Origin: Bacteroidales bacterium
GTDB lineage: Bacteria; Bacteroidota; Bacteroidia; Bacteroidales; VadinHA17
Reading direction: 5' to 3'
NCBI GenBank assembly: GCA_025454755.1
Contig: JALONV010000003.1
Coordinates: 3,158-67,157 of the forward strand
Length of the DNA stretch: 64,000 nt
The notes beneath the pieces were generated by a model. That model ran no database searches. It worked only from the letters and a program-made list of their open reading frames with translations, and was not told where the DNA came from. Each line of letters opens with the position of its first letter. Position 1 is the stretch's first letter. This document shows, in pieces, positions 1 to 64,000 of this stretch. The translations under genes were made by a program, and so were the position numbers.

Positions 1-2
1 GT

Positions 3-1196
3 TACGACCTTGAGAAACATAGAGGTATTTATGTTCTGGGTGCAGGAAAAGCAAGTGCCGCACTCGGTCATTACCTCGAGAGTGTAATAGGCAATAGAAT
101 ATCCGGAGGACATATAGTTACTAAATACGGATTCTACTGTAAGCTCAGAAAAATTAAAGTAACGGAGGCAGGGCATCCGGTACCCGATGAGAACAGTTTC
201 AAGGCTACCTCAGAAATTGTGAGCATAGCAGACAATGCTTCCGAAAATGATCTTGTAATCTTTATCTGGTCAGGTGGAGGATCCTCATTGCTGGCAGACC
301 ATCCTGATGGTTCCTCTCCCAGTGAAATGATGTTCTTCAACGAAATGCTGGTAAGGTGCGGAGCTGATATTCATGAAATAAATATTGTAAGAAAGCATCT
401 CTCAAAGGTCAAGGGTGGTCAGCTTATAAGGCATATCTGGCCTGCATCAAGTGTCACAATTTACCTGTCGGATGTTCTGGGCGATCCTCCTGATACTGTT
501 GCTTCAGGGCCTACAGCTCCCGATAACACGACATTTGCTGATGCCCTGAATATAGTTGAAAAATATGATTTGATAAACGATATGCCTCCGTCATTGTACA
601 GGTTCATAAGCGATGGAGTACAGGGGATCAATCCTGATTCGCCCAAGCCGGGTGATCCTCTTTTCAGCAGATCGGCGACATTGCTTGCCGGAAACAACAG
701 GATGGCGCTTCAGGCTGCAGCCATAGAAGCTGAATCTATGGGACTCTCCACATTCATCGTTACAAGCGAACTTAATGGTGAAACACATCAGGCTTGCTCC
801 TTCATCCTTGATACTATCCATGCTTATAGAAATAATTATTCAACAAAAAAGCCAGTCTGTCTTTTGTTCGGAGGCGAGACAACAGTCAGGGTTACTGGTG
901 AGGGACTTGGCGGAAGGAATCAACACCTTGCCCTGGCGGCTGCAAATAAAATCCAGGATATTTCCGGAATAACATTCCTTTCTGCAGGTACGGATGGAAA
1001 TGACGGCAATACTGAAATGGCAGGTGCCGTTGCAGACTCAGAAACAGTTCACGATGCCCTTTCCATGAATGTCGATCCGGGAAGATACCTTCAGGAATTT
1101 GATTCATATAATTTCTTCAAAACTGTAGGAGGGCACATTTTTACCGGCCCGACAATGACCAACGTTATGGACATGGCCGTGGTAATAATTGAATAA
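3..1196 (+). CDS. Glycerate 2-kinase / hydroxypyruvate reductase family (DUF4147 + MOFRL), 5' end outside window
   Basis: Frame is open from position 3 (YDLEKHRGIYVLGAGKAS...EAGHPVPD). Motifs SGGGSSL, RKHLSKVKGG, GGETTV, GRNQ, GTDGNDG and TGPTMTNV are present. Confidence 0.88.
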   Translation, partial: YDLEKHRGIYVLGAGKASAALGHYLESVIGNRISGGHIVTKYGFYCKLRKIKVTEAGHPVPDENSFKATSEIVSIADNASENDLVIFIWSGGGSSLLADHPDGSSPSEMMFFNEMLVRCGADIHEINIVRKHLSKVKGGQLIRHIWPASSVTIYLSDVLGDPPDTVASGPTAPDNTTFADALNIVEKYDLINDMPPSLYRFISDGVQGINPDSPKPGDPLFSRSATLLAGNNRMALQAAAIEAESMGLSTFIVTSELNGETHQACSFILDTIHAYRNNYSTKKPVCLLFGGETTVRVTGEGLGGRNQHLALAAANKIQDISGITFLSAGTDGNDGNTEMAGAVADSETVHDALSMNVDPGRYLQEFDSYNFFKTVGGHIFTGPTMTNVMDMAVVIIE

Positions 1197-1197
1197 T

Positions 1198-1305
1198 ATG
1201 AAAGCACTTGTATTAGAATCATATAATAAACTGGTATACAAAGATGTAACTGATCCGGTTATTAATCCCGATGAGGATCTGGGTAAGGTGATACTTAAAC
1301 CCTGA
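1198..1305 (+). pseudogene. Internally deleted remnant of a Zn-dependent (MDR) alcohol/sugar dehydrogenase, 35 aa
   Basis: MKALVLESYNKLVYKDVTDPVINPDEDLGKVILKP*: an MDR-type N-terminus joined directly to an MDR-type C-terminal GKVILKP. It starts 1 nt after the upstream stop and ends 10 nt before the next gene. Confidence 0.65.
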
Positions 1306-1315
1306 AAGAAAAATT

Positions 1316-2449
1316 ATGACAAAAAAGATCTATAATATTTCAATAGCCGGATGCGGCAAAGTTGCTCACATCCATGCACGGGCTATTAAGAATATACCAA
1401 ATGCCAGACTTGCAGGAGTATGGAGCAGAACACCTGAAACAGCCCGGAATTTTGCTTCGGTATGGAAGACAAAGCCTTATTCTGAGATTAAACAGATGGT
1501 TCTTGAAAATGAATCGGACCTCGTAATAGTATGCACACCGCATCCGTTTCATCGTCAGCCAGCCATTGAAGCTGCAGAAGCAGGCGCCAATGTGCTTGTT
1601 GAGAAACCCCTGGCCTCTGATCTTCAGGATTGTGATACAATTATCAATGCCTGCAAGATAAGGTACGTGAAACTCGGGGTTATTAGCCAGCGACGCTGGT
1701 ATGAACCGGTCAGAAGAGTCAGGGAAGCCATCGATGCAGGCAAGATTGGGCATCCGGTTCTTGGCGCGGTAACTCTTCTCGGATGGCGCGATAAGGCATA
1801 TTATGATGCTGATGCATGGAGAGGCACCTGGCAGCAGGAGGGAGGAGGCGTACTTGTGAACCAGTCACCACACCAACTCGACCTTCTTCTCTGGTTCATG
1901 GGAGAGGTTGACGAAGTCTATGGCATCTGGAAGAATCTGAACCACCCATATATCGAGGTTGATGATACTGCAGTTGCTGTCGTAAGGTTTAAAAGTGGTG
2001 CAATTGGTAATATTCTGGTAAGCAATTCTCAGAAACCTGGTATTTACGGTAAAGTACATGTGCATGGTGATAAAGGAGCCTCGGTGGGAGTTCAAACTGA
2101 CGGTGGAGCAATGTTTATCGCCGGAATGACAGGTGTGGCTCAGCCCCCGGTAAATGATCTCTGGACAGTGCCGGGAGAGGAAAAACTCTTACAGAAATGG
2201 ATTAAAGAGGATACAGGTTCTTTTAGCAAACACGACCCTGTCGATTACTATATGCAATGCCAGATAGAAGATTTCCTGAAGGCAATAGAGGAAGACAGGG
2301 AGCCGGCTGTCTCGGGAGACGATGGCCGGAGAGTAGTGGAACTCTTCAGTGCAATTTACAGATCGACACGCAATAATGCATCGGTGAAATTCCCGCTCAG
2401 GCATGAGCCCGGACTAGATGGAAGGCAACAATTAAATAACAGCCAGTAA
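1316..2449 (+). CDS. Gfo/Idh/MocA family oxidoreductase
   Basis: N-terminal Rossmann GCGKVA, EKPLA motif, GGGVLVNQSPHQLD. Confidence 0.9.
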   Translation: MTKKIYNISIAGCGKVAHIHARAIKNIPNARLAGVWSRTPETARNFASVWKTKPYSEIKQMVLENESDLVIVCTPHPFHRQPAIEAAEAGANVLVEKPLASDLQDCDTIINACKIRYVKLGVISQRRWYEPVRRVREAIDAGKIGHPVLGAVTLLGWRDKAYYDADAWRGTWQQEGGGVLVNQSPHQLDLLLWFMGEVDEVYGIWKNLNHPYIEVDDTAVAVVRFKSGAIGNILVSNSQKPGIYGKVHVHGDKGASVGVQTDGGAMFIAGMTGVAQPPVNDLWTVPGEEKLLQKWIKEDTGSFSKHDPVDYYMQCQIEDFLKAIEEDREPAVSGDDGRRVVELFSAIYRSTRNNASVKFPLRHEPGLDGRQQLNNSQ

Positions 2450-2509
2450 TTCCAACGGGCAACCAACAGCTTACAATAAGTTAAATAACAATAAAAATCT
2501 GGATAAATT

Positions 2510-3829
2510 ATGCCTCTTATCATCGTAGTTCTGGGAATCTGCTTACTGCTCCTGTTAATCCTGGTATTTAAGTTTGATTCATTTTTATCTTTTGTCATTG
2601 TATCACTCCTGGTAGCAATAGCCGGAGGTATGTCAATCGGAGAAGCTGTTGTTTCAATTGAAAAAGGGATAGGCAGCACAATGGGGTTTATTATAATGAT
2701 TCTGATTTTCGGAGCAATGCTTGGAAAACTGGTTTCTGAAAGCGGTGCTGCTCAAAGGATTACAGTAGGAGTTGTAAAAACATTTGGAAAGAAACATATA
2801 CAATGGGCGCTTATGCTTACAGGATTTATTGTAGGGATCTCTCTGTTTTATGATGTTGGTTTTTTCGTGATGATTCCTCTGGTTTTTACAGTCGCTGCCA
2901 CTACTCGTCTTCCCATTCTTTATGTAGGTCTTCCAATGCTTGCAGCTCTGTCAGTCACCCACGGGTATTTGCCACCTCATCCTGCTCCAACAGCAATCAC
3001 TTCAATGTTCAATGCTGATATTGGAAAGACAATGATCTATGGGATTATAGTAGCAATACCTGCAATAATAATTTCGGGTCCAATTTTATCAAAGGCATTA
3101 AGCAGGATTGAAGCACATCCAATGAAGGAATTCATCAGCACTAAACCCCTGAATGATGACCAGCTTCCGGGTTTCTGGATTAGCTTCTTCACTGCTTTGT
3201 TGCCCGTAATTCTAATTGGTTTTTCAACAATTGCAGGATTCATCCTGAATGAAGGGAGTACCATTAGAATAGTTCTTGGATATTTCGGCAACCCGGTTAT
3301 TGCGATGCTTATTTCGGTTCTATTTGCCGTATATACACTTGGTCTGGCTCGAGGAAGAAAAATACTTGAAATAATGAGTTCTTTAACACATTCTGTTGTC
3401 AGCATGACAGTAATCATGCTTCTTATCGCAGGCGCGGGAGCATTGAAACAGGTTATGGTTGACAGCGGGGTGAGTAAATATATTGGCGAATTGCTTAGTC
3501 ATTCATCATTTTCTCCATTATTCCTGGCATGGCTTATTGCAACAGTTATGCGTTTCTGTGTCGGATCAGCCACAGTTGCAGGTTTGACAACTGCCGGAAT
3601 TGTCCTTCCTCTGATCTCGGTTCCCGGAGTAAAACCTGAATTAATGGTGCTGGCTATAGGATCCGGCAGCCTGATGCTGGGGCATGTCAATGATGGAGGT
3701 TTCTGGCTTTTTAAAGAATACTTCAGCCTTAGCATTAAGGATACATTAAAGTCATGGACAATAATGGAGACATCAATAGGCATATCCGGACTGATAGGTG
3801 TTCTGGTACTGAACCTAATCCTTAAGTGA
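2510..3829 (+). CDS. GntP family gluconate/sugar-acid:H+ symporter
   Basis: Polytopic membrane protein with THGYLPPHP, GSATVA, HVNDGGFWLFKEYF and TLKSWT. Confidence 0.9.
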   Translation: MPLIIVVLGICLLLLLILVFKFDSFLSFVIVSLLVAIAGGMSIGEAVVSIEKGIGSTMGFIIMILIFGAMLGKLVSESGAAQRITVGVVKTFGKKHIQWALMLTGFIVGISLFYDVGFFVMIPLVFTVAATTRLPILYVGLPMLAALSVTHGYLPPHPAPTAITSMFNADIGKTMIYGIIVAIPAIIISGPILSKALSRIEAHPMKEFISTKPLNDDQLPGFWISFFTALLPVILIGFSTIAGFILNEGSTIRIVLGYFGNPVIAMLISVLFAVYTLGLARGRKILEIMSSLTHSVVSMTVIMLLIAGAGALKQVMVDSGVSKYIGELLSHSSFSPLFLAWLIATVMRFCVGSATVAGLTTAGIVLPLISVPGVKPELMVLAIGSGSLMLGHVNDGGFWLFKEYFSLSIKDTLKSWTIMETSIGISGLIGVLVLNLILK

Positions 3830-3940
3830 TCATACCCTTTTCATCATTCTTCAATATTTTTCAACTCTCTACAGCTGAATTTTTATATTGATTTAAATTT
3901 TTTCTTGTAAATTTATCATTCCCGAAACCGGGGCATTCGA

Positions 3941-6900
3941 ATGTTGATGAATATGAATAGAATTGTTTCACTCGTATTCCTGTCATTTTTAACGGCTGTT
4001 ACAAGTGCACAGCGGGGATCACCTCTTTTAACTCATTTTATTGAAAGCAGGGAAACTGAGAACCAGAGCTGGGCAATATGCCAGGATGAAAACAAAGTCA
4101 TGCTCTTTGCCAATCGCAAAGGCATTCTCGCATTCGACGGACAGGAATGGAAAACTATCAGGATAGCGACCATTCCCTATACGATGAAAAAGAATCCTGC
4201 AGATAAGAAGATCTATATAGGTGGCGACAACAATTACGGATTCCTCTATAAGGATGAGAATGAAAACTACAGATATTCTTCATTATCAGGGGATTCAGCT
4301 GGTACGGGTATTATTACAAGAATAATTTTTAAAGATTCCCTGGTCTGGTTCTGCAGTGATGAATCCCTGGTGCGTTTTAATCTCGAAACACAAAAACAGG
4401 AACTTCATATTTCCGCTAAACCCGGGTTCCCGTTTACAGGTATCTTCTTTGCATCAAACAATACCTTTATCAATGTTCTGGATAAGGGCCTTCACAGGCT
4501 GGAGAGCGATACTCTTTTCCCTATTGTGACCGGATATCTCACAGAAAATGTCGACATCCTCTTTTCACTTCCATATAATAACAGCCGTGTGCTGACCGGA
4601 CGTAGTGATGGCACGCTCGCCCTCTTTGACGGCATCAAATATTATGATTACCCTATAAGGGATGACGGATATCTTGCCGAGAATATTTTATCGGAGGGTA
4701 TCACACTTGGAGACACTGCCTATGCATTCTCAACTCTGGAAGGCGGTGCAATAGTTATCGAGAAAGTTTCAGGAAAGGTCCTCTATACAATCAATAATCA
4801 GAATGAACTGCCCGATGATGAGGTATTTGCGACCGGTTCCGATAACTCCGGAGGTTTATGGCTGTCGCATCAGTATGGACTGACCAGGGCAGACTTAAGC
4901 CTGCCACTGGAGAACTTTACGATTTTCCCTGGTCTGAAAGGCAACCTCTCCTCAGCAGTAAAATATAATAGTGAACTATATGTCGCAACAAGCGAGGGAG
5001 TATTTTATCTGACCGAGGTAAAAAACTATGCTGAAGTGGAAGTGCTGATTAAAGATACATCATCAGCAAAAGAGAAGAGAGGGTCTGCTGCCACAGAGAC
5101 TCCCCAGGAGCAGCAGGCTGCACGAAAGAACATCTTCTCGAGGATTTTTGGCAAGAAAGCTGAACAGAAATCTGCACAGACAGCTCCGTCTTCAGAACAA
5201 CCACAGGCAAAAACCGAAAAGAAACCTGTTGCCAGCTATACGAGGAGAACAGTCAGCAAGCTTAAATCCATCAACTACATTTATAAGAAAGTTGAAGGAC
5301 TGAATGAAAAATGCCGGCAGCTTGTTGCAACACCCTATGGGATACTCTCAGCAACAAACAAAGGATTATACATAATAAAAGATCACAGGGCTACAACGAT
5401 CGTTGCCGGGAAATATATCAATTTTATCTCCTGGCAACCGGTTAATCAAGCATATTGTGTTGCCGCAAGCGAAGGATGTTTGGCTGTTAAATACCTGAAC
5501 GGTAAATGGGTTAACGAACAACTTGATCCGGAATATTATTATCCGGTCTATTCGGTTATTCATGAGAACGAAAATACGATCTGGCTGGGTGGTGACAACC
5601 TGGCCGCCAGGATTGAATTAAATAGCGATAACTCTGTAAAGAATTCTTCAGATTACAGCATAAAGAAAGATTACCCCGACCGGTATAATTTGAGGATTAT
5701 TAATGATACCGTTTTTTTATTCACCGAGTCGGAGATACATTATTTCAACAAAGCGGCTGACAAGTTCAGTCCTTATTTGAATGTAAGGTCAAACCTTGAT
5801 GCAGGAAAGAATTACCTGATGCCTCTTTCCAATTACACGCTAATAAGGCAGAATAATGACTGGACCTCATTTGACGCTACTGCAAAAGTGATAGATAGAC
5901 AGGAATTATCGCTTTTAAAAATATTTGATGATATCGTTTTTGCAGGAATCGAAAAGAACGATCTCTGGGTGATAGACGGCAATAACAGGATATTCGGCAT
6001 CAACCGTCTGAGTTCATCAAAAATTAATCCATCGACAGATATTCTGATTAAAAATATTACCAATAACAGGGGAACTAAGTTCAATCTCAGGGATGTAAAA
6101 TTCGAAAGAGGCGATAATGTTATCAATTTTGAAATTGTTGCACCATCATATATTAAGCAGAATACTACTCAGTACCAGTACATTATCAGTAGAGTAATGA
6201 CGGATTGGTCACAGTGGTCTGAGAATACCCATTACGATAAGGTCATAACCAGGCCGGGAGATTACACTCTCCGGGTGAGGGCGAAAGACCTGTGGGGAAA
6301 CATCGGAGATCCGGTATCCCTGGAATTCACAATCAGGGCTCCTTTTACCAAGACACTGTTTTTTTATCTGCTTATCGGTATCGCAGCTCTTGCCCTGATG
6401 GTTCTGATAATCCGGTTCAGGGAAAAAGCCCTGCAGCAAACGAACAGGATCCTGGAGCAAAAAGTAAAAGAAAGAACGGCTGAAATTGAAGCACAAAAAG
6501 AAGAGATAACGGCAAGTATTGAATATGCAGGACGGATCCAGAGAGCAATGCTTCCGGTGGAGGATCACTTTAAAGAATCATTCTCCGATTATTTCATAAT
6601 GTTCAAACCGAGGGATATCGTTAGCGGTGATTTTTACTGGATAGGCATGGATGATAAGGCGATTTTCTTTACTGTATCTGATTGCACCGGGCACGGAGTC
6701 CCTGGTGCCTTTATGAGCACAATGGGGATTTCAACATTAAATGAGATTATTGCAAATAACCGTGATCTTCAGGCAAATACTGTCCTTAATCTTCTGCGCG
6801 AGAAAACTATGCATGCTCTTCACCAGACCGGCAAGGAAGGCGAGGCCGCCGACGGAATGGATATAGCCTTCTGCATTCTTAATAAGAACAGACGAACACT

Positions 6901-7255
6901 TCAATTCTCCGGGGCATTTAATCCTCTGATCATTTTCCAGGGTGGAGAGTTCAAGGAGTATCGTGCCGACAGGATGCCGATAGGTATTCATTATGGCGAT
7001 GAAAAATCCTTTACAAATTATGTCATTCCGGTAACAAGAGGTGATACCCTGTACATTTTCTCAGATGGCTTTACTGATCAGTTCGGAGGACCGGATGGTG
7101 TAAAGTACAAAATGGCAAACTTCAGGAACCTCCTTAAAGAGATTTATTATCGTCCGATGATAGAGCAGCGGAATATTCTCGAAAGCGAATTCCAGAAATG
7201 GAGAGGCAATATGGATCAGGTCGATGATATTACAATTATAGGAATAAGGATTTAG
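3941..7255 (+). CDS. Membrane sensor PP2C/SpoIIE phosphatase (periplasmic beta-propeller + Y_Y_Y domain, TM helix, SpoIIE domain)
   Basis: Signal peptide, propeller-like repeats, GDYTLRVRAKD (Y_Y_Y-type), one TM, then SGDFYW, DCTGHGVPGA, FSDGFTDQFGG and DDIT. Confidence 0.85.
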   Translation: MLMNMNRIVSLVFLSFLTAVTSAQRGSPLLTHFIESRETENQSWAICQDENKVMLFANRKGILAFDGQEWKTIRIATIPYTMKKNPADKKIYIGGDNNYGFLYKDENENYRYSSLSGDSAGTGIITRIIFKDSLVWFCSDESLVRFNLETQKQELHISAKPGFPFTGIFFASNNTFINVLDKGLHRLESDTLFPIVTGYLTENVDILFSLPYNNSRVLTGRSDGTLALFDGIKYYDYPIRDDGYLAENILSEGITLGDTAYAFSTLEGGAIVIEKVSGKVLYTINNQNELPDDEVFATGSDNSGGLWLSHQYGLTRADLSLPLENFTIFPGLKGNLSSAVKYNSELYVATSEGVFYLTEVKNYAEVEVLIKDTSSAKEKRGSAATETPQEQQAARKNIFSRIFGKKAEQKSAQTAPSSEQPQAKTEKKPVASYTRRTVSKLKSINYIYKKVEGLNEKCRQLVATPYGILSATNKGLYIIKDHRATTIVAGKYINFISWQPVNQAYCVAASEGCLAVKYLNGKWVNEQLDPEYYYPVYSVIHENENTIWLGGDNLAARIELNSDNSVKNSSDYSIKKDYPDRYNLRIINDTVFLFTESEIHYFNKAADKFSPYLNVRSNLDAGKNYLMPLSNYTLIRQNNDWTSFDATAKVIDRQELSLLKIFDDIVFAGIEKNDLWVIDGNNRIFGINRLSSSKINPSTDILIKNITNNRGTKFNLRDVKFERGDNVINFEIVAPSYIKQNTTQYQYIISRVMTDWSQWSENTHYDKVITRPGDYTLRVRAKDLWGNIGDPVSLEFTIRAPFTKTLFFYLLIGIAALALMVLIIRFREKALQQTNRILEQKVKERTAEIEAQKEEITASIEYAGRIQRAMLPVEDHFKESFSDYFIMFKPRDIVSGDFYWIGMDDKAIFFTVSDCTGHGVPGAFMSTMGISTLNEIIANNRDLQANTVLNLLREKTMHALHQTGKEGEAADGMDIAFCILNKNRRTLQFSGAFNPLIIFQGGEFKEYRADRMPIGIHYGDEKSFTNYVIPVTRGDTLYIFSDGFTDQFGGPDGVKYKMANFRNLLKEIYYRPMIEQRNILESEFQKWRGNMDQVDDITIIGIRI

Positions 7256-7274
7256 ACACTAATCTAATGCCTTT

Positions 7275-8678
7275 ATGAAGATAAAGTTCCTTGGCGCTGC
7301 CCGTGAAGTGACCGGCAGCAAGTATCTGATTACAACCGATCTGAACAAAAGAATTCTCCTCGACTGCGGCATGTTCCAGGGTAAAGGCCTCGAGACCGAC
7401 GGCATGAACAGGGAGCTGGGGTTTGATCCTGATGCGATAGATCACGTTATCCTGACGCATGCTCACATTGATCATTCCGGACTGATACCATACATGTACA
7501 GACAGGGATTCAGGGGATCAGTGGTCTGCACCAACGCAACACGGGACCTGTGTGCTATAATGCTGGCCGATTCAGGATTCATACAGGAGCATGATACATA
7601 CACTTTTAATAAAAGGAGAGAGAAAAAAGGTCTTCCGCTGTTAACACCTATCTATACGCAGAAAGATGCTGCAGCCTGCATGAACCAGTTCATAGGAGTG
7701 CCTTTTGATATGAATTTCAGGATCGATGATAATATAAAGGTGAGGTTTACCAGCACAGGGCACATGCTGGGAAGCGGAACAGCCAACATTCAGATCATTG
7801 AGAAAGGCCAGATAAAAAGGATAGCCTATACCGGGGATATCGGAAGGCCTGTCGACACTATACTGGCCTCACCGATGCCATTTCCGCAATCAGATATTAT
7901 AATCACCGAATCGACTTATGGCGACAGGCTTCATAATAACAACGAAGAGGCTGAACAGGAACTCCTCAGCGTACTTGTGGAGACTTGTGTCCGGAAGAGG
8001 GGTAAACTGATCATTCCTGCTTTCAGCGTGGGACGTACACAGGAAATTGTATATGCCCTGAATAACTTTTTTAATGAAGGAAAATTGCCCCGTGTTGACA
8101 TATACGTCGATAGTCCATTAGCTGTAAACGCAACCTCGGTATTCCGGGTGCATCCGGAGTGCTTCAATAAAGAGTTTCAGAACAAGCTCCATTCTGATGA
8201 AGATCCGTTTGGATTTAAGAACCTCTTTTATATAACGAAACAGGAAGATTCGAAGAAGCTGAACGATCACAAGGAACCGTGCGTTATCATTTCAGCCTCC
8301 GGGATGGCTGAAGCCGGTCGTATCAAGCATCATCTGGCCAACAATATTTCAGATCCGAAAAATTCAGTTCTCTTTGTCGGCTATTGTTCTCCAGCCACTC
8401 TTGGAGCACGTATTCTGAGAGGAGCACAGGAAGTTTCAATACATGGCACTATATATAAAGTAAAAGCTGATATCAGAAAGATAGAATCGTTCTCAGGACA
8501 TGCAGATTACAGGGAGATGATCCAGTTCTTAAAGTGCCAGGAGCCCGGCGCTATTGAAAAGACATTTATTGTTCATGGTGAATATGAAACCCAGAAGAAA
8601 TATGTTTCCGAGCTTCAGAAGGAGGGTTTTAAGAATATTGAGATACCGGCTAAGGGGCAGGAGTATAGTATTCTTTAG
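7275..8678 (+). CDS. MBL-fold metallo-hydrolase, beta-CASP RNA-processing family
   Basis: GAAREVTGS, THAHIDHSG, GHMLGS, ESTYGDR, FSGHAD, VHGE. Confidence 0.9.
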   Translation: MKIKFLGAAREVTGSKYLITTDLNKRILLDCGMFQGKGLETDGMNRELGFDPDAIDHVILTHAHIDHSGLIPYMYRQGFRGSVVCTNATRDLCAIMLADSGFIQEHDTYTFNKRREKKGLPLLTPIYTQKDAAACMNQFIGVPFDMNFRIDDNIKVRFTSTGHMLGSGTANIQIIEKGQIKRIAYTGDIGRPVDTILASPMPFPQSDIIITESTYGDRLHNNNEEAEQELLSVLVETCVRKRGKLIIPAFSVGRTQEIVYALNNFFNEGKLPRVDIYVDSPLAVNATSVFRVHPECFNKEFQNKLHSDEDPFGFKNLFYITKQEDSKKLNDHKEPCVIISASGMAEAGRIKHHLANNISDPKNSVLFVGYCSPATLGARILRGAQEVSIHGTIYKVKADIRKIESFSGHADYREMIQFLKCQEPGAIEKTFIVHGEYETQKKYVSELQKEGFKNIEIPAKGQEYSIL

Positions 8679-8683
8679 TTAGT

Positions 8684-8760
8684 GGTAATCAGTAATCAGT
8701 AATCAGTAATCAGTAATCGGTAATCGGTAATCGGTAATCGGTAACTGGTAATTGGTAATT
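8684..8760. repeat. Tandem heptamer array, 11 x (A/G)GTAA(TC/CT/TT)
   Basis: Read directly: GGTAATC, AGTAATC x4, GGTAATC x3, GGTAACT, GGTAATT x2. Confidence 0.95.
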
Positions 8761-8773
8761 GTAAGACTATTAA

Positions 8774-8844
8774 GTCATTGCGAGGAGTCCCGCCACCACC
8801 TTCGCTAAAGCTTAGGCGGTCAATGTCGGGACGACGAAGCAATC
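8774..8844 (+). repeat. REP-like GTCATTGCGAG...GACGAAGCAATC element with nested palindromic insert
   Basis: Ends match the reverse-oriented, insert-free copy at 62639-62670. Internal GTCCCG...CGGGAC inverted repeat encloses the 29-bp element at 8795-8823. Confidence 0.8.
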
Positions 8845-8855
8845 CTTCAGAATCA

Positions 8856-9605
8856 TCACTTTGTTATATATTGTTTCAATTTCTTCCTTACCACTTTATA
8901 ATCAGGCACAATCTCTTCCAGCAGCCTGTAAAACTCCCTGCCATGGTTATGATGTTTCAGGTGACATAATTCATGGATAATTACATAATCGGCAAAAACA
9001 GGATCAAGCTTAATCAGCTCACTGCTTATTGTAACGGTGCCTTTTGAAGAACAGCTTCCCCAGCGGCTCTTAATAGGCTTTACTGAAAAGCCGGAAGGTA
9101 AAAACCGGTATTGAAGGTTACTGTTGATAATCATCTCAAACCGGGATGCAAGATATTCCTGGGCTTTCTGCCTGTACCATCTTTCAAGGAAATATCTGAT
9201 CTTCATTGTATTACAGGTTTCATCCAGACCTACCTCTATTATTGAATCGTCATTTCTGACGAAAAATTTTGCTGATTCAATTATTCTAAGGCAGAGTTCC
9301 TTCCCGAGAAAAAGGTGAAGCTCACCATCGGTGTATTTCTTTCCATGGTTCAGTCTTGTAAGCCCCGAATGCTTTTCAAGATGTTTTCTTATCCATCCCT
9401 CCTTCTCCTTCACGAATTTCTCAATCGACCTCAGGGATGTTGTGTACGGAGCTCTTACCGTCACACCCTTATCAGGACTCACGATCAGACTTATCGACCG
9501 CCTTCGAGAGAATATCACCCTGTATGTTAGTATTTCCTTCCGTTGCGCCCTTTGACCACCGAGGCCTTTGCGAAGGTGGTTTGCGCCGTTAAGCCCCTGT
9601 GCCAT
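8856..9605 (-). CDS. M48/SprT-like zinc metallopeptidase (YgjP/DUF45 family)
   Basis: SRRRSISL..VTVRAP N-terminal pattern, KSRWGSCS, YVIIHELCHL (HExxH), NHGREFY. First ~24 codons are repeat-derived. Confidence 0.85.
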   Translation of the reverse strand: MAQGLNGANHLRKGLGGQRAQRKEILTYRVIFSRRRSISLIVSPDKGVTVRAPYTTSLRSIEKFVKEKEGWIRKHLEKHSGLTRLNHGKKYTDGELHLFLGKELCLRIIESAKFFVRNDDSIIEVGLDETCNTMKIRYFLERWYRQKAQEYLASRFEMIINSNLQYRFLPSGFSVKPIKSRWGSCSSKGTVTISSELIKLDPVFADYVIIHELCHLKHHNHGREFYRLLEEIVPDYKVVRKKLKQYITK

Positions 9606-9608
9606 TTC

Positions 9609-10811
9609 TTATCCTGCTGAAAGAGTCAATACTGTTATCTCCGGTGGCATCCATATCCTGAAGGGTATCGAAAGAACACCAAGTCCGCGATTCACATACA
9701 GGTACTGATCACCGTCTGTGTAAAGCCCGTTCCACTCAGGATAAAAACGTCTGGCAGGGCTCCATTTGAACCTTTTTGTAATAACGCCTGCCTGCATTCC
9801 GTGAGTGTGTCCGGCAAGAGAAAGTTCTATATCGGTTTTATCACATACCTGTTTTTTCCATTGATTTGGATCGTGGATGAGAAGTATCTTCAGGTCGGCA
9901 GTATCGGTCCCGGCCATTAATGGCGCCGGATCTGTATATTCAATCCCCGGGAAACGACCACCGGTCCTGACGCCAATAAATTTTACGTCTGCACCCCTGA
10001 TATCCATTATAATGTGCTCATTGTCAAGAAGACGGTATCCTGATGCGGTTATCAGTTCTTTCATCTGGATGACATTCGTCACTTTGTTGGATTCAGACGA
10101 ATTTGGGAAGTACGTACCCATGTCGTGGTTGCCAAAAACAGCTAAATTCCCATACCTGCTTTTTGATTTCACAAGAATAGTATCGCACCTGTCAAACTCA
10201 CGCCATCCATAGCTGATAAAATCACCGGTATTTATTATAAGATCGGGTTCATAGCTATTGACCATTTTCACTACTTTCTCAAGCTGTTTATGATGATGGC
10301 AGTAAGTCGCCAGGTGCATATCGGAGAGCTGGACAATTTTAAGTCCTTCAAGCTTCGGATCAAGCCCTTCTATTTTCACCGTGACCTCTTCAGTTTTAAA
10401 ATTGAACCTGCCGATAAGAGTGCTCAGTGCAATGATGGTGAAAATCAAGGCTGCCAGGAAAATACCTGTTTGTGTCAATAATTTTGAATGCCCACCTTTT
10501 CTAAGTCTGAAAAGCCTGCCGGTGTAATGAAGAAGAGTAACAATGAACCGTGGAATTATTACAGCGAAGATCATCCCTGTAAGGTTCATTCTCAGGCTTA
10601 CATTCTCAGGAGTATCAAAGACGCCCTTATAGGTTGCAGCCCTGATAAAAAGGATCCAGATCCAGATACTGAGGATCAGATTAATAGTTAGAATTGAATA
10701 ATATAAAGGTTTTGATTTAGCTGCGTAATGTTCATGAAGGACCATGAAGGTCAGCACTTCAAGAGTCAGAAGTATTAAAAGTAATAATACCATGGTGGCT
10801 ATTTTGTTCAA
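9609..10811 (-). CDS. Membrane-anchored metallophosphoesterase (YkuE-like)
   Basis: N-terminal TM helices, then SDMH, TGD, GNHD, HDP, GHTHG and NRGLG. Start may be the ATG at 10793. Confidence 0.88.
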   Translation of the reverse strand: MNKIATMVLLLLILLTLEVLTFMVLHEHYAAKSKPLYYSILTINLILSIWIWILFIRAATYKGVFDTPENVSLRMNLTGMIFAVIIPRFIVTLLHYTGRLFRLRKGGHSKLLTQTGIFLAALIFTIIALSTLIGRFNFKTEEVTVKIEGLDPKLEGLKIVQLSDMHLATYCHHHKQLEKVVKMVNSYEPDLIINTGDFISYGWREFDRCDTILVKSKSRYGNLAVFGNHDMGTYFPNSSESNKVTNVIQMKELITASGYRLLDNEHIIMDIRGADVKFIGVRTGGRFPGIEYTDPAPLMAGTDTADLKILLIHDPNQWKKQVCDKTDIELSLAGHTHGMQAGVITKRFKWSPARRFYPEWNGLYTDGDQYLYVNRGLGVLSIPFRIWMPPEITVLTLSAG

Positions 10812-10851
10812 AAATACTCAATTAAAATAAATGGGAATATTTTTACATTCG

Positions 10852-10859
10852 CAAAGCTA
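10852..10859 (-). promoter_or_regulatory. Bacteroidota sigma-A -7 element (TAGCTTTG)
   Basis: Matches TAnnTTTG about 40 nt upstream of the metallophosphoesterase start. Confidence 0.5.
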
Positions 10860-10871
10860 ATGGGGTAATTG

Positions 10872-11303
10872 ATGACAAAGGTTAATTTTTTCAATACAGG
10901 CTACCTGCCGCAGAGCGGCTTGACATACTCAGTAATTGCGGCTAGATATAAAGGGAAATGGTTATTTGTCCGCCATTGCGATCGTGCAACATGGGAGATA
11001 GCCGGAGGGCATATTGAAGAGGGAGAATCACCTTTTCATGCAGCCGGGAGGGAACTTACGGAAGAGACCGGTGCAAAAGAATTTGACCTTGAATGTGTTG
11101 CAACTTACTCGGTAGAGCAGGAGGGGAGAACAGGTTATGGCAGACTTTTTTTTGCCAATGTTTTAAAGCTCGGGCAGATCCCGGACAAATCTGAAATTGC
11201 TGAAGTAAAACTGATGGATCACCTGCCTGATGATCTTACTTACCCGGATATCCAGCCGAACCTGTTCGCAAAAGTTCTTGAATTTCTGCGAGAAAAGAAA
11301 TAA
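10872..11303 (+). CDS. NUDIX hydrolase
   Basis: Intact Nudix box GGHIEEGESPFHAAGRELTEETG. Confidence 0.9.
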   Translation: MTKVNFFNTGYLPQSGLTYSVIAARYKGKWLFVRHCDRATWEIAGGHIEEGESPFHAAGRELTEETGAKEFDLECVATYSVEQEGRTGYGRLFFANVLKLGQIPDKSEIAEVKLMDHLPDDLTYPDIQPNLFAKVLEFLREKK

Positions 11304-11320
11304 CTCAAATCATTTAACTC

Positions 11321-11376
11321 TCACACCGTCACACCGTCGCACCGTCACACCGACACACCGACACACCGTCACACCG
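11321..11376. repeat. Tandem octamer array, 7 x (T/A)C(A/G)CACCG
   Basis: Read directly between two convergent genes. The first 24 bp are identical to 30180-30203. Confidence 0.95.
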
Positions 11377-12561
11377 TTAAATATATTCAAACGTCACATT
11401 TTTCAGCCACTTCTCTTCCAGCAGCCTTGCAATTCGTTTTACAACAGTCCGTCTTATCTCCAGCTCGACGGGCAGGTTTGGATCCTGGTGGGCAATATTG
11501 ATCCTGGTACCTATAATGAAGTGGATCTCATCACTGTCCATGAGCATTTTGACGATCTTGTCAGCAGGACCTTTCCCAAGGCGCACACTATTATTATATG
11601 TCTTCAATATCTCATTCACCTTCTGAAGGGTCAGAATGCCCTCTGTAACCAGGTCGATACCTTCGAGGAAGCTTTCAGGCGGAAGCTCCGGATCTTCGAA
11701 GATAAGCTCGTCAACGATAGTCCTGTTCAGCTCCCTGGCAATAATGTCGGCAGTAGTACCTCCGCATAAGATCACTTTGCCTTCATAGCTTCTGACCTTT
11801 TCAGCCAGCTCCGTGTCCTTATCCTTTTCAAAGGGAGGACCGGTGCAGATCATCATCTTGCGGGGTTCGCGAAAGTAAATAATTGCGCAGCTTATATCGT
11901 CTTTTGCCTTGTACGCATCATACTTATGCGCCATGGTAACTATTTTACCGGCAAGCATGGATGCAGAAATTGATGCTTCACTCGAGACAAGCGCAGAGGC
12001 ATATGCTGCGATGTGGTCTCTTTCCCAGCCGAAAGGGAAGGATTCGCTTCCCATGCCGCTCTGAGCAACACCATCGGAGCAGAAAATTATCCTGTCTTCC
12101 TTCTCAGGCATAAATGTGCATGTTTTCAGGATCTTGCCTGAGTGTTTCCCTTTCTCCAGCACTACCTTTTTCCAGCCCGGATCAAATTCCTGTTTCCCCC
12201 TGAGGATTATAGCATGAGGATTGTCGTATTCCAGGATATTGGCCTTACCGCTGCTCTCAATATCGACGATCGTGAAGGTCGAGTAAGCTATTTTCCTTTC
12301 ACTGCACACAGGAAGGGTGTTCATTATTATTTCTGCAATACGGTCGACCTCTTTGTGCTCGCGGGCGAAATTCAGGGCCATGGTGGAGGTGAGGGTTGCC
12401 AGAATATTTGCTTTCACGCCATGCCCCATGCCATCGGAAAGAACTGCAATAACCCGGTCTTCTTCCTTTATATATTTATAAAGAAAGACGTCCCCGCATA
12501 TCCTTTCCTCATCATGGTTGCGCTGCTGACTGTTGACCTCTATATAGAAATCTTTGTTCAC
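11377..12561 (-). CDS. SpoIIE/PP2C Ser/Thr phosphatase, HfsC-like
   Basis: CGD, LSDGMGHG, STFTI, SDGV and DDIS metal-binding motifs. C-terminal CGGTTA/EGILTL domain as in hydrogenase-linked HfsC proteins. Overlaps the upstream sensory hydrogenase by 4 nt. Confidence 0.85.
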   Translation of the reverse strand: MNKDFYIEVNSQQRNHDEERICGDVFLYKYIKEEDRVIAVLSDGMGHGVKANILATLTSTMALNFAREHKEVDRIAEIIMNTLPVCSERKIAYSTFTIVDIESSGKANILEYDNPHAIILRGKQEFDPGWKKVVLEKGKHSGKILKTCTFMPEKEDRIIFCSDGVAQSGMGSESFPFGWERDHIAAYASALVSSEASISASMLAGKIVTMAHKYDAYKAKDDISCAIIYFREPRKMMICTGPPFEKDKDTELAEKVRSYEGKVILCGGTTADIIARELNRTIVDELIFEDPELPPESFLEGIDLVTEGILTLQKVNEILKTYNNSVRLGKGPADKIVKMLMDSDEIHFIIGTRINIAHQDPNLPVELEIRRTVVKRIARLLEEKWLKNVTFEYI

Positions 12562-14456
12562 TCCGTTTTTCCGGGCTTGTTATTTTGTTTGCTTATCTTT
12601 TTATAAGACTCAATGATTGAATTGAGCATCTGTTCTGTTTCAGATGCACCTTCACCCAGTAGGAATCCTATCTTCTGAACCATCTCCAGGTTTTTATCAA
12701 TTACCTCGCTGACCCGGTTGGTTACTTCTTCTCCCTGTACTTCAGGCGAATAGAGGTCACGTATAACAGCCCCGCACATTTTATTTTTCTTGATGGGGAA
12801 GATGGAAATGTTAAGCATCTTGTCCTCAAAATGAATATCCTTGCTGACAACAGGTTCATCCTCCTTGATTACAAAGGTGAACATGTTATAGACGTTAAAT
12901 GGAATGAGTGTCTTCAGGTCAGCTCCTGCAAGCCCCGGAATGACTTCAGAAATTGCGCGGGCATCTTCGCCGATAATATTTATGAAACTATGGTTTGAGT
13001 GAAGTATTCTCAGGTTATTGTCCACGATAACAACACCTGTTGGAAGCTTGTCGAGCATATTGTTCAGCATGTCGGAGGCACTTTGGGCCATGTCCTTTTC
13101 CCTGAGGGCCAGTTCCTCTGATTCTTTCAGGGCTTTCTTTGTTTCTGCCAGCTTCCTGTTTGTCTGTCTTAATGTTTCGATATATTCCTGTTTGTTCCGC
13201 AGGTTGAATGTATGACACATTTCAGGTACTGCCAGACCCTTGGCTACAGTCGATGCAAATTCGCGGCACGATAAATATCCGCATGCTCCGCAATTAAGCT
13301 CTTCCTCCGGATCATTCTTTCCGACTATTTTAAGCACTTCTTTTACAGCTTCTTCCGGAGGCTCAGGAATACGCTGGTCATTGGGATTGAAGGTCCTTGA
13401 GAAGTCTAGTTTCAGCCACTTATCCATGTTTTTCTGCCAGAGAACCTTATCGAGGGTGCTGATCCTTTTTTCGGTATAACGGCTGACAAGAGCCCTTCTC
13501 CTGAACATCTCCTTGTGATATTCCATGCCGGGCCCCAGCAAACAACCATGGCAGAAGAAAAGGTTGAAATGATGGTTGATGGTATCAATGAACTTGTCAA
13601 AATCATTTATTGCTTCAAGGATATCTTCCTTTCCGGATGCAGTTATTACCCTGCTCGAAACCATGTCGCGTTTGATGCCGCCTGCCTGGATAATACCTGC
13701 AGGAACAGGATAGAGAGCTCCCCAGTATCCGTATGGCGGATCGAAATCAGACATTTTTACATTCCTCTCCTGTATTTTGAATTCATCGAAAAGCTGACGA
13801 AGCTCTATGAAAGTCAGAACTCCGTCAATCAGCTTTCCCGATTCATACAGAAGAGCTTCATCCTTCGCATCGATGCATGGACCGATCTGAACAGTCGCGA
13901 TATCTTCGCCATATATCTTTTTGACAACCATGGCGGTGGCGATCATTGGCGACACCAGCGGAGCCAGGTTGGGAGTCATCTCTGGGTGGAATTTTTCAAT
14001 CAGCTTGACTATTGACGGGCAATTGGCTGTTATAAAATATTTGCCTTCGGCCTTGCTGAAAAGGTCGGCATATTTTGCGGCAATGAGGTCGACGCCAAAT
14101 GAGACCTCATGGACGCAATCAAAGCCCAGCTGTCGTACCATGGCTACAAACTTACGGTAGTCGGTAATGTCATCAAACTCCGACGCTATGGCAGGTTCGA
14201 TTAGTGCAACAGTTTTTTTCCCGGAGGCGAGCAATGTTTTAACTTCCTCCATTGAATCGCGGAATTCAATAGCGCGCGGGGAACAGTAGACATAACAGAG
14301 TCCGCAGCCGATACATCTTTCACTGAGAATTGTAGGGTGTTCTTTCTGAATTTTGACTTCTATGGCATTTACAGGGCATACCCTTACACACGAATATGAG
14401 TTTCTGCATCTGTCGTCATTAATGCGCAGAACAGGCTTAATGGTTTTCGCGCTCAT
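12558..14456 (-). CDS. Group C (sensory, HydS/HfsB-like) [FeFe]-hydrogenase-like protein with C-terminal FeS and PAS domains
   Basis: N-terminal ferredoxin motifs (CRNSYSCVRVCP, CIGCGLCYVYC). H-domain motifs TANCP, GPCIDAKDE and FCHGCLLGPG. NCGACGYLSC...C FeS domain, coiled coil, PAS-like LPTGVVIVD...N. Confidence 0.85.
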   Translation of the reverse strand: MSAKTIKPVLRINDDRCRNSYSCVRVCPVNAIEVKIQKEHPTILSERCIGCGLCYVYCSPRAIEFRDSMEEVKTLLASGKKTVALIEPAIASEFDDITDYRKFVAMVRQLGFDCVHEVSFGVDLIAAKYADLFSKAEGKYFITANCPSIVKLIEKFHPEMTPNLAPLVSPMIATAMVVKKIYGEDIATVQIGPCIDAKDEALLYESGKLIDGVLTFIELRQLFDEFKIQERNVKMSDFDPPYGYWGALYPVPAGIIQAGGIKRDMVSSRVITASGKEDILEAINDFDKFIDTINHHFNLFFCHGCLLGPGMEYHKEMFRRRALVSRYTEKRISTLDKVLWQKNMDKWLKLDFSRTFNPNDQRIPEPPEEAVKEVLKIVGKNDPEEELNCGACGYLSCREFASTVAKGLAVPEMCHTFNLRNKQEYIETLRQTNRKLAETKKALKESEELALREKDMAQSASDMLNNMLDKLPTGVVIVDNNLRILHSNHSFINIIGEDARAISEVIPGLAGADLKTLIPFNVYNMFTFVIKEDEPVVSKDIHFEDKMLNISIFPIKKNKMCGAVIRDLYSPEVQGEEVTNRVSEVIDKNLEMVQKIGFLLGEGASETEQMLNSIIESYKKISKQNNKPGKTE

Positions 14457-14472
14457 TCCTTATCCTCCCCGG

Positions 14473-14730
14473 TTATTTAAATTTATCCAACTCCTTTACA
14501 AGTATGCTCTCTATTGTGGCAGTTGTTACACCTTCGATGACATGCCCGTTTATTGTCAGGTTGGGGCCGTTGCTGCAATGGCCCATGCATCGTGCACCTT
14601 TGAACATAACTTTATCTTCAAGATGATTTTTTTTCAGATAATCTTTTATGAACATGACTACCTCCTTGTTGCCTCTTGAAAAACAAGAACTTCCGAGACA
14701 TATATACATTTCAGTGCCCTGTGCCATCAT
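14473..14730 (-). CDS. Thioredoxin-like [2Fe-2S] ferredoxin, HfsA-like
   Basis: ICLGSSCFSRG...CMGHCSNGP. First gene of the leftward operon. Confidence 0.85.
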   Translation of the reverse strand: MMAQGTEMYICLGSSCFSRGNKEVVMFIKDYLKKNHLEDKVMFKGARCMGHCSNGPNLTINGHVIEGVTTATIESILVKELDKFK

Positions 14731-14733
14731 TTA

Positions 14734-14751
14734 TTGTTTTTTTAAAAACAA
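14734..14751. promoter_or_regulatory. Putative Rex operator (TTGTTTT-N4-AAAACAA)
   Basis: Perfect 7-4-7 palindrome between the minus-strand -7 element and the hfsA-like start codon. Resembles the Rex consensus TTGT(G/T)AA-N4-TT(C/A)ACAA. Confidence 0.5.
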
Positions 14752-14756
14752 CAACA

Positions 14757-14764
14757 CAAAGTTA
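14757..14764 (-). promoter_or_regulatory. -7 promoter element (TAACTTTG) of the hfsABC-like operon
   Basis: Exact TAnnTTTG about 27 nt upstream of the start codon. Confidence 0.6.
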
Positions 14765-14951
14765 GTAATTATTTCACTGGGTTCGGGTTGTCACAGAGGC
14801 CTAAAAAACATGTAATTACTTGAATTTAGAAGTGGCAGAAAACATCCAACTACCACAATGAAATCCTGGATACATTTAAATAGATCCTTGTAAATGATTA
14901 TATATCAACATTATATGTATGATTTTCAATAAATTTTATTTTCTGATTTAA

Positions 14952-14986
14952 TTGTTATAAAAAAAACATTGTTATTTTAATAACAA
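14952..14986. promoter_or_regulatory. Tandem putative Rex operators (TTGTTAT-AAAA-AAAACAT at 14952-14969; perfect TTGTTAT-TTTA-ATAACAA at 14969-14986)
   Basis: 7-4-7 palindromes overlapping the expected -33 region of the rightward promoter. rex is encoded downstream on the same strand. Confidence 0.65.
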
Positions 14987-14994
14987 TAAATTCT

Positions 14995-15002
14995 TATATT
15001 TG
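14995..15002 (+). promoter_or_regulatory. -7 promoter element (TATATTTG) of the hydCBA-like operon
   Basis: Exact TAnnTTTG 20 nt upstream of ATG 15023. Confidence 0.6.
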
Positions 15003-15022
15003 CATATCGATTTAATGCCCTG

Positions 15023-15493
15023 ATGAGTAAAGATATAGAGGTTATTATAAAGAAATACAAGCCGGGGAGGAGAGAGGAACTGATTCCGCTTCTCCAGGAG
15101 ATACAGGATGAACAGGGACACCTGTCGGAAGAAGCAATTGTCAGGGTGGGAAATTTTGTGGGTCTGAGCACTACTAAAATATATGGGCTGGCGACATTTT
15201 ACGACCAGTTCAAATTTGTCCCGTCAGGGAAGGTCTGCATAAAGATATGCAACGGCACTTCATGTTTCCTGAACGGCTCACAGGCTGTGATGAACAAAAT
15301 CAGGGAAGAAACAGGTCTGCCTGCCGGTCAAACCAGCAGAGACGGCAGTTTCAGCTACGAAATCGTAACCTGCATGGGCGGCTGCAACAATGGCCCCGTA
15401 ATTAGTGTCAACGGAGAATATAACACATATGTAAAGCCTGAACAGCTTTCTGATCTTATCAGGAGGCTGAAGTTCATAATTGAGAATGACTAA
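15023..15493 (+). CDS. NuoE/HydC/HndA-like [2Fe-2S] subunit
   Basis: LIPLLQEIQ, ATFY, CNGTSC...CMGGC. Confidence 0.9.
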   Translation: MSKDIEVIIKKYKPGRREELIPLLQEIQDEQGHLSEEAIVRVGNFVGLSTTKIYGLATFYDQFKFVPSGKVCIKICNGTSCFLNGSQAVMNKIREETGLPAGQTSRDGSFSYEIVTCMGGCNNGPVISVNGEYNTYVKPEQLSDLIRRLKFIIEND

Positions 15494-17428
15494 ATGGAAG
15501 ACCTTAGGAAATTTCTGATTGACAAGGTTCTGCTGTTTGAATCGGACACTCTGCTTCCTGAAACTGAAAAAGTTCTCAGGAAAATAAAGAGGGAGAAGGC
15601 CGACAGCGCAGTCATTTCTGTTTCTTCAGGCACGGCTGGCATAATTGCGGGATCAGAAAGAACCTGCATTGCCATTAAGTCGTATATTGATGAAAATGAG
15701 CCCGGCACTGAACTTGTAAGGGTCGGATGCACCGCTCCCAACAATTTTGAACCATTTGTCTGCGTTCAGCTTCCCGGAAAGAATAAACTGTTTTTCAGGA
15801 ATATCACGGAGGAAAAAGTAGAACCGCTCCTGAATGGCATTTTTCATAACGACATAAACAAGGACGACCTGGCAGGTCAGCAGGGAACAAAAGGATTTGA
15901 GCTCTGGCCAGGAATACCATTTCTTGAGGAACTGCCGTTTTTTGCCAGGCAGAAAAGAGTGGTGCTTAACAATTGCGGCTGCTATGATCCCGAAAATATT
16001 GAAGAGTATATAGCCCGCGGGGGATACAGGTCTTTTGTAAAAGCTATACGCCATTATACTTACGAGGAAGTCTGCAGCATCATTGAAACCAGCGGTCTCA
16101 GAGGCAGGAGCGGAGGAGGCTATATTACCGGGCTGAAATGGAAACAGGCTCTGAACACAACATCAGCATCGCGCTACCTTATTTGCAACGCAAAGGAGAG
16201 CGATCCCGGAGCATTTACAGACAGAACCATGCTTGAAAGCGATCCTCACCGCCTGGTCGAAGGAATGGCGATCGCTTCATATGCTATCGGTGCTTCAACG
16301 GCTATTGTGTTCTTCAGAAGAGGATCTGATCATGCATTGAGAAGGCTTCAGGAAGCAATCGACAATGCACGGGAGTTTGGTATTCTGGGACACAATATTT
16401 TTTCGAGCGGTTATAATCTCGACATAATAATCAGGAAAGAGCCGGGTGCTTTTGTCTGCGGAGAAGAGACCGCCCTGATCAGTACCCTGGAAGGAAAACG
16501 CGGCATGCCACAGCTTAAGCCTCCATATCCTACTGCATCAGGACTATTTGGAAAACCAACGGTTATTAACAACGTTGAGACGCTGATGAATGTTCCCCTC
16601 ATTATGCAGAACGGCCCTGAATGGTTTCGTACAATGGGAACGGAAAATAGTCCCGGCACAAAAGTGTTTGCTGTCGCCGGAAAAGGCCGCATGTCGGGAG
16701 TGGTAGAAGTAGAGATGGGAACCACATTAAGATCGATTATTGAAGATATTGCCGACGGAATAAAGGAAGGGAAAGAACTTAAAGCGGTACAGCTCGGAGG
16801 CGCTGCAGGTTCTTTTATCACTTCCGGAAATCTGGAAGTGCCTGTTGATTATGATGTTATGAAGGAGAAGGGCATTGCCATGGGAGCAGGCGGCTTTATA
16901 ATAATCGACGAGACTACCTGTATAGTGGATATCGTCAGATATTATATGGAATTCATCCGTGGCGAGAGTTGTGGCAAATGCATCCCCTGCCGTGAAGGAA
17001 CCGGCCGTATGCTTGAGATCCTTGACAGTGTAATAAAAAAACCGGCCAGCGAAGACTCGGGTACAACCCTCGAACGGTTCAAAGGTGTAATGCAGCTTGA
17101 GACCATAGCCTCGGTGATGAAGGATACTTCACTCTGCGGACTTGGACAAACTGCTCCTAATCCTTTCCTGAGCGCGCTTGAAAATTTCAGGGAAGAATTT
17201 GAGGAGCATATCTTCGACCGTAGATGCAGGGCAAATGTGTGCAGAGGTCTGAGAACCTTTTCAATAGATGTTGATAAGTGCACCGGCTGTACAGCCTGCG
17301 CATCGAAATGCCCTGTGAATGCCATTTATGGCACAAGGCTTCAGCCTTTCTTCATTGTAGAGGAGAAATGCACAGGATGTGGAATATGCTATGATATTTG
17401 CAAGTTCAGCGCAATAAAGGTAAAATAA
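15494..17428 (+). CDS. NuoF/HydB/HndC-like flavoprotein subunit with divergent FMN/NAD motifs
   Basis: LRGRSGGG, CNAKESDPGAFTDR, FVCGEETAL, NNVET, SCGKCIPC..LCGLG, HIFDRRCRANVC, and a C-terminal 2x[4Fe-4S] domain. Confidence 0.88.
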   Translation: MEDLRKFLIDKVLLFESDTLLPETEKVLRKIKREKADSAVISVSSGTAGIIAGSERTCIAIKSYIDENEPGTELVRVGCTAPNNFEPFVCVQLPGKNKLFFRNITEEKVEPLLNGIFHNDINKDDLAGQQGTKGFELWPGIPFLEELPFFARQKRVVLNNCGCYDPENIEEYIARGGYRSFVKAIRHYTYEEVCSIIETSGLRGRSGGGYITGLKWKQALNTTSASRYLICNAKESDPGAFTDRTMLESDPHRLVEGMAIASYAIGASTAIVFFRRGSDHALRRLQEAIDNAREFGILGHNIFSSGYNLDIIIRKEPGAFVCGEETALISTLEGKRGMPQLKPPYPTASGLFGKPTVINNVETLMNVPLIMQNGPEWFRTMGTENSPGTKVFAVAGKGRMSGVVEVEMGTTLRSIIEDIADGIKEGKELKAVQLGGAAGSFITSGNLEVPVDYDVMKEKGIAMGAGGFIIIDETTCIVDIVRYYMEFIRGESCGKCIPCREGTGRMLEILDSVIKKPASEDSGTTLERFKGVMQLETIASVMKDTSLCGLGQTAPNPFLSALENFREEFEEHIFDRRCRANVCRGLRTFSIDVDKCTGCTACASKCPVNAIYGTRLQPFFIVEEKCTGCGICYDICKFSAIKVK

Positions 17429-17433
17429 TCGTT

Positions 17434-19155
17434 ATGCTTTTTACGATCCAGGTAAATAATAAAAAGATTAAGGCTGAAAAAGGAGAAACGATCCTTTCGG
17501 CACTAAACCGTAATGGCATAATAATTCCCACTCTCTGCCGCATGAAGGAATTCACTCCGACGGGAGCCTGCCGGATGTGCGTCGTGGAGGTTGAAGGCCG
17601 CGACAGGCTGGTAACCGCGTGCTCACAGCCTGTTGAGGAATGGATGAAGATCAAAACACATTCCCCCAGGGTGATTACCGCAAGAAAAACCATCGTGGAG
17701 CTCCTTCTTTCAAATCACCCCGACGATTGCCTTTATTGCGACAAAAACCTGAACTGTGAACTGCAGCGTCTTTCCGAAGAGCTTAATATCAGGGAAAGAC
17801 GTATGCGCGCAAAGAAAATCCGTCCCAGGCTCGACCAGTCAAGTCCAGCTATTGTCAGAGAACTTTCGAAGTGCATCCTCTGCGGAAGATGCGTCAGGGT
17901 TTGTGAGGAAATAATTACTTCAACATCACTTGATTTTTTAAATAAAGGAAGTCAGACACATGTCGGCCCTGCTATGGACCGCGACTTCAATTTTTCAAGC
18001 TGCATCCACTGCGGGCAGTGCGTTCTGGTTTGTCCGACAGGCGCACTTCATGAGAAACATAATATAAATGAGGTACAGGAATACCTTAACAATCCTGAAT
18101 TGCTGAAAGTTATACAGTATTCGCCTCTCGTAGCATCCGGTATAGCCGAAGAGCTCGGGATAAAATATAACAGGGAATTTGACAGGATACTGAATTCAAT
18201 CCTTCGTAAAATAGGTTTCGAAAAAATATTTACCACCGGTACCGGCACTGATATCTGCATCACTGAAGTTACCGCACAGCTGAAGGAAGAAATTGAAAGA
18301 AAGTCCAAGACACCGCTATATATTTCTGCATGTCCTGCCTGGGTAAAATATGCTGAGCAATTCATGCCTGAGATCCTTCCCCTGCTGTCAACGGTGAAAT
18401 CACCCCAGCAGATCACAGGTATCCTTATAAAGACGCTGGTGGCGGAGCAGGCAGATGTCAGGCCGGAGAAGATTTACTCGGTTTCTGCAACACCATGCAT
18501 GGCAATGAAGTTCGAAGCAAGGAGAGACGGCATGATGCGGAAGGGGATCAGCGATGTCGATTCAGTGATGACCGTCCGGGAACTGGCAAGATTGATAAGG
18601 CTCTATGGCATAGATGTAACAAACATCGAACCTGAACCTGTTGATGAACCGATGTCGGGACTGACTTCTGCGGCAGCCCTGGCAGAAGTTTCCGGAGGAC
18701 TTGCAGAAGCAGTGATAAGATCCCTGTGGTTCAGTATCAATAATAATGAAGCTGACAGGCAGTTATTCAAGAAATTGCGTTCTGGCGGATCATTCAGGGA
18801 AGCCTCCTTCAGAATAGGTGAAACAGAGATCAGCGTTGCAGTTGTCGATGGTCTTATTGGTCTTGAGAAACTGAAGAATTCACAGGCATCAGGAAAAAAA
18901 TATGATCTCGTGGAGGTGATGACCTGCCAGGGAGGATGCGTTAATGGAGCTGGACTTCCCTATAGCTCAGTTAAAGATGAAAAGAAAAGCAGGGCAAAAA
19001 TGATCTATCACGCTGACGAGACAGATGCACTTAACCTGCCATGTAAATCGCCGGTACTGTTGAACCTGTACGATAAACTTATTAAAGAGAATAAGGAGAT
19101 TGGAGACAGGAAGATATTTTTTACACATTTTGAGAAGAGGAATGTTCTTTTGTAG
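17434..19155 (+). CDS. HydA/HndD-like [FeFe]-hydrogenase homologue with degenerate H-cluster pocket
   Basis: Accessory clusters intact (IPTLC..GACRMC..TAC; HPDDCLYC..C; CILCGRCVRVC; CIHCGQCVLVCP). H-domain motifs are ISACPAW, TPCMAMKFE and EVMTCQGGCVNGAG. Confidence 0.85.
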   Translation: MLFTIQVNNKKIKAEKGETILSALNRNGIIIPTLCRMKEFTPTGACRMCVVEVEGRDRLVTACSQPVEEWMKIKTHSPRVITARKTIVELLLSNHPDDCLYCDKNLNCELQRLSEELNIRERRMRAKKIRPRLDQSSPAIVRELSKCILCGRCVRVCEEIITSTSLDFLNKGSQTHVGPAMDRDFNFSSCIHCGQCVLVCPTGALHEKHNINEVQEYLNNPELLKVIQYSPLVASGIAEELGIKYNREFDRILNSILRKIGFEKIFTTGTGTDICITEVTAQLKEEIERKSKTPLYISACPAWVKYAEQFMPEILPLLSTVKSPQQITGILIKTLVAEQADVRPEKIYSVSATPCMAMKFEARRDGMMRKGISDVDSVMTVRELARLIRLYGIDVTNIEPEPVDEPMSGLTSAAALAEVSGGLAEAVIRSLWFSINNNEADRQLFKKLRSGGSFREASFRIGETEISVAVVDGLIGLEKLKNSQASGKKYDLVEVMTCQGGCVNGAGLPYSSVKDEKKSRAKMIYHADETDALNLPCKSPVLLNLYDKLIKENKEIGDRKIFFTHFEKRNVLL

Positions 19156-19192
19156 GAAGATAAAAGACTCAAGAAACAAGTAATTTGCAACC

Positions 19193-19255
19193 GCTAGCGC
19201 GGATTTGCAATCCGTGCTGCCTACGTAAAGGCACAGATTATAAATCCGCGCCAGC
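19193..19255. repeat. REP-like inverted repeat (GCTAGCGCGGATTTGCAATCCGTGC / GCACAGATTATAAATCCGCGCCAGC)
   Basis: 25-bp arms, 21/25 complementary, 13-nt spacer. Each arm is itself a small palindrome. Confidence 0.85.
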
Positions 19256-19268
19256 AAAAGAAGAAAAA

Positions 19269-21230
19269 ATGCTCGTCTATACCATTAAAGAACTCTGCCG
19301 TACTTGCTACACCTGTGTCAGGGAGTGCCCTGCCAAGGCGATCCGTATTGTCGGCGGCCAGGCAGAGGTAATTACTGACCGGTGCATCGCCTGCGGGAAT
19401 TGTACTAAAGTGTGCAGTCAGGGTGCAAAAGTATTCCTGAATACCACCGACAGGGTGCTGAAGCTTCTGGGCGACCAGCCAAAAGTTGCTGCCATGATTG
19501 CACCTAGTTTTCCGGCAGAGTTTTCTGATATCCCTGATCACCGCATGCTTATTGGTATGATCAGATCAATTGGTTTTGAATATGTTACAGAAGTTTCATT
19601 CGGCGCCGATATTGTCGCTGACAAGTACAAAAAACTTGTAAATGAAAGCAATGAATATTATATTACTTCAGACTGTCCTTCAATAGTAAATTATATCAAG
19701 TATTATCACCCTGCCCTGGCCGACAGCCTTGCTCCGATTGTTTCACCGATGGTTGCCATGAGCAGGATTGTACATAAAAAATATGGTGAGGATACAAAGA
19801 TTGTCTTCATAGGTCCGTGTGTTGCAAAAAAAGCAGAAAGCAGTGAGATTGATGAAGCCATTACTTTCACCGAGCTAAGGGATCTTTTTGCCCAGCTTGG
19901 CATTTCTCCTGCAAACAGCACTCCTTCGGATTTTGATCCGCCGTTTGGCGGACGCGGCGCTATTTTTCCTGTAACGAGAGGATTGCTGCAGACCGCAAGT
20001 ATAAATGATGATGCCATAACCGGCAACATTATTGCTGCTGAAGGGAGGATAGGTTTCCAGGAAGCGCTGAAGGAATTTGAGGCAGGACTTATTAAAACCC
20101 AGCATGTAGAACTGCTCTGCTGCGAAGGATGCATTATGGGACCGGGTCTTTCAAAGAATGGAAAACAGTATAACAGGAGAGCCCTGGTGAGCAGTTATGC
20201 AAATAGGAAGATGAATGAGATTGACCAGAATGGATGGAAATCGGCATTCGATGAGTTTTCAGATCTCGACCTTTCTGTAAGGCATAAAGCAGAAGATCAC
20301 AGGCTTTTAATGCCTGATGAGGCAGATGTCACGGATGTCCTTATTTCGATGGGCAAAAAGACCAGGAAAGACCAGCTCGATTGCGGAGCATGCGGTTATG
20401 AGAGCTGTGTTGAACATGCCATAGCGATTAAAAAGGGATTGGCTGAAGTGGAGATGTGCCTTCCCTATACTATTGAGAAGCTTCACAAATCGGTTACTGA
20501 CCTCGCGCTTTCCAATGAGAAACTCAGCTCAATGAGGCAGGCGCTTAAGCAGTCTGAGAAACTTGCTCACATGGGTCAGCTGTCGGCAGGTATCGCTCAT
20601 GAACTCAATAATCCGCTGGGCGTTGTGATAATGTACAGCAATATTCTGCTTGATGAATGCAAACCTGACGATCCCGTACGGGAGGACTTAAAGCTGGTTG
20701 TGGAACAGGCCGGAAGGTGCAAGAAGATCGTGGCCGGACTTCTGAATTTTGCAAGGAAAAACCAGGTAAACCATCAGATGGTCAACATCGGTGAACTGAT
20801 CAGTCATAGCCTTGAAAGTATCATTGTACCGGCGAATGTAAAGGTCTCAGTTGTAAATAAAACTACCAATCCCGATGCAATGCTCGACTCAGAACAGATG
20901 ATGCAGGTTCTGACTAACCTTATCAAGAATGCCATCGATGCAATGCCGGGGGGAGGCGCTGTAAACATTCTCCTGGAAGATACGCTCAGCCATGTCAGCA
21001 TTACCGTTGGCGACACAGGTTCTGGTATCAGGGAAGAGAACAGATCAAAGGTTTTCGAACCATTCTTTACAACTAAAGGACTCGGCCATGGCACAGGCCT
21101 GGGACTTGCCACTGCCTACGGGATTGTGAAGATGCACAAGGGGCAGATAACTGTCGAATCCAACACCGATCCGGCAAAAGGGCCGACAGGTACAAGCTTT
21201 AAAATTGTATTACCAAGGAGGAAAGAATAA
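19269..21230 (+). CDS. Sensory [FeFe]-hydrogenase-like domain fused to a histidine kinase
   Basis: 2x[4Fe-4S] N-terminus; [27 protein letters not shown]; [10 protein letters not shown] FeS domain; His[11 protein letters not shown]; HATPase NAIDA, DTGSGI, FFTTK, GTGLGL. Start set at ATG 19269 because the upstream TTG extension is repeat DNA. Confidence 0.9.
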
Positions 21231-21626
21231 ATGAAGAAAAGCGATTATACGATACTTGTTGCCGATGATGACCCTGACTATCTCTTTCAGACTGTATTCA
21301 GTCTTGAGAAAGCAGGTTACAAGACTGTTGCTGTGGAGAGCCAGGCAGAAGCTGAATCGGTAATATCTAAATTCAGACCCGATCTTGCTATTTTTGACCT
21401 TATGATGGAGAGCGACGACAGCGGGTTCATTCTCTGCTATAAGATAAAGAAGAAATATCCGGATGTGCCGGTGATCCTTGCTACTGCAGTTTCAAGGGAG
21501 ACCGGAATGTCATTCAGTATCGATTCTGAAAAGGACAAATCGTGGATCAGAGCTGACAAATACCTTGAAAAAGGGATCAGGGCTGAACAGCTCGACCAGG
21601 AGGTTATGAAACTTTTAAAGATATGA
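21231..21626 (+). CDS. Single-domain response regulator (receiver)
   Basis: VADDD, FDLMM (phospho-Asp), LATA, LEK. No output domain. Confidence 0.88.
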   Translation: MKKSDYTILVADDDPDYLFQTVFSLEKAGYKTVAVESQAEAESVISKFRPDLAIFDLMMESDDSGFILCYKIKKKYPDVPVILATAVSRETGMSFSIDSEKDKSWIRADKYLEKGIRAEQLDQEVMKLLKI

Positions 21627-21627
21627 C

Positions 21628-22764
21628 ATGGCAGTCTTGAAAATACTTGTTATCGATGATGAACCCGGGATACGGTCGGGAGTGACACGTATCCTGAGAG
21701 ATTTTCATGTGACATATCCATTCATGGATGAGGATTATACTTTCGAAGTTCTTCAGGCTCCCACCGGTGAAGATGGAATAAGTATTATTGAAAACGACAA
21801 ACCCGACATTATTCTCCTCGACAACAAACTTCCGGGAATCCAGGGTGTGGATGTACTTGAGTATGTCCGCGAGAGAAAATACGACATTGTTGTCGCAATG
21901 ATCACATCCTATGCATCGCTTGACGTTGCCATTAGGGCAACACGTGACGGTGCAACCGATTTTATTCCCAAACCATTCACTCCACAGGAACTCAAGTCGA
22001 GCATTGAGAATATTTCCAAACAGCTATATCTCAGGAAGGTAACCGACAAGCTGAAGACGGAGGGAAAAAAGGTCAGATACCAGTTTCTGTCAGTCCTTTC
22101 TCATGAACTTAAAGCTCCTCTGAATGCTATCGAAGGTTATCTCAGAATGATGCAGGAGAAACAGGCCGGCGACAGGATAGATGATTATGCTGATCATATC
22201 GACAGGTCGCTTCAGCGGATACAGGGAATGAGGAACCTCATCATGGACCTGCTGGACTTTACCAAGATCAGGCTTGAAAGGAGGGAAGAAAAGATCCAGG
22301 AGGTTGATCTTGCCGAAGTGGCAAAAGGCGCAATTGTGACGGTTCAGCCTTATGCTATTCAGATGGACGTTACCATAAACCTGGATGTCAGAAGCGATTC
22401 GATGATCATGGCTGATCCGGAAGATATGGAGATCATCTTCAACAATCTGATCTCCAATGCAGTTAAATACAACAAGGTCGGGGGTAAGGCAGATATAACT
22501 ATCGACAGTACGGAAAGTGAAGTGCTGCTGGTCTTCACCGACACAGGCATAGGTATATCTGATGCTGACAGGGAGAATCTTTTCAAGGATTTCATGAGGG
22601 TGAAGAATGAAAGGACAAAAAATATATCAGGCAGCGGCCTGGGGTTGAGTATTGTGAGGAAAGTAATTGAACTGTATCATGGTACAGTAAAGGTTGACAG
22701 CAAACCTGACCTTGGAACCGTTTTTACTGTAAGATTGCCAAAGAAACCACCAACAATAACCTGA
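21628..22764 (+). CDS. Receiver-histidine kinase hybrid (no sensor domain)
   Basis: VIDDE, LLDNKLP and KPF receiver motifs; SHELKAPL; NAVKY, DTGIGI, GSGLGL. Confidence 0.9.
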   Translation: MAVLKILVIDDEPGIRSGVTRILRDFHVTYPFMDEDYTFEVLQAPTGEDGISIIENDKPDIILLDNKLPGIQGVDVLEYVRERKYDIVVAMITSYASLDVAIRATRDGATDFIPKPFTPQELKSSIENISKQLYLRKVTDKLKTEGKKVRYQFLSVLSHELKAPLNAIEGYLRMMQEKQAGDRIDDYADHIDRSLQRIQGMRNLIMDLLDFTKIRLERREEKIQEVDLAEVAKGAIVTVQPYAIQMDVTINLDVRSDSMIMADPEDMEIIFNNLISNAVKYNKVGGKADITIDSTESEVLLVFTDTGIGISDADRENLFKDFMRVKNERTKNISGSGLGLSIVRKVIELYHGTVKVDSKPDLGTVFTVRLPKKPPTIT

Positions 22765-22770
22765 TAAATT

Positions 22771-23394
22771 ATGAAACTGCCAGGAAAAACTGTAGAAAGA
22801 CTGAGTGAGTACAGAAGAACTCTTCTGGAATGTCTTCTCGAAAAGAAAAACTTCATTTTTTCACACGACCTTGCAGCCCGTCTGCATATTACGGCTGTCC
22901 AGGTAAGACGCGACCTGATGCTGATCGGCTATTCCTCGGTACAGCGCAAGGGCTATGATGTGAAAGAGCTCATTGAAAAAATAGGGACCATTATTGATTC
23001 TGAAGAGAGCCTTAATGTCGCCATAATCGGAATAGGGAACCTTGGAAGAGCTGTCGCAGGTTATTTCAAGGGAAAGAGATCCAAGCTTAATCTTGTTGCA
23101 TCATTCGATACAGATCCGCAAAAGATCAACAAGGTGGTATCCGGGGTAAAGTGTTATCACCATAACGAGATGGAACAGGTAATAAGAGACCTGAATATAA
23201 GGATAGCAATAATTACTGTTCCTCCAGACTATGCAAAGGAGATAGCCGAGGAGGCAGTCCGCTTCGGAATAAAAGGCATACTGAACTTTACCACGATCCC
23301 ACTCAATGTACCCTCATGGGTGTTCCTTGAAGAATATGACATGATCACTTCCATTGAAAAAGTAGCCTATTTTGTCAAGGAGAATACTATTTAG
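22771..23394 (+). CDS. rex: Redox-sensing transcriptional repressor Rex
   Basis: P.KTVERLSEY, QVRRDL, GY winged helix; GIGNLGRA Rossmann fold; GILNFT. Confidence 0.92.
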   Translation: MKLPGKTVERLSEYRRTLLECLLEKKNFIFSHDLAARLHITAVQVRRDLMLIGYSSVQRKGYDVKELIEKIGTIIDSEESLNVAIIGIGNLGRAVAGYFKGKRSKLNLVASFDTDPQKINKVVSGVKCYHHNEMEQVIRDLNIRIAIITVPPDYAKEIAEEAVRFGIKGILNFTTIPLNVPSWVFLEEYDMITSIEKVAYFVKENTI

Positions 23395-23399
23395 TGTTC

Positions 23400-24320
23400 A
23401 TGAATAACATGAAGATATTCAGGGGCTTTGAGCAGGCAAGAGGAATCAGGAATCCTGTGGTTACAACGGGTTCATTTGACGGTGTCCACATCGGGCATAA
23501 AACTATTCTGAACCGGCTTAAGCTCCTGGCAGAAAAGCACAACGGAGAATCTGTTCTGATAACTTTCGATCCCCATCCGCGGAAGGTGCTTTATCCCGAA
23601 ACTGCAGGCAAAAGCCTGAAACTTATCAATTCACAGGAGGAGAAACTCGAGCTTCTGAGAAAAGCCGGACTTGATAACCTGATCATAGTAGAATTTACCA
23701 GAGAATTCTCAAAAACCACTAGTGAAGAGTTTGTCAGAAATTATCTGCATGGCATCCTGAAGGCAAAGGTTGTGGTTGCAGGATTCAATCATCATTTTGG
23801 TTTCAATCAGGAAGGCGATTACAGGCAGTTGTGGGGGTGGCGGGAGAAGTACAACTTTGAAGCCGAAGAGATACCTGAACAGGAAGTACAGCACGAAACA
23901 GTAAGCTCTACCAATATCCGTAAGGCAATAAGCGAGGGTTATATTCAAAGAGCAAATGCGTATCTCGATCATTATTATATGATCATGGGTATTCCTGAAA
24001 AGCATGCTGTAATTTTTGATCTTCCTTTCCTTAAAATACCGCTGACAGAGGAATGCAAACTTCTGCCGGCAACCGGAATTTATGCAGTATCGGTAATCTC
24101 GGGCCAGGCAAATACAAAAGGGATGGTTGTCATCAATGAATCACATGAGAAGAAGCCGGAAATACTTCTGCATATTTTTGAAGAAGCAGATATGTTCCAG
24201 GGAAAAACTTCGACTATACTTTTCCATAAGATGATACATGGGTCAGTCTATCTGTCAGAAGCAAAGACGGCAGAGCGGATTATCAATGCAAAAAGCGAGA
24301 TAACGGATCTTATATACTGA
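23400..24320 (+). CDS. RibF-like FAD synthetase (FMN adenylyltransferase) with degenerate riboflavin-kinase domain
   Basis: GSFDGVHIGH, TFDPHP, GFNHHFG and VSSTNIR are intact. The C-terminal domain lacks GRxLGFPTAN and the catalytic E-x-H. Confidence 0.8.
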   Translation: MNNMKIFRGFEQARGIRNPVVTTGSFDGVHIGHKTILNRLKLLAEKHNGESVLITFDPHPRKVLYPETAGKSLKLINSQEEKLELLRKAGLDNLIIVEFTREFSKTTSEEFVRNYLHGILKAKVVVAGFNHHFGFNQEGDYRQLWGWREKYNFEAEEIPEQEVQHETVSSTNIRKAISEGYIQRANAYLDHYYMIMGIPEKHAVIFDLPFLKIPLTEECKLLPATGIYAVSVISGQANTKGMVVINESHEKKPEILLHIFEEADMFQGKTSTILFHKMIHGSVYLSEAKTAERIINAKSEITDLIY

Positions 24321-24352
24321 TAAGAATCATCTTCCGGCAGCCATCTTTTCAG

Positions 24353-24360
24353 TATCTTTG
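24353..24360 (+). promoter_or_regulatory. -7 promoter element (TATCTTTG) upstream of hydG
   Basis: Exact TAnnTTTG 24 nt before the ATG. Confidence 0.55.
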
Positions 24361-24384
24361 CAACCTGTTTAATATAAATATTTC

Positions 24385-25809
24385 ATGCGCTTTTCACCCG
24401 AAAAACTAAAGATCCCTGATCAGAGAATGAAACCATTCATTGATCCTGAAGAAATATGGGATCTAATAAATAATACCAAACCCGACAAGCAGAGGGTGAG
24501 AGAAGTGATTGCAAAATCTCTTGATAAAAACCGCCTTACACTTGAAGAAACTGCTGTGCTCGTGAATTCAATGGGGACCGGTCTTGAAGAAGAAATAAAA
24601 CAAGGAGCCAGGGAGCTTAAGGAAAAAGTATACGGAAACAGGATTGTTCTTTTTGCACCTCTTTATGTCGGTAACAGATGTACCAATAATTGCCAGTATT
24701 GCGGATTCAGGGCTTCCAACAAAGATGCTGTAAGGAAGACACTTACTGATGAGGAGATTATAAAGGAAGTTGAAGCCCTTGAGGATAACGGACAGAAGAG
24801 GCTGATCCTGGTTTATGGGGAGCATCCTGAGTATTCACCCGAATATATTGCGCATACTGTGAAGCTGGTGTATGGCATTAAAAAAGGACATGGTGAAATA
24901 AGGAGAGTTAACATAAATGCCGCACCTCTCACGATCGAAGGGTTCAGAACAGTTGGAGAGGCCGGCATCGGAACATACCAGGTATTCCAGGAAACCTATC
25001 ATCCGGAAGCATATAAATGGTATCACCCCAGCGGTAAAAAGAAGGATTACGAATGGAGAGTTACTGCGCTCGACAGAGCACAGGAGGCAGGTATTGATGA
25101 TGTTGGAATTGGCGCGCTCTTTGGTTTGTACGACTGGCGGTTTGAAGTTCTCGGACTGGTGCGGCACACAAATCATCTTGAAGCCTGCTATAACGTAGGG
25201 CCCCATACCATATCATTCCCGAGGATTAAAGATGCTCTCAGCCTCAATATAGACGGTACATACCAGACAAGTGATGATGAATTCAAAAAACTTGTGCCTA
25301 TTCTGAGACTGGCAGTCCCGTATACAGGGATGATACTGACTGCAAGGGAAGCGCCTGAAGTAAGGAAAGAAGTGATGCAGTATGGCGTATCACAAATAGA
25401 TGGCGGCACCAAGCTGGAGATTGGATCTTACTCAGATTCACAGAATGAGGTACAGAATCTCAATCGTGAACAGTTTAAAATTAATGACCCGCGTTCGCTT
25501 GCAGAAGTAATCGAGGAATTGCTTGTAAATGATTATATACCCTCATTTTGCACATCCTGCTACAGGATGGGAAGAACCGGTGAGCACTTCATGGAATTTT
25601 CGGTACCCGGATTCATCAAGCGTTTCTGTACACCCAATGCAATCCTTACCCTGTCGGAATATATATGCGATTATGCAACCGATAGCGTTGCTGAAAAGGG
25701 CTGGAAAGTGATCGAGAAGAACCTTAAAAAGCTCGAACCCGGGGTGGAACAGACAACACGAGAGAAAATAGAACGGATTAGAAATGGAGAAAGAGACCTC
25801 TATTTTTAA
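24385..25809 (+). CDS. hydG: [FeFe]-hydrogenase H-cluster radical SAM maturase HydG
   Basis: FAPLY, CTNNCQYC, FQETYH, GPHTISFPR, C-terminal FCTSCYR...FC auxiliary-cluster motif, GERDLYF end. Confidence 0.95.
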   Translation: MRFSPEKLKIPDQRMKPFIDPEEIWDLINNTKPDKQRVREVIAKSLDKNRLTLEETAVLVNSMGTGLEEEIKQGARELKEKVYGNRIVLFAPLYVGNRCTNNCQYCGFRASNKDAVRKTLTDEEIIKEVEALEDNGQKRLILVYGEHPEYSPEYIAHTVKLVYGIKKGHGEIRRVNINAAPLTIEGFRTVGEAGIGTYQVFQETYHPEAYKWYHPSGKKKDYEWRVTALDRAQEAGIDDVGIGALFGLYDWRFEVLGLVRHTNHLEACYNVGPHTISFPRIKDALSLNIDGTYQTSDDEFKKLVPILRLAVPYTGMILTAREAPEVRKEVMQYGVSQIDGGTKLEIGSYSDSQNEVQNLNREQFKINDPRSLAEVIEELLVNDYIPSFCTSCYRMGRTGEHFMEFSVPGFIKRFCTPNAILTLSEYICDYATDSVAEKGWKVIEKNLKKLEPGVEQTTREKIERIRNGERDLYF

Positions 25810-25854
25810 AGGCTTCAGGCATCAGGCTTCAGGCATCAGGCTTCAGGCGACAGG
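25810..25854. repeat. Alternating heptamer array AGGCTTC/AGGCATC (6 units), with a short inverted copy at about 25868-25880
   Basis: Read directly right after the hydG stop. Confidence 0.9.
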
Positions 25855-25915
25855 AAGAAAAGACAATAAGCCCGACGCCTTTTCCTAGTAATAATACTTT
25901 TTATAAAATACTCTT

Positions 25916-26440
25916 ATGATTAAAGTTTTAGGAATCAAGATTGTGGACAGAATAAAGGAAGCAGGACTTACTCAGGAAATCCTGTCCCGTCATTCGGGTG
26001 TTATAACGACCCGCCTTGGTTTTCATGAGGTTACAGAAAGCATCTGCAGCCGTGAAGCATATATTATACTTCATCTCAAAGATGATGAGGCAGAATCGGA
26101 TAAACTTAAAAAAGAGCTTGAACCACTGGGTGGAATAGAAATCAGGGAAATGGTCTTTTCAGGAAATGGAAAAAATGAGTATGTGAAGGAAAATGACGGC
26201 ATGATAGAGATCCTTGGCCTACTTCTTGAAAAGAGATACGAAGTGATACTTTCAGTTCAGAAACTTCTTACATCCTATGGCTGCTACATCCGCACGCGCC
26301 TGGGTGTAAATGAGACGTTCTTTGGCGAACCTGCAGGACTCATTATTCTTGAACTATGCGGCGATAAGGAACAGAGGGAACTCCTTGAAAAAGACCTTGT
26401 TGCACTGACAGGAGTCCATGTGAGGAAAATGATCTTCTGA
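25916..26440 (+). CDS. Tandem two-domain TM1266-like (iron-only hydrogenase system regulator, ACT-like) protein
   Basis: Two similar halves: VLGIKIVDR..QEILS.H...ITTRLG and ILGLLLEKR..VQKLLTSYGCYIRTRLG. Adjacent to hydG. Confidence 0.65.
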   Translation: MIKVLGIKIVDRIKEAGLTQEILSRHSGVITTRLGFHEVTESICSREAYIILHLKDDEAESDKLKKELEPLGGIEIREMVFSGNGKNEYVKENDGMIEILGLLLEKRYEVILSVQKLLTSYGCYIRTRLGVNETFFGEPAGLIILELCGDKEQRELLEKDLVALTGVHVRKMIF

Positions 26441-26442
26441 TT

Positions 26443-28971
26443 TCAGATGATTCCTCCGAAGAAGATAGCATTAATAAATATTTTATTCGTACCATACCAG
26501 ACTGCCCTGAAATTTGGATTATCATAGATTGAAATCACTCCCGCTCCGTGAATGCTGACAAAGGGAGAACCCTTAATCCTTTTCAGGTTATCCTTTGTAC
26601 AATAACCGCTCATCAGGGGATCATTCGTATAAACAACAGGATTATTATATATATTCTGATCGGATTTTGCCACCATTTCACCTGATTTGAACACCGGGAG
26701 CATATCCCTGGTATACCCGTAGCAGACAGGATGAGTAAGGTCAAGTTTTGTCTGGAATATAGTCCCCGGAATCGTTCTGGCCTGACTGTTCGCCGACCGG
26801 TCAGCATAAATACCTGTTTTAAGGTTAGTTTGTTCAGAAGGAACAAATTCAATCTCTGCAAACTTATTCTTCGCCAGCCAGTTATTGCCTCCTTCAGTTG
26901 CAATTATCACTCCGCCTTTCTGGTTCCATGTTTTTATATTTTCAATCGCTGAAGCAGAAACATCAGGAGAACCTGTGACTATAAGAACATTGTACTTATC
27001 CAGATTTGTTGTGCCTATTCTCGATGTTGACGCTATCGTCACCGGGATTTTAAACCTTGTATCGAGCATATGCCAGATTTCCCCGGCGTCTGTGCTGCTG
27101 ATACCATCACCGGCTATCATCAGGACAGAAGGCTTGGCAATAACGGCAAAGCTGCCGCTTCCCAGATCCATTCCTGATTCGGTAAATCCGGTGCTCATGC
27201 CATAGAATTTTATACCACAATCTTTCGAGATCTCTGATATAAGCTTTCTGAGCTCAGCCTTATCCATAGATTGTAAAGAAACAGGAATCAGTATCGTTCC
27301 ATAAGAAAAATTATGCCTGAAGCTGCTGCCGTTAAAAGCGAATTCCTTTTTTGCGATCCTGGTCACGACACCCGCATCCTGGAGCGCATACAGCGCCCGT
27401 GGTGAAAGATATTCATTCCACTCAAAAAGATATGCGTAAGGATCGTCAGGACCCAATATTTTACCTTCAGCGGCAGGTGCCGTTCTTATTTCTTCTCCGG
27501 CAAGCCCCTCAAAATCCATTGGACTAGTAACGGAGGTATAACGGATATTGAATGACATCGGCAGAACCCATGTTGAAATATCATAGAATGAGCTGTCAGT
27601 GAATTCCCTGACCGGCTCGAACAGAGATCTTATAAACCTGTATTCATTCTGTTTCAGAGGAACTACATAAGTCTCTTCAGCTCTGAAGGCCGCAATATCC
27701 TTTTTAGCTTTGTAAATCCTGATCTGCTGATCCAGCAGGATGCGGATAAACTCGGAAAGCCTTCCCTGGTCGTATTTTTCAGAAAATGCAAAAGCTTTTA
27801 CAGGATACTTTTCGGCAAGGGTAAGTGCATCTTTATAAAACTTTCGCTGACTTTCAAGCAGTTTCTCCCTCATTTCAACGGAAGCTTCGAGTGTCGAAAG
27901 AGAAACAGTCACCTGGTTTCTTATTGCATACGGGAAGGAGAGAAGGAATCCCGGCGTTTCCCTTAAATGACCCCTGACTCCTGCCTGTTCAAAGAGTATG
28001 CCGACTGAACCATGCAAATCAGGCCACGAAGAGCCTTTGCCAATAAAGAAGTCATCATAACCTTCCTCGGTAAAGTAAAGACTCCCGATCTCGTTGAGGT
28101 ATTTTTCATGGTATTTACCGATTTCGGCTGTCAGCTGCTGGTTTTCAGCAGGAGTCAGAGGATTATTTCTCGACTGTATGCCCGGCATGTAAAAAAAAGT
28201 CGCACCTGAACCCTGCTCGTGATGGTCGGTATTAATGTTCGGCCGCCACCTGAAAAAGGCCTCTATACGTCCTCTGGTTTCAGGAAGCTGCAGGCTATAA
28301 TAGTCCCGGTTAAGATCGAACCAGTAATGATTTGATCTTCCTCCCGGCCATGGTTCACTGAATTCCATGGAAGCCGGATCGGGATTATCATTGAGACTTC
28401 TCATTGAATTAACCCATGTTGAGTGACGCTGCATACCGTCAGGATTCATGGATGGATCTATGAGAATTATATTGTTTTTAAGAAGGTTCTCGATCTTCTG
28501 ACCTTCTCCGGCAACAAGATAATATGCCACCAGTGCTGATGCATTCTGAGCGCTTGATTCATTGCCATGAACTCCATATCCCAGTTTTACAACAAGAGGC
28601 ATATCCTTAATACTCTGCCTGTCTGAGATGCCGGGATCTGAAAGAGCGATATGCTGAATTCTGAGCTGTTCTATGTTCTTGATATTCTCAGACGAACTGA
28701 TTATCAGCTGTCCGAGGTGGCGACCTTCATAGCTTTTTCCATACTCTTCCCAGTATGCTCTGTCTGAAACACGGGCCAGCTCAAGCATATAGAAAAAAAG
28801 CTTGTCATGGGTGAGATGCCATTCCCCGACCTCGTGACCGAAAAATTGCTTTGGCGTTGGAATCGCGGCATTATAACCAATATCTTCGGGAAGATAGTAA
28901 CCAATTGAGACCTGTGCATCTGTTAAAGAAATAACAGCTGACAGGAGCAGGAGTAGGATGGTTTTTTTCAT
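26443..28971 (-). CDS. Secreted M14 family zinc carboxypeptidase
   Basis: Signal peptide MKKTILLLLLS; HGNESS, NPDG, NHYWFDLNRD, DHHEQG. Confidence 0.88.
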   Translation of the reverse strand: MKKTILLLLLSAVISLTDAQVSIGYYLPEDIGYNAAIPTPKQFFGHEVGEWHLTHDKLFFYMLELARVSDRAYWEEYGKSYEGRHLGQLIISSSENIKNIEQLRIQHIALSDPGISDRQSIKDMPLVVKLGYGVHGNESSAQNASALVAYYLVAGEGQKIENLLKNNIILIDPSMNPDGMQRHSTWVNSMRSLNDNPDPASMEFSEPWPGGRSNHYWFDLNRDYYSLQLPETRGRIEAFFRWRPNINTDHHEQGSGATFFYMPGIQSRNNPLTPAENQQLTAEIGKYHEKYLNEIGSLYFTEEGYDDFFIGKGSSWPDLHGSVGILFEQAGVRGHLRETPGFLLSFPYAIRNQVTVSLSTLEASVEMREKLLESQRKFYKDALTLAEKYPVKAFAFSEKYDQGRLSEFIRILLDQQIRIYKAKKDIAAFRAEETYVVPLKQNEYRFIRSLFEPVREFTDSSFYDISTWVLPMSFNIRYTSVTSPMDFEGLAGEEIRTAPAAEGKILGPDDPYAYLFEWNEYLSPRALYALQDAGVVTRIAKKEFAFNGSSFRHNFSYGTILIPVSLQSMDKAELRKLISEISKDCGIKFYGMSTGFTESGMDLGSGSFAVIAKPSVLMIAGDGISSTDAGEIWHMLDTRFKIPVTIASTSRIGTTNLDKYNVLIVTGSPDVSASAIENIKTWNQKGGVIIATEGGNNWLAKNKFAEIEFVPSEQTNLKTGIYADRSANSQARTIPGTIFQTKLDLTHPVCYGYTRDMLPVFKSGEMVAKSDQNIYNNPVVYTNDPLMSGYCTKDNLKRIKGSPFVSIHGAGVISIYDNPNFRAVWYGTNKIFINAIFFGGII

Positions 28972-29037
28972 GTTTTCTTCTATGTATTTTGCAGATATTT
29001 TTATGAGAATACAGGATTTGCCACTGATCAACCGGTT

Positions 29038-30153
29038 TTAAGATGTACTGCCTTTGAGCCCCTTCACCCTCGCGCCTTTACGCCTTATTTCATAATGTTT
29101 TGAATCTCCCCATTCACCGTAAACTACCTCAGCATCTGCCAGTGAAACCCTGGCTTCCAGGCAACTCTGGCAATCTTCAGCTGAGTCGTCGGTACAAGGT
29201 TTGTTATTGTACAATTTATAGCTGTCGCGGTATTTACCCGGCGTAATGTTGGGCATCAGGATGTTAGCACCTATTTTAACCGCTTTCTCTCTTCCAATGG
29301 GATCTATTGCCTGGAGGGCAGTTGCTGCAACAATGTTTATATCCTTCATTATGATCCTGAGGATGGCTATCATCTTAAGCGTAAGGTCGAATCTTTCATT
29401 CAGGGCCAGGAGCTTGTCCGCATGTTCAATAAGCGGTGTGTCGGCATGTTCAATATAAGGACCCATGCCGCACATATCGATATCTAACTCCTGAAAGAAT
29501 AGCAGATCGCCGGCCAGATCATCCAGCGTCTGGAACGGCAAACCTATCATTACGCCTGTTCCAGTCTGATAACCGATATCCTGAAGGCTTTTAAGGCAAT
29601 CAAGTCTTCGCTGGAAATCATGCTTTTTGTTATTCGGATGTATCTTGCTGTAGAGCTCCTTGTTTGTCGATTCAACCCGAAGAAGGTAGCGGTGTGCTCC
29701 TGCATCGAACCATGCTTTGTACACTTCAGGCTTCTGTTCTCCGACCGACAGTGTTATTCCAAGTTTCCCGCCGGAAAGCTCCTTAATATTATTGAGTAAC
29801 TTTATTACTCGTTTTGTAAAAGCCGGACTTTCAATTTCACCTGATTGAAGAGCCAGGGAGCCATAGTTGTTGTCGAATGCAAATTTCGCAGCGGCAAGGA
29901 TCTCATCATCGGAGAGGTTATAGCGTTTAAGGTTTTTATTTCCCCTTCTTATGCCGCAATAGAGACAATCCTTGCTGCAAACATTTGAAAACTCAATCAA
30001 TCCCCTGAACCAGACTTTTCTGCCTATATATTTCTCTTTTGTTTCTGCGGACTTACTGAAAAGAAGGCTTCTCTCTTCACCCTTAGCCTGAAGCAGTCGT
30101 ATGATTTCCTCCTTATTGAAGGACTCCTTTTTAAGTATATCTTTTACATCCAT
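29038..30153 (-). CDS. hydE: [FeFe]-hydrogenase H-cluster radical SAM maturase HydE
   Basis: RGLIEFSNVCSKDCLYCGIR, GVMIGLPFQT, GMGPYI.H.DTPL, GANILMPNITP, YxLY. Confidence 0.92.
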   Translation of the reverse strand: MDVKDILKKESFNKEEIIRLLQAKGEERSLLFSKSAETKEKYIGRKVWFRGLIEFSNVCSKDCLYCGIRRGNKNLKRYNLSDDEILAAAKFAFDNNYGSLALQSGEIESPAFTKRVIKLLNNIKELSGGKLGITLSVGEQKPEVYKAWFDAGAHRYLLRVESTNKELYSKIHPNNKKHDFQRRLDCLKSLQDIGYQTGTGVMIGLPFQTLDDLAGDLLFFQELDIDMCGMGPYIEHADTPLIEHADKLLALNERFDLTLKMIAILRIIMKDINIVAATALQAIDPIGREKAVKIGANILMPNITPGKYRDSYKLYNNKPCTDDSAEDCQSCLEARVSLADAEVVYGEWGDSKHYEIRRKGARVKGLKGSTS

Positions 30154-30163
30154 CTTCTTGCCG

Positions 30164-30227
30164 TTGCTCCGTTACACCGTCACACCGTCACACCGTCGCA
30201 CCGTTGTACCATTGCACCATTGTACCT
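30164..30227. repeat. Tandem octamer array (8 units, TCACACCG/TTGCACCA family)
   Basis: Fills the spacer between the dipeptidase and hydE. Same family as 11321-11376. Confidence 0.92.
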
Positions 30228-30228
30228 A

Positions 30229-31839
30229 TTAAAATCCCCTCCCAAACATTCCCCACAATGTAACTTTCATTTCCTGCCACTTCGTCATTGCGGAATTGGC
30301 GAAGCTGCCAGTATATGCTGTTACATATTTCTTTGCATCCTCAATTCTGCCTTCTTTCACCAGCTCCTTTACCTTGGTTTCTACAACCGGTAGTTCATCA
30401 ATAGCTTTTTGTTCGAATTCCTTTACTGCTGTTTCAACCAGTGACCTGCTCCTGGACCAGTTTACAGTTGCGAGCCTGTTAGTCTCCCTGAATGCCCAGA
30501 TGGCCGCATCGGTTCTGTATCTCTGCTGTCCGCATATGCTGAATGATTGCGGCAGTTTTAAGACCCCTGAAAAGATCGGTATCCTGGGACTCTGTCCCGG
30601 ATTATCGAAAGCGAACCATACTATTCCTCCAACCTCATCGGGCAGCCAGCTTCGGCACTGTATCACATGTGAATATGAACAAGCTGTAATGGCAATTGTT
30701 CGTTGTCTCTCAATTGTACCTGGTTTCAACTCATTTATTAGTGTCCTCCAGTCGTTGTTGATCCAGTTGCTTGCCATCGGAGATTTCACTTTTTCTTCTA
30801 TGTCGTTCCCGCTGGCATCTTTCTTTTTTATGGTTACCATCAGGTTTTTAGTCATATCCCACTGGGTGCCTTCATAGGTCTCTCTGAGGAATTTCATTAC
30901 ATCCTGAACGGATAGTTTCTTTTCAGGTTTTACCGAGAAGGGCAGCTCTTCTGCATCGAATGAAAGATTCAGCGATGGCGCAAGAGTGCTCAGCACGTAG
31001 AATTCCCGTATAGCAAATGGTTTTTTCCCGTTTATTACTTTCCAGAATTTCAGTGGCTCTTTGCCATCCCAGTATCCAAGATCTTTTGCAACAGCTTTGA
31101 GATTAGAGCTGTACATGAACATGTCGGGATCTTTGAAATCTATTGTCGATATCCTCGGGATATTTGCGCAAATACCTGCATGGTCATCCGGAATTCTCTG
31201 CGCGCACCATAATGCCGAAGGTTTTCCTTTGCCTGCACCTGATATCTCAAAATGCCAGACTTCTTTCGGATCAGCAAAGGTTATGCATTCGGCAAGGTCG
31301 GCATAGCCATATTCTTCAGCGAGCTTGCCGATAAGGGCTATTGCTTCCCTGGCTGTGGAACATCTCTGAAGCGCTATTTTTTGCAGTTCCTCGATGAGGA
31401 ATAATCCATTCTCGTTCTTCAGCTCCTCTCTCCCGTAGATCGTAGTCTCGCCGATCGCCAGCTGTTTCTCATTCAGGCACGGATAAGCAGTGCTCAGGTA
31501 TGCAAATGTTTCGGCCGCTTCCGGGATCTCGCCTTTCTTTGTCACACTGGTCATGTCCCATGCTTCCTCAGTATGCAATGTTCCCCAGTACACAGGGTGC
31601 ATTGTTCCCTTTTCATTCTTCGTACCTGGTATTATGTCGAGCCATGTCCTGTAATTTCCATCGCATGTATGCGATGTCATCACCGATCCGTCTGTTGAAG
31701 CAAGGCGTCCTGCCATTATAGTTGTGCAATTTTCCTCGTAACCCGGTCCGTCAGGTTCAGTATATATATATTGTGAATATGCTGAAAGTGTTATGCCGGA
31801 AATGAATGCCAGCATGAGGAGAGAAAATAATCTTTTCAT
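30229..31839 (-). CDS. C69 family dipeptidase (Ntn hydrolase), exported
   Basis: Signal peptide, CTTIMAG..AS.DGS, LNEKQLAIGET, ALQRCSTAREAI, W.AQRIPDD. Confidence 0.88.
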   Translation of the reverse strand: MKRLFSLLMLAFISGITLSAYSQYIYTEPDGPGYEENCTTIMAGRLASTDGSVMTSHTCDGNYRTWLDIIPGTKNEKGTMHPVYWGTLHTEEAWDMTSVTKKGEIPEAAETFAYLSTAYPCLNEKQLAIGETTIYGREELKNENGLFLIEELQKIALQRCSTAREAIALIGKLAEEYGYADLAECITFADPKEVWHFEISGAGKGKPSALWCAQRIPDDHAGICANIPRISTIDFKDPDMFMYSSNLKAVAKDLGYWDGKEPLKFWKVINGKKPFAIREFYVLSTLAPSLNLSFDAEELPFSVKPEKKLSVQDVMKFLRETYEGTQWDMTKNLMVTIKKKDASGNDIEEKVKSPMASNWINNDWRTLINELKPGTIERQRTIAITACSYSHVIQCRSWLPDEVGGIVWFAFDNPGQSPRIPIFSGVLKLPQSFSICGQQRYRTDAAIWAFRETNRLATVNWSRSRSLVETAVKEFEQKAIDELPVVETKVKELVKEGRIEDAKKYVTAYTGSFANSAMTKWQEMKVTLWGMFGRGF

Positions 31840-31873
31840 GTTGATATAGATAAACGATAGTCCTTACTAATTG

Positions 31874-31881
31874 CAAATTTA
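31874..31881 (-). promoter_or_regulatory. -7 promoter element (TAAATTTG) for the dipeptidase-hydE-carboxypeptidase genes
   Basis: Exact TAnnTTTG about 35 nt upstream of the dipeptidase start. Confidence 0.55.
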
Positions 31882-31906
31882 ATTTTTAAAGTAACACAAA
31901 GAAATT

Positions 31907-31978
31907 ATCTGCGCTGATCAGCGTGATCTGCGGGAAAAAACCTGACACTTCCCGCTGATTTCGCAGATTTACGCAGAT
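31907..31978. repeat. Palindromic ATCTGCG/CGCAGAT 9-10-mer repeat element, copy 1
   Basis: Three units facing three inverted units. 23 bp (GATCAGCGTGATCTGCGGGAAAA) are identical to the copy at 51479-51543. Confidence 0.88.
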
Positions 31979-32248
31979 CTGTTCTGGGTCCTGATGGATT
32001 ATAAATTATCTTTCCTGGCGGTTATTAACATGTTGATTATTATGCAATGTATCCTGTTTTGTACTGTTTATTTTTACTATATTGCTTTAACGTTAATTCA
32101 GGGTATGAATTTATTAAATTGTTATAAATCAGAGCTTTATTTATATTCGATAGCTCAGAATGTCGGCTTCCTGAAGCGATTTTACGGTTTATAGGATTTT
32201 TCGTTTTCCGGATTATTTCGATAATTCACATCTCACCTTTATTAAGAA

Positions 32249-34324
32249 ATGATAATTGACAAATTAATAAACCCGGGCAGTATTGTTGTTGTCGGAGGAT
32301 CAGACGACCTTTTAAAACCCGGAGGAAAAATCCTGAAAAACATAATTGACGGTAAGTTTGCCGGACATCTCTGTGTGGTGAATCCGAAACAGGATGCGGT
32401 CCAGGGTTTAAAATCATACCGTGACCTGAAGGATATTCCTGAAACCGACCTTGCCATACTTGCTATCCAGGCGAAGTATTGTCTGCCGGCAGTCGATACG
32501 CTGATAAGAGAAAAGAATACAAAGGCATTCATCATTATTTCTGCCGGTTTCAGCGAAGCAGGCGAAGAAGGTAAAAAAATTGAAAAAGATATTGCAGAAC
32601 TGATCAACAAAGCCGGAGGATCCCTTATCGGCCCCAACTGCATTGGAGTAATTACACACGCATACAGCGGCATATTTACAACACCTGTTCCACGGCTTAG
32701 CCAGGGGGGATGCGATTTTGTTTCCGGTTCGGGAGCAACAGCAGTTTTCATCTTTGAATCGGCCATACCCAAGGGAGTGAACTTCTCAAGCGTTTTTTCA
32801 GTAGGCAATAGTGCACAAACAGGAGTGGAGGATGTGCTTGAATACTGGGATAATACTTTCAATCCTGAAACAAGCTCAAAGGTAAAACTGATCTATGTTG
32901 AGAGTATCCTGAATCCTGATAAGCTCCTGCATCATGCGTCTTCCCTGATACGAAAGGGATGCAGGATAGCAGCTATCAAGGCAGGTACAAGCGAAGCAGG
33001 CAGCAGAGCGGCATCATCACATACAGGAGCGCTGGCATCTTCCGACTCGGCAGTGGAAGCTCTCTTCCGCAAGGCAGGCATAGTAAGATGCTCGGGCAGG
33101 GAGGAACTGACAACCGTTGCATCGGTATTCTTCTATAAACACCTTAAAGGCAGAAATATAGCTATCATTACTCATGCGGGCGGGCCGGCCGTAATGCTTA
33201 CCGACGCTCTTTCAGCAGGCGGAATGAATATTCCGAGAATAACCGGAGAACATCACAACAAGCTTCTCACAATGATGAACCCCGGGGCTTCAGCCGACAA
33301 TCCGATCGACCTTATCGCTACCGCAACAAATGAACAGCTCGATCAGGTTATTGAGTATGTCGACAAACAGATGCCACAGATTGACGGGATGAGCGTAATA
33401 TTCGGCAGCAACGGGCTCAACGACATGATGGTCATATACGATCTTCTTCACCGGAAGATACAGGAATGTAAAAAACCGTTGTTTCCAATCCTTCCTTCTG
33501 TTGCAAGCTCTCATGATGAGCTTGAGTATTTTCTTGCAAAAGGACATGTAAACTTCCCCGATGAGGTGGTTCTCGGAAGAGCACTTACAAAAATATCAAA
33601 CACACCTTTTCCTGCCGATGAAGAAATCTTCCTCGAAGAGATTGATGTACAATCAATCAGGAATATCATCGACACTGCGCCGGATGGATATGTTGAACCT
33701 GATATAATCCAGCAGCTTCTTAAGGCCGCTAAAATTCCAACTGTCAGTGAAGCCGTTGTAAAATCAAGAAGGGAGCTTATCTCAAGAGCTGAAAAAATGG
33801 GATATCCTCTGGCATTGAAGGTTGTAGGGCCGGTTCATAAATCGGATGTAGGAGGTGTTACTCTTAATATAAAATCGAAAACACACCTGGTTGCAGAGTT
33901 CCACAGGATGATGAAGATTAAAGGAGTGACCGCAGTGCTGATGCAACAGATGATCTCAGGCACCGAACTCTTCATAGGCGCAAAATATGAGCCGAAGTTT
34001 GGGCATATTATCCTTTGCGGGCTTGGAGGCATTTTTGTTGAGGTGCTTGGCGATGTTTCCTCCGGGCTGGCACCGCTCACTTTAAATGAAGCTGACTCTA
34101 TGATCAGAAGCCTTAAAAGCTACAGGATAATACGTGGAACACGCGGCAAACCCGGAATAAACGAAAAGAAATTTGCTGAAATCATTGTCCGGTTATCAAG
34201 CCTGCTGAGGTTTGCAACTGAAATAAAGGAGATGGACCTCAATCCGCTTATAGGCACTCCGGAATCAATAACTGCAGTAGATGCAAGAATAAGAATCGGG
34301 AAAACCGCATCGTTAAATAAGTAA
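32249..34324 (+). CDS. ADP-forming acetate/acyl-CoA ligase (fused alpha-beta, ACD family)
   Basis: CoA-binding N-domain (P.SIVVVG.S, SAGFSE, IGPNCIG), phospho-His ASSHTG, NPIDL, ATP-grasp HKSDVGGV, EMDLNP. Confidence 0.92.
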   Translation: MIIDKLINPGSIVVVGGSDDLLKPGGKILKNIIDGKFAGHLCVVNPKQDAVQGLKSYRDLKDIPETDLAILAIQAKYCLPAVDTLIREKNTKAFIIISAGFSEAGEEGKKIEKDIAELINKAGGSLIGPNCIGVITHAYSGIFTTPVPRLSQGGCDFVSGSGATAVFIFESAIPKGVNFSSVFSVGNSAQTGVEDVLEYWDNTFNPETSSKVKLIYVESILNPDKLLHHASSLIRKGCRIAAIKAGTSEAGSRAASSHTGALASSDSAVEALFRKAGIVRCSGREELTTVASVFFYKHLKGRNIAIITHAGGPAVMLTDALSAGGMNIPRITGEHHNKLLTMMNPGASADNPIDLIATATNEQLDQVIEYVDKQMPQIDGMSVIFGSNGLNDMMVIYDLLHRKIQECKKPLFPILPSVASSHDELEYFLAKGHVNFPDEVVLGRALTKISNTPFPADEEIFLEEIDVQSIRNIIDTAPDGYVEPDIIQQLLKAAKIPTVSEAVVKSRRELISRAEKMGYPLALKVVGPVHKSDVGGVTLNIKSKTHLVAEFHRMMKIKGVTAVLMQQMISGTELFIGAKYEPKFGHIILCGLGGIFVEVLGDVSSGLAPLTLNEADSMIRSLKSYRIIRGTRGKPGINEKKFAEIIVRLSSLLRFATEIKEMDLNPLIGTPESITAVDARIRIGKTASLNK

Positions 34325-34326
34325 AA

Positions 34327-35649
34327 ATGAATTCAATACCAATATCATCAGAAATAATAGCAAAACTGGCACATGATAATAATCTCCCCGAACCCGGAAG
34401 AGGTTCTATCCGGGAGATATCACATCTGGTAGATTTAGTGGAAGCACAGACAGGGATCAGTTTTGTAAGAATGGAGATGGGCGTTCCCGGGCTTCCTGCG
34501 CCTTCAATAGGAATAGAAGCTGAAATAGCAGCACTTAAAAATGGCGTCGCTTCAATCTATCCGGATATTTCAGGAATTCCCATACTCAAGGAGGAAACAT
34601 CCAGATTCATCAAACTTTTTCTGAATATAAATGTTAAACCTGAGGGATGTATACCGACAGTCGGATCGATGATGGGAGGCATGGTGACATTCCTGGTAGC
34701 CAACAGGAACGACCGGACAAAGGAGGGTTCGCTCTTCATCGATCCTGGTTTCCCTGTACAGAAACAACAGGTTAAAATGCTCGGCCACGATTATCATTCT
34801 TTCGATGTATATAATTCCAGGGGGAAGAAGCTGAAGGCGAAACTTGAATCGTACCTGAAAACAGGAAAGATATCTTCACTGGTATATTCAAATCCAAACA
34901 ATCCTTCGTGGATATGCCTTACAGAAGAGGAGCTCTCAATTATCGGTGAACTTGCCACTCAATATGATGTCATTGTAATTGAAGACCTTGCATATTTCGG
35001 CATGGACTTCAGGAAGGATTATTCAACACCGGGGAAAGCTCCTTATCAGCCTACTGTTGCGCGCTATACTGACGACTACGTATTGCTGATCTCCAGCTCA
35101 AAGGTGTTCAGCTATGCAGGGCAGAGGATTGGGATGATAGCTATATCAGATCATCTTTTCACAAGATCATATCCCGATCTTTTAAGATATTATTCATCAG
35201 AAAAGTTTGGACATTCGCTTATCTTTGGCGCATTGTACGGATTATCAGCAGGTGTCTGCCATAGTGTCCAGTATGGACTTACAGCACTACTGAAGGCAGT
35301 TAATGACGGTACTTACAAATATCGTGATGACCTGCAGGAGTATGCTGAAAAAGCTGCAATAATGAAGGAGCTGTTTGTCAGAAACGGATTCAGTATTACA
35401 TATGACAAGGATCTGGATGAACCAATTGCAGACGGATTTTATTTTACTGTTTCATACCCGGGAATGAAGGGAAAAGATCTGCTCAGGGAACTGTTATCAT
35501 ATGGTATCAGTGCAATTACTCTCGACATAACCGGCAGTGAAAGAGAAGGATTGAGAGCCTGTGTTTCGTTGGTGCCACGGCAAATGTTCGGCGACCTCGG
35601 GATCAGATTGAAGAAGTTTAATGAAGATCATCAGAATAGGAATAATTAA
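34327..35649 (+). CDS. PLP-dependent aminotransferase, class I/II
   Basis: NPNNP, EDLAY, SSSKVFSYAGQRIG. Confidence 0.9.
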   Translation: MNSIPISSEIIAKLAHDNNLPEPGRGSIREISHLVDLVEAQTGISFVRMEMGVPGLPAPSIGIEAEIAALKNGVASIYPDISGIPILKEETSRFIKLFLNINVKPEGCIPTVGSMMGGMVTFLVANRNDRTKEGSLFIDPGFPVQKQQVKMLGHDYHSFDVYNSRGKKLKAKLESYLKTGKISSLVYSNPNNPSWICLTEEELSIIGELATQYDVIVIEDLAYFGMDFRKDYSTPGKAPYQPTVARYTDDYVLLISSSKVFSYAGQRIGMIAISDHLFTRSYPDLLRYYSSEKFGHSLIFGALYGLSAGVCHSVQYGLTALLKAVNDGTYKYRDDLQEYAEKAAIMKELFVRNGFSITYDKDLDEPIADGFYFTVSYPGMKGKDLLRELLSYGISAITLDITGSEREGLRACVSLVPRQMFGDLGIRLKKFNEDHQNRNN

Positions 35650-35660
35650 TTAAATGAAAT

Positions 35661-35885
35661 ATGGCAAAGATAAGAGGAAGTATAGTAGTTGAAATCGACA
35701 GATGCAAGGGGTGCGAGGTGTGCATGGTTTCCTGTCCGACAGGTACGATTGCTATGGCAAAGGAGGTAAACCACAAGGGTTACTTTTATGCTTATCCTGC
35801 TCATCCGGAACTGTGCATCGGGTGCGCAAACTGCGCAATGGTATGCCCGGATGGCGTAATAACTGTTTATAAAACAAAGATATAA
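35661..35885 (+). CDS. 2x[4Fe-4S] ferredoxin, delta subunit of 2-oxoacid:ferredoxin oxidoreductase
   Basis: CKGCEVCMVSCP and CIGCANCAMVCP. Confidence 0.9.
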   Translation: MAKIRGSIVVEIDRCKGCEVCMVSCPTGTIAMAKEVNHKGYFYAYPAHPELCIGCANCAMVCPDGVITVYKTKI

Positions 35886-36946
35886 TGGAAAAGGAATTAA
35901 GATTGATGAAGGGGAATGAAGCGGTTGCAGAAGCTGCAATCAGGACAGGCGCCGACGGTTATTTCGGCTATCCCATTACTCCCCAGAGCGAGATCCTGGA
36001 GTATCTCATGGAAGCCGATCCCTATCACACAACCGGGATGGTCGTACTTCAGGCTGAGAGCGAAGTTGCTGCCATCAATATGGTTTATGGCGGTGCAGCC
36101 TGCGGCAAGAAAGTAATGACAACATCATCCTCTCCGGGTATCAGTCTGAAACAGGAAGGGATCACATATATTGCTGGGGCCGAGTTGCCATGCCTGATCG
36201 TTAACGTTGTCAGAGGAGGACCCGGACTCGGGACCATCCAGCCTGCACAGTCGGACTATTTTCAGGCAACCAAAGGCGGAGGTCATGGTGATTATCACCT
36301 GATCGTTCTTGCTCCGGCATCGGTCCAGGAGATGGCCGATTTTGTCGAACTCGGCTTCGATCTCGCTTTCAAATACAGGAACCCTGTGATGATGCTCTCT
36401 GATGGTGCAATCGGACAAATGATGGAGAAGGTCTGGCTGAGTCCGCAAAAGGAGAGATCAAAAACAGTGCCCGCATGGGCAACCACAGGAAAACCCGCAA
36501 CGAGGGACAGGATTATAATAACTTCTCTCGACCTGGATCCTAACGGACAGGAGAGATTTAACCAGAAACTGGTAGCTAAATACAATGAGATCAGGGAAAA
36601 AGAGGTTCGCTATGAGGAGTTCCAGTGCGAGGATGCTGAGTATATTCTGGTTGCTTATGGTACCAGTGCAAGGGTATGCATGAAATCGATACAGCTGGCT
36701 CGTGCACAGGGTATTAAAGTTGGCCTGCTGCGGCCGATAACACTGTTCCCGTTCCCCACTAAACGGCTGAATGAACTAGCCGGAAAGGTAAAAATGATGG
36801 TGTCTGTGGAGATGAGCGCCGGACAGATGGTTGAGGATGTGATGCTCTCGGTAAACGGAAAGGTGCCTGTTTATCATTTCGGAAGAATGGGAGGTATTGT
36901 CACAGAACCTGAAGAGGTTGTCGATTTTTTGAAATCAAAAATATAG
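35885..36946 (+). CDS. vorB: 2-oxoacid:ferredoxin oxidoreductase alpha subunit (2-oxoisovalerate/VOR-type)
   Basis: KGNEAVAEAA, GYPITPQSE, QAESEVAA, SSSPGISL, RGGPGLG, EMSAGQM. Confidence 0.88.
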   Translation: MEKELRLMKGNEAVAEAAIRTGADGYFGYPITPQSEILEYLMEADPYHTTGMVVLQAESEVAAINMVYGGAACGKKVMTTSSSPGISLKQEGITYIAGAELPCLIVNVVRGGPGLGTIQPAQSDYFQATKGGGHGDYHLIVLAPASVQEMADFVELGFDLAFKYRNPVMMLSDGAIGQMMEKVWLSPQKERSKTVPAWATTGKPATRDRIIITSLDLDPNGQERFNQKLVAKYNEIREKEVRYEEFQCEDAEYILVAYGTSARVCMKSIQLARAQGIKVGLLRPITLFPFPTKRLNELAGKVKMMVSVEMSAGQMVEDVMLSVNGKVPVYHFGRMGGIVTEPEEVVDFLKSKI

Positions 36947-36956
36947 GAGACGAGAT

Positions 36957-37775
36957 ATGGCACAAGCTACGGGAATAAAAGAGATAATAAAACCTGAGAA
37001 CCTGGTTTACAGGAAGACAAAGGTTATGACTGACAATATCCTTTCGTATTGTCCTGGTTGCGGCCACGGAACCGCCCACCGAATCCTTGCTGAAATCATA
37101 GATGAAGAGGGACTGCAATCTGAAACCATCGGAATTTCGCCGGTAGGATGTTCTGTTCTGTTATACGAATTCATTGATATTGACTGGCAGGAAGCAGCAC
37201 ATGGGAGGGCTCCTGCCCTGGCTACGGCAATAAAGCGTCTTCTTCCTGACAAATTCGTATTTACATATCAGGGCGACGGTGACCTTGCCGCCATAGGCAC
37301 TGCTGAAACCATCCATACATGCAACAGGGGAGAGAACATTCTCATCATTTTCATAAATAACGGGATTTACGGGATGACCGGAGGACAAATGGCTCCGACA
37401 ACATTACCGGGGATGAAATCATCAACCTCACCATATGGCAGGGATGTGAAGCTGATGGGCAATCCGCTGAAGATGACAGATATAGTTGCCACACTTCCCG
37501 GTACATATTATGTGACCAGGCAGAGCGTTCATACTCCTGTCAATGTAAGAAAGACTAAGAAGGCGATAAGAAAAGCCGTTCATTATCAGAAGCTTAACAA
37601 GGGAACTTGTTTCATTGAGATTGTATCAAATTGTCCGTCGGGTTGGAAGATGACACCTGTTGAGGCCAATAAATGGATGGAAGCTAACATGTTTCCGTTC
37701 TATCCTCTGGGCGACCTGAAGGTACCGGCTGAAGAGAACGCACAAAAAACAACTAATTCTGAAAAAAATGACTGA
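36957..37775 (+). CDS. 2-oxoacid:ferredoxin oxidoreductase beta (TPP-binding) subunit
   Basis: YCPGCGHG, PVGCS, HGRA, QGDGD...NNGIYGMTGGQ. Confidence 0.9.
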   Translation: MAQATGIKEIIKPENLVYRKTKVMTDNILSYCPGCGHGTAHRILAEIIDEEGLQSETIGISPVGCSVLLYEFIDIDWQEAAHGRAPALATAIKRLLPDKFVFTYQGDGDLAAIGTAETIHTCNRGENILIIFINNGIYGMTGGQMAPTTLPGMKSSTSPYGRDVKLMGNPLKMTDIVATLPGTYYVTRQSVHTPVNVRKTKKAIRKAVHYQKLNKGTCFIEIVSNCPSGWKMTPVEANKWMEANMFPFYPLGDLKVPAEENAQKTTNSEKND

Positions 37776-38313
37776 AGAAATTATCATAGCCGGATTCGGA
37801 GGACAGGGAGTTCTGTCGATGGGCAAGATCATGGCATATTCGGGAGTGATGCAGGATATGGAAGTAAGCTGGATGCCGTCATACGGACCAGAAATGCGCG
37901 GGGGTACGGCAAATGTCACAGTAATTATCAGCAGTGAAAGGATAAGTTCTCCCATAATAAAACATTTCGATACAGGAATAATACTTAACCAGCAGTCGCT
38001 CGATAAATTCGAGGATTCCATCAAGCCGGGAGGTGTGCTCATCTACGACAGCAACGGGATCACACGGCACCCGGAGAGGAAGGATATAACTATTTACAGG
38101 GTAGATGCCGCAGAAGAAGCAGGTAAGATGAACAGCCCGAAGGTTTTCAACATGATCGTTCTCGGAGGCTTTCTTAAGGTGAAGCCTATAATCAGGATGG
38201 AGAATGTGGTTAAGGGATTGAAGAAATCGCTGCCTGAAAGGTATCATAATCTCATCCCGATGAACGAGACGGCTCTTCAGAGGGGAATGGAGATTATTGT
38301 GCCAGTCGCCTGA
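37768..38313 (+). CDS. 2-oxoacid:ferredoxin oxidoreductase gamma subunit
   Basis: AGFGGQGVL, SYGPEMRGG, NMIVLG. Confidence 0.9.
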   Translation: MTEEIIIAGFGGQGVLSMGKIMAYSGVMQDMEVSWMPSYGPEMRGGTANVTVIISSERISSPIIKHFDTGIILNQQSLDKFEDSIKPGGVLIYDSNGITRHPERKDITIYRVDAAEEAGKMNSPKVFNMIVLGGFLKVKPIIRMENVVKGLKKSLPERYHNLIPMNETALQRGMEIIVPVA

Positions 38314-38332
38314 CGCCGGTCGCCGGAGGCCT
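38301..38332. repeat. Short GCC-led heptamer array spanning two convergent stop codons
   Basis: GCCAGTC GCCTGAC GCCGGTC GCCGGAG GCCT. Reverse-orientation relative of the 25810 array. Confidence 0.6.
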
Positions 38333-38927
38333 ATTTCTCATAGAAATGCATCTCCACAATATACTTCCACACGGATAGAGGCAGGTAATATGACATATTC
38401 TTTCCATTCTTTATACCGCCCCTTATGAAAGTTCCTGAGATCTCCATCAGCGGGGCTTTAGCCCAGTGAATCTTTGCTTTTGTAAGTATCTGTTCTAGCG
38501 CGGGTGATTCAGGTCTCCTTGAATACGGCCGTGGATATACATATAAATGGTATTTTCCGATAAGCTCTTCGGCATTTTTCCATTTATGGAATGTATAAAG
38601 ATTATCTTCTCCCAGAACAAGGTTAAAAATATGCTGTGGATATTTCTCTTCAAGATACGCAAGGGTATTGATTGTGTAGGATGGTGAAGGCAGCTTGAAT
38701 TCTATATCCGTTGCTTTGAGCCGGTCATTGTCGCCGATGGCAAGCTGCGCCATGTAAAGACGCTGGTGATCTTCAAGAAGTGTCTCTTTTTTCTTCAGGG
38801 GATTATGGGGACTGACCACGAACCAGACCTGTTCAAGGGGAGTGAATTCAGTCATATAGCCGGCAATTGCCAGGTGTCCTAAGTGGATCGGGTTGAAGGA
38901 TCCGAAGTATAAACCGATTTTAGCCAT
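38331..38927 (-). CDS. nadD: Nicotinate-nucleotide adenylyltransferase
   Basis: GSFNPIHLGH, SPHNPLK, SYTINTL, GEDN, EISGTFIR. Confidence 0.95.
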   Translation of the reverse strand: MAKIGLYFGSFNPIHLGHLAIAGYMTEFTPLEQVWFVVSPHNPLKKKETLLEDHQRLYMAQLAIGDNDRLKATDIEFKLPSPSYTINTLAYLEEKYPQHIFNLVLGEDNLYTFHKWKNAEELIGKYHLYVYPRPYSRRPESPALEQILTKAKIHWAKAPLMEISGTFIRGGIKNGKNMSYYLPLSVWKYIVEMHFYEK

Positions 38928-38942
38928 TTTTTTTTATTTGAG

Positions 38943-39020
38943 ACCCTCCTTCCCGTTCCCCCCAGGGGGGGAAGGCTTCATTGTGCTCCTTCCCCCTTGG
39001 GGGAAGGCAGGGTAGGGGGT
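38943..39020. repeat. REP-like double hairpin (TTCCCCC..GGGGGAAGG family)
   Basis: TTCCCCCCAGGGGGGGAA and CCTTCCCCCTTGGGGGAAGG inside outer ACCCTCC...AGGGGGT arms. Confidence 0.85.
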
Positions 39021-39021
39021 T

Positions 39022-39588
39022 TTAATTATTAATAAAACTAAATACTATATTATATACATCATTTTCAGCCTGTTCTAGTCTGTCGTTCACCACTATATTA
39101 TCAAACTGATCTGCCAGCTTCATTTCTTCGGTTGCCTTGGCAACTCTCATATTGATTTTCTCCGGGCTGTCAGTCCCCCTGCGCTGTAATCTCTTTTCAA
39201 GTTCTCCGGTTGAAGGGGGCATTATAAAAATTGAAATTGCATCATGTCTGAAGATATCCTTCAGGTTAATTCCTCCCTTCACATCTACATCGAAAAGAAC
39301 ATGATTGCCATGTGACCAGATGCGGTCGATCTCGCTTTTAAGAGTACCATACAACTGATCTTTGTACACCTCTTCCCACTCAATAAAGGCGCCTTCACCA
39401 ACTCTTTTCCTGAAATCGCCGACACTCATGAAATAGTATTCGCTACCGTTTTTCTCCCTGCCTCTCGGAGCCCTGGTTGTGGCTGAAATTGAGAATTCAA
39501 GGTTTATCCCGCTTTGGAGAAGATGTCTTATTATTGTCGACTTGCCCGCTCCCGACGGAGCTGATATTATGACGAGTTTACCTTTCAT
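39022..39588 (-). CDS. gmk: Guanylate kinase
   Basis: SAPSGAGKST, SATTRAPR, YGT, DVDVKG, IFIMPPS. Confidence 0.95.
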   Translation of the reverse strand: MKGKLVIISAPSGAGKSTIIRHLLQSGINLEFSISATTRAPRGREKNGSEYYFMSVGDFRKRVGEGAFIEWEEVYKDQLYGTLKSEIDRIWSHGNHVLFDVDVKGGINLKDIFRHDAISIFIMPPSTGELEKRLQRRGTDSPEKINMRVAKATEEMKLADQFDNIVVNDRLEQAENDVYNIVFSFINN

Positions 39589-39672
39589 TGATTTTCTTCG
39601 TTTGCCCCGGCCCTAAAGAGTGCGAAGAAAATCAATTACTCCCTTTAGGGAAGGGGCAAATAATTGATTTTC
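39587..39672. repeat. Composite palindromic element with interleaved inverted repeats
   Basis: TTTGCCCCGGCCCTAAAG...CTTTAGGGAAGGGGCAAA, plus ATTGATTTTCTTCG / CGAAGAAAATCAATTA / TAATTGATTTTC. Confidence 0.8.
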
Positions 39673-39691
39673 GAGCACACTTATATTCATT

Positions 39692-40567
39692 CTATAAAAC
39701 GTTAAGTGATTGTTCCTTGATCTTTTCCAGTTCATCCTTCATCATAACCACCAGTTTTTGGATAGATGCGTCATTGGCTTTTGATCCGATAGTGTTTACC
39801 TCACGGCCTATTTCCTGTGAAATGAAATTCAGGATCTTGCCGTTAGGAGGTAGTGATGCTATTTTTTCAAGGAAATATTCACAGTGTTTTTTCAGTCTTA
39901 CTTTCTCCTCGTTGATATCGAGCTTTTCAAGGTAGAATATGAGCTCCTGTTCGAACCTGTTCTTGTCGATGTTTTCAGTCCCGACATTTTCAGCCAGCGA
40001 AGCATTAAGTCTCTCTCTTATCTTTTTTATCCTGTCGCCTTCAAATTCCTCGATACCCTGAAGAAGGGTAAGTATTTTCCCGATTGCTCTTATCAGGTCG
40101 GCTTCAAGTGATTTTCCCTCTTCGATCCTGTAACCGTCGAGCTGATCGATAGCCTCATTAAGTTTTTCCCTGACCCTTATCCACTCTTCCTCTTCTAGTT
40201 CAGGTTTTTCTGTTTTAAGGGCATCAGGCAGTCTCATTATTGTTGAAAGAAGCTGGTCGTCGGCATTTATATTCAGCTCACCGGCGATCTCCTTAAGCTG
40301 GCTAAAATAATTTTTTACCACACTCTTGTTGATCACGGGAACGATCTCGCTGTCGAACACATCGAAATTGATTGTAAGGTCGATCTTTCCGCGGTCGAGT
40401 TTCTGGCTTATAAGATTTCTCATCTCTGATTCCTTCTCCTTGTAGAGCCATGGAAGCCTGGCATTCAGGTCAAGTGATTTCGAGTTAAGCGATTTTATCT
40501 CGATGGATATTTTTTTCTGAGGTATTTCGGCAACTGACTTGCCATAGCCTGTCATGGATTTTATCAT
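39692..40567 (-). CDS. yicC: YicC/YloC family endoribonuclease
   Basis: MIKSMTGYG, EIKSLN, RGK, DINEEKVRL, QEIGREVNTIGSK, EKIKEQ. Canonical position upstream of gmk. Confidence 0.92.
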   Translation of the reverse strand: MIKSMTGYGKSVAEIPQKKISIEIKSLNSKSLDLNARLPWLYKEKESEMRNLISQKLDRGKIDLTINFDVFDSEIVPVINKSVVKNYFSQLKEIAGELNINADDQLLSTIMRLPDALKTEKPELEEEEWIRVREKLNEAIDQLDGYRIEEGKSLEADLIRAIGKILTLLQGIEEFEGDRIKKIRERLNASLAENVGTENIDKNRFEQELIFYLEKLDINEEKVRLKKHCEYFLEKIASLPPNGKILNFISQEIGREVNTIGSKANDASIQKLVVMMKDELEKIKEQSLNVL

Positions 40568-40644
40568 CTCCTGATGGATTGAAAATATGCTGAAAGTTAT
40601 ATATTCTAGGTATATTTCACAACAGCAGGGTAGTTAACCTGTTT

Positions 40645-42021
40645 TCAGATCCTCTCCATCTCCACCGTAAAATGCCTCAGTATCGGCGCTTCGCTGACGA
40701 TTCTCAGACCTTTTTTTATTGAGTCTTTGCGGTCGAAGACATTTTTTACCACTGCAGCCACATAATCCATGTGATTGTCGGTATATACTCTTCTGGGAAT
40801 TGCCAATCTGACCAGTTCCTTGCCTGAAAACCTGTTCTCACGTGTGACAGGATCACGGTCGGCCATCAATGTTCCGATTTCGGTACCCCTGATGCCTCCT
40901 TCAATATAAATCTCCACGCAAAGCGCCTGCGCAGGGAACTCCTCATCAGGTATTTGTGGAAGGAATCGCTTAGCGTCGATGAATATTGCATGTCCCCCGA
41001 ATGGCTCCAGCACAGGGATCCCATACTCTTTCATCTTTGATCCAAGGTAATCTGTCTGGCCAATCCGTGAGCTGAGAAACTCATAGTCGGTGCCTTCATA
41101 AAGCCCCTGTGCCAGCGCGTTCATATCGCGACCCGACATGCCCCCGTAGGTTATGAAGCCCTCATAAATAATATTATACGTAGAAGCGTTACGAAATGTT
41201 TCATCATCCCTGAAGCCGATAAACCCTCCCATATTCACAATAGCATCTTTTTTAGCGCTCATTGTCATGCCGTCGGCATAAGAGAACATTTCAAGGGCAA
41301 TCTCCCTTATTGTTTTATCAGCATATCCTTCCTCCCTGGTTTTTATGAACCAGGCATTTTCAGCAAACCGGGCGGAATCGAGAAAGAACTTAACTCCATA
41401 TTTATCGGCAAGACCTCGTATCCCTCTAAGATTTGCCATGCTCACCGGCTGTCCGCCCGCAGTATTGTTGGTAATTGTGACTATTATGCAAGCAATCTTC
41501 TCACGGGGATTTTTTTTGAGCACATCTTCGAGCTTGTCGAGATCCACATTTCCCTTGAACGGATCCCATTTTGTAAAGTCAGAGGCAATATCAACCGTGC
41601 AATCAACCGGGATAGCTTTCCTGAATTCAATATGTCCCTTTGTTGTATCGAAATGGGAGTTGCCCGGCACAAGGTCACCCTCCCTGACAAGTACCGAAAA
41701 CAATACATTCTCGGCGGCTCTGCCCTGGTGTGTCGGCAGGAAATATTTGAATCCCGTGATTTCCGCAACTGCATTTTTCAGATTATAATATGAGGATGCA
41801 CCTGCATAGCTCTCATCGCCGAGCATGAGCACCGACCATTGCCTGTCGCTCATTGCACCTGTTCCGGAATCAGTGAGAAGATCAATTGTAACCTGTTCCG
41901 ACTTCAGATTGAACATGTTGAAACGGGCATCGCTTATCCATTTCTCTCTCTGGTCTCTTGTGCTTGTATACACAGGTTCGACCATTTTGATCTTATAAGG
42001 TTCTATGAAAGGGAGTTCCAT
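40645..42021 (-). CDS. tnaA: Tryptophanase (beta-eliminating lyase)
   Basis: EPYKIKMVE, IDLLTDSGT, GDESYAG, HQGRAAE. PLP lysine in SAKKD and C-terminal LRHFT match tryptophanase; tyrosine phenol-lyase typically has SGKKD and LRFFT. Confidence 0.82.
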   Translation of the reverse strand: MELPFIEPYKIKMVEPVYTSTRDQREKWISDARFNMFNLKSEQVTIDLLTDSGTGAMSDRQWSVLMLGDESYAGASSYYNLKNAVAEITGFKYFLPTHQGRAAENVLFSVLVREGDLVPGNSHFDTTKGHIEFRKAIPVDCTVDIASDFTKWDPFKGNVDLDKLEDVLKKNPREKIACIIVTITNNTAGGQPVSMANLRGIRGLADKYGVKFFLDSARFAENAWFIKTREEGYADKTIREIALEMFSYADGMTMSAKKDAIVNMGGFIGFRDDETFRNASTYNIIYEGFITYGGMSGRDMNALAQGLYEGTDYEFLSSRIGQTDYLGSKMKEYGIPVLEPFGGHAIFIDAKRFLPQIPDEEFPAQALCVEIYIEGGIRGTEIGTLMADRDPVTRENRFSGKELVRLAIPRRVYTDNHMDYVAAVVKNVFDRKDSIKKGLRIVSEAPILRHFTVEMERI

Positions 42022-42060
42022 TTTCTAAATGTATTATTATATCAGTATTTTTTTTGGATC

Positions 42061-42102
42061 TCTCCCCCTCTTTGCTTCAGCAGAGAGGGGGCGGGGGGTG
42101 AG
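42061..42102. repeat. REP-like hairpin CCCCCTCT...AGAGGGGG with G-rich tail
   Basis: TCTCCCCCTCTTTGCTTCAGCAGAGAGGGGGCGGGGGGTGAG read directly. Confidence 0.75.
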
Positions 42103-42119
42103 TACGTGAAAAGCTTTTT

Positions 42120-42160
42120 AACCGCAAAGTGCGCAAAGGGTGTCCGCAAAGGACGCAAAG
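42120..42160. repeat. Direct repeat array, 4 x CGCAAAG
   Basis: AACCGCAAAG TG CGCAAAG GGTGTC CGCAAAG GA CGCAAAG. Confidence 0.85.
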
Positions 42161-42175
42161 AACTGTGACCTGAGG

Positions 42176-42259
42176 TCAACAGAATCCGAAGAAATCGCGG
42201 TTTTTGATATTCCTGTATATGTTGACAGGCCAGTTTTCCGTTATCGGAACGGTGAACAT
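42176..42259 (-). CDS. Candidate 27-aa leader peptide upstream of tryptophanase
   Basis: MFTVPITENWPVNIYRNIKNRDFFGFC*. A-rich start context, single Trp, same strand as tnaA and about 155 nt upstream of it. Confidence 0.35.
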   Translation of the reverse strand: MFTVPITENWPVNIYRNIKNRDFFGFC

Positions 42260-42343
42260 TCTTTTCGGCTTTTTATTTTGCGTAAAATTAATAGTATTTT
42301 GCGACAAATTCAATAAGTAAACTTATTAGAAAAACAGGTAATA

Positions 42344-44044
42344 ATGTCCATAATATTTAAACGGTTATTTTCCGTTCTGTTGTTTGCAGGTTTTTGTATA
42401 TCAGGATCTTCCCAGGATAACAAAAACACAGGCGGTCTGCCGGGACCAATACTTGACACTCTTAAAAAGGGCGGATACGTTTTCAGTGAACCGCAGAAAT
42501 CCGATTCAATTGGTCTTGACAATAATCAGGCAATTGAGTTCCTGAAACGTAGATTGAGACCTCAATACTGGAAGGATCCGGCTGATCCCTTAAGAATAGC
42601 TATTGGTCAGCTTATATTTGAGGTTTCACATAATCCATATGATTCCGCTGAAGTCTTCCTCAGGAAGTATCCATTCGATTCGCTTAATGTGGGCTGGGAT
42701 AAATTCTATATCTGGGAGCCGCTGAACCTTACATTGCCTGAAAGCGGGAAAGATACCTCTATCCTGATAGTCATTGATACTCTCAAAGAAGTTACTTCGG
42801 ATTATCCGGGTTTTCCATATACATACTACGAATATCCCTACCAGAGTGATTCGGTCAGGACTTCGGTGAATCTTCTTATGAATTATCTGGAGGCACGTGA
42901 TTCAAGTATCGTTTATTTTACAGGAATTGGTAATGAGATAACTCCCATATGGCTTAATTCAAAGTCGGATATGATGAAGAGATACTGGCTCAAAACCGAT
43001 CTGTATGATTCCGTGACAGTCTGGATTGGCTCTCAGTCGAAAAACACAATCGCACTCTATCTTGAAAATGGAATAAGTTTTATCAGGCCGGCCAAGCAAC
43101 AGCTTTACACTAATGCAAAAGTTGATGTTCAGGAGATCGACAGGTCTAAATTGCAGGAAATAAAGAAGATAACGATAAAACCACAATACTGGAAGTATCG
43201 TTCGGAAGCTTCTTTTGCACTTAACCAGGCATCTCTGACCAACTGGGTCAAGGGAGGAGAGAGCAGTGTTTCGACATCACTTGACATAACAGGCTTTGCA
43301 GACTATAGCAACAAGCAACTAAAGATCACTTCAAATAATTTCGCAAGGCTTAAATATGGGCTTATCTGGAGCGACGAGAATGGCATCAGGAAAAACCTCG
43401 ACCTGCTTGAAACAAATTCCAAACTAAACCACAAAGCCTTCGGAAAGTTTGACTTCAGTGCTATCCTTCTTTTCAAAACACAGATTGCTAAGGGATTTAC
43501 ATATCCGACAGATACAACAAGAACACTTGTGTCTAAATTCATGAACCCGGGAATTCTGACTGTGGGATTGGGGCTTGACTACAAACCAGACAAATTCACT
43601 TCTATAAACTTCTCACCTCTCTCATACAAGGGAACCTTTGTGACTGACACAACCGGAATCAAGGGGAAAAATGCAATCGACCAGACAAAATATGGCGTGC
43701 CGGCAGATAAACGGGCAAAGAATGAACCCGGAGCAAGCTTCATGATAACCCATGAGTTTAAACCTATAAAAAAACTTGCAATCACCAACAGGCTTCAGCT
43801 CTTTACCAATTATATCAATAATCCGCAGAATATTGACATCGACTGGGAGATGATCGCTACTGCAAACCTGAACTGGTTTACGGATGTAAGGCTTAACACT
43901 CACCTGATCTTTGATGATGATACAAAATCCCTTCTTTATGACAAGGATAAAAATCCTGTTATGGGACCCGATGGCAAGCAGAAGAAAACAGCCAGGATCC
44001 AGTTCAAGGAATTACTGGGATTCTCGTTTATTTTCAGATTTTAG
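42344..44044 (+). CDS. DUF3078-like outer-membrane protein with N-terminal extension
   Basis: Signal peptide, NQASLTNWVKGG, FKTQIAKG, DIDWE, amphipathic C-terminus ending in F. Confidence 0.75.
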   Translation: MSIIFKRLFSVLLFAGFCISGSSQDNKNTGGLPGPILDTLKKGGYVFSEPQKSDSIGLDNNQAIEFLKRRLRPQYWKDPADPLRIAIGQLIFEVSHNPYDSAEVFLRKYPFDSLNVGWDKFYIWEPLNLTLPESGKDTSILIVIDTLKEVTSDYPGFPYTYYEYPYQSDSVRTSVNLLMNYLEARDSSIVYFTGIGNEITPIWLNSKSDMMKRYWLKTDLYDSVTVWIGSQSKNTIALYLENGISFIRPAKQQLYTNAKVDVQEIDRSKLQEIKKITIKPQYWKYRSEASFALNQASLTNWVKGGESSVSTSLDITGFADYSNKQLKITSNNFARLKYGLIWSDENGIRKNLDLLETNSKLNHKAFGKFDFSAILLFKTQIAKGFTYPTDTTRTLVSKFMNPGILTVGLGLDYKPDKFTSINFSPLSYKGTFVTDTTGIKGKNAIDQTKYGVPADKRAKNEPGASFMITHEFKPIKKLAITNRLQLFTNYINNPQNIDIDWEMIATANLNWFTDVRLNTHLIFDDDTKSLLYDKDKNPVMGPDGKQKKTARIQFKELLGFSFIFRF

Positions 44045-44051
44045 TGGCAGC

Positions 44052-45173
44052 TTAAAGCGCTTTCTGGTAAATGCGGAATTTCTTGGCAATCTTTCCGCCG
44101 ACTCTTTCGTACTCGGCCCTCATCCTGGAATTGTTTTCAAGAACCAGGTGACTATCAATTACTTCCATCCTGTGCTTGATAGCTGATTCAAGAATCTTTA
44201 CACCCATAAGAACATCGATACCTTTTCCCCGGTATTCTTTCCTGACTCCGCCGAGCATCATCATAAGCTTCTTTGACCTCTTTGATTCTTGCAGGACCTT
44301 AAATATGCCAAATGGAAGAAGCCTGCCATTGCATGCTTTAATGCCCTTGCTCATGTCCGGCATACTGATGGCAAATCCTATCAGTTTGTTGTCGGCTTCT
44401 GCTACTTTTATGAATTTTGGATCAAGGATCGGTAAATACCGGTTTGCAAATTCGACTTTTTCCTTATCGTTGAGAGGAACAAATCCATAGATCTCCATAA
44501 AGGTGTCATTCATAAGTTCGAGGACAGGTATAATATATGGTTTGAGCTCTTTCTTTTTTGTAAACTCAATTAACCTGTAACTTTCTGTTTTTTCAACTCT
44601 TGAAAGCACTTTCTGGTAGATGAGCGGCAGCTCATCAGGCATTTTTATAAGATAATCAATAAGATCGATCTTTTTTTCATAACCTTCACCCACTATAAGG
44701 TCGACCATATATGGAGAGTTGTTGGCGATGGTTATAAGCTGAGGATATTCAAATCCTTCGATCTGGAATCCCTGAGGATCTTTGTCAGAAAAACCAAGCG
44801 GACCTACTATCATCGACATTCCCTTTTTCCTTGCCCAATCTTCAGCGCTGGCAATAAGTGCATGGAAAACTTCTTTATCGTTATAGCATTCCATAAAGCA
44901 AAATCGGCCATGGTTTTCCTTGTGGATCTCATTGTATCTGTTATTGACCAATGCCATTATCCTTCCAACCGATGTGTTCCCCTTATAGGCTAAAAGAAGT
45001 ATGGCATCTGCATATTTATAGGATTTATTCTTCTTTTTATTGAACAGAAGCCTTTCATCCATATAAATGGGAGGGAGCCAGTTGGGTTCATCCTTATGTA
45101 CTTTCTCGGGAAGGTAAATGAAATCGTGAAGCTGTTTTGAGGTGACCACCTCTTTTATTATTACATCTTCCAT
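44052..45173 (-). CDS. GNAT-fold hypothetical protein (YghO-like)
   Basis: FIYLPEKVH..PNWLPP, VGRIMA, GRFCFME, GVRKEYRGKG, VLENN, FRIYQK. Confidence 0.65.
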   Translation of the reverse strand: MEDVIIKEVVTSKQLHDFIYLPEKVHKDEPNWLPPIYMDERLLFNKKKNKSYKYADAILLLAYKGNTSVGRIMALVNNRYNEIHKENHGRFCFMECYNDKEVFHALIASAEDWARKKGMSMIVGPLGFSDKDPQGFQIEGFEYPQLITIANNSPYMVDLIVGEGYEKKIDLIDYLIKMPDELPLIYQKVLSRVEKTESYRLIEFTKKKELKPYIIPVLELMNDTFMEIYGFVPLNDKEKVEFANRYLPILDPKFIKVAEADNKLIGFAISMPDMSKGIKACNGRLLPFGIFKVLQESKRSKKLMMMLGGVRKEYRGKGIDVLMGVKILESAIKHRMEVIDSHLVLENNSRMRAEYERVGGKIAKKFRIYQKAL

Positions 45174-45248
45174 GTTAAGTTTTTTACTGCACCAAGTAAC
45201 AAAAAAAAACGGTATGGATGTCAGTTGATGATCATTATTAACCTTTCA

Positions 45249-46124
45249 TCAGCTCCTGACCAACATATCAAGAATGACAAATATTGCAAAGATTATGCTG
45301 GCTATTCCATTCGTTGTTCCGAATGCAAGCGTTACGCGGCTCAGATCATCATGTTTCACAATAAAATGCTGATAAACAAGCAATAAGGAGAATACTGATG
45401 CTCCTGTCCAGAACCAGATGCCGCCTTTCCCGAGATATCCGGCCAGCAGAACCAGAATGAAGGTTATCGCATGCACGGCTATTGAAACCATAATTGCATT
45501 TTTTCTTCCTGAGAATGAAGGCATTGAGTGCAGTTCATTTGACCTGTCAAATTCATCATCCTGCAGGGCGTAGATAATGTCAAACCCGCTTACCCAGGTA
45601 AGAACTATCAATGAATAGATTATCGGCAATAGTGCAAAAGTGCCGGTTACAGAAATATATGCGCCAACAGGGGCAAGACTTAATCCGAGCCCAAGGATGA
45701 AATGGCACAGGGCTGTAAAACGTTTTGTGAGACTGTAGCCAAGTATTACCAGCAATGCAACCGGAGAAAGGAATAGTGTCAGCCTGTTGATGAAACCCGT
45801 GGTGACAATGAAGAATATCGCATTTACTATCACGAAAATTGTCGCTGACTTTTTGCTGATTATTCCTGAGGGCAATTCCCTGCTTTTTGTCCTGGGATTG
45901 AGGGCGTCGTAATCTTTATCAGCCACCCTGTTGAATCCCATAGCTGCATTGCGCGCCAGCACCATGCAAAGTATTATCAGAAGAAGGAGTCTGAGGCTGA
46001 AATCGTGTCCGTCGGAAAGAACGGCCAGTGAAAATCCTATGAGTGCGAAAGGCATGGCAAAGACAGTATGGCTGAACTTTACCAATAACAGGTAGTTCTT
46101 TACCGATCGGAAGAAAGATTTCAT
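45249..46124 (-). CDS. UbiA-family polyprenyltransferase (MqnP / 'ubiA_other' type)
   Basis: [26 protein letters not shown]...[27 protein letters not shown]. Confidence 0.85.
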
Positions 46125-46633
46125 AGTTCGAGGATCTTTCGAAAAGCTTCGAAGCTTTCGTCATCAAAGGCAACGAATATTACCCTCTCAGGATAGGAAT
46201 TCTTTAAAAGGAACCTGCGTGTTTCATTAATCGCTATTACTGCCGCGAGATCTTTAGGAAATCCGTACACACCTGTTGAAATGCCTGGAAATGCAATAGT
46301 CCGGACTTTCTTGTCTTTTGCCAGCTTTAAGCTTGACTGGTAGCATGAGGCAAGCTGTTCAGGCTCATCGCGGTAACCTCCAAACCAGACAGGGCCTACA
46401 GTATGTATTATGTACTTTGCCTTCAGGTTATAGCCGCCTGTGATCTTTGCTTCGCCGGTGTCACAGCCATTGAGCTTTTCGCACTCGGAAAGCAGTTCAG
46501 GTCCGGCAGCTTTATGAATTGCTCCGTCAACACCACCGCCGCCACGAAGGGATGCGTTTGCCGCATTTACAATGGCATCAACATTTATATGGGTGATATC
46601 TCCCTTTATTATTTCCAGCCTGTTCTTCTTCAT
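46121..46633 (-). CDS. Macro-domain O-acetyl-ADP-ribose deacetylase (YmdB-like)
   Basis: [34 protein letters not shown]. Confidence 0.92.
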
Positions 46634-49086
46634 CACCTTATCCTGGCATTAAGTTCTTTTTCGAAAGCGCCGGCAAGGCTGTTCATTACTTTTTCTATAC
46701 TCTTATCTGTCAGCGTTTTAAGATCGTCCCTGAGAATAAAACATACAGCATACGACTTTTTATTATCTCCGAGTGAGTCGCTTTCATAAACATCAAAAAG
46801 GTCGACTGACTTAAGTAAATGCTTCTCTGTCTGGAATGCTATATCTCTTATCTGGACAAACCTGACGCTTCTGTCGATAAGTAGAGCAAGGTCTCTTCTT
46901 ACCCATGGATATTTAGGCAATTCGCTGTACGATAAGGTATGATCTTTAATGGCGGTAAGAACGGTATCCCATTCAAAATGCGCATAATAAACATCCTGTC
47001 CGATATCGAATTTAGCAAGATACTCTTTTGATATACGGCCTGACTCTGCCAAGTGTTTGTTCTTGAATGACCAGGTGACCGATTCGGCAAAGTATTTTCT
47101 GCTGCTTTCGCTTTTAGGCAGATCATCGGGATCAAGACCAAGGCGGGAAAGGATCATTTCGACCGTTGATTTAATGTGGAAGAAGGTTGTTTCTTCCGGC
47201 TTGCTGTTCCACCGCTTCAGCCCGGTATTCCCGGAAAGAAAAATGTCAAGTGACATTTTCTCGGTATAATCATTCACTGAGGGAACAGGCTTTCCATGGC
47301 TCAGGTTAAAATAACAATTGCCGAATTCATAAAGCCTCAGGTCAGGATTCTGCCTGTTGATGTTCCATGCCACCGAGCTGAGACCTCCGAACAGAAGCGA
47401 CTGCCTCATTGCATTGAGATCTGAACTGAGAGGATTGGCGAGCATCACAAGCTGGTCCCGGTTGAAGTCTCCATTCTCGTAAAATGCTGCAGGATTAAGC
47501 GAATTGCACATTATCTCGCAATATCCGTTGGCTGTAAGCATATCGGAAATAATGTTTATGATCTTTTCCTTATCCGGCTTCTCTGGTGAATAAAGAGTTG
47601 AATTTACATGATCATCGATCTCGATATTATTATACCCGTAAATCCTGAGTATCTCTTCAATCACGTCAGCTTCGCGCTGGACATCTACCCTGTATGCAGG
47701 GATCTCAAGAGTCAGATTGTCGCCATTCTCCCTGAGTATATTTATTTCAAGCAAACCGAGTATCTTCTTAATTAACTGAGGATCAATTTGCTTGCCTATC
47801 AGTCTTGTGATAAAGCGATAGCTGACATCAATTTTCTTCCTCTCGATTTTTTCGGGATAGATATCAACAATGTCAGATGATATTTTTCCTCCTGCCAGTT
47901 CTTTGATAAGCATTATTGCCCGTTTCAGCGCCCAGACGGTGATCTCGGGATCTGCGCCTCTTTCAAACCTGAATGAAGCATCAGTATTCAGCCCGTGCCG
48001 TCTTGCAGTCTTCCTGATTGCAACTGGATTGAAATAGGCGCTTTCAAGGAAGATATTAATGGTCGACTCAGTAACTCCCGACTTAATGCCTCCGAAGACT
48101 CCGGCTATGCACATCCCTTCCTTCGTGTTGCATATCATGAGGTCTTTTGAAGAGAGGTTTCTTTCCGCTCCGTCGAGCGTGATGAACTTTGATTTGTCGG
48201 GAAGATTCCTGATTATGACCTTTTTTCCTTCAATTTTGTCTGCGTCGAATGCATGCAGGGGCTGGCCTATTTCGTGCTGAACAAAGTTCGTAATGTCGAC
48301 GACATTATTTATTGGATTGAGTCCTATTGCTTTCAGCTTATTCTTAAGCCATTCCGGCGATTCTCCGATTGTTACACCGCTGATGGTTATGCCTGTATAC
48401 CTTGGGCAATCAACTTTATTTTCAATTACGACATCATAATGATTGTCGTTATTGTCGGACTTGAAATCATCAACTGAAGGTTTTTCCGGTTTCTTTGTAA
48501 GACCTTCATTTATGCACAGATATGCAGCCAGATCCCTGGCAACTCCATAATGTGATCCGCTGTCGATTCTGTTGGGAGTAAGGCCTATCTGAAATATTGT
48601 GTCACTGGTTATACTGAAATAATCGGCAGCCGGTGTTCCGGGAACTGCATCTTTGTCTAGGACCAATATTCCCTCATGCATGGTGCCGAGTCCGAGTTCA
48701 TCTTCTGCACATATCATCCCTTCGGAAAGTTCTCCCCTGATCTTCGTCTTTTTTATTTCAAGGCTTTCGTCGCCCTTGTACAGCACTGTGCCAACGGTTG
48801 CGACGGGCACTTTCTGTCCTGCAGCCACATTTGGTGCTCCGCAGACGATATGCAAATGCTCGGAAGTACCGATATTTACAGTTGTAAGGGAAAGTTTGTC
48901 AGCTTCAGGATGTTTTTTGCAGGTAAGGACTTCACCAATGACAACACCTCTGAGTCCGCCCTTTACTGATTCCCACTCCTCCGTTGCTTCAACCTCGAGG
49001 CCTATGCCTGTGAGGATGACAGATAGTTTGCGGGGTTCAATATCGATGTCGAGGTAATCCTTAAGCCAGTTGTAAGAGATCTTCAT
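46633..49086 (-). CDS. pheT: Phenylalanine-tRNA ligase beta subunit
   Basis: [56 protein letters not shown]. Confidence 0.97.
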
Positions 49087-49111
49087 TTTTTAACAGTAAA
49101 TAGAGAAAGCA

Positions 49112-49119
49112 CAAATATA
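49112..49119 (-). promoter_or_regulatory. -7 promoter element (TATATTTG) for the pheT operon
   Basis: Exact TAnnTTTG about 26 nt upstream of the pheT start. Confidence 0.55.
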
Positions 49120-49133
49120 AAGTATTTTATTTA

Positions 49134-49202
49134 ACCACGGATTTCACGGAGCTCACGGAGAATGCACGGATTTGATCCGTGTAAATCCGTGTTTTCTGTG
49201 GT
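49134..49202. repeat. Palindromic CACGGA/TCCGTG repeat element
   Basis: Four CACGGA units facing three inverted units, between the divergent pheT and surE promoters. Confidence 0.85.
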
Positions 49203-49236
49203 GAAAAAAAGTTTATTTCCCTTACCCTTTATTAGC

Positions 49237-49244
49237 TATATTTG
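49237..49244 (+). promoter_or_regulatory. -7 promoter element (TATATTTG) for the surE operon
   Basis: Exact TAnnTTTG 17 nt upstream of the ATG. Confidence 0.55.
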
Positions 49245-49261
49245 CAAACAAACTACATTTT

Positions 49262-50044
49262 ATGGTTATTGAGAAAAACGACAAACTGATACTTCTTACA
49301 AATGACGATGGCTTGTATGCTGCCGGATTAAAGACGCTGCTTGAGGTTATGGAGGAATTCGGCAAGGTCATCCTTATATCAACGATGGAGAGCCAGTCAG
49401 GGATGTCGCAGGCGCTTACGGTTAAGACACCTCTGCGGGTCAAGCTTCTTGAGGAAAGTGATAAACATAAGATATATGCATGTAACGGCACACCGACCGA
49501 CAGCGTAAAACTGGCTGTCAATCAGTTACTTGAAAGGGTCCCTGATTATGTTGTATCAGGTATAAATCATGGAGCCAACGCGTCAGTCAGCGTTCTCTAT
49601 TCAGGTACCATGGCTGCTGCGCTTGAAGGATGCCTTTACGGAATAACCTCGGTAGGTTTTTCACTAAACAGCTTTTCACCTGCTGCCGATTTTTCGGTGT
49701 GCAAGGATTATATAAGGATCGTGATGAAAAAGCTTGAGTCTGAGCCTTTGCCTCCGGGGATATGTCTGAATGTCAATATTCCCGCAGTGGAGGCAGAAAA
49801 GATCAGAGGCATAAAGATTTGCAGACAATCGAAGGGCAACTGGAAGGAAGAGTTTGAAAAGAGAAAAGATCCGATGGGGAAAACATACTACTGGCTGACA
49901 GGTTTTTTCAATAACCACGAGCCTGAAGCTCAGGATACAGATGAGGCGGCACTGGCAAACAATTATGTTTCAGTAGTTCCGGTATCTGTGGATATGACCG
50001 CCCACTGGTATTTAGATAAACTCAGAGAGAGATTCGGTAAATGA
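49262..50044 (+). CDS. surE: 5'/3'-nucleotidase SurE
   Basis: LLTNDDG, QSG, GTPTDSV, VSGINHGAN, YSGT, LNVNIP. Confidence 0.95.
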   Translation: MVIEKNDKLILLTNDDGLYAAGLKTLLEVMEEFGKVILISTMESQSGMSQALTVKTPLRVKLLEESDKHKIYACNGTPTDSVKLAVNQLLERVPDYVVSGINHGANASVSVLYSGTMAAALEGCLYGITSVGFSLNSFSPAADFSVCKDYIRIVMKKLESEPLPPGICLNVNIPAVEAEKIRGIKICRQSKGNWKEEFEKRKDPMGKTYYWLTGFFNNHEPEAQDTDEAALANNYVSVVPVSVDMTAHWYLDKLRERFGK

Positions 50045-50337
50045 AGATAACCGAAAAATATGATAAAATTCTTACAGGAGTGATTTCAGGCCTTCTGCTG
50101 CCGGTAATTATAGCATTCTTCATTTTTATTTTCGCCAAAGGTGATCCCGGTCTTCATGAATGGTTCAGGAGGATTGAGATGGCAGGAATAGAGACGCATA
50201 TTATTTATCTCTCTGTCTTTCCGAATTTTCTCATTTTCCTTCTTTTCAACCATTTTGATATGCTGCGGGCACTTCGCGGAGTGCTTGGCATAACAATAGC
50301 CTGGGCTGTTGTTGTATTTCTGATCAAATTATTTTAA
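50041..50337 (+). CDS. Small hypothetical membrane protein
   Basis: Three hydrophobic segments; overlaps both surE and lpxB. Confidence 0.7.
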   Translation: MKITEKYDKILTGVISGLLLPVIIAFFIFIFAKGDPGLHEWFRRIEMAGIETHIIYLSVFPNFLIFLLFNHFDMLRALRGVLGITIAWAVVVFLIKLF

Positions 50338-51476
50338 TGAGATACTTTATTATAGCCGGAGAGCAATCGGGTGATCTTCACGGATCAAACCTGATCACGG
50401 AACTTCATGCTGCCGATAAGTCTGCAGAGGTGATCTGCTGGGGAGGCGACCTTATGGAATCTGCCGGCGCTGAACTTCTGATGCACTACCGGGAAACCGC
50501 ATTCATGGGATTTACCGTCATTCTGAAGAATCTTGGGACTATTTCACACAACCTTAATATATGTAAAAGGCAGATTACGGAATATAAACCTGATGTAATA
50601 ATCCTGATTGATTATCCGGGATTCAACCTGAGGATTGCGAAGTTCGCCAAAGAAGCCGGTTTCAGGGTATTCTATTATATATCTCCCAAATTCTGGGCAT
50701 GGAATGAGAGAAGAGTGAAGAATGTGAAGAAGTATGTAGACAGGATGTTCATCATTTTCCCCTTTGAGACGGAGTTTTACAGGAAATATGACATACTGGT
50801 AAAGTACCACGGCAATCCCCTGGTTGATGAGATTGAAAATAAAAAAGCCACAATGCCCTCAAGGGAAGAAATAATCAGCTCATTACAGCTTGGTAAAAAG
50901 CCTGTAGTGGCCATGCTTGCCGGCAGCAGGAAGCATGAGGTTAAGTTTATCCTGCCTCAGATGATCAGGATTGTAAAGCATTTTCCTGAATATCAGTTTG
51001 TTCTGGCCGGCGTTAAAAACATGCCGGATGAAATCTATCAGAAAATCATTGGTGACCAGCCAGTCAGGCTCATTAAGGAAAAAACATACGAAATTCTGAG
51101 CGTCGCTGAGGCAGCTCTGGTAAAGTCGGGCACCGCAACTCTTGAAGCAGCGCTTTTCGGAGTTCCTGAGGTTGTATGTTACAAGGGTGATTTCTTCTCA
51201 ATGCTGATAGCCCTGATAATGATGAAAGTCAAATACATCTCACTTGTTAACCTGATAATGAATAAGGAAGTAGTAAAAGAAATCCTGGGATACGACGTTA
51301 ATGAAAAGAATATACTCAGAGAACTAAGATCAATTTTGCCGGGAGGTGATAAAAGAGAAAGGATGATTGAAGATTATAAGGTATTGACTGCAAGGCTTGG
51401 TCCGGCCGGAGCATCTGCCAGGATTGCCAGAGAAATGTTTTATGAACTGAAATCAAAAGTTACAGGTATTAATTAA
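50337..51476 (+). CDS. lpxB: Lipid-A-disaccharide synthase
   Basis: AGEQSGDLHG, IDYPGFN, YYISPKFWAW, FPFE, GSR..E, SGTATLE. Confidence 0.95.
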   Translation: MRYFIIAGEQSGDLHGSNLITELHAADKSAEVICWGGDLMESAGAELLMHYRETAFMGFTVILKNLGTISHNLNICKRQITEYKPDVIILIDYPGFNLRIAKFAKEAGFRVFYYISPKFWAWNERRVKNVKKYVDRMFIIFPFETEFYRKYDILVKYHGNPLVDEIENKKATMPSREEIISSLQLGKKPVVAMLAGSRKHEVKFILPQMIRIVKHFPEYQFVLAGVKNMPDEIYQKIIGDQPVRLIKEKTYEILSVAEAALVKSGTATLEAALFGVPEVVCYKGDFFSMLIALIMMKVKYISLVNLIMNKEVVKEILGYDVNEKNILRELRSILPGGDKRERMIEDYKVLTARLGPAGASARIAREMFYELKSKVTGIN

Positions 51477-51478
51477 AA

Positions 51479-51543
51479 ATCTGTGAAGATCAGCGTGATC
51501 TGCGGGAAAAGTTCTCCCGCAGATTTCGCAGATTATCGCTGAT
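51479..51543. repeat. Palindromic ATCTGCG/CGCAGAT repeat element, copy 2
   Basis: Same architecture and 23-bp identical core as 31907-31978. Confidence 0.88.
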
Positions 51544-51557
51544 AAGAAATTCAGGCT

Positions 51558-52703
51558 ATGTATTTTAGAACTTTTCTCTGGATAACACTATTTTTTTTAA
51601 TTAAGGGCAACTCGCTTTCAGCCCAGGTGAGGATCCGGATCTTTGCAAACCAGTCTCCTGAATCAGCCATTTTCTCTGTTACAGCAGGTGAATATGAACT
51701 TATAACCTTTTCCGGGAATAACTGGATCGTTAAATCAGGCACCCTGGTAGCCATTTCGAAATTTAAAGAGAGGCTTGCTGTCAAGGTTATGAACGATAAT
51801 ACGGTCGTCTGCGATTCAGTTTTACTTGCGGGAAGAACCGGCAGGGATATCTTCTCTCTCAGGATATTTGGAAATACTCCGTTAAGGCAAACTTATTCGG
51901 GCGATCTTCAATGTCTTCCTGACCTTAATACCCTAATGTTTATTAACATCTGCGATATTGAATCATATATCGCAGGCGTGGTTAAATCCGAAGGAGGATC
52001 CGGTAAAAATCCTGAATACTTCAAGACACAGGCAGTTATTGCAAGAACATATATGTACAGGTATATGGAGAAGCATGCTGCCGACCATTTCAATCTTTGC
52101 GACAACACTCATTGTCAGGCATTCAATGGACTGACAGGTGATTCCATGATCATAAAAGCAGCTCTCGATACCAGGGGAGAGTTGATCCTCGGACCGGACA
52201 CCCTGCCTATAATTGCAGCATTCCACTCCAATTGCGGAGGCGAAACAGCGCCTTCGGAAGATGTATGGCTTACTCCTCAGCCTTATCTTAAGAAAGTTAC
52301 AGATCCGCATTGCCTGGCATCACGCAATGCAAAATGGAGTCTTACCAGGAACATTGACGAGTGGACGGAGTACCTTAAGAAATCGGGATTTACTGGAGAT
52401 GCTTCATTGTTAAATTTTTCACAGATCACAAGATCAACAGATTATAAGGCAGGAACCTTTTCACTGCCGCTCAGACAGATAAGGAACGACTTCAATCTGA
52501 GATCGACATTCTTTTCGGTCTCTGTTGCCGGAGATTCGGTGATCTTTAAGGGAAGAGGATATGGTCATGGTGTCGGTTTGTGTCAGGAGGGTGCTATGGA
52601 AATGGCAGCGAAAGGATTCAATTACAGGCAAATAATAGGGTTCTATTATACAAATGTAAGGATAATTACAATAAACCCCCTAATCCCCCTGAAGGGGGAC
52701 TAA
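51558..52703 (+). CDS. SpoIID/LytB domain protein
   Basis: ESYIAGVV..E, KTQAVIARTY, CQAF, FHSNCGG, LRST, GYGHGVGLCQ.GA. Confidence 0.9.
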   Translation: MYFRTFLWITLFFLIKGNSLSAQVRIRIFANQSPESAIFSVTAGEYELITFSGNNWIVKSGTLVAISKFKERLAVKVMNDNTVVCDSVLLAGRTGRDIFSLRIFGNTPLRQTYSGDLQCLPDLNTLMFINICDIESYIAGVVKSEGGSGKNPEYFKTQAVIARTYMYRYMEKHAADHFNLCDNTHCQAFNGLTGDSMIIKAALDTRGELILGPDTLPIIAAFHSNCGGETAPSEDVWLTPQPYLKKVTDPHCLASRNAKWSLTRNIDEWTEYLKKSGFTGDASLLNFSQITRSTDYKAGTFSLPLRQIRNDFNLRSTFFSVSVAGDSVIFKGRGYGHGVGLCQEGAMEMAAKGFNYRQIIGFYYTNVRIITINPLIPLKGD

Positions 52704-52746
52704 TGACTGTATGGATTTAGACCCCCTTTAGGGGGGCATGGGGGGC
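52675..52746. repeat. REP-like double hairpin (TCCCCCT..AGGGGGA family) overlapping the SpoIID stop
   Basis: TCCCCCTGAAGGGGGA and CCCCCTTTAGGGGG inside outer CCCCC...GGGGGG arms. Confidence 0.85.
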
Positions 52747-52784
52747 GATTAAAAAATGATTATTTTTGCCAATCATCTTTGTGT

Positions 52785-53528
52785 ATGCTTGCAATTTTCA
52801 GGAAAGAGATAAGAGGATTTTTCAGCAGCCTGACGGGTTATATTGTGATCATCGTCTTCCTTCTGGTAAACTCCCTGTTCATGTGGGTACTTCCCGGCGA
52901 GCTCAACATACTCGACAGCGGATATGCAGGACTGGATACACTCTTCTTCCTTTCGCCATGGGTTTTTCTTTTCCTCGTTCCTGCTGTAACCATGAGGATG
53001 ATCGCAGAAGAGAAACGTCTTGGGACAATCGAGCTGTTATATTCAAAACCTGTGACTGAAAGAGAAATTATCTGGGGAAAGTACCTTGCCTCAGTGGCAC
53101 TCGTACTCTTGTCTTTGCTGCCATGCCTTGTCTATTTTTTTTCGGTTTATGCTCTTGGAGAAACTCCGGGCAATCTCGATCAGGGTGGTACATGGGGAGC
53201 ATTTATCGGCCTCTTTTTCCTTGCGGCAATTTACGCTTCAGCCGGCATATTTGCTTCGTCGCTTACTGATAACCAGGTTATTGCATTTATTTTAGCACTA
53301 CTCATATGTTTCATTATGTTCATGGGATTTGACTCATTTGCCTATCTGCCCGGGCTAAAAAAGATAGATCAGTTTATAATAAGCTTCGGGATAAATGAAC
53401 ACTATAAATCGATGAGCAGAGGCGTCATCGACATAAGAGATATTGTATATTTTATTGCAGTCTCGGTCATTTTTAATGAAGCAACAAGGTTTGTGCTGAT
53501 CTCACGGAACTGGAGGAAAAAGAGTTGA
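52785..53528 (+). CDS. gldF: Gliding motility-associated ABC transporter permease GldF
   Basis: KEIRGFFSS..GY, LDSGYA.L, PAVTMR..AEEK..GTIELL, NQVIAF, SRGVID. Confidence 0.88.
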   Translation: MLAIFRKEIRGFFSSLTGYIVIIVFLLVNSLFMWVLPGELNILDSGYAGLDTLFFLSPWVFLFLVPAVTMRMIAEEKRLGTIELLYSKPVTEREIIWGKYLASVALVLLSLLPCLVYFFSVYALGETPGNLDQGGTWGAFIGLFFLAAIYASAGIFASSLTDNQVIAFILALLICFIMFMGFDSFAYLPGLKKIDQFIISFGINEHYKSMSRGVIDIRDIVYFIAVSVIFNEATRFVLISRNWRKKS

Positions 53529-53531
53529 GAC

Positions 53532-55247
53532 ATGGCTGAAAACAAGGTCATTGGGAATATGAAGATTAAGAGCTGGATCCTGTTCGTCCTGATCATTGGT
53601 GCTATTATACTTGTCTCTTCTGCCGCTGGATTAATTAGGCTCAGGCTCGATCTTACCGAAGATAAAAGATATACGCTTTCTGAACCTGCGCGTACAATAC
53701 TTGACGGACTTGAGAATGACGTCTATATCCAGGTTTACCTCGATGGTGAAATGCCGATTCCTCTTAAAAGGTTGAAGAAATCGATGCAGGAAATTCTTGA
53801 AGAATTCAGGATTGAATCAGGAAGGCATATCGACTATGAGTTCATAAATCCTGCCGATGCAGGCAATGCTCAGCAGAGACAGGCGAAGTATGAGGTACTT
53901 ATCAGCAAGGGCCTCAACCCGGTCAATATTATGGCAGGCGACGACGAGGGTGGCTCAAACCAGAAGATGATATTTCCAGGGATGATAATAAACTATAATG
54001 GCATTGAAATGCCACTCGATTTCCTGAAGAACAATCAATCAGCCTCTTCTGAACAGAATATCCTTCACTCAGTGGAAGGTCTTGAATATGAGATGATACA
54101 GACCATTGCCACCATCACTTCCGATACTATCTACCGGGTTGCATTCCTTGAAGGGCATGGGGAACTTCCGGAGCTTGAGGTCGCAGATATTACACGGAGC
54201 CTTGCAAAATATTTTACAATCGACAGGGGTTCCATTGGAGGCAGGCAGGGGATACTTGACCATTATGCTGCAATAATCATTGCAGGGCCGACGAAAGAAT
54301 TCAGTGAGGCTGATAAATTGGTCATAGATCAGTATATTATGAACGGTGGAAAAGTTTTATGGCTTTTTGAGGAGGTGGCAGTTATTACAGATTCTCTGAT
54401 CTATGGGGAGACAGTCGGTCTTTATTACCCTCTCAATATCGAGGATCAGCTTTTCATATATGGTGCCAGGGTTAATCCTGAAATTGTCCAGGATATTGAT
54501 TGTATGGTCATCCCGCTTACAGTTCTTACTGGACCGGAGAACAAGCAGATTGTACCTGCTCCCTGGATTTATTATCCGCGTCTTTTTCCGAAGACAAACC
54601 ATCCGATAACCAGGAACCTTAACAGGGTTACCGGAAAATTCGTCAATACTCTTGATACCGTAGGTCTTGATCCGGCAATTGTAAAAACCGTACTCTTAAC
54701 CACATCCGAATTTTCAAGGACAGTTTCGCCTCCATTAAGGATAAGCCTGAAAGAGGCAGAACTTACACCTGTTGAGACAGATTACAACAAGTCAAACATT
54801 CCGGTTGCATTACTGCTTGAGGGAGTATTTCCATCGGCTTTCAGGAACCGGATGACCGGGAATCTTGTTTCCGGTAACAATTTCACTCTTAAAACCCGGA
54901 GTGTCAGTACCAAAATGATCGTAATCGCCGACGGCGATATAATCAGAAATGATATCCAGAGATCGGGCACATCATCCGGATTTTTCCCGCTGAGCAAGGA
55001 CAGGTATACCGGTGAGGTATTAGGCAACAGGGATTTCCTTGTAAACTGTGTAAATTACCTTATCGATGATAACGGACTTATGGAGCTCAGATCGAGGGAG
55101 GTAAAACTAAGGCTTCTGGACAAACCAAAGGTAAAGGCCGGGAAAACGATGTGGCAACTGGTAAATGTCGCAGGTCCGGTACTGTTAGTAATACTGGCCG
55201 GAGTAATTTACAGCTTCTTCAGAAGAAAGAAATACACAAGATATTGA
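53532..55247 (+). CDS. gldG: Gliding motility-associated ABC transporter accessory protein GldG
   Basis: RLDLTEDKRYTLS, VYLDGE, LEYE, GHGEL, DQYIMNGGK, LLEG.F.SAF, N.DFLVN.VNYL, C-terminal TM. Confidence 0.9.
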   Translation: MAENKVIGNMKIKSWILFVLIIGAIILVSSAAGLIRLRLDLTEDKRYTLSEPARTILDGLENDVYIQVYLDGEMPIPLKRLKKSMQEILEEFRIESGRHIDYEFINPADAGNAQQRQAKYEVLISKGLNPVNIMAGDDEGGSNQKMIFPGMIINYNGIEMPLDFLKNNQSASSEQNILHSVEGLEYEMIQTIATITSDTIYRVAFLEGHGELPELEVADITRSLAKYFTIDRGSIGGRQGILDHYAAIIIAGPTKEFSEADKLVIDQYIMNGGKVLWLFEEVAVITDSLIYGETVGLYYPLNIEDQLFIYGARVNPEIVQDIDCMVIPLTVLTGPENKQIVPAPWIYYPRLFPKTNHPITRNLNRVTGKFVNTLDTVGLDPAIVKTVLLTTSEFSRTVSPPLRISLKEAELTPVETDYNKSNIPVALLLEGVFPSAFRNRMTGNLVSGNNFTLKTRSVSTKMIVIADGDIIRNDIQRSGTSSGFFPLSKDRYTGEVLGNRDFLVNCVNYLIDDNGLMELRSREVKLRLLDKPKVKAGKTMWQLVNVAGPVLLVILAGVIYSFFRRKKYTRY

Positions 55248-56221
55248 AATTGGATAAGTTAGTTTCAAGGAATATTTCACTTACAGTTCTGCTCGTATCT
55301 GTTCTTGTCATTGTTATTTTATTAAGAAGCAGGACTCCCTTCGGCAAGGACAATGCTTCTTTTATTTCAATGCCCAGGAAGGAGATAACCCGGATTGAAT
55401 TTACAGGAAAGGGAGAAAAGCTTGTGCTTGAAAGAAACGGAAATACCTGGATAGTAAACGGAAAGAGCGAAGCACGGAGAAGCGGGATGGCTTTCATTGA
55501 ACGGATCCTGACGGAAATAAAGATTAAGTCACCGGTATCGCCCGGTCTGTTCGAAGAGGAGATAATAAAGAAAAATATTGAGCCTGTGAGGGTCAGAGTA
55601 TTCGAGAAAAAAAGGCTGCTTAATTCTTTTCTTGTTTTCAAGACCGGTTCGAACCTTTATGGTAATATCATGAAGATCACGGATAAATCAAAACCTTTCA
55701 TTACATATGTTCCGGGATATGAAGGAGATATAGGCTCGGGATTTACCCTGAATGAATTGTTCTGGGTACCTTATACTGTTTTTAATCTTCTTCCTTCAGA
55801 GATATCTTCAGTGGAATTTGATAATATGGCCGATCCGTCTTCATCATTTACTATTACAGTCAAAAACAATGTGTATTCGCTGTCGGATGCAAACAATAAA
55901 GCAAACGGGGGGGATTCATCGCGTGTGCGGCGCTATATCTCATACTTCACGTTTGTGCCATTTGAAAGCTGGGCGCTCGGTTTATCTGCTGAGGAGAGCG
56001 CAAAGATCAGATCAGTAAACCCGATATTCAGGATAAGTGTCAGGAAATCAGACGGCACTGAAAAAGTACTGACATTGTGGGAAAAAACAAACAGCGAAAC
56101 CGGCGAAAAAGATAGTGACAGGCTCTGGGGAAAGACCGGAGACAGGGAGGATCTCTTCATCCTGAGGTATTTTGATGTTGACCCTCTGCTAAAGAAGAGA
56201 AGCTATTTCATTACAGAATAA
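55244..56221 (+). CDS. DUF4340-like membrane-anchored protein
   Basis: N-terminal TM and typical position after gldG. Start chosen at the TTG overlapping the gldG stop (uncertain). Confidence 0.65.
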   Translation: MKLDKLVSRNISLTVLLVSVLVIVILLRSRTPFGKDNASFISMPRKEITRIEFTGKGEKLVLERNGNTWIVNGKSEARRSGMAFIERILTEIKIKSPVSPGLFEEEIIKKNIEPVRVRVFEKKRLLNSFLVFKTGSNLYGNIMKITDKSKPFITYVPGYEGDIGSGFTLNELFWVPYTVFNLLPSEISSVEFDNMADPSSSFTITVKNNVYSLSDANNKANGGDSSRVRRYISYFTFVPFESWALGLSAEESAKIRSVNPIFRISVRKSDGTEKVLTLWEKTNSETGEKDSDRLWGKTGDREDLFILRYFDVDPLLKKRSYFITE

Positions 56222-56356
56222 TTTTTGTTTGAAGGAATATATTTTTTTTGTAATATTGATAATTGGGAATTGGGCGGATGTATCTGCTCAATTTGTTCAT
56301 AATGAAATAGATAGATAAAACAATTAACTTAGAACTCAACTTAAACCGAAAACAAT

Positions 56357-57487
56357 ATGAAATTTGTAGTGTCCAGCACTGAGCTTCTTGGTCATCTGCA
56401 GGCCATCAGCAGGGTAATCAGTTCGAAGAATACACTTCCTATTCTTGATAATTTCTTATTTAACCTGAGCGGAAATGATCTTGAGATAACCGCATCCGAT
56501 CTTGAGTCGACGCTTATAACCAGGATGAAACTGGAGAATACACAGGGCGACGGAATGATTGCCCTCCCGGCAAGGATACTGCTCGACACTCTAAAGGAGT
56601 TCTCAGCTCAGCCGCTTACATTCGATATCAACATCGACACAATGGCAGTGGTTATAAGCTCAGAAAACGGTAAATTCAATGTCATGGGACAGAACGGAGT
56701 CGATTTTCCGGCACTGCCCTCAATTAAGAAAGATAAAAAGTTCTCTTTCACCATCAATGCCGATATCATGCTTGCGGGCATAAGCAAGACTCTCTTTGCT
56801 ACTGCCGACGATGAGCTCCGTCCCGTAATGGGAGGGATCTTCATTGAAGCATCAACCGACAAAATAACTTTTGTGGCTTCCGATGCCCATAAGCTGGTGA
56901 GATATCAGAGAAGCGACGCTCATGCCGATGACAATGCTTCATTCATTCTTCCGAAAAAGCCGGCATCGCTCCTGAAAAACATTCTTCCCCGCGAAGAGGG
57001 TCCTTTTAAAGTGGAATTCGATGATAAAAATGCATTCTTCAACCTTAATGAATATAAAGTAGTATGCCGCCTTGTTGAAGGCAATTACCCTAATTACAAT
57101 TCAGTCATTCCAAAGAATAATCCACGGAAGATCACCATCGACAGGGTTGAGTTTTACAACACGCTTAAGAGAGTGTCCGTGTTCTCTAACCAGGCAAGCA
57201 ACCTGGTGAAGCTTCAGCTCAAGGGCAACCAGGTGACTGTGTCAGCCCAGGATATCGACTTTTCAATTTCGGCATATGAAAGGATAAAATGCCAGTATGA
57301 AGGAGAAGAGATTGAAATCGGATTCAAGTCGGTATTTCTTCTTGAGATACTTGCAAATATAGCTTCACAGGATGTCATGATAGAGCTTGCTGATCCTACA
57401 AGGGCTGGACTCTTCCTGCCTGCTGAAGCGGAGAATGAGGCCGAGGATTTGCTTATGCTCCTTATGCCGATGATGATAAATGCCTGA
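56357..57487 (+). CDS. dnaN: DNA polymerase III beta sliding clamp
   Basis: LPILDN, ASDLE, RPVMGG, ASDAHKL, RLVEGNYPNY..VIP, LLMPM. Confidence 0.97.
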   Translation: MKFVVSSTELLGHLQAISRVISSKNTLPILDNFLFNLSGNDLEITASDLESTLITRMKLENTQGDGMIALPARILLDTLKEFSAQPLTFDINIDTMAVVISSENGKFNVMGQNGVDFPALPSIKKDKKFSFTINADIMLAGISKTLFATADDELRPVMGGIFIEASTDKITFVASDAHKLVRYQRSDAHADDNASFILPKKPASLLKNILPREEGPFKVEFDDKNAFFNLNEYKVVCRLVEGNYPNYNSVIPKNNPRKITIDRVEFYNTLKRVSVFSNQASNLVKLQLKGNQVTVSAQDIDFSISAYERIKCQYEGEEIEIGFKSVFLLEILANIASQDVMIELADPTRAGLFLPAEAENEAEDLLMLLMPMMINA

Positions 57488-57489
57488 TA

Positions 57490-58266
57490 TTGGAACTAAA
57501 GCTTAAACGTCCAATTGTCTTCCTCGATCTCGAAACTACAGGTCTGAATGTTTCGTCCGACCGTATTGTGGAGATCTCATTCCTGAAGATAAATCCGAAT
57601 GGAAAAGAGCAGCGGATGACCACACTGGTCAATCCCGAAATGCCTATTCCACCGAAGGTTACGGCTTTGCACGGCATATCTGACGCCGATGTTGCAAATG
57701 CTCCTGCATTCAAAGAGATCGCAAAGAACCTGGCTGCATTTATGGAAGGTTGCGACCTTGCCGGGTATAATGCCATCAAATTCGATATCCCCGTGCTTGC
57801 CGAAGAGTTTCTCCGCACAAACAATGATTTTAATTTCAGGAAGAGGAAGTATGTAGATGTTCAGGTGATCTTTCATAAGAAGGAACAGCGAACACTGGCT
57901 GCTGCGTACCAGTTCTATTGCAAAAAAGAACTTAAGAATGCTCATACTGCGGAAGCCGATACTATTGCGACCTATGAAGTGCTGAAGTCGCAGCTCGACA
58001 TGTATCGCGATCTTGAGAATGATATCGAGAAGCTCTCGGAGTTCAGTTCATTCAATAACAATGCCGACTTTGCAGGCCGGATTATTATTGATGAGAATGG
58101 GATTGAAATATTCAATTTCGGAAAGCATAAAGGACGATCTGTTGAAGCTGTTTTCAGGGAGGAGCCATCCTATTACGCCTGGATGATGAACGGCGACTTT
58201 CCGCTTTATACAAAAAAAGTTCTTACAGAGATCAAGCTGAGAGCCTTCGGCAACAATAAAAGCTGA
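57490..58266 (+). CDS. DEDDh 3'-5' exonuclease (DnaQ/epsilon-like)
   Basis: DLETTG, GYN..KFD, AHTAEAD, C-terminal FGKHKG. Confidence 0.9.
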   Translation: MELKLKRPIVFLDLETTGLNVSSDRIVEISFLKINPNGKEQRMTTLVNPEMPIPPKVTALHGISDADVANAPAFKEIAKNLAAFMEGCDLAGYNAIKFDIPVLAEEFLRTNNDFNFRKRKYVDVQVIFHKKEQRTLAAAYQFYCKKELKNAHTAEADTIATYEVLKSQLDMYRDLENDIEKLSEFSSFNNNADFAGRIIIDENGIEIFNFGKHKGRSVEAVFREEPSYYAWMMNGDFPLYTKKVLTEIKLRAFGNNKS

Positions 58267-58267
58267 T

Positions 58268-58879
58268 ATGAAGATTATTTGCATAGGTCTCAACTACCGC
58301 AAACATGCAATGGAGCTTGGGAGGCCGCTGCCTGTGGAGCCGGTGGTGTTCCTGAAACCGGATTCCTCTGTACTCAGGAACAATAAGCCCTTTTTTCTTC
58401 CGGGTTTTTCGTCGATGATCCATTATGAAGTAGAAGTTGTTATAAAGATCAGCAAATTGGGGAAGGGTATTTCTCCAAAATTCGCACACCGATATTATGA
58501 TGAACTGACCCTTGGGATCGACATCACGGCACGTGATATTCAGAACCGCAACTCGGCTGCCGGACTTCCATGGGAACTGGCAAAGTGTTTCGATGGAGCA
58601 GCACCGCTGGGGCGATTTGTACCTGTAAGTTCAATTGCTGACATGAACAGCATCGACTTCAGGCTGGAGATAAATGATAAGATTGTACAGCAGGGAAATA
58701 CTTCCGATATGATCTTCAGCATCAGCGAAATTGTAGCCTATGTATCTAAATTTTTTACTCTGAAAACCGGCGATCTGATCTTTACAGGCACACCTGCGGG
58801 GGTAGGACCTCTAAGGAAGAATGATAATTTAGTGGCTTATCTCGGGGATGAGCCTTTGCTTGATATGATGATTAAATAA
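58268..58879 (+). CDS. Fumarylacetoacetate hydrolase family protein
   Basis: KIICIGLNY..H, FLKP, HYEVE, DITARD, GDLIFTGTP.GVG. Confidence 0.92.
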   Translation: MKIICIGLNYRKHAMELGRPLPVEPVVFLKPDSSVLRNNKPFFLPGFSSMIHYEVEVVIKISKLGKGISPKFAHRYYDELTLGIDITARDIQNRNSAAGLPWELAKCFDGAAPLGRFVPVSSIADMNSIDFRLEINDKIVQQGNTSDMIFSISEIVAYVSKFFTLKTGDLIFTGTPAGVGPLRKNDNLVAYLGDEPLLDMMIK

Positions 58880-58885
58880 TTACAT

Positions 58886-59674
58886 CTACTCACCACATTC
58901 TCTGCTGATCACCTCTTTCGCTTTCTCTTTGTAGAAATCTCCTGCAAGATTATATTTTACAAGAAGTACATCTATAAAGTCAAGTGCTTTCCTTACTGTC
59001 TGCGACCTTCTGCGGTGAAGATGACCTTTTACAGGGTGAGTATTGAGAAATGAGGGGCCACTGTGCTTCCATGAAAACCATGGCATCATAAGTCCCAGCG
59101 CATTCATCCATGCATAAAATCTTGTTGTGCTGCCGACACCGTTTGCGTTGTCATCTTCATCCTGCAGCTCATCATGTACCAACTTTCCAAGATGACCTCT
59201 TTTCTGATAAGATTTCAGCAGTTTGAAAAGTTCCGATTCTGTCGATACCATGCAGGCTCCAAGGGCAAGATGGAAAGGCTTTTTGAACAGGAGCTTTTCC
59301 CTGTTCTTCTCAGCCAGGTAGCAGGCAGTCTGCGCCGCAACTACGCTTCCGGAGCTCGAAGACACCATAATCATTTGTGTGTCAGGAGTATAACCATAAG
59401 ATATGAGCTGATTGAATGCACGGTCAGTAATCCTGTTCCTCCCGGGATTCATGATGGGCTTCTGTGAATGATTCAAAGCCCATGCAACATTCATAATGCT
59501 GGTTTTAAAATATACTCCCTTTATTAATTCGAATTCATTACCCATTATTTCTTTCATGAGCCTTATGAACGAACCGGTAAAGACATTGAACTTATTGTCA
59601 TCTGTCTCTCCGCCGGCAAAGAACCAGACCATGGTCTTCCTGTTCACTTTTTCTGAATATTGATCTGATGACAT
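58886..59674 (-). CDS. Hypothetical protein, possibly alpha/beta-hydrolase fold
   Basis: Long ORF with FFAGG and MVSSSSGSVVAAQ (nucleophile-elbow-like). Start moved to ATG 59674 because TAAATTTG at 59693-59700 overlaps the TTG start. Confidence 0.6.
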   Translation of the reverse strand: MSSDQYSEKVNRKTMVWFFAGGETDDNKFNVFTGSFIRLMKEIMGNEFELIKGVYFKTSIMNVAWALNHSQKPIMNPGRNRITDRAFNQLISYGYTPDTQMIMVSSSSGSVVAAQTACYLAEKNREKLLFKKPFHLALGACMVSTESELFKLLKSYQKRGHLGKLVHDELQDEDDNANGVGSTTRFYAWMNALGLMMPWFSWKHSGPSFLNTHPVKGHLHRRRSQTVRKALDFIDVLLVKYNLAGDFYKEKAKEVISRECGE

Positions 59675-59747
59675 AATACTAATTGAAGTCTGCAAATTTA
59701 AAAGCCCTAAAGATAAAAAGAAAATGATAATTCAGTGATCAGCTCAA

Positions 59748-59876
59748 ATGCTTATTCCTACAGGGCGTACGCTTTATTTCAATCCGAAAACTGAAAAATT
59801 TGTCAAGGACAAAGAAGCGGATAAATATCTGAAACATCCGCAGCGCAAGCCTTTTATAGTGCCTCACGAGGTTTAA
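59748..59876 (+). pseudogene. Orphan C-terminal fragment of a Gfo/Idh/MocA-type oxidoreductase, 42 aa
   Basis: MLIPTGRTLYFNPKTEKFVKDKEADKYLKHPQRKPFIVPHEV* resembles the GRxLxFDPxxExFxxDxEAxxxL...RKPF C-terminal tail of Bacteroidota Gfo/Idh/MocA proteins. Confidence 0.55.
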
Positions 59877-61465
59877 TCTGTTACCAGGTATTCCGGTGCT
59901 TTTCGATATTGGGTTGCCTGCTCATACGAGTATGCAACTTCTATTAAGAGGGGTTCGCTCCAGGCTCTTCCCACAAAGGTGATCCCAACGGGAAGATCAT
60001 CAATGAATCCCATTGGTATGGTTATGGCCGGGTACCCTGCAATAGCTGCGAGTGAAGAGCTTCCTCCTACATAATGATCGCCGTTGAGCAGATCGGTTTT
60101 CCAGGCAGGAGATCCGGTTGGCAGAATTATTGCATCAAGGCCGGCGGCATTCATCATTTTGTCAATGCCCTCATCCCTTGTGGCTTTACGGCACTTTTCA
60201 ATAGCGATAAGATATTCAGGAGAATTAAGGTCTCCTTTCTTTTCTGCATCGATTAATATCTTCTGATCGAAATACCTGAGTTCTACAGTGTCTTTCTTGT
60301 TGAATTCAATAAGATCCTTAATGGTTTTTACCGGCGCATTTTCACCAAGTCCTGCAAAGTACTTATTAAGTCCATCCTTGAATTCAAAGAGCAATACCTG
60401 TAATTCTGCGTCTTCATATTCCCTGCGTGCGGGAGCTTCCACTTCAACTAATTCAGCCCCAAGCGCCGCCATGCGTTTTATCGCCCTGATCATCAAAGAG
60501 TCAACCTTGTTGTTAAATCCGCCTGAGTTTTTGACAATCCCGATCCTCTTTCCTTTCATTCCGTCGGCTTTCAGGAATTTTGTATAGTCAGTCAGGAATC
60601 TGCCTTCGGATGCCAGGGTTTTTGCATCATGCAGATCCACACCGGTCATTGCGCCCAGACAGAAAGCGGCGTCTTCAACTGTACGGCACATAGGTCCGGG
60701 TGTATCCTGAGTATATGAAATAGGTATTATCCCGGTGCGGCTCAGCAGTCCGACTGTCGGTTTGATACCAACTACCCCGCAGTTATTTGAGGGACAAACT
60801 ATGGAACCATCTGTCTCGGTTCCCACGGCTGCCATGCACAGGTTAGCCGATACAGCGACTCCTGATCCTGAACTTGAACCGCACGGATTTCTGTCAAGTA
60901 CATATGGATTTCTAGTCTGGCCTCCAACTCCGCTCCATCCGCTTGAAGAGACATAGGCACGGAAATTTGCCCACTCGCTCAGATTAGCCTTTGCTATGAT
61001 CACTGCTCCTGCTTCCCTGAGCTTCGCGGCAATATAGCTGTCTTTGGCTGCATATGAATCCCGAAGCGCGGTTGCACCTGCCGTGGTTGGCATATTGTCT
61101 TCTGTATCAATGTTATCCTTAAGAATTACAGGAACGCCATGGAGAGGTCCCCTGATCTTCCCTTCAGCCATCTCCCTGTCGAGCTCTTCTGCTATTTCTA
61201 TTGCGTCGGGATTGATCTTTATTACTGAATTCAGCGACGGACCATCCATGTCAATGGCTATTATCCTGTCGAGGTATGCAGAGACGACATCTGCTATTGA
61301 ATACTTTTCATCCCTGTAGCCCTGCTGCAGTTCTGATATTGTCATTTCCAGAAGCCATTCATGTATTTCTGATTTCTGTACATTGCCGGCAGGTGACTGA
61401 CATGCCAGAAATATTGAATTAAGGGTGATGAACCAGATCAGAATCCTGAATATCAGTTTTTTCAT
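59873..61465 (-). CDS. Amidase-signature family amidase, probable lipoprotein
   Basis: GPLHGVPVILKDN, GSSSGS, GTETDGS, GIKPT. Lipobox-like FLAC. Confidence 0.9.
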   Translation of the reverse strand: MKKLIFRILIWFITLNSIFLACQSPAGNVQKSEIHEWLLEMTISELQQGYRDEKYSIADVVSAYLDRIIAIDMDGPSLNSVIKINPDAIEIAEELDREMAEGKIRGPLHGVPVILKDNIDTEDNMPTTAGATALRDSYAAKDSYIAAKLREAGAVIIAKANLSEWANFRAYVSSSGWSGVGGQTRNPYVLDRNPCGSSSGSGVAVSANLCMAAVGTETDGSIVCPSNNCGVVGIKPTVGLLSRTGIIPISYTQDTPGPMCRTVEDAAFCLGAMTGVDLHDAKTLASEGRFLTDYTKFLKADGMKGKRIGIVKNSGGFNNKVDSLMIRAIKRMAALGAELVEVEAPARREYEDAELQVLLFEFKDGLNKYFAGLGENAPVKTIKDLIEFNKKDTVELRYFDQKILIDAEKKGDLNSPEYLIAIEKCRKATRDEGIDKMMNAAGLDAIILPTGSPAWKTDLLNGDHYVGGSSSLAAIAGYPAITIPMGFIDDLPVGITFVGRAWSEPLLIEVAYSYEQATQYRKAPEYLVTD

Positions 61466-61533
61466 AACAGTTAAATTTTATTAATGATAACTTGTCCTTA
61501 TCATGTAAATTTATGATAATTCGTCGTTTTTAA

Positions 61534-61541
61534 TATATTTG
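61534..61541 (+). promoter_or_regulatory. -7 promoter element (TATATTTG) for the xdhC operon
   Basis: Exact TAnnTTTG about 30 nt upstream of the ATG. Confidence 0.55.
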
Positions 61542-61570
61542 TTTTATACCAAACTTCCGTTCAGGATATC

Positions 61571-62635
61571 ATGAAAAACATTTATCTGAAATTACTTGAA
61601 ATTGAGAGTGAAGGTCAGGGATTCATTCTCGCAACCGTTACCGGAACCGTTGGTTCAACTCCTCAAAAACCGGGAAGTTCTGCTATCTTTCAGGATAACA
61701 GGCTAATTGCGGGGACAGTCGGCGGAGGAATCGTTGAGGGTAAAGTTCAGGAGGCTGCTGGCAAATGCTTATTGTCAGGCAAGTCCGGATTGCTTCATCT
61801 TTTGCTTAACAGTGAAATTTCTGAGAAAGAAGGAGCAATATGTGGCGGAGAAGTAGATATTCTGATAGATGCAAATCCGCAAATGCATTTCTCTGTTTTC
61901 AGGGATATGAAAAAATCGCTTGCAAACAGGGAACCGGGTGTGCTTTTAACGATGGTTACTCAATATGCTGAGGATCATGTTCTTGTCAACCGCTACTGGA
62001 CGACCGGAAAGGTAAGACCGGCGATCCCTCCGGAGTTTCTTGAGCGGATTGAACCTGAAGTAAAACGTATTCTTGCTTCGGCTGATAAGGATAATTTCAG
62101 CAGGATGGAGCTTTCCATTCCCGGTGAGGAGCCATCCTCAGTATTCTTCCTGGAACCTTTATTCCCGATGCCAAAGCTTATAATTGCGGGTGCCGGACAT
62201 ATTGGCAAAGCATTATCGCATCTTGGAAAAATTATCGGTTTTGAAGTAACTGTCATCGACGACCGCGGTGATTTTGCCAATGCGGTCAATCTGCCGGATG
62301 CCGATCATATTATTGTGAAGGATATTGGCACAGCTATGTCCGGGCTTATTAAGGATTCTGATACTTATATTGTAATTGTAACACGTGGACATACTGATGA
62401 TGCAAATGCATTAAAACCCTGCATTGGATCAGGTGCGGCTTATGTAGGAATGATAGGCAGCAACTCTAAAGTAGCCAGGATGAAAGCCGAATTCCTTGAG
62501 AAGAAATGGTCGACCGGAGAGCAGTGGAACAGAATTCATACTCCCATCGGATTGGATATTAAATCGAAAACTGTGGAAGAGATCGCAATAAGCATTGCAG
62601 CGGAGTTGATACAGGTGAAAAACAGGAACAGATGA
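61571..62635 (+). CDS. xdhC: XdhC/CoxI family molybdoenzyme maturation factor
   Basis: GSTPQKPG, GTVGGG, ICGG, GAGHI, TRGH..D, YVGMIGS, PIGLDI, EEIAISI.AELI. Confidence 0.9.
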   Translation: MKNIYLKLLEIESEGQGFILATVTGTVGSTPQKPGSSAIFQDNRLIAGTVGGGIVEGKVQEAAGKCLLSGKSGLLHLLLNSEISEKEGAICGGEVDILIDANPQMHFSVFRDMKKSLANREPGVLLTMVTQYAEDHVLVNRYWTTGKVRPAIPPEFLERIEPEVKRILASADKDNFSRMELSIPGEEPSSVFFLEPLFPMPKLIIAGAGHIGKALSHLGKIIGFEVTVIDDRGDFANAVNLPDADHIIVKDIGTAMSGLIKDSDTYIVIVTRGHTDDANALKPCIGSGAAYVGMIGSNSKVARMKAEFLEKKWSTGEQWNRIHTPIGLDIKSKTVEEIAISIAAELIQVKNRNR

Positions 62636-62638
62636 GGG

Positions 62639-62670
62639 GATTGCTTCGTCACTTCGTTACTCGCAATGAC
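62639..62670 (-). repeat. REP-like GTCATTGCGAG-N9-GACGAAGCAATC element, minimal copy
   Basis: Reverse complement reads GTCATTGCGAGTAACGAAGTGACGAAGCAATC, with the same ends as 8774-8844. Confidence 0.8.
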
Positions 62671-62704
62671 AGTACCCTTTAAAATATTAACAGTAACCAG
62701 CAAC

Positions 62705-63295
62705 ATGTCATCTATCTGGGCCATAATCCTTGCAGCAGGGGAATCGAAGAGAATGAGGTTTCCCAAGATGCTTCTGCCTTTCAGGGGGACTACGATCATT
62801 GAACAGGTGATAGAAAATGCGATAAACTCACAGGTCGATGAGACGCTGGTGGTGCTTGGTGCAGAAAAGGATGAGATACAGAAGGCGATTGGAAACTGGC
62901 CTGTAAAACATTGTTATAATGAAAATTACAAAGAAGGTATGCTATCATCGGTAAAATGCGGATTCAGATTCCTGCCCCGTCACTTCGATGCTGCACTGGT
63001 TTTTCCCGGCGATCAACCGATGATTATGCCGGAGGTCATTGATATGGTTATCACGGCATTCAGGTATTCAGGGAAGGGAATCGTGGTGCCTGTTTTTAAT
63101 GGCAAACGAGGTCATCCTCTGCTTATAAGCCACAAATACCAGGAGGATATAACACTGCTCGATCCCGAAAAGGGGCTTAAGAGTCTTGCTCGTAAATATT
63201 ACGGCGACGTTCTTGAGGTTGAAGCCGGGACTGCCGATATTTTAAAGGATATTGATACTGAAGAAGATTATCGGGATGAACTTAGAAACATCTGA
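62705..63295 (+). CDS. Molybdenum cofactor cytidylyltransferase (MocA-like nucleotidyltransferase)
   Basis: ILAAGESKRM..PKMLL, GMLSS, GDQP, GHP, DIDT.EDY. Confidence 0.85.
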   Translation: MSSIWAIILAAGESKRMRFPKMLLPFRGTTIIEQVIENAINSQVDETLVVLGAEKDEIQKAIGNWPVKHCYNENYKEGMLSSVKCGFRFLPRHFDAALVFPGDQPMIMPEVIDMVITAFRYSGKGIVVPVFNGKRGHPLLISHKYQEDITLLDPEKGLKSLARKYYGDVLEVEAGTADILKDIDTEEDYRDELRNI

Positions 63296-63299
63296 AAAT

Positions 63300-63776
63300 A
63301 TGGAAGAGACTATTCGTTTTAAATTGAACGGCAAAAAGACCGAGTTGCGGACCGATCCCAGCCATACACTGATCTGGGTGCTGAGAAACGAGCTTGGACT
63401 TACAGGTACTAAATGGGGTTGCGGAACCGGGTTCTGCGGTGCGTGTACCGTGCTTATAGATGATGAACCGGCACGATCATGCTCACTCCCGGTAAGCGAT
63501 ATTGCAGGCAGGAAAGTGACCACTATTGAAGGACTGGAGAAGAAAGGCAAGCTGCACCCGGTGCAGAAGGCTTTTGTTGAACATGAAGCGCTTCAGTGCG
63601 GCTTCTGCACTCCCGGGATGGTGCTTACGTCAGTCAGCCTCCTGAAAAAAAATCCTTCGCCTGCACGACAGGAAATTATTGAGGCGCTTGAAGAGAACCT
63701 TTGCAGGTGCACGGCTCATGTCAGGATAATTGACGCTGTGATGGCTGCTGCAAAAGAAATGAAAGGAGGGAAGTAA
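63300..63776 (+). CDS. 2x[2Fe-2S] small subunit of a xanthine oxidase-family molybdoenzyme (IorA/CoxS-like)
   Basis: GTKWGCGTGFCGACTV, SC, TTIEGL, QCGFCTPG, NLCRC. Confidence 0.92.
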   Translation: MEETIRFKLNGKKTELRTDPSHTLIWVLRNELGLTGTKWGCGTGFCGACTVLIDDEPARSCSLPVSDIAGRKVTTIEGLEKKGKLHPVQKAFVEHEALQCGFCTPGMVLTSVSLLKKNPSPARQEIIEALEENLCRCTAHVRIIDAVMAAAKEMKGGK

Positions 63777-63778
63777 CC

Positions 63779-64000
63779 ATGAAAAAAAATGAAGAAAAAA
63801 CAACAAGACCTTCTGTGACCGATAAAGATTCAGGTATGAAGAGGAGAAGTTTTGTAAAACTCCTGGGAGGCGGGATCTTCATCTTCTTCCAGCCATGGAA
63901 TGTTATTGATATGCTCCCTGTTCCGCAGCAGCAGCAGAGAAGAACGCTTACAAAGGATTATAATGCATTCCTTCATATAGCAGAAGATGGTACAGTTACC
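63779..64000 (+). CDS. Molybdopterin-binding subunit (IorB-like) with Tat signal, truncated by window end
   Basis: MKKNEEK...MKRRSFVKLLGGGIFIFF...NAFLHIAEDGTVT. Frame is open to the window end. Confidence 0.75.
   Translation, partial: MKKNEEKTTRPSVTDKDSGMKRRSFVKLLGGGIFIFFQPWNVIDMLPVPQQQQRRTLTKDYNAFLHIAEDGTVT

Follow-up and report, generated by a model that had tools for sequence, protein, structure and literature searches.

A predicted non-catalytic HydABC-like trimer keeps its Fe-S wire beside two hydrogenase-derived sensors in Bacteroidales

What is a HydABC-type trimer for when its hydrogen-making pocket appears to be gone, and why does it share a promoter region with hydrogenase-derived sensors? 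The question arises from one locus in the window, the whole 64,000-nucleotide stretch of DNA analysed here. Ten open reading frames (ORFs) were confirmed in the window sequence at the place and strand given by the initial annotation, in two divergent arms; the gap between them, described as a 290-bp promoter region, measures 292 bp (14731-15022). The left arm, on the reverse strand, keeps the hfsA-B-C order, with a thioredoxin-like [2Fe-2S] protein (HfsA-like, PF01257; 14473-14730), HydS' (ferredoxin domain, H-domain, FeS domain and PAS-like tail, matching Fe_hyd_lg_C and FeS domains; 12558-14456) and a PP2C/SpoIIE-type Ser/Thr phosphatase (HfsC-like, PF07228, E 2e-12; 11377-12561). On the forward strand, domain matches identify HydC' (a NuoE-like C1 [2Fe-2S] subunit; 15023-15493), HydB' (a NuoF-like FMN/NAD subunit with two extra Fer4 domains; 15494-17428), M3-type HydA' (17434-19155; the ORF opens with TTG at 17398, and the ATG at 17434 matches relatives), a hydrogenase-histidine kinase (H-domain, HisKA and HATPase; 19185-21230, likely start 19269), a single-domain receiver (PF00072; 21231-21626), a REC-HisKA-HATPase receiver-histidine kinase hybrid (21628-22764), the NADH/NAD+-sensing repressor Rex (22771-23394) and RibF' (FAD_syn; 23394-24320). 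Pfam and NCBIfam profiles agree with the identities first assigned, the PAS label aside: HydS' gave no Pfam PAS match at E<=1e-3, so that label rests on resemblance to HfsB/HydS.

The locus runs past the end originally noted, into hydG (24385-25809; TIGR03955, 503 bits against a cut-off of 312) and then a fused double TM1266-like (CPF_0552) gene on the same strand (25916-26440; NF052672 in two stretches, PF21699), with hydE nearby on the reverse strand (29038-30153; TIGR03956 above cut-off). These three genes had been overlooked, as had a tandem palindrome in the promoter and a motif loss in RibF'. Of the FAD synthetase label given to RibF', the FMN adenylyltransferase domain stands; bifunctionality does not, as the riboflavin-kinase motif present in a full RibF on contig C99 is absent, and the protein falls below all NCBIfam cut-offs. 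No DNA-binding response regulator was found at the locus, and a scan of the sequence for sigma-70 promoters and terminators gave chance-level matches only. Among 60 order-level loci, the receiver is present at 59, the receiver-kinase hybrid at 56 and hydG at 32, and the kinase follows hydA at 55; the receiver acid pocket is altered in two loci that have neither kinase. The Cys motifs of the HfsA-like protein are conserved across 32 rows, and its gene was not found at several of the compared loci. The acidic motif residues of PP2C are invariant (35/35), and PP2C adjoins HydS' in 9/9 unlinked copies retrieved.

The erosion of HydA' is selective. We scored 11 pocket and proton-path residues in CpI numbering, and 9 of them are changed in the window protein, including C299A, E279V, K358M and G418E. 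P1 reads ISACP instead of TSC[CS]P and aligns with the C299A variant structure 6GLY; P2 reads TPCMAMKFE instead of MPCxxKK, with Met353 and Lys358 gone (M353T, K358M); the third motif is EVMTCQGGC, and the proton path E279/S319/E282/R286 reads V/S/Q/E. This state is fixed in 74 close relatives (K358M 74/74, G418E 73/74, C299 and E279 0/74, all four H-cluster Cys 74/74), upholding the earlier view that the HydABC partner is degenerate. All 20 Fe-S ligands (A1-A4 and [4Fe-4S]H) are kept in the window and in 56/56 clade members. Canonical relatives keep E279, F417, G418, C299 and K358 in 22/22 (G418 in 20/22) and 16/16. An AF2 model of HydA' (pLDDT 85.8, pTM 0.87) has T. kivui HydA as its best Foldseek match (TM 0.75). 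By alignment, then, the pocket and proton path are lost and the Fe-S wire is intact. In CpI, the variants C299A/S and E279A/Q have <1% activity and E282Q has 8% (PMC6226526), and eroded HydABC' likely no longer produces H2. Sensory TmHydS is active although it carries Ala at C299 (PMC10055695, PMC6226526). The ADLTIMEE string is not kept exactly in the active HydA of T. maritima either, which makes T275 a weak marker. The ligands may be retained for folding; however, C499 is kept in only 26/37 HydS', so the fold does not impose the invariance of that ligand in HydA'. Clade-wide retention (n=56) is graded (E279 in 5, F417 in 13, G418 in 22, C299 in 30, K358 in 33), and the clade members L145, L148, L149, L161 and L164 retain 8-9 of the 11 residues, including C299, M353 and K358. 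Because of this partial retention, such members, or the five with E279, may still turn over H2.

HydC' keeps its C1 motifs and ligands. In HydB', the B1-B4 ligands, B2 His included, are kept in 48/48, and the FMN/NAD residues E235, E324 and E325 are invariant. The B5 [2Fe-2S] site has lost two Cys in the window family, its first three positions being kept in 33-39/48 of the clade. Of the Losey 2020 bifurcation residues, the window protein has A/E232 (as A) and F367; M234T and GGPSG to GGAAG depart from the set, and these changes together with the B5 loss weaken the case for a ferredoxin leg. NADEG has become xxES clade-wide (S in 47/48 eroded versus G in 29/29 canonical). This site coincides with the redox-gated E95-S96 peptide flip of NuoF; since S96 is not conserved, according to the paper describing the flip, we treat the coincidence as a hint only.

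Eroded HydABC' forms one clade (SH-aLRT 99 for HydA with motif columns removed, 97 for HydB) that branches from within the canonical kinase-linked HydABC and has members in 27 Bacteroidales families; the locus is syntenic across the order. Canonical motifs occur in 38/38 syntenic relatives outside the clade, so the eroded state is derived. Lineage-specific decay had been raised as a possible outcome; the relatives are indeed canonical, but the age and breadth of the clade, its invariant ligands and low dN/dS rule out local decay. Purifying selection is borne out by intact frames, a dN of 0.14 with synonymous sites near saturation, and a dN/dS of 0.036 in the sole unsaturated pair, the ratio being mostly unmeasurable, as each gene or part of a gene offers 0-4 unsaturated pairs. 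The candidate explanation that the genome has no catalytic hydrogenase is ruled out by two canonical HydA elsewhere, on contigs C66 and C47. The genome also encodes HydG, HydE and HydF (the last split over two contig ends) and five H-domains only, none following PP2C, that is, no catalytic hfsD. Across 70 genomes, a separate canonical HydBAC accompanies 47/48 eroded versus 0/22 canonical-locus genomes, and HydS'-PP2C 48/48 versus 0/22, counts that all descend from one origin and amount to one event.

The two sensors differ from each other. All three H-domain proteins lack the full TSCCP and MPCxxK set, as first described, with TANCP / GPCIDAKDE / FFCHGC in HydS' and TSDCP / GPCVAKKAE / LLCCEGC in the kinase. 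Equal degeneracy of the three, and degeneracy of the kinase in particular, did not hold up: the kinase retains four H-domain Cys and the K358-equivalent Lys, as known group C sensors do, and a fused HisKA/HATPase with its phospho-His. K358 is among the residues that hold the 2Fe subcluster. Its equivalent is present in 65/66 kinases (40/41 eroded, 19/19 canonical, 6/6 distant) and in 0/37 HydS'; from this difference, HydS' probably cannot sense H2 itself and the kinase probably can. In canonical and eroded loci alike, the kinase resembles an intact group C1 H2 sensor, a label assigned by domains. In a tree with only two ordinary HfsB-like rows, the sensor part of HydS' groups as sister to that of the Bacteroidales kinase (SH-aLRT 99), and the two are 39% identical over 467 aa.

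Transcriptional wiring is suggested by the tandem 18-bp palindrome (14952-14986; core TGTTA-N6-TAACA), a predicted Rex operator that often comes as two copies at 17-bp spacing and is conserved in 70 aligned intergenic regions. A TATATTTG box just downstream, at 14995, is presumably the Bacteroidetes -7 consensus. The palindrome occurs at 44/46 loci with rex versus 4/30 without, and the window holds 7 matches against 1.74 expected. Local Rex has HTH and Rossmann domains above the curated cut-off (NF003995, 199 bits against 126), with a second paralogue on C47. The genome contains 32 perfect palindromes, about a dozen inside genes; the predicted operator precedes hydC', the canonical hydBAC (in tandem), the C47 hydCBA, PFOR, nqrA and rex itself. 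In other genomes, counts over the whole sequence clearly exceed the reversed control in only 2-3/10. These placements suggest a regulon of Bacteroidales hydrogenases, PFOR and Na-NQR.

We propose, at somewhat better than even likelihood, that HydC'B'A' is a former bifurcating hydrogenase whose retained wire acts as a non-catalytic relay from NADH, and probably ferredoxin, to H2-blind HydS', which would control PP2C, while the intact kinase senses H2 in parallel. The sequences show an eroded pocket with a kept wire, and comparison shows that eroded HydABC' comes with a separate canonical HydBAC and with HydS'-PP2C. NADH would then reduce the HydB' FMN, and electrons would equilibrate along B1, the A-chain and [4Fe-4S]H and along B2-B3-B4. 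The ferredoxin/H domain of HydS', a putative copy of the kinase sensor module, would dock on HydABC', and the FeS cluster in the linker of HydS' would switch the PAS-like tail and PP2C. Until NADH/NAD+ rises, Rex would act through the palindrome to repress the HydABC' operon and those of the catalytic hydrogenases. As a tentative extension, which we think rather unlikely, HydABC' might serve as a thermodynamic gauge: with its H2 outlet blocked, the A-chain would fill only if NADH is present together with reduced ferredoxin and would sit at the mean of their potentials, which is what drives H2 evolution. HydS'-PP2C would read this gauge and the kinase real H2, and the cell would compare both to decide if fermentative H2 release can run.

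The best-surviving alternative to the relay, which we nonetheless find unlikely, is that HydA' retains an atypical H-cluster as a slow H2 sensor resembling groups C/D, reset by HydBC' through NAD+/ferredoxin. C299A and M353T are similar to substitutions of sensory enzymes (PMC10055695, PMC8163306), M497, S323, Q325 and E361 are retained, K358 survives in the 33 clade members counted above and hydG is often in the operon. Yet the replacements differ by lineage (C299 to D/A/S/N/V/I, K358 to R/M/A/G/Q, F417 to many) and resemble drift more than a new site, the window family combines K358M with G418E, and the adjacent real sensor keeps K358 almost invariably. Ranked next, and doubtful, is that HydABC' plays no part in signalling and works in metabolism, as a diaphorase or Bfu electron module that exchanges NADH and ferredoxin or supplies electrons to an unlinked enzyme or to the H-cluster of the kinase. 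The invariant flavin-site residues and B1-B4 ligands fit this idea, as do Bfu cores that serve many third enzymes (PMC9304861) and the placement of HydABC' in a redox regulon by the Rex-like operator. However, the 60 loci share no conserved gene for a catalytic partner, the constant companions of HydABC' are signalling proteins, and free ferredoxin-to-NAD+ exchange would presumably waste energy.

We consider it very unlikely that the main role of HydABC' is to feed or reset the co-transcribed kinase, with the phosphatase arm a separate opposing branch, as the initial annotation emphasized. The hydCBA-HK-RR-RRHK block is the oldest part of the locus, shared with canonical loci and with another class, and the kinase usually follows hydA. 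But no kinase H-domain was found in 5 eroded genomes (completeness 95-100%) that keep HydABC' and HydS', so that the constant companion is HydS'-PP2C; kinase motifs are unchanged where HydABC is eroded, and comparison of eroded with canonical loci gave no clade-diagnostic column in HK, RR or RRHK. Slow decay of a redundant paralogue held by linkage to needed downstream genes would suit the coincidence of erosion with a replacement HydBAC and the canonical outgroups, but it is already largely refuted, and most improbable, given intact frames and invariant ligands in 27 families, a dN/dS of about 0.04 and the fixed G-to-S change in HydB.

The relay reading departs from known systems in several respects. 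The system was put forward as a candidate for an undescribed one, but its gene order is already in print (Zheng and Huang 2024, PMC11406978) as group A3/sub-type V BfuABC with two bfuT, where C-B-A is followed by a His-kinase hydrogenase; this match is by published gene order. Perlabentimonas gracilis, Tenuifilum thalassicum and Williamwhitmania taraxaci carry a second bfuT upstream, its meaning called 'unclear' (PMC11406978). There the trimer is treated as a bifurcating hydrogenase, and the portions of text and supplement examined mention neither pocket erosion nor a Rex operator, nor any tie to a replacement HydBAC. Our literature search, thin on subscription papers, found no published report of a catalytically eroded Bacteroidales HydABC. 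The left arm resembles group C3 hfsABCD of Thermoanaerobacterium saccharolyticum and HydS of Thermotoga maritima in its 2Fe-2S protein, H-domain sensor with PAS-like tail and Ser/Thr phosphatase; a regulatory role of the hfsABCD type was shown by deletion (PMC5707799). Unlike these systems, it lacks catalytic HfsD, HydS' lacks the K358 Lys in 37/37 and sometimes an H-cluster Cys, and the sensor part groups with the local kinase and not with ordinary HfsB-like proteins. The kinase shares ferredoxin, H-domain, FeS, HisKA and HATPase domains, a non-canonical P1 and intact ligands with group C1 His-kinase-linked hydrogenases, and we found no difference in the protein itself; it differs in its setting, beside an operon partner eroded at the catalytic site and with no DNA-binding regulator linked to it. 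NARF/Nar1-like proteins and the HydA of A. mobile NiFe-HydABCSL are likewise hydrogenase-derived with no H2 chemistry at that domain (PMC8924675, PMC9304861), whereas HydA' is a full M3 subunit in a trimer, nests in group A3 and has no separate catalytic subunit encoded with it. As in Rex regulons, an 18-bp palindrome precedes hydrogenase, PFOR, NQR and rex genes, but its predicted core and frequent tandem arrangement differ from the Rex consensus TTGTGAA-N4-TTCACAA quoted in PMC5317091.

Protein searches brought up no cultured species by name, and HydA'-type proteins carry the database names '[FeFe] hydrogenase, group A' or 'HndD'; surveys might therefore count non-catalytic HydABC' as H2-producing capacity, and genomes with such annotation are perhaps miscounted. 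Group C sensors continue to be described as putative (PMC8924675). The locus offers a cloneable set comprising a pseudo-enzyme trimer together with a pair of homologous sensor domains, one probably H2-competent and one probably not, and two outputs, with genomes lacking the kinase as natural knock-outs. It bears on the means by which fermenters sense redox poise and back-pressure from H2; if the gauge reading were true, dozens of families of uncultured anaerobic Bacteroidales would possess a sensor built on electron bifurcation.

All ten ORFs of the initial annotation lie where it placed them, and the divergent promoter region it described, put at 290 bp, measures 292 bp. Pfam and NCBIfam profiles support its gene identities: on the left arm (- strand) a PP2C phosphatase (11377-12561), a protein combining an H-domain and an FeS linker (HydS', 12558-14456) and a thioredoxin-like 2Fe-2S protein, and on the + strand the NuoE-like, NuoF-like and HydA-like genes of the HydC'B'A' trimer (15023-19155), an H-domain histidine kinase (19185-21230), a receiver, a receiver-kinase, Rex (22771-23394) and a FAD synthetase (RibF', 23394-24320). 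HydS' had been called PAS hydrogenase-like; the H-domain was recovered, but the profile search gave no PAS family match, so that the PAS label reflects resemblance only. The + strand run continues past the FAD synthetase with hydG (above the NCBIfam cut-off) and a double TM1266-like gene, and hydE lies 2.6 kb beyond on the opposite strand. The nearest relatives are Bacteroidales MAGs; the window's own genome, at 97.8% completeness, has a size of 2.93 Mb. RibF' keeps its adenylyltransferase motifs and carries a long additional conserved patch, and the kinase motif is missing in 37 aligned relatives; it is a putative FAD-synthesis-only or regulatory paralogue linked to the HydABC' operon. Elsewhere in the window, an ADP-forming acetate-CoA ligase-like gene and a VorB-type 2-oxoacid:ferredoxin oxidoreductase cluster (32249-38313) lie close to the hydrogenase genes, fitting amino-acid fermentation, and a second protein with a PP2C domain, SiaA-like and 1104 aa in total, is encoded upstream of the locus (3941-7255).

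An alignment of HydA' with CpI and with HydABC subunits of solved structure was numbered from the C299A variant 6GLY; the other residue numbers are counted from this anchor or taken as those of CpI. No ligand is lost among the 16 of the accessory Fe-S clusters or the four [4Fe-4S]H cysteines, and nine of 11 scored positions are changed (A230S, T275C, E279V, E282Q, C299A, M353T, K358M, F417A and G418E). Lysine 358 holds a cyanide of the 2Fe subcluster. Among 74 full-length close relatives (from 80 loci), the four cysteines are invariant, K358M is universal, G418E occurs in 73, and neither C299 nor E279 is found. The AlphaFold model is confident (pLDDT 85.8, pTM 0.87), with T. kivui HydA as its top PDB match (TM 0.75). 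CpI activity reportedly falls below 1% in C299A/S and E279A/Q and to 8% in E282Q (PMC6226526, available text). A canonical hydrogenase, sought elsewhere in this genome, was found twice: contig C66 carries a canonical trimer in the order B-A-C (HydBAC) and contig C47 one in the order C-B-A with a short B, giving five H-domains in all, three at the locus and one per trimer. A small thioredoxin-fold gene before hydBAC (G000:C66:39243-39620; L216:3244-3621) lacks Cys at the [2Fe-2S] HydD positions and had no NCBIfam match at 1e-20. HydF is divided between two contig ends (G000:C59:7-471 and C102:16320-17071), the C102 part in two frames with an internal stop, reflecting either an assembly break or a frameshift.

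In an order-level search (E<=1e-125), which counts canonical and eroded copies together, 157 of 401 genomes matched; 70 were examined, a non-random choice that followed the score ranking and favoured long contigs. Synteny proved conserved: of 60 long loci, every one has hydC-B-A, 59 have the receiver, 56 the receiver-kinase and 55 the kinase; HydA is canonical in 17 and eroded in 43. Syntenic HydA from another class of the phylum is canonical in 16/16. Quick trees with SH-aLRT support and no bootstrap place the eroded HydA on a single branch (48/48, SH-aLRT 99; motif columns removed, 8 near-duplicate eroded rows left out), and likewise their HydB partners (48/48, SH-aLRT 97). All 20 Fe-S ligands persist in 56/56 members of the eroded clade, where pocket retention falls to 5/56 for E279, 13/56 for F417, 22/56 for G418, 30/56 for C299, 33/56 for K358 and 34/56 for M353, with several different substitutes at each position; canonical relatives keep these six in 22/22, except G418 (20/22). 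To judge by these residues, pocket constraint in the clade is relaxed and wire constraint complete. A few members, however, retain 8-9 of the 11 scored positions and could be slow enzymes, which speaks against a clade-wide loss. In the other class, another trimer, whose HydB is short as in the C47 type, often comes immediately after the canonical hydCBA-HK-RR-RRHK block (L200-L207), and at two canonical loci (L174, L210) the hydrogenase sensor domain of the post-hydA kinase is exchanged for a different input domain.

Canonical BAC-type HydA (at least 73% identity to the C66 copy) is present in 47/48 eroded-clade genomes, which span 27 families, versus 0/22 canonical genomes; HydS' is present in 48/48 (38 at the locus, 10 elsewhere) versus 0/22, and PP2C adjoins it in all nine unlinked copies retrieved. 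Because all co-occurrences with eroded HydABC' descend from a single origin, they represent one event and no statistical series. Two loci (L191, L194) lack both kinases and have an altered acid pocket in their single receiver; HydABC' is retained, with HydS'-PP2C in the genome. At five others (L151, L155, L197, L198, L265) the PP2C gene adjoins the end of canonical hydBAC, and catalytic, sensory and eroded modules can thus form one super-cluster.

The two sensor domains differ. The kinase keeps the four H-cluster ligands and K358 (40/41 eroded, 19/19 canonical, 6/6 distant). Of 37 HydS' sequences, by contrast, none has K358 and 26 have C499. A thinly sampled tree pairs HydS' with the Bacteroidales kinase as sister groups (SH-aLRT 99), away from the kinases of the other class and from two HfsB-like proteins of the ordinary kind. 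The first ferredoxin cluster of HydS' reads CRNSYSC instead of the usual CxxCxxC, as in several other families, possibly denoting a Ser ligand or a 3Fe-4S cluster.

A tandem palindrome (14952-14986; core TGTTA-N6-TAACA) resembles the consensus quoted for Rex regulons in the available text of PMC5317091, and is a putative Rex site. With at most one mismatch it lies upstream of hydC at 44/46 loci with rex versus 4/30 without, contig ends cutting three of those four; in three canonical genomes with this Rex elsewhere, a perfect site lies ~90 bp or less upstream of Rex. The window's genome has 32 perfect sites versus 0-5 with other spacers, including a tandem before canonical hydBAC and single sites ahead of the C47 trimer, PFOR, nqrA, serC and leuD. 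About 12, across about a dozen contigs, fall within coding sequences and may be bound by a different protein or have no tie to transcription control. Across 10 other genomes, no consistent excess over a reversed control was seen. A second Rex on C47 has a near-canonical TGTGAA-N4-TTCACA site at its gene start and is followed by NiFe-hydrogenase maturation-like genes (HypF/D/E-like by eye; G000:C47:19376 and 19378-24604 for the whole).

We propose, with slightly more confidence than doubt, that an ancestral catalytic HydABC worked with an H2-sensing kinase, passed its catalytic duty to HydBAC, probably in that order, and was retained as an electron relay read out by HydS'-PP2C. HydS' would carry a copy of the kinase sensor module; without a 2Fe site it would not react with H2 and would require an electron source, for which HydABC' is the candidate donor, presumably by docking. 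PP2C would be the output, acting on putative targets; the kinase-RR-RR-HK chain would report H2, and Rex would gate transcription according to NADH/NAD+. That HydA' is instead a slow H2 sensor seems improbable, as does a metabolic diaphorase role for HydABC'.

HydB' keeps its B1-B4 ligands, including the B2 histidine, in 48/48 eroded copies, and the FMN/NAD glutamates are retained. The Gly of NADEGDPG, present in 29/29 canonical copies and four solved Bfu subunits compared, is Ser in 47/48; the position corresponds to the NuoF E95-S96 peptide, whose flip depends on whether N1a is oxidised or reduced, S96 itself not being conserved (PMC6560083, in part). The window's family has lost two B5 cysteines, M234 and GGPSG, all variable across the eroded clade; M234 and GGPSG are described as bifurcation markers (PMC7311640, available text). 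A relay chiefly serving the kinase is quite unlikely, and the kinase H-domain was not found in five eroded genomes (95-100% complete) that retain HydABC' and HydS'. Decay is very unlikely: relatives of HydA' differ from it by dN ~0.14 with synonymous sites almost saturated, and the sole unsaturated pair indicates purifying selection (dN/dS = 0.036; neighbour genes similar).

Several related systems have been described, here cited from partial texts. Sub-type V BfuABC with the kinase bfuT is defined in PMC11406978, Bfu cores are shared by many enzymes (PMC9304861), hfsB deletion has regulatory effects (PMC5707799), and sensory HydS enzymes have altered C299, M353 and M497 with 2Fe-holding residues kept (PMC10055695, PMC8163306). 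The locus had been put forward as a candidate for an undescribed system. Its gene layout has been noted once, in three species of Bacteroidota that carry another bfuT upstream, the meaning of which was 'unclear' (PMC11406978, whose figures may show more); of eroded HydABC in Bacteroidales we found no account in the literature searched, a scope leaving out most subscription papers, and the erosion itself seems unreported. The eroded locus is a real, old and widespread variant made of known parts, in which, by a conversion that is apparently unreported, a bifurcating hydrogenase would have become a conserved pseudo-enzyme coupled to a sensor blind to H2.

What the first reader, a model, noticed from the sequence alone, without database searches (positions are those of the whole stretch)
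17434..19155. HydA pseudo-hydrogenase: full Fe-S wire, dismantled proton path and diiron pocket
Seen, by manual alignment to C. pasteurianum CpI: ADMTIMEEATELVQR becomes TDICITEVTAQLKEE (E279V, E282Q, R286E); TSCCP becomes ISACP (C299A); MPCTSKKFE becomes TPCMAMKFE (M353T, K358M); IFGATGGVMEAA becomes LAEVSGGLAEAV (F417 lost). The four [4Fe-4S]H cysteines and all accessory cluster ligands are kept, and the ORF is full length without frameshifts. Established: these residues are needed for proton transfer and diiron binding, and eukaryotic Nar1/IOP1 is a precedent for a hydrogenase fold without the diiron site. Inference: a bacterial Nar1-like repurposing in which the terminal cluster passes electrons to or from a partner such as the adjacent hydrogenase-kinase.
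Basis: partly seen in the sequence, partly recalled or inferred. Interest (0 to 1): 0.8.

Follow-up and report, generated by a model that had tools for sequence, protein, structure and literature searches.

The report
Hydrogenase paralogue that lost its catalysis
Many Bacteroidales keep a copy of a hydrogen-making enzyme whose catalytic residues have decayed in lineages that carry a second, intact enzyme, while its iron-sulfur ligands stay conserved, so it likely no longer makes hydrogen and may instead relay the cell's redox state to neighbouring signalling proteins.

Summary
Observation confirmed, with corrections. The 573-aa ORF keeps every Fe-S ligand but has C299A, E279V, E282Q, M353T, K358M, F417A and G418E (CpI numbering). 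In 77 close orthologues K358M is fixed (77/77); R286E is private to this genome. dN/dS is 0.015-0.07.

Across the order, the same hydCBA-kinase-regulator operon comes in two states. It is intact in 25 genomes and eroded in 30, which form one derived clade. There K358 and C299 were lost repeatedly, to different residues, while all four H-cluster cysteines stayed (30/30). A separate hydDBAC-type hydrogenase was found in 30 of 31 eroded-operon genomes and 0 of 26 intact ones. Both operons here share an identical Rex-like palindrome.

Best reading: a pseudo-hydrogenase, displaced from catalysis and kept as the terminal Fe-S module of an NAD(H)-reducible complex that feeds the co-encoded kinase cascade. 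Loss of catalysis is about 0.85 likely, loss of the diiron site about 0.7, and the signalling role about 0.45. Partner binding is untested. It resembles Nar1 but is not a member.

This scan noted the narrow clade before (at least 8 reports). The operon layout is in print (PMC11406978); I did not find the decay described.

The parts
17434..19155 (+). HydA* pseudo-hydrogenase, 573 aa: [2Fe-2S], His-ligated [4Fe-4S], 2x[4Fe-4S], and an H-domain with four cysteines but an altered pocket
   Evidence: below NCBIfam group A cut-offs
18328..18333 (+). Ala299 (proton-relay Cys lost) followed by Cys300 (cluster ligand kept)
   Evidence: never Cys at 299 and always Cys at 300 in 77/77
18490..18507 (+). 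Thr353-Pro-Cys355-Met-Ala-Met358: M353T and K358M
   Evidence: M358 77/77; 118/119
18682..18687 (+). Ala417-Glu418: F417A and G418E
   Evidence: E418 76/77; 119/119
15023..15493 (+). HydC (NuoE-like) with its four [2Fe-2S] cysteines
15494..17428 (+). HydB* (NuoF-like): FMN/NAD-site residues and B1-B4 ligands kept; two of three N-terminal (B5) cysteines and GGPSG lost; D234K and G236S
14969..14986 (.). 18-bp Rex-like palindrome upstream of hydC, identical to the one upstream of the canonical hydDBAC operon (G000:C66:39153)
   Evidence: perfect in 51 of 70 close loci against 0.04 expected from shuffles; Rex consensus recalled, binding untested
19269..21230 (+). Hydrogenase-domain histidine kinase (group C1-like); keeps the K358 equivalent (K187) and has Asp at the C299 position
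   Evidence: D135, C136, K187, K188 invariant in 34/34
21231..21626 (+). Single-domain response regulator
21628..22764 (+). Receiver-histidine kinase hybrid
22771..23394 (+). Rex, NADH-sensing repressor
   Evidence: above curated cut-offs
14473..14730 (-). Small thioredoxin-like [2Fe-2S] protein (HfsA-like; name recalled)
12558..14456 (-). HfsB/HydS-like protein; also lacks the K358 equivalent (0 of 20 distant orthologues have Lys)
11377..12561 (-). SpoIIE-type phosphatase (HfsC-like)
   Evidence: distribution
24385..25809 (+). HydG maturase
   Evidence: TIGR03955 above cut-off
29038..30153 (-). HydE maturase
   Evidence: TIGR03956 above cut-off

Best explanation
This HydA copy keeps all its iron-sulfur ligands but has lost the proton relay and the diiron-anchoring lysine, so it is likely a pseudo-hydrogenase without a working diiron site, predicted to be the end of an NAD(H)-reducible HydCBA wire that likely reports redox state to the co-encoded kinase cascade.

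Shown: (1) the residue changes and their fixation; (2) purifying selection; (3) descent from an intact kinase-linked HydCBA that is still canonical in other Bacteroidales; (4) erosion confined to one derived clade whose genomes almost all carry a separate hydDBAC-type enzyme; (5) repeated, non-identical losses of pocket residues with the cluster cysteines untouched; (6) a shared palindrome upstream of the pseudo and canonical operons.

Inferred: no [2Fe]H is bound (about 0.7), and H2 turnover is negligible (about 0.85). HydB* still binds FMN and NAD(H), so electrons equilibrate along B1-A1-A2-A3 to a bare [4Fe-4S]H. That redox state sets or resets the neighbouring hydrogenase-domain kinase, the only protein of the locus that keeps the anchoring lysine and so the likely H2 sensor, and possibly HfsB (about 0.45). 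Rex-type control would match the wire's amount to that of the working hydrogenases.
For: K358M is fixed (77/77; 118/119), and H-cluster assembly is reported to fail in variants of that lysine (PMC9516953). C299A, E279A/Q and E282Q each cripple CpI (PMC6226526), and all three positions are hit. In 30 eroded versus 25 intact orthologues: E279 6/30 vs 25/25, C299 16/30 vs 25/25, K358 20/30 vs 25/25, F417 6/30 vs 25/25; the four cysteines are 30/30. H-domain pairwise identity falls to 43% (66% in intact forms) while the wire stays at 62% (68%), and no new H-domain pocket residue is shared except S230 and K244. The eroded forms are one clade (SH-aLRT 100) on a tree built without the trait columns. 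K358 needs at least 9 changes and C299 at least 12; one clade of K358-less rows is rejected, p-AU 0.0034. A hydDBAC-type HydA (at least 73% identity to C66) is present in 30/31 eroded-operon and 0/26 intact-operon genomes; 26/26 second copies checked are canonical. Median dN/dS is 0.015 (wire) and 0.07 (H-domain). The kinase lies beside HydA in 75/80 close loci and is kept at 53-59% identity where HydA has drifted to 25-43%. HydB FMN/NAD-site residues are kept in 27-29 of 29 eroded operons.
Against: There are no biochemical, expression or binding data. Sensory hydrogenases lacking C299 and M353 still bind the cofactor and turn over H2 (PMC8163306). S319, P324, Q325 and M497 are kept. 20 of 30 eroded orthologues keep K358 and 6 have Arg, so loss of the diiron site cannot be general to the clade. 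The kinase was not found in 4 of 31 eroded-operon genomes (G033, G107, G040, G148). It also accompanies intact operons, and in G038 it occurs without HydCBA in the stretch read, so it does not depend on the pseudo form. The link to hydDBAC rests on one origin in the gene tree, so it is not 31 independent events. The tree is a quick one with 22 of 62 forks open, and the K358 group was tested after the tree was seen.
Confidence: 0.48

Rival explanations
1. HydA* still binds the diiron cofactor in an altered pocket and is a very slow, sensor-type hydrogenase that binds H2 and passes electrons to NAD+ or the kinase.
For: C299A and M353T mirror the active TmHydS/TamHydS (PMC8163306). The distal cyanide contact is not essential for catalysis in a semi-synthetic enzyme (PMC9516953). 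S319, P324, Q325 and M497 are kept, and E418, M358 and C275 are nearly fixed in the close clade. hydG and hydE lie in the locus. Many eroded relatives keep K358.
Against: Variants of this lysine are reported to block H-cluster assembly. Across the order the replacements differ from lineage to lineage (C299 to S/D/N/V/A, K358 to R/A/G/M, G418 to A/S/E/N/D), which fits relaxed constraint rather than one rewired site. The locus already has a Lys-keeping sensor.
Confidence: 0.2
2. The complex is a metabolic diaphorase (NADH to ferredoxin or to another acceptor). HydA* is only a structural subunit or a conduit to an unknown third substrate, with no role in signalling.
For: HydB keeps FMN/NAD-site residues and B1-B4 ligands. 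About half of Bfu-family enzymes are not hydrogenases (PMC9304861). The operon shares a Rex-like site with the metabolic hydrogenases. Four eroded-operon genomes lack the kinase.
Against: In this lineage HydB has lost two of three B5 cysteines, the AFM methionine and GGPSG, features tied to bifurcation. No gene for a third-substrate subunit was identified next to the operon among the window ORFs annotated. A purely structural role does not explain invariance of all four terminal cysteines even at 25% identity.
Confidence: 0.2
3. HydA* works like Nar1 proper: it holds a labile Fe-S cluster in the emptied cavity and carries it, or senses oxygen by losing it.
For: Yeast Nar1 is proposed to bind a [2Fe-2S] in the same cavity and is O2-labile (PMC12621388). 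The close clade has possible new ligands near the pocket, C275 (70/77) and E418 (76/77).
Against: C275 and E418 are not shared by the wider eroded clade (E418 in 1 of 30). HydA* stays encoded with HydB and HydC in most loci. No cluster-client context was seen.
Confidence: 0.08
4. It is a functionless relic in slow decay.
For: Eroded branches are long. Some lineages are heavily eroded (G076: HydA 25%, HydB 32%, HydC not detected). One of 80 close loci has a split HydA (L044). Some genomes with hfs-like genes lack the operon nearby.
Against: dN/dS is 0.015-0.07 with dS near saturation. The ORF is full length in 77/80 loci. The Fe-S ligands are invariant, and the upstream palindrome is conserved.
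Confidence: 0.04

Closest known systems
Electron-bifurcating group A3 / Bfu HydABC (T. kivui 8a6t, A. woodii 7q4v, T. maritima 7p5h)
   Same: Best sequence (E 1e-127) and fold (TM 0.92) matches; same M3 architecture, hydCBA order and cluster ligands. Fully intact orthologues of this very operon exist.
   Different: Proton relay, K358 and F417 lost. HydB lacks B5 ligands and the AFM/GGPSG signatures in this lineage. Scores are below NCBIfam cut-offs (349.8 vs 405.95; 577.6 vs 765).
'Sub-type V' BfuABC with kinase-type BfuT, including Bacteroidota clusters with two bfuT genes (PMC11406978)
   Same: Describes bfuABC with a hydrogenase-kinase and, in three Bacteroidota, a second sensor gene upstream of bfuC. 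This matches the layout here (passages). Orthology is inferred from the description, not tested by sequence.
   Different: Treated there as bifurcating hydrogenases; the passages read call the role of two sensors unclear and mention no active-site decay. Its supplementary Figs S5 and S7 were not seen and may bear on this.
Sensory group C/D hydrogenases TmHydS and TamHydS
   Same: C299 replaced, M353 replaced by a small or hydroxyl residue, canonical proton path missing (PMC8163306).
   Different: They are M2e/M2f proteins with a C-terminal Cx2Cx4Cx16C cluster (plus PAS in M2f), bind the cofactor and are active. HydA* is group A-derived, has no such domain, and lacks K358.
Eukaryotic Nar1/IOP1/CIAO3
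   Same: Hydrogenase fold with [4Fe-4S]H ligands and no [2Fe]H function (PMC12621388).
   Different: Nar1 has two [4Fe-4S] sites and a C-terminal Trp, works in cytosolic Fe-S assembly, and lacks maturases. HydA* has ligands for five clusters, NuoE/NuoF partners and nearby maturases, and descends from a Bacteroidales HydABC.
hfsABCD of Thermoanaerobacterium saccharolyticum
   Same: The divergent [2Fe-2S] protein / HydS-like / SpoIIE triad resembles hfsABC, whose hfsB deletion has a regulatory phenotype (PMC5707799).
   Different: No hfsD here; the triad faces a HydCBA pseudo-enzyme operon. The assignment rests on domain content and recall, not on a sequence comparison with Hfs proteins.

Membership tests
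Group A3 / Bfu bifurcating [FeFe] HydABC | HydA encoded with NuoE- and NuoF-like subunits | tested here: met
   HydB adjacent in 78/80 loci
Group A3 / Bfu bifurcating [FeFe] HydABC | Accessory [2Fe-2S] and three [4Fe-4S] ligand sets plus four H-cluster cysteines | tested here: met
   77/77
Group A3 / Bfu bifurcating [FeFe] HydABC | Proton path C299-E279-S319-E282 | tested here: not met
   A299, V279, Q282; only S319 kept
Group A3 / Bfu bifurcating [FeFe] HydABC | Diiron pocket residues K358, M353, F417 | tested here: not met
   M358, T353, A417, plus G418E
Group A3 / Bfu bifurcating [FeFe] HydABC | BfuB core with five clusters B1-B5 (PMC9304861) | tested here: not met
   B1-B4 ligands kept; two of three N-terminal B5 cysteines lost here, though kept in most distant eroded operons
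Group A3 / Bfu bifurcating [FeFe] HydABC | Beta-subunit signatures A/E-x-M, Phe, GGPSG (PMC7311640) | tested here: not met
   A240 and F320 are bifurcating-type (the F position is matched by my alignment, not by the paper's number); M is T242 and GGPSG is GGAAG
Group A3 / Bfu bifurcating [FeFe] HydABC | Curated profile cut-off | tested here: not met
   TIGR02512 349.8 < 405.95; NF040763 577.6 < 765
Group A3 / Bfu bifurcating [FeFe] HydABC | H2 turnover coupled to NAD(H) and ferredoxin | not testable with these tools
   needs purified complex
Sensory group C/D HydS | C299 and M353 replaced, proton path absent | tested here: met
Sensory group C/D HydS | M2e/M2f architecture with C-terminal Cx2Cx4Cx16C cluster, with or without an output domain | tested here: not met
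   HydA* has no PF04060 or output domain; the two neighbours have PF04060
Sensory group C/D HydS | Binds [2Fe]H and turns over H2 slowly | not testable with these tools
   K358M argues against
Nar1/IOP1/CIAO3 | Two [4Fe-4S] sites only | tested here: not met
   ligands for five clusters
Nar1/IOP1/CIAO3 | C-terminal Trp for CIA targeting | tested here: not met
   ends in -VLL
Nar1/IOP1/CIAO3 | Host lacks HydEFG maturases | tested here: not met
   hydG and hydE in the window; hydF present in pieces
Nar1/IOP1/CIAO3 | No [2Fe]H in vivo | not testable with these tools
   inferred only
Nar1/IOP1/CIAO3 | Common descent with Nar1 | not tested
   no Nar1 sequence was in the tree; HydA* nests among canonical Bacteroidales HydA

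The most novel reading that the evidence does not exclude
A whole electron-bifurcating hydrogenase has been recycled into a signalling device: a cofactor-free HydCBA NAD(H) wire whose bare terminal [4Fe-4S] talks directly to a hydrogenase-kinase, letting the cell compare H2 with its NADH pool. It is a bacterial, still-in-progress parallel to the origin of Nar1, with intact, half-decayed and fully decayed stages alive in different Bacteroidales families.
Probability: 0.35. Interest if true: 0.85.

Novelty: new variant of a known kind. Interest (0 to 1): 0.62.

Why it matters
These proteins are deposited as 'iron-only hydrogenase group A' or 'HndD', so surveys of H2 cycling in peat, sediments and digesters likely overcount H2-producing capacity in Bacteroidales. 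The family is a natural series from intact enzyme to pseudo-enzyme within one operon. That makes it directly testable which pocket residues are needed to load the diiron cofactor and how a hydrogenase fold is repurposed, the step assumed for Nar1. It also offers a concrete electron partner for group C1 hydrogenase-kinases, whose role is listed as undetermined (PMC5037454).

Tried and rejected
Frameshift or misalignment: rejected. The ORF is open, the alignment to CpI is ungapped over 227-477, and the fold matches at TM 0.91.

Private decay of one MAG: rejected.

One shared rewired active site: not supported beyond the close clade. Only S230 and K244 are new H-domain residues shared by at least 75% of 30 eroded orthologues.

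HfsB/HfsC as the dedicated partner: the phosphatase was found in 29/30 eroded-operon and 0/25 intact-operon genomes. But it occurs in 55/151 genomes of the order, also beside canonical hydrogenases or with no pseudo-operon in the stretch read, so it tracks the hydDBAC-bearing lineage rather than proving a partnership.

Expression: no RNA holder was listed, so no reads were laid.

No complex model of HydA* with the kinase was obtained, so binding is open. The predicted structure's coordinates were not among the files in the script box, so pocket volume was not measured.

Literature: ten searches listed no paper on an inactive HydABC in Bacteroidales. The library lacks most subscription journals.

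A word search of earlier scan notes for the intact-versus-eroded contrast returned nothing.

Full report
1. Observation. The ORF at 17434-19155 is 573 aa and unbroken. Its best solved relatives are bifurcating HydA subunits, and the predicted fold matches them and CpI at TM 0.91-0.93. Its numbering coincides with CpI from 227 to about 477. It scores below the curated group A cut-offs.

2. Locus. In order: hydC, hydB, hydA*, a hydrogenase-domain histidine kinase, a response regulator, a receiver-kinase hybrid and Rex, then ribF and hydG, with hydE further on. A [2Fe-2S] protein, a HydS-like protein and a SpoIIE phosphatase are transcribed divergently. The genome (97.8% complete) holds five H-domain proteins. 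Three are in this locus. The other two are HydA paralogues with all ten scored catalytic residues: C66 in a hydDBAC operon with bifurcating-type signatures, and C47 with non-bifurcating-type signatures (criteria from PMC7311640 section 17). The cell therefore does not need this copy to make H2.

3. Close clade. A scan of GTDB genomes found 286 relatives and returned the best 80, all Bacteroidota MAGs, mostly Bacteroidales, with nearly fixed gene order (HydB 78/80, kinase 75/80, Rex 69/80). In the 77 full-length HydA* (L044 split, L066 and L080 partial, set aside): K358 is M in 77, C299 is A/V/T, E279 is never E, G418 is E in 76, and all ligands are invariant. R286 is mostly R or K, so R286E is private. 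The 119 other proteins listed agree. Median dN/dS over unsaturated pairs only (89 and 75 of 2,926 pairs) is 0.015 for the wire and 0.07 for the H-domain. HydB of this clade has lost two of three N-terminal cysteines and carries D234K, G236S, M242T and an altered GGPSG, but keeps the FMN/NAD-site residues and the B1-B4 ligands (cluster names from PMC9304861 section 6).

4. The order-wide picture. Among 151 genomes of the order, 105 had a match. I fetched 60 of the top-scoring loci. Of these, 55 were orthologues of this operon and 5 were other hydrogenases. Twenty-five have an essentially canonical HydA (four carry G418A only) and 30 are eroded. A tree of the HydA wire plus HydB, without the trait columns, has 65 rows (L083, L090 and L130 were left out for lack of a full HydB). 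It puts the operon orthologues in one clade (SH-aLRT 100), the intact forms at its base, and all eroded forms, the window's among them, in one derived clade (SH-aLRT 100) marked by HydB G236S (28/29 vs 0/24). Inside that clade the pocket decays differently in different families: E279 is kept in 6/30, C299 in 16/30, K358 in 20/30 and F417 in 6/30, while the four cysteines are kept in 30/30. K358 needs at least 9 changes on the tree, and a single K358-less clade is rejected (p-AU 0.0034; group tested after the tree was seen). Eight further orthologues were read later: six eroded (G061, G096, G018, G102, G076 and partial G011) and two intact (G048, G008). A ninth, partial G066, is intact where covered. 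The most eroded (25% identity) still has the four cysteines and a well-conserved kinase.

5. What goes with erosion. A C66-type HydA (at least 73% identity) was found in 30 of 31 eroded-operon genomes (the exception, G107, has another intact HydA, L130) and in 0 of 26 intact-operon genomes; in 12 of those 26 the operon's HydA was the only match. All 26 second copies fetched were canonical at ten of ten sites. The phosphatase was found in 29/30 versus 0/25, but is not confined to such genomes. An 18-bp palindrome at 14969-14986 is identical to one upstream of the C66 operon, and one mismatch from the pattern upstream of C47. It is perfect in 51/70 close loci (0.04 expected), and within one mismatch in 20/28 eroded and 5/23 intact operons. 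The pattern has 20 perfect hits genome-wide and was built from a recalled Rex consensus plus this site. These associations trace to one origin in the gene tree and are not independent counts.

6. Mechanism. CpI C299A and E279A/Q keep under 1% activity and E282Q about 8%, but R286A keeps 30-90% (PMC6226526, passages). Sensory TmHydS and TamHydS lack the path and remain slowly active (PMC8163306, passages), so path loss alone does not prove inactivity. The lysine equivalent to K358 is called extremely well conserved, and H-cluster assembly is prevented in its variants (PMC9516953, passages; K228 = K358 is recalled). K358M with G418E therefore makes loss of the diiron site likely in this lineage. 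The kinase keeps that lysine and has Asp at the 299 position in 34/34 aligned orthologues; C299D is an active substitution in CpI. The HydS-like protein lacks the lysine in 20/20 distant orthologues. The kinase is thus the likeliest H2 sensor of the locus. The simplest use of a retained NAD(H)-to-[4Fe-4S]H wire encoded with it is to set or reset its redox state. This last step is inference. Against it, the kinase was not found in 4 of 31 eroded-operon genomes, it also serves intact operons, and no binding evidence exists.

7. Relation to what is known. It works, if at all, like the electron-conducting half of a Bfu enzyme but fails membership tests for catalytic group A3, for group C/D and for Nar1. 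Nar1 lacks [2Fe]H because maturases are missing (PMC12621388, passages); here maturases are present and the pocket itself has changed. The two-sensor operon layout is described for three Bacteroidota and treated as a bifurcating hydrogenase (PMC11406978, passages and part 2 of section 7; supplements not seen). hfsB has a regulatory phenotype (PMC5707799, passages), and group C1 is listed as of undetermined role (PMC5037454, passages). PMC8924675 was seen as two passages and added nothing. Ten searches listed no description of the decay.

8. Earlier scan notes. Look-alikes were seen in 44 windows, and eight reports were shown. Most read the protein as slow or rewired. My order-wide data agree on the observation but favour relaxed constraint after displacement over a shared new active site.

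9. Verdict. A real, selected, widespread pseudo-enzyme candidate with a clear evolutionary setting; a new variant of a known kind. Loss of useful catalysis about 0.85, loss of the diiron site about 0.7, signalling wire about 0.45. Interest 0.62.

Noticed in passing
G000:C59 start and G000:C102 end: hydF of this MAG lies across two contig ends that overlap by 99 bases and changes reading frame about two-thirds along. This may be an assembly error; if real, it would affect all [FeFe] enzymes of the strain.
   Followed up: partly
window 12558-14456: The HydS/HfsB-like protein is itself a probable pseudo-hydrogenase: the K358 equivalent is absent in 20/20 distant orthologues, and several also lose H-cluster cysteines.
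   Followed up: partly
L082:10016-12019: In G110 the kinase after HydA carries HfsB-like motifs without the lysine, apparently a hybrid of the two sensors.
   Followed up: no
L176:6297-14029: G076 (1.9 Mb) has the most eroded operon: HydA 25%, HydB 32%, HydC not detected, while kinase, regulators and Rex stay at 46-56%.
   Followed up: partly
L090 and L177: G060 has HydA* without HydB, HydC or kinase in the 14 kb read; G038 has the kinase without HydCBA in the 15.6 kb read.
   Followed up: no
protein P0133: A HydA from Thermoguttaceae (Planctomycetota) with C299A, K358R and F417C: possibly an independent eroded hydrogenase outside Bacteroidota.
   Followed up: partly
protein P0121: A 4,122-aa protein with seven hydrogenase H-domain matches, six of them at a 444-residue period; real tandem array or gene-calling artefact unknown.
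   Followed up: no
G000:C47:14983-25581: A second Rex sits among genes that look like [NiFe]-hydrogenase maturation and membrane-bound hydrogenase subunits, close to the third HydA (names recalled from motifs, not searched).
   Followed up: no
window 23394-26440: An FAD synthetase with a weak flavokinase domain and a doubled TM1266-like protein lie between Rex and the maturase region.
   Followed up: no
G000:C47:32400-34181: The C47-type HydA has Ser at the C300 ligand position (TSCSP), as do all 7 C47-type copies fetched from other genomes.
   Followed up: no
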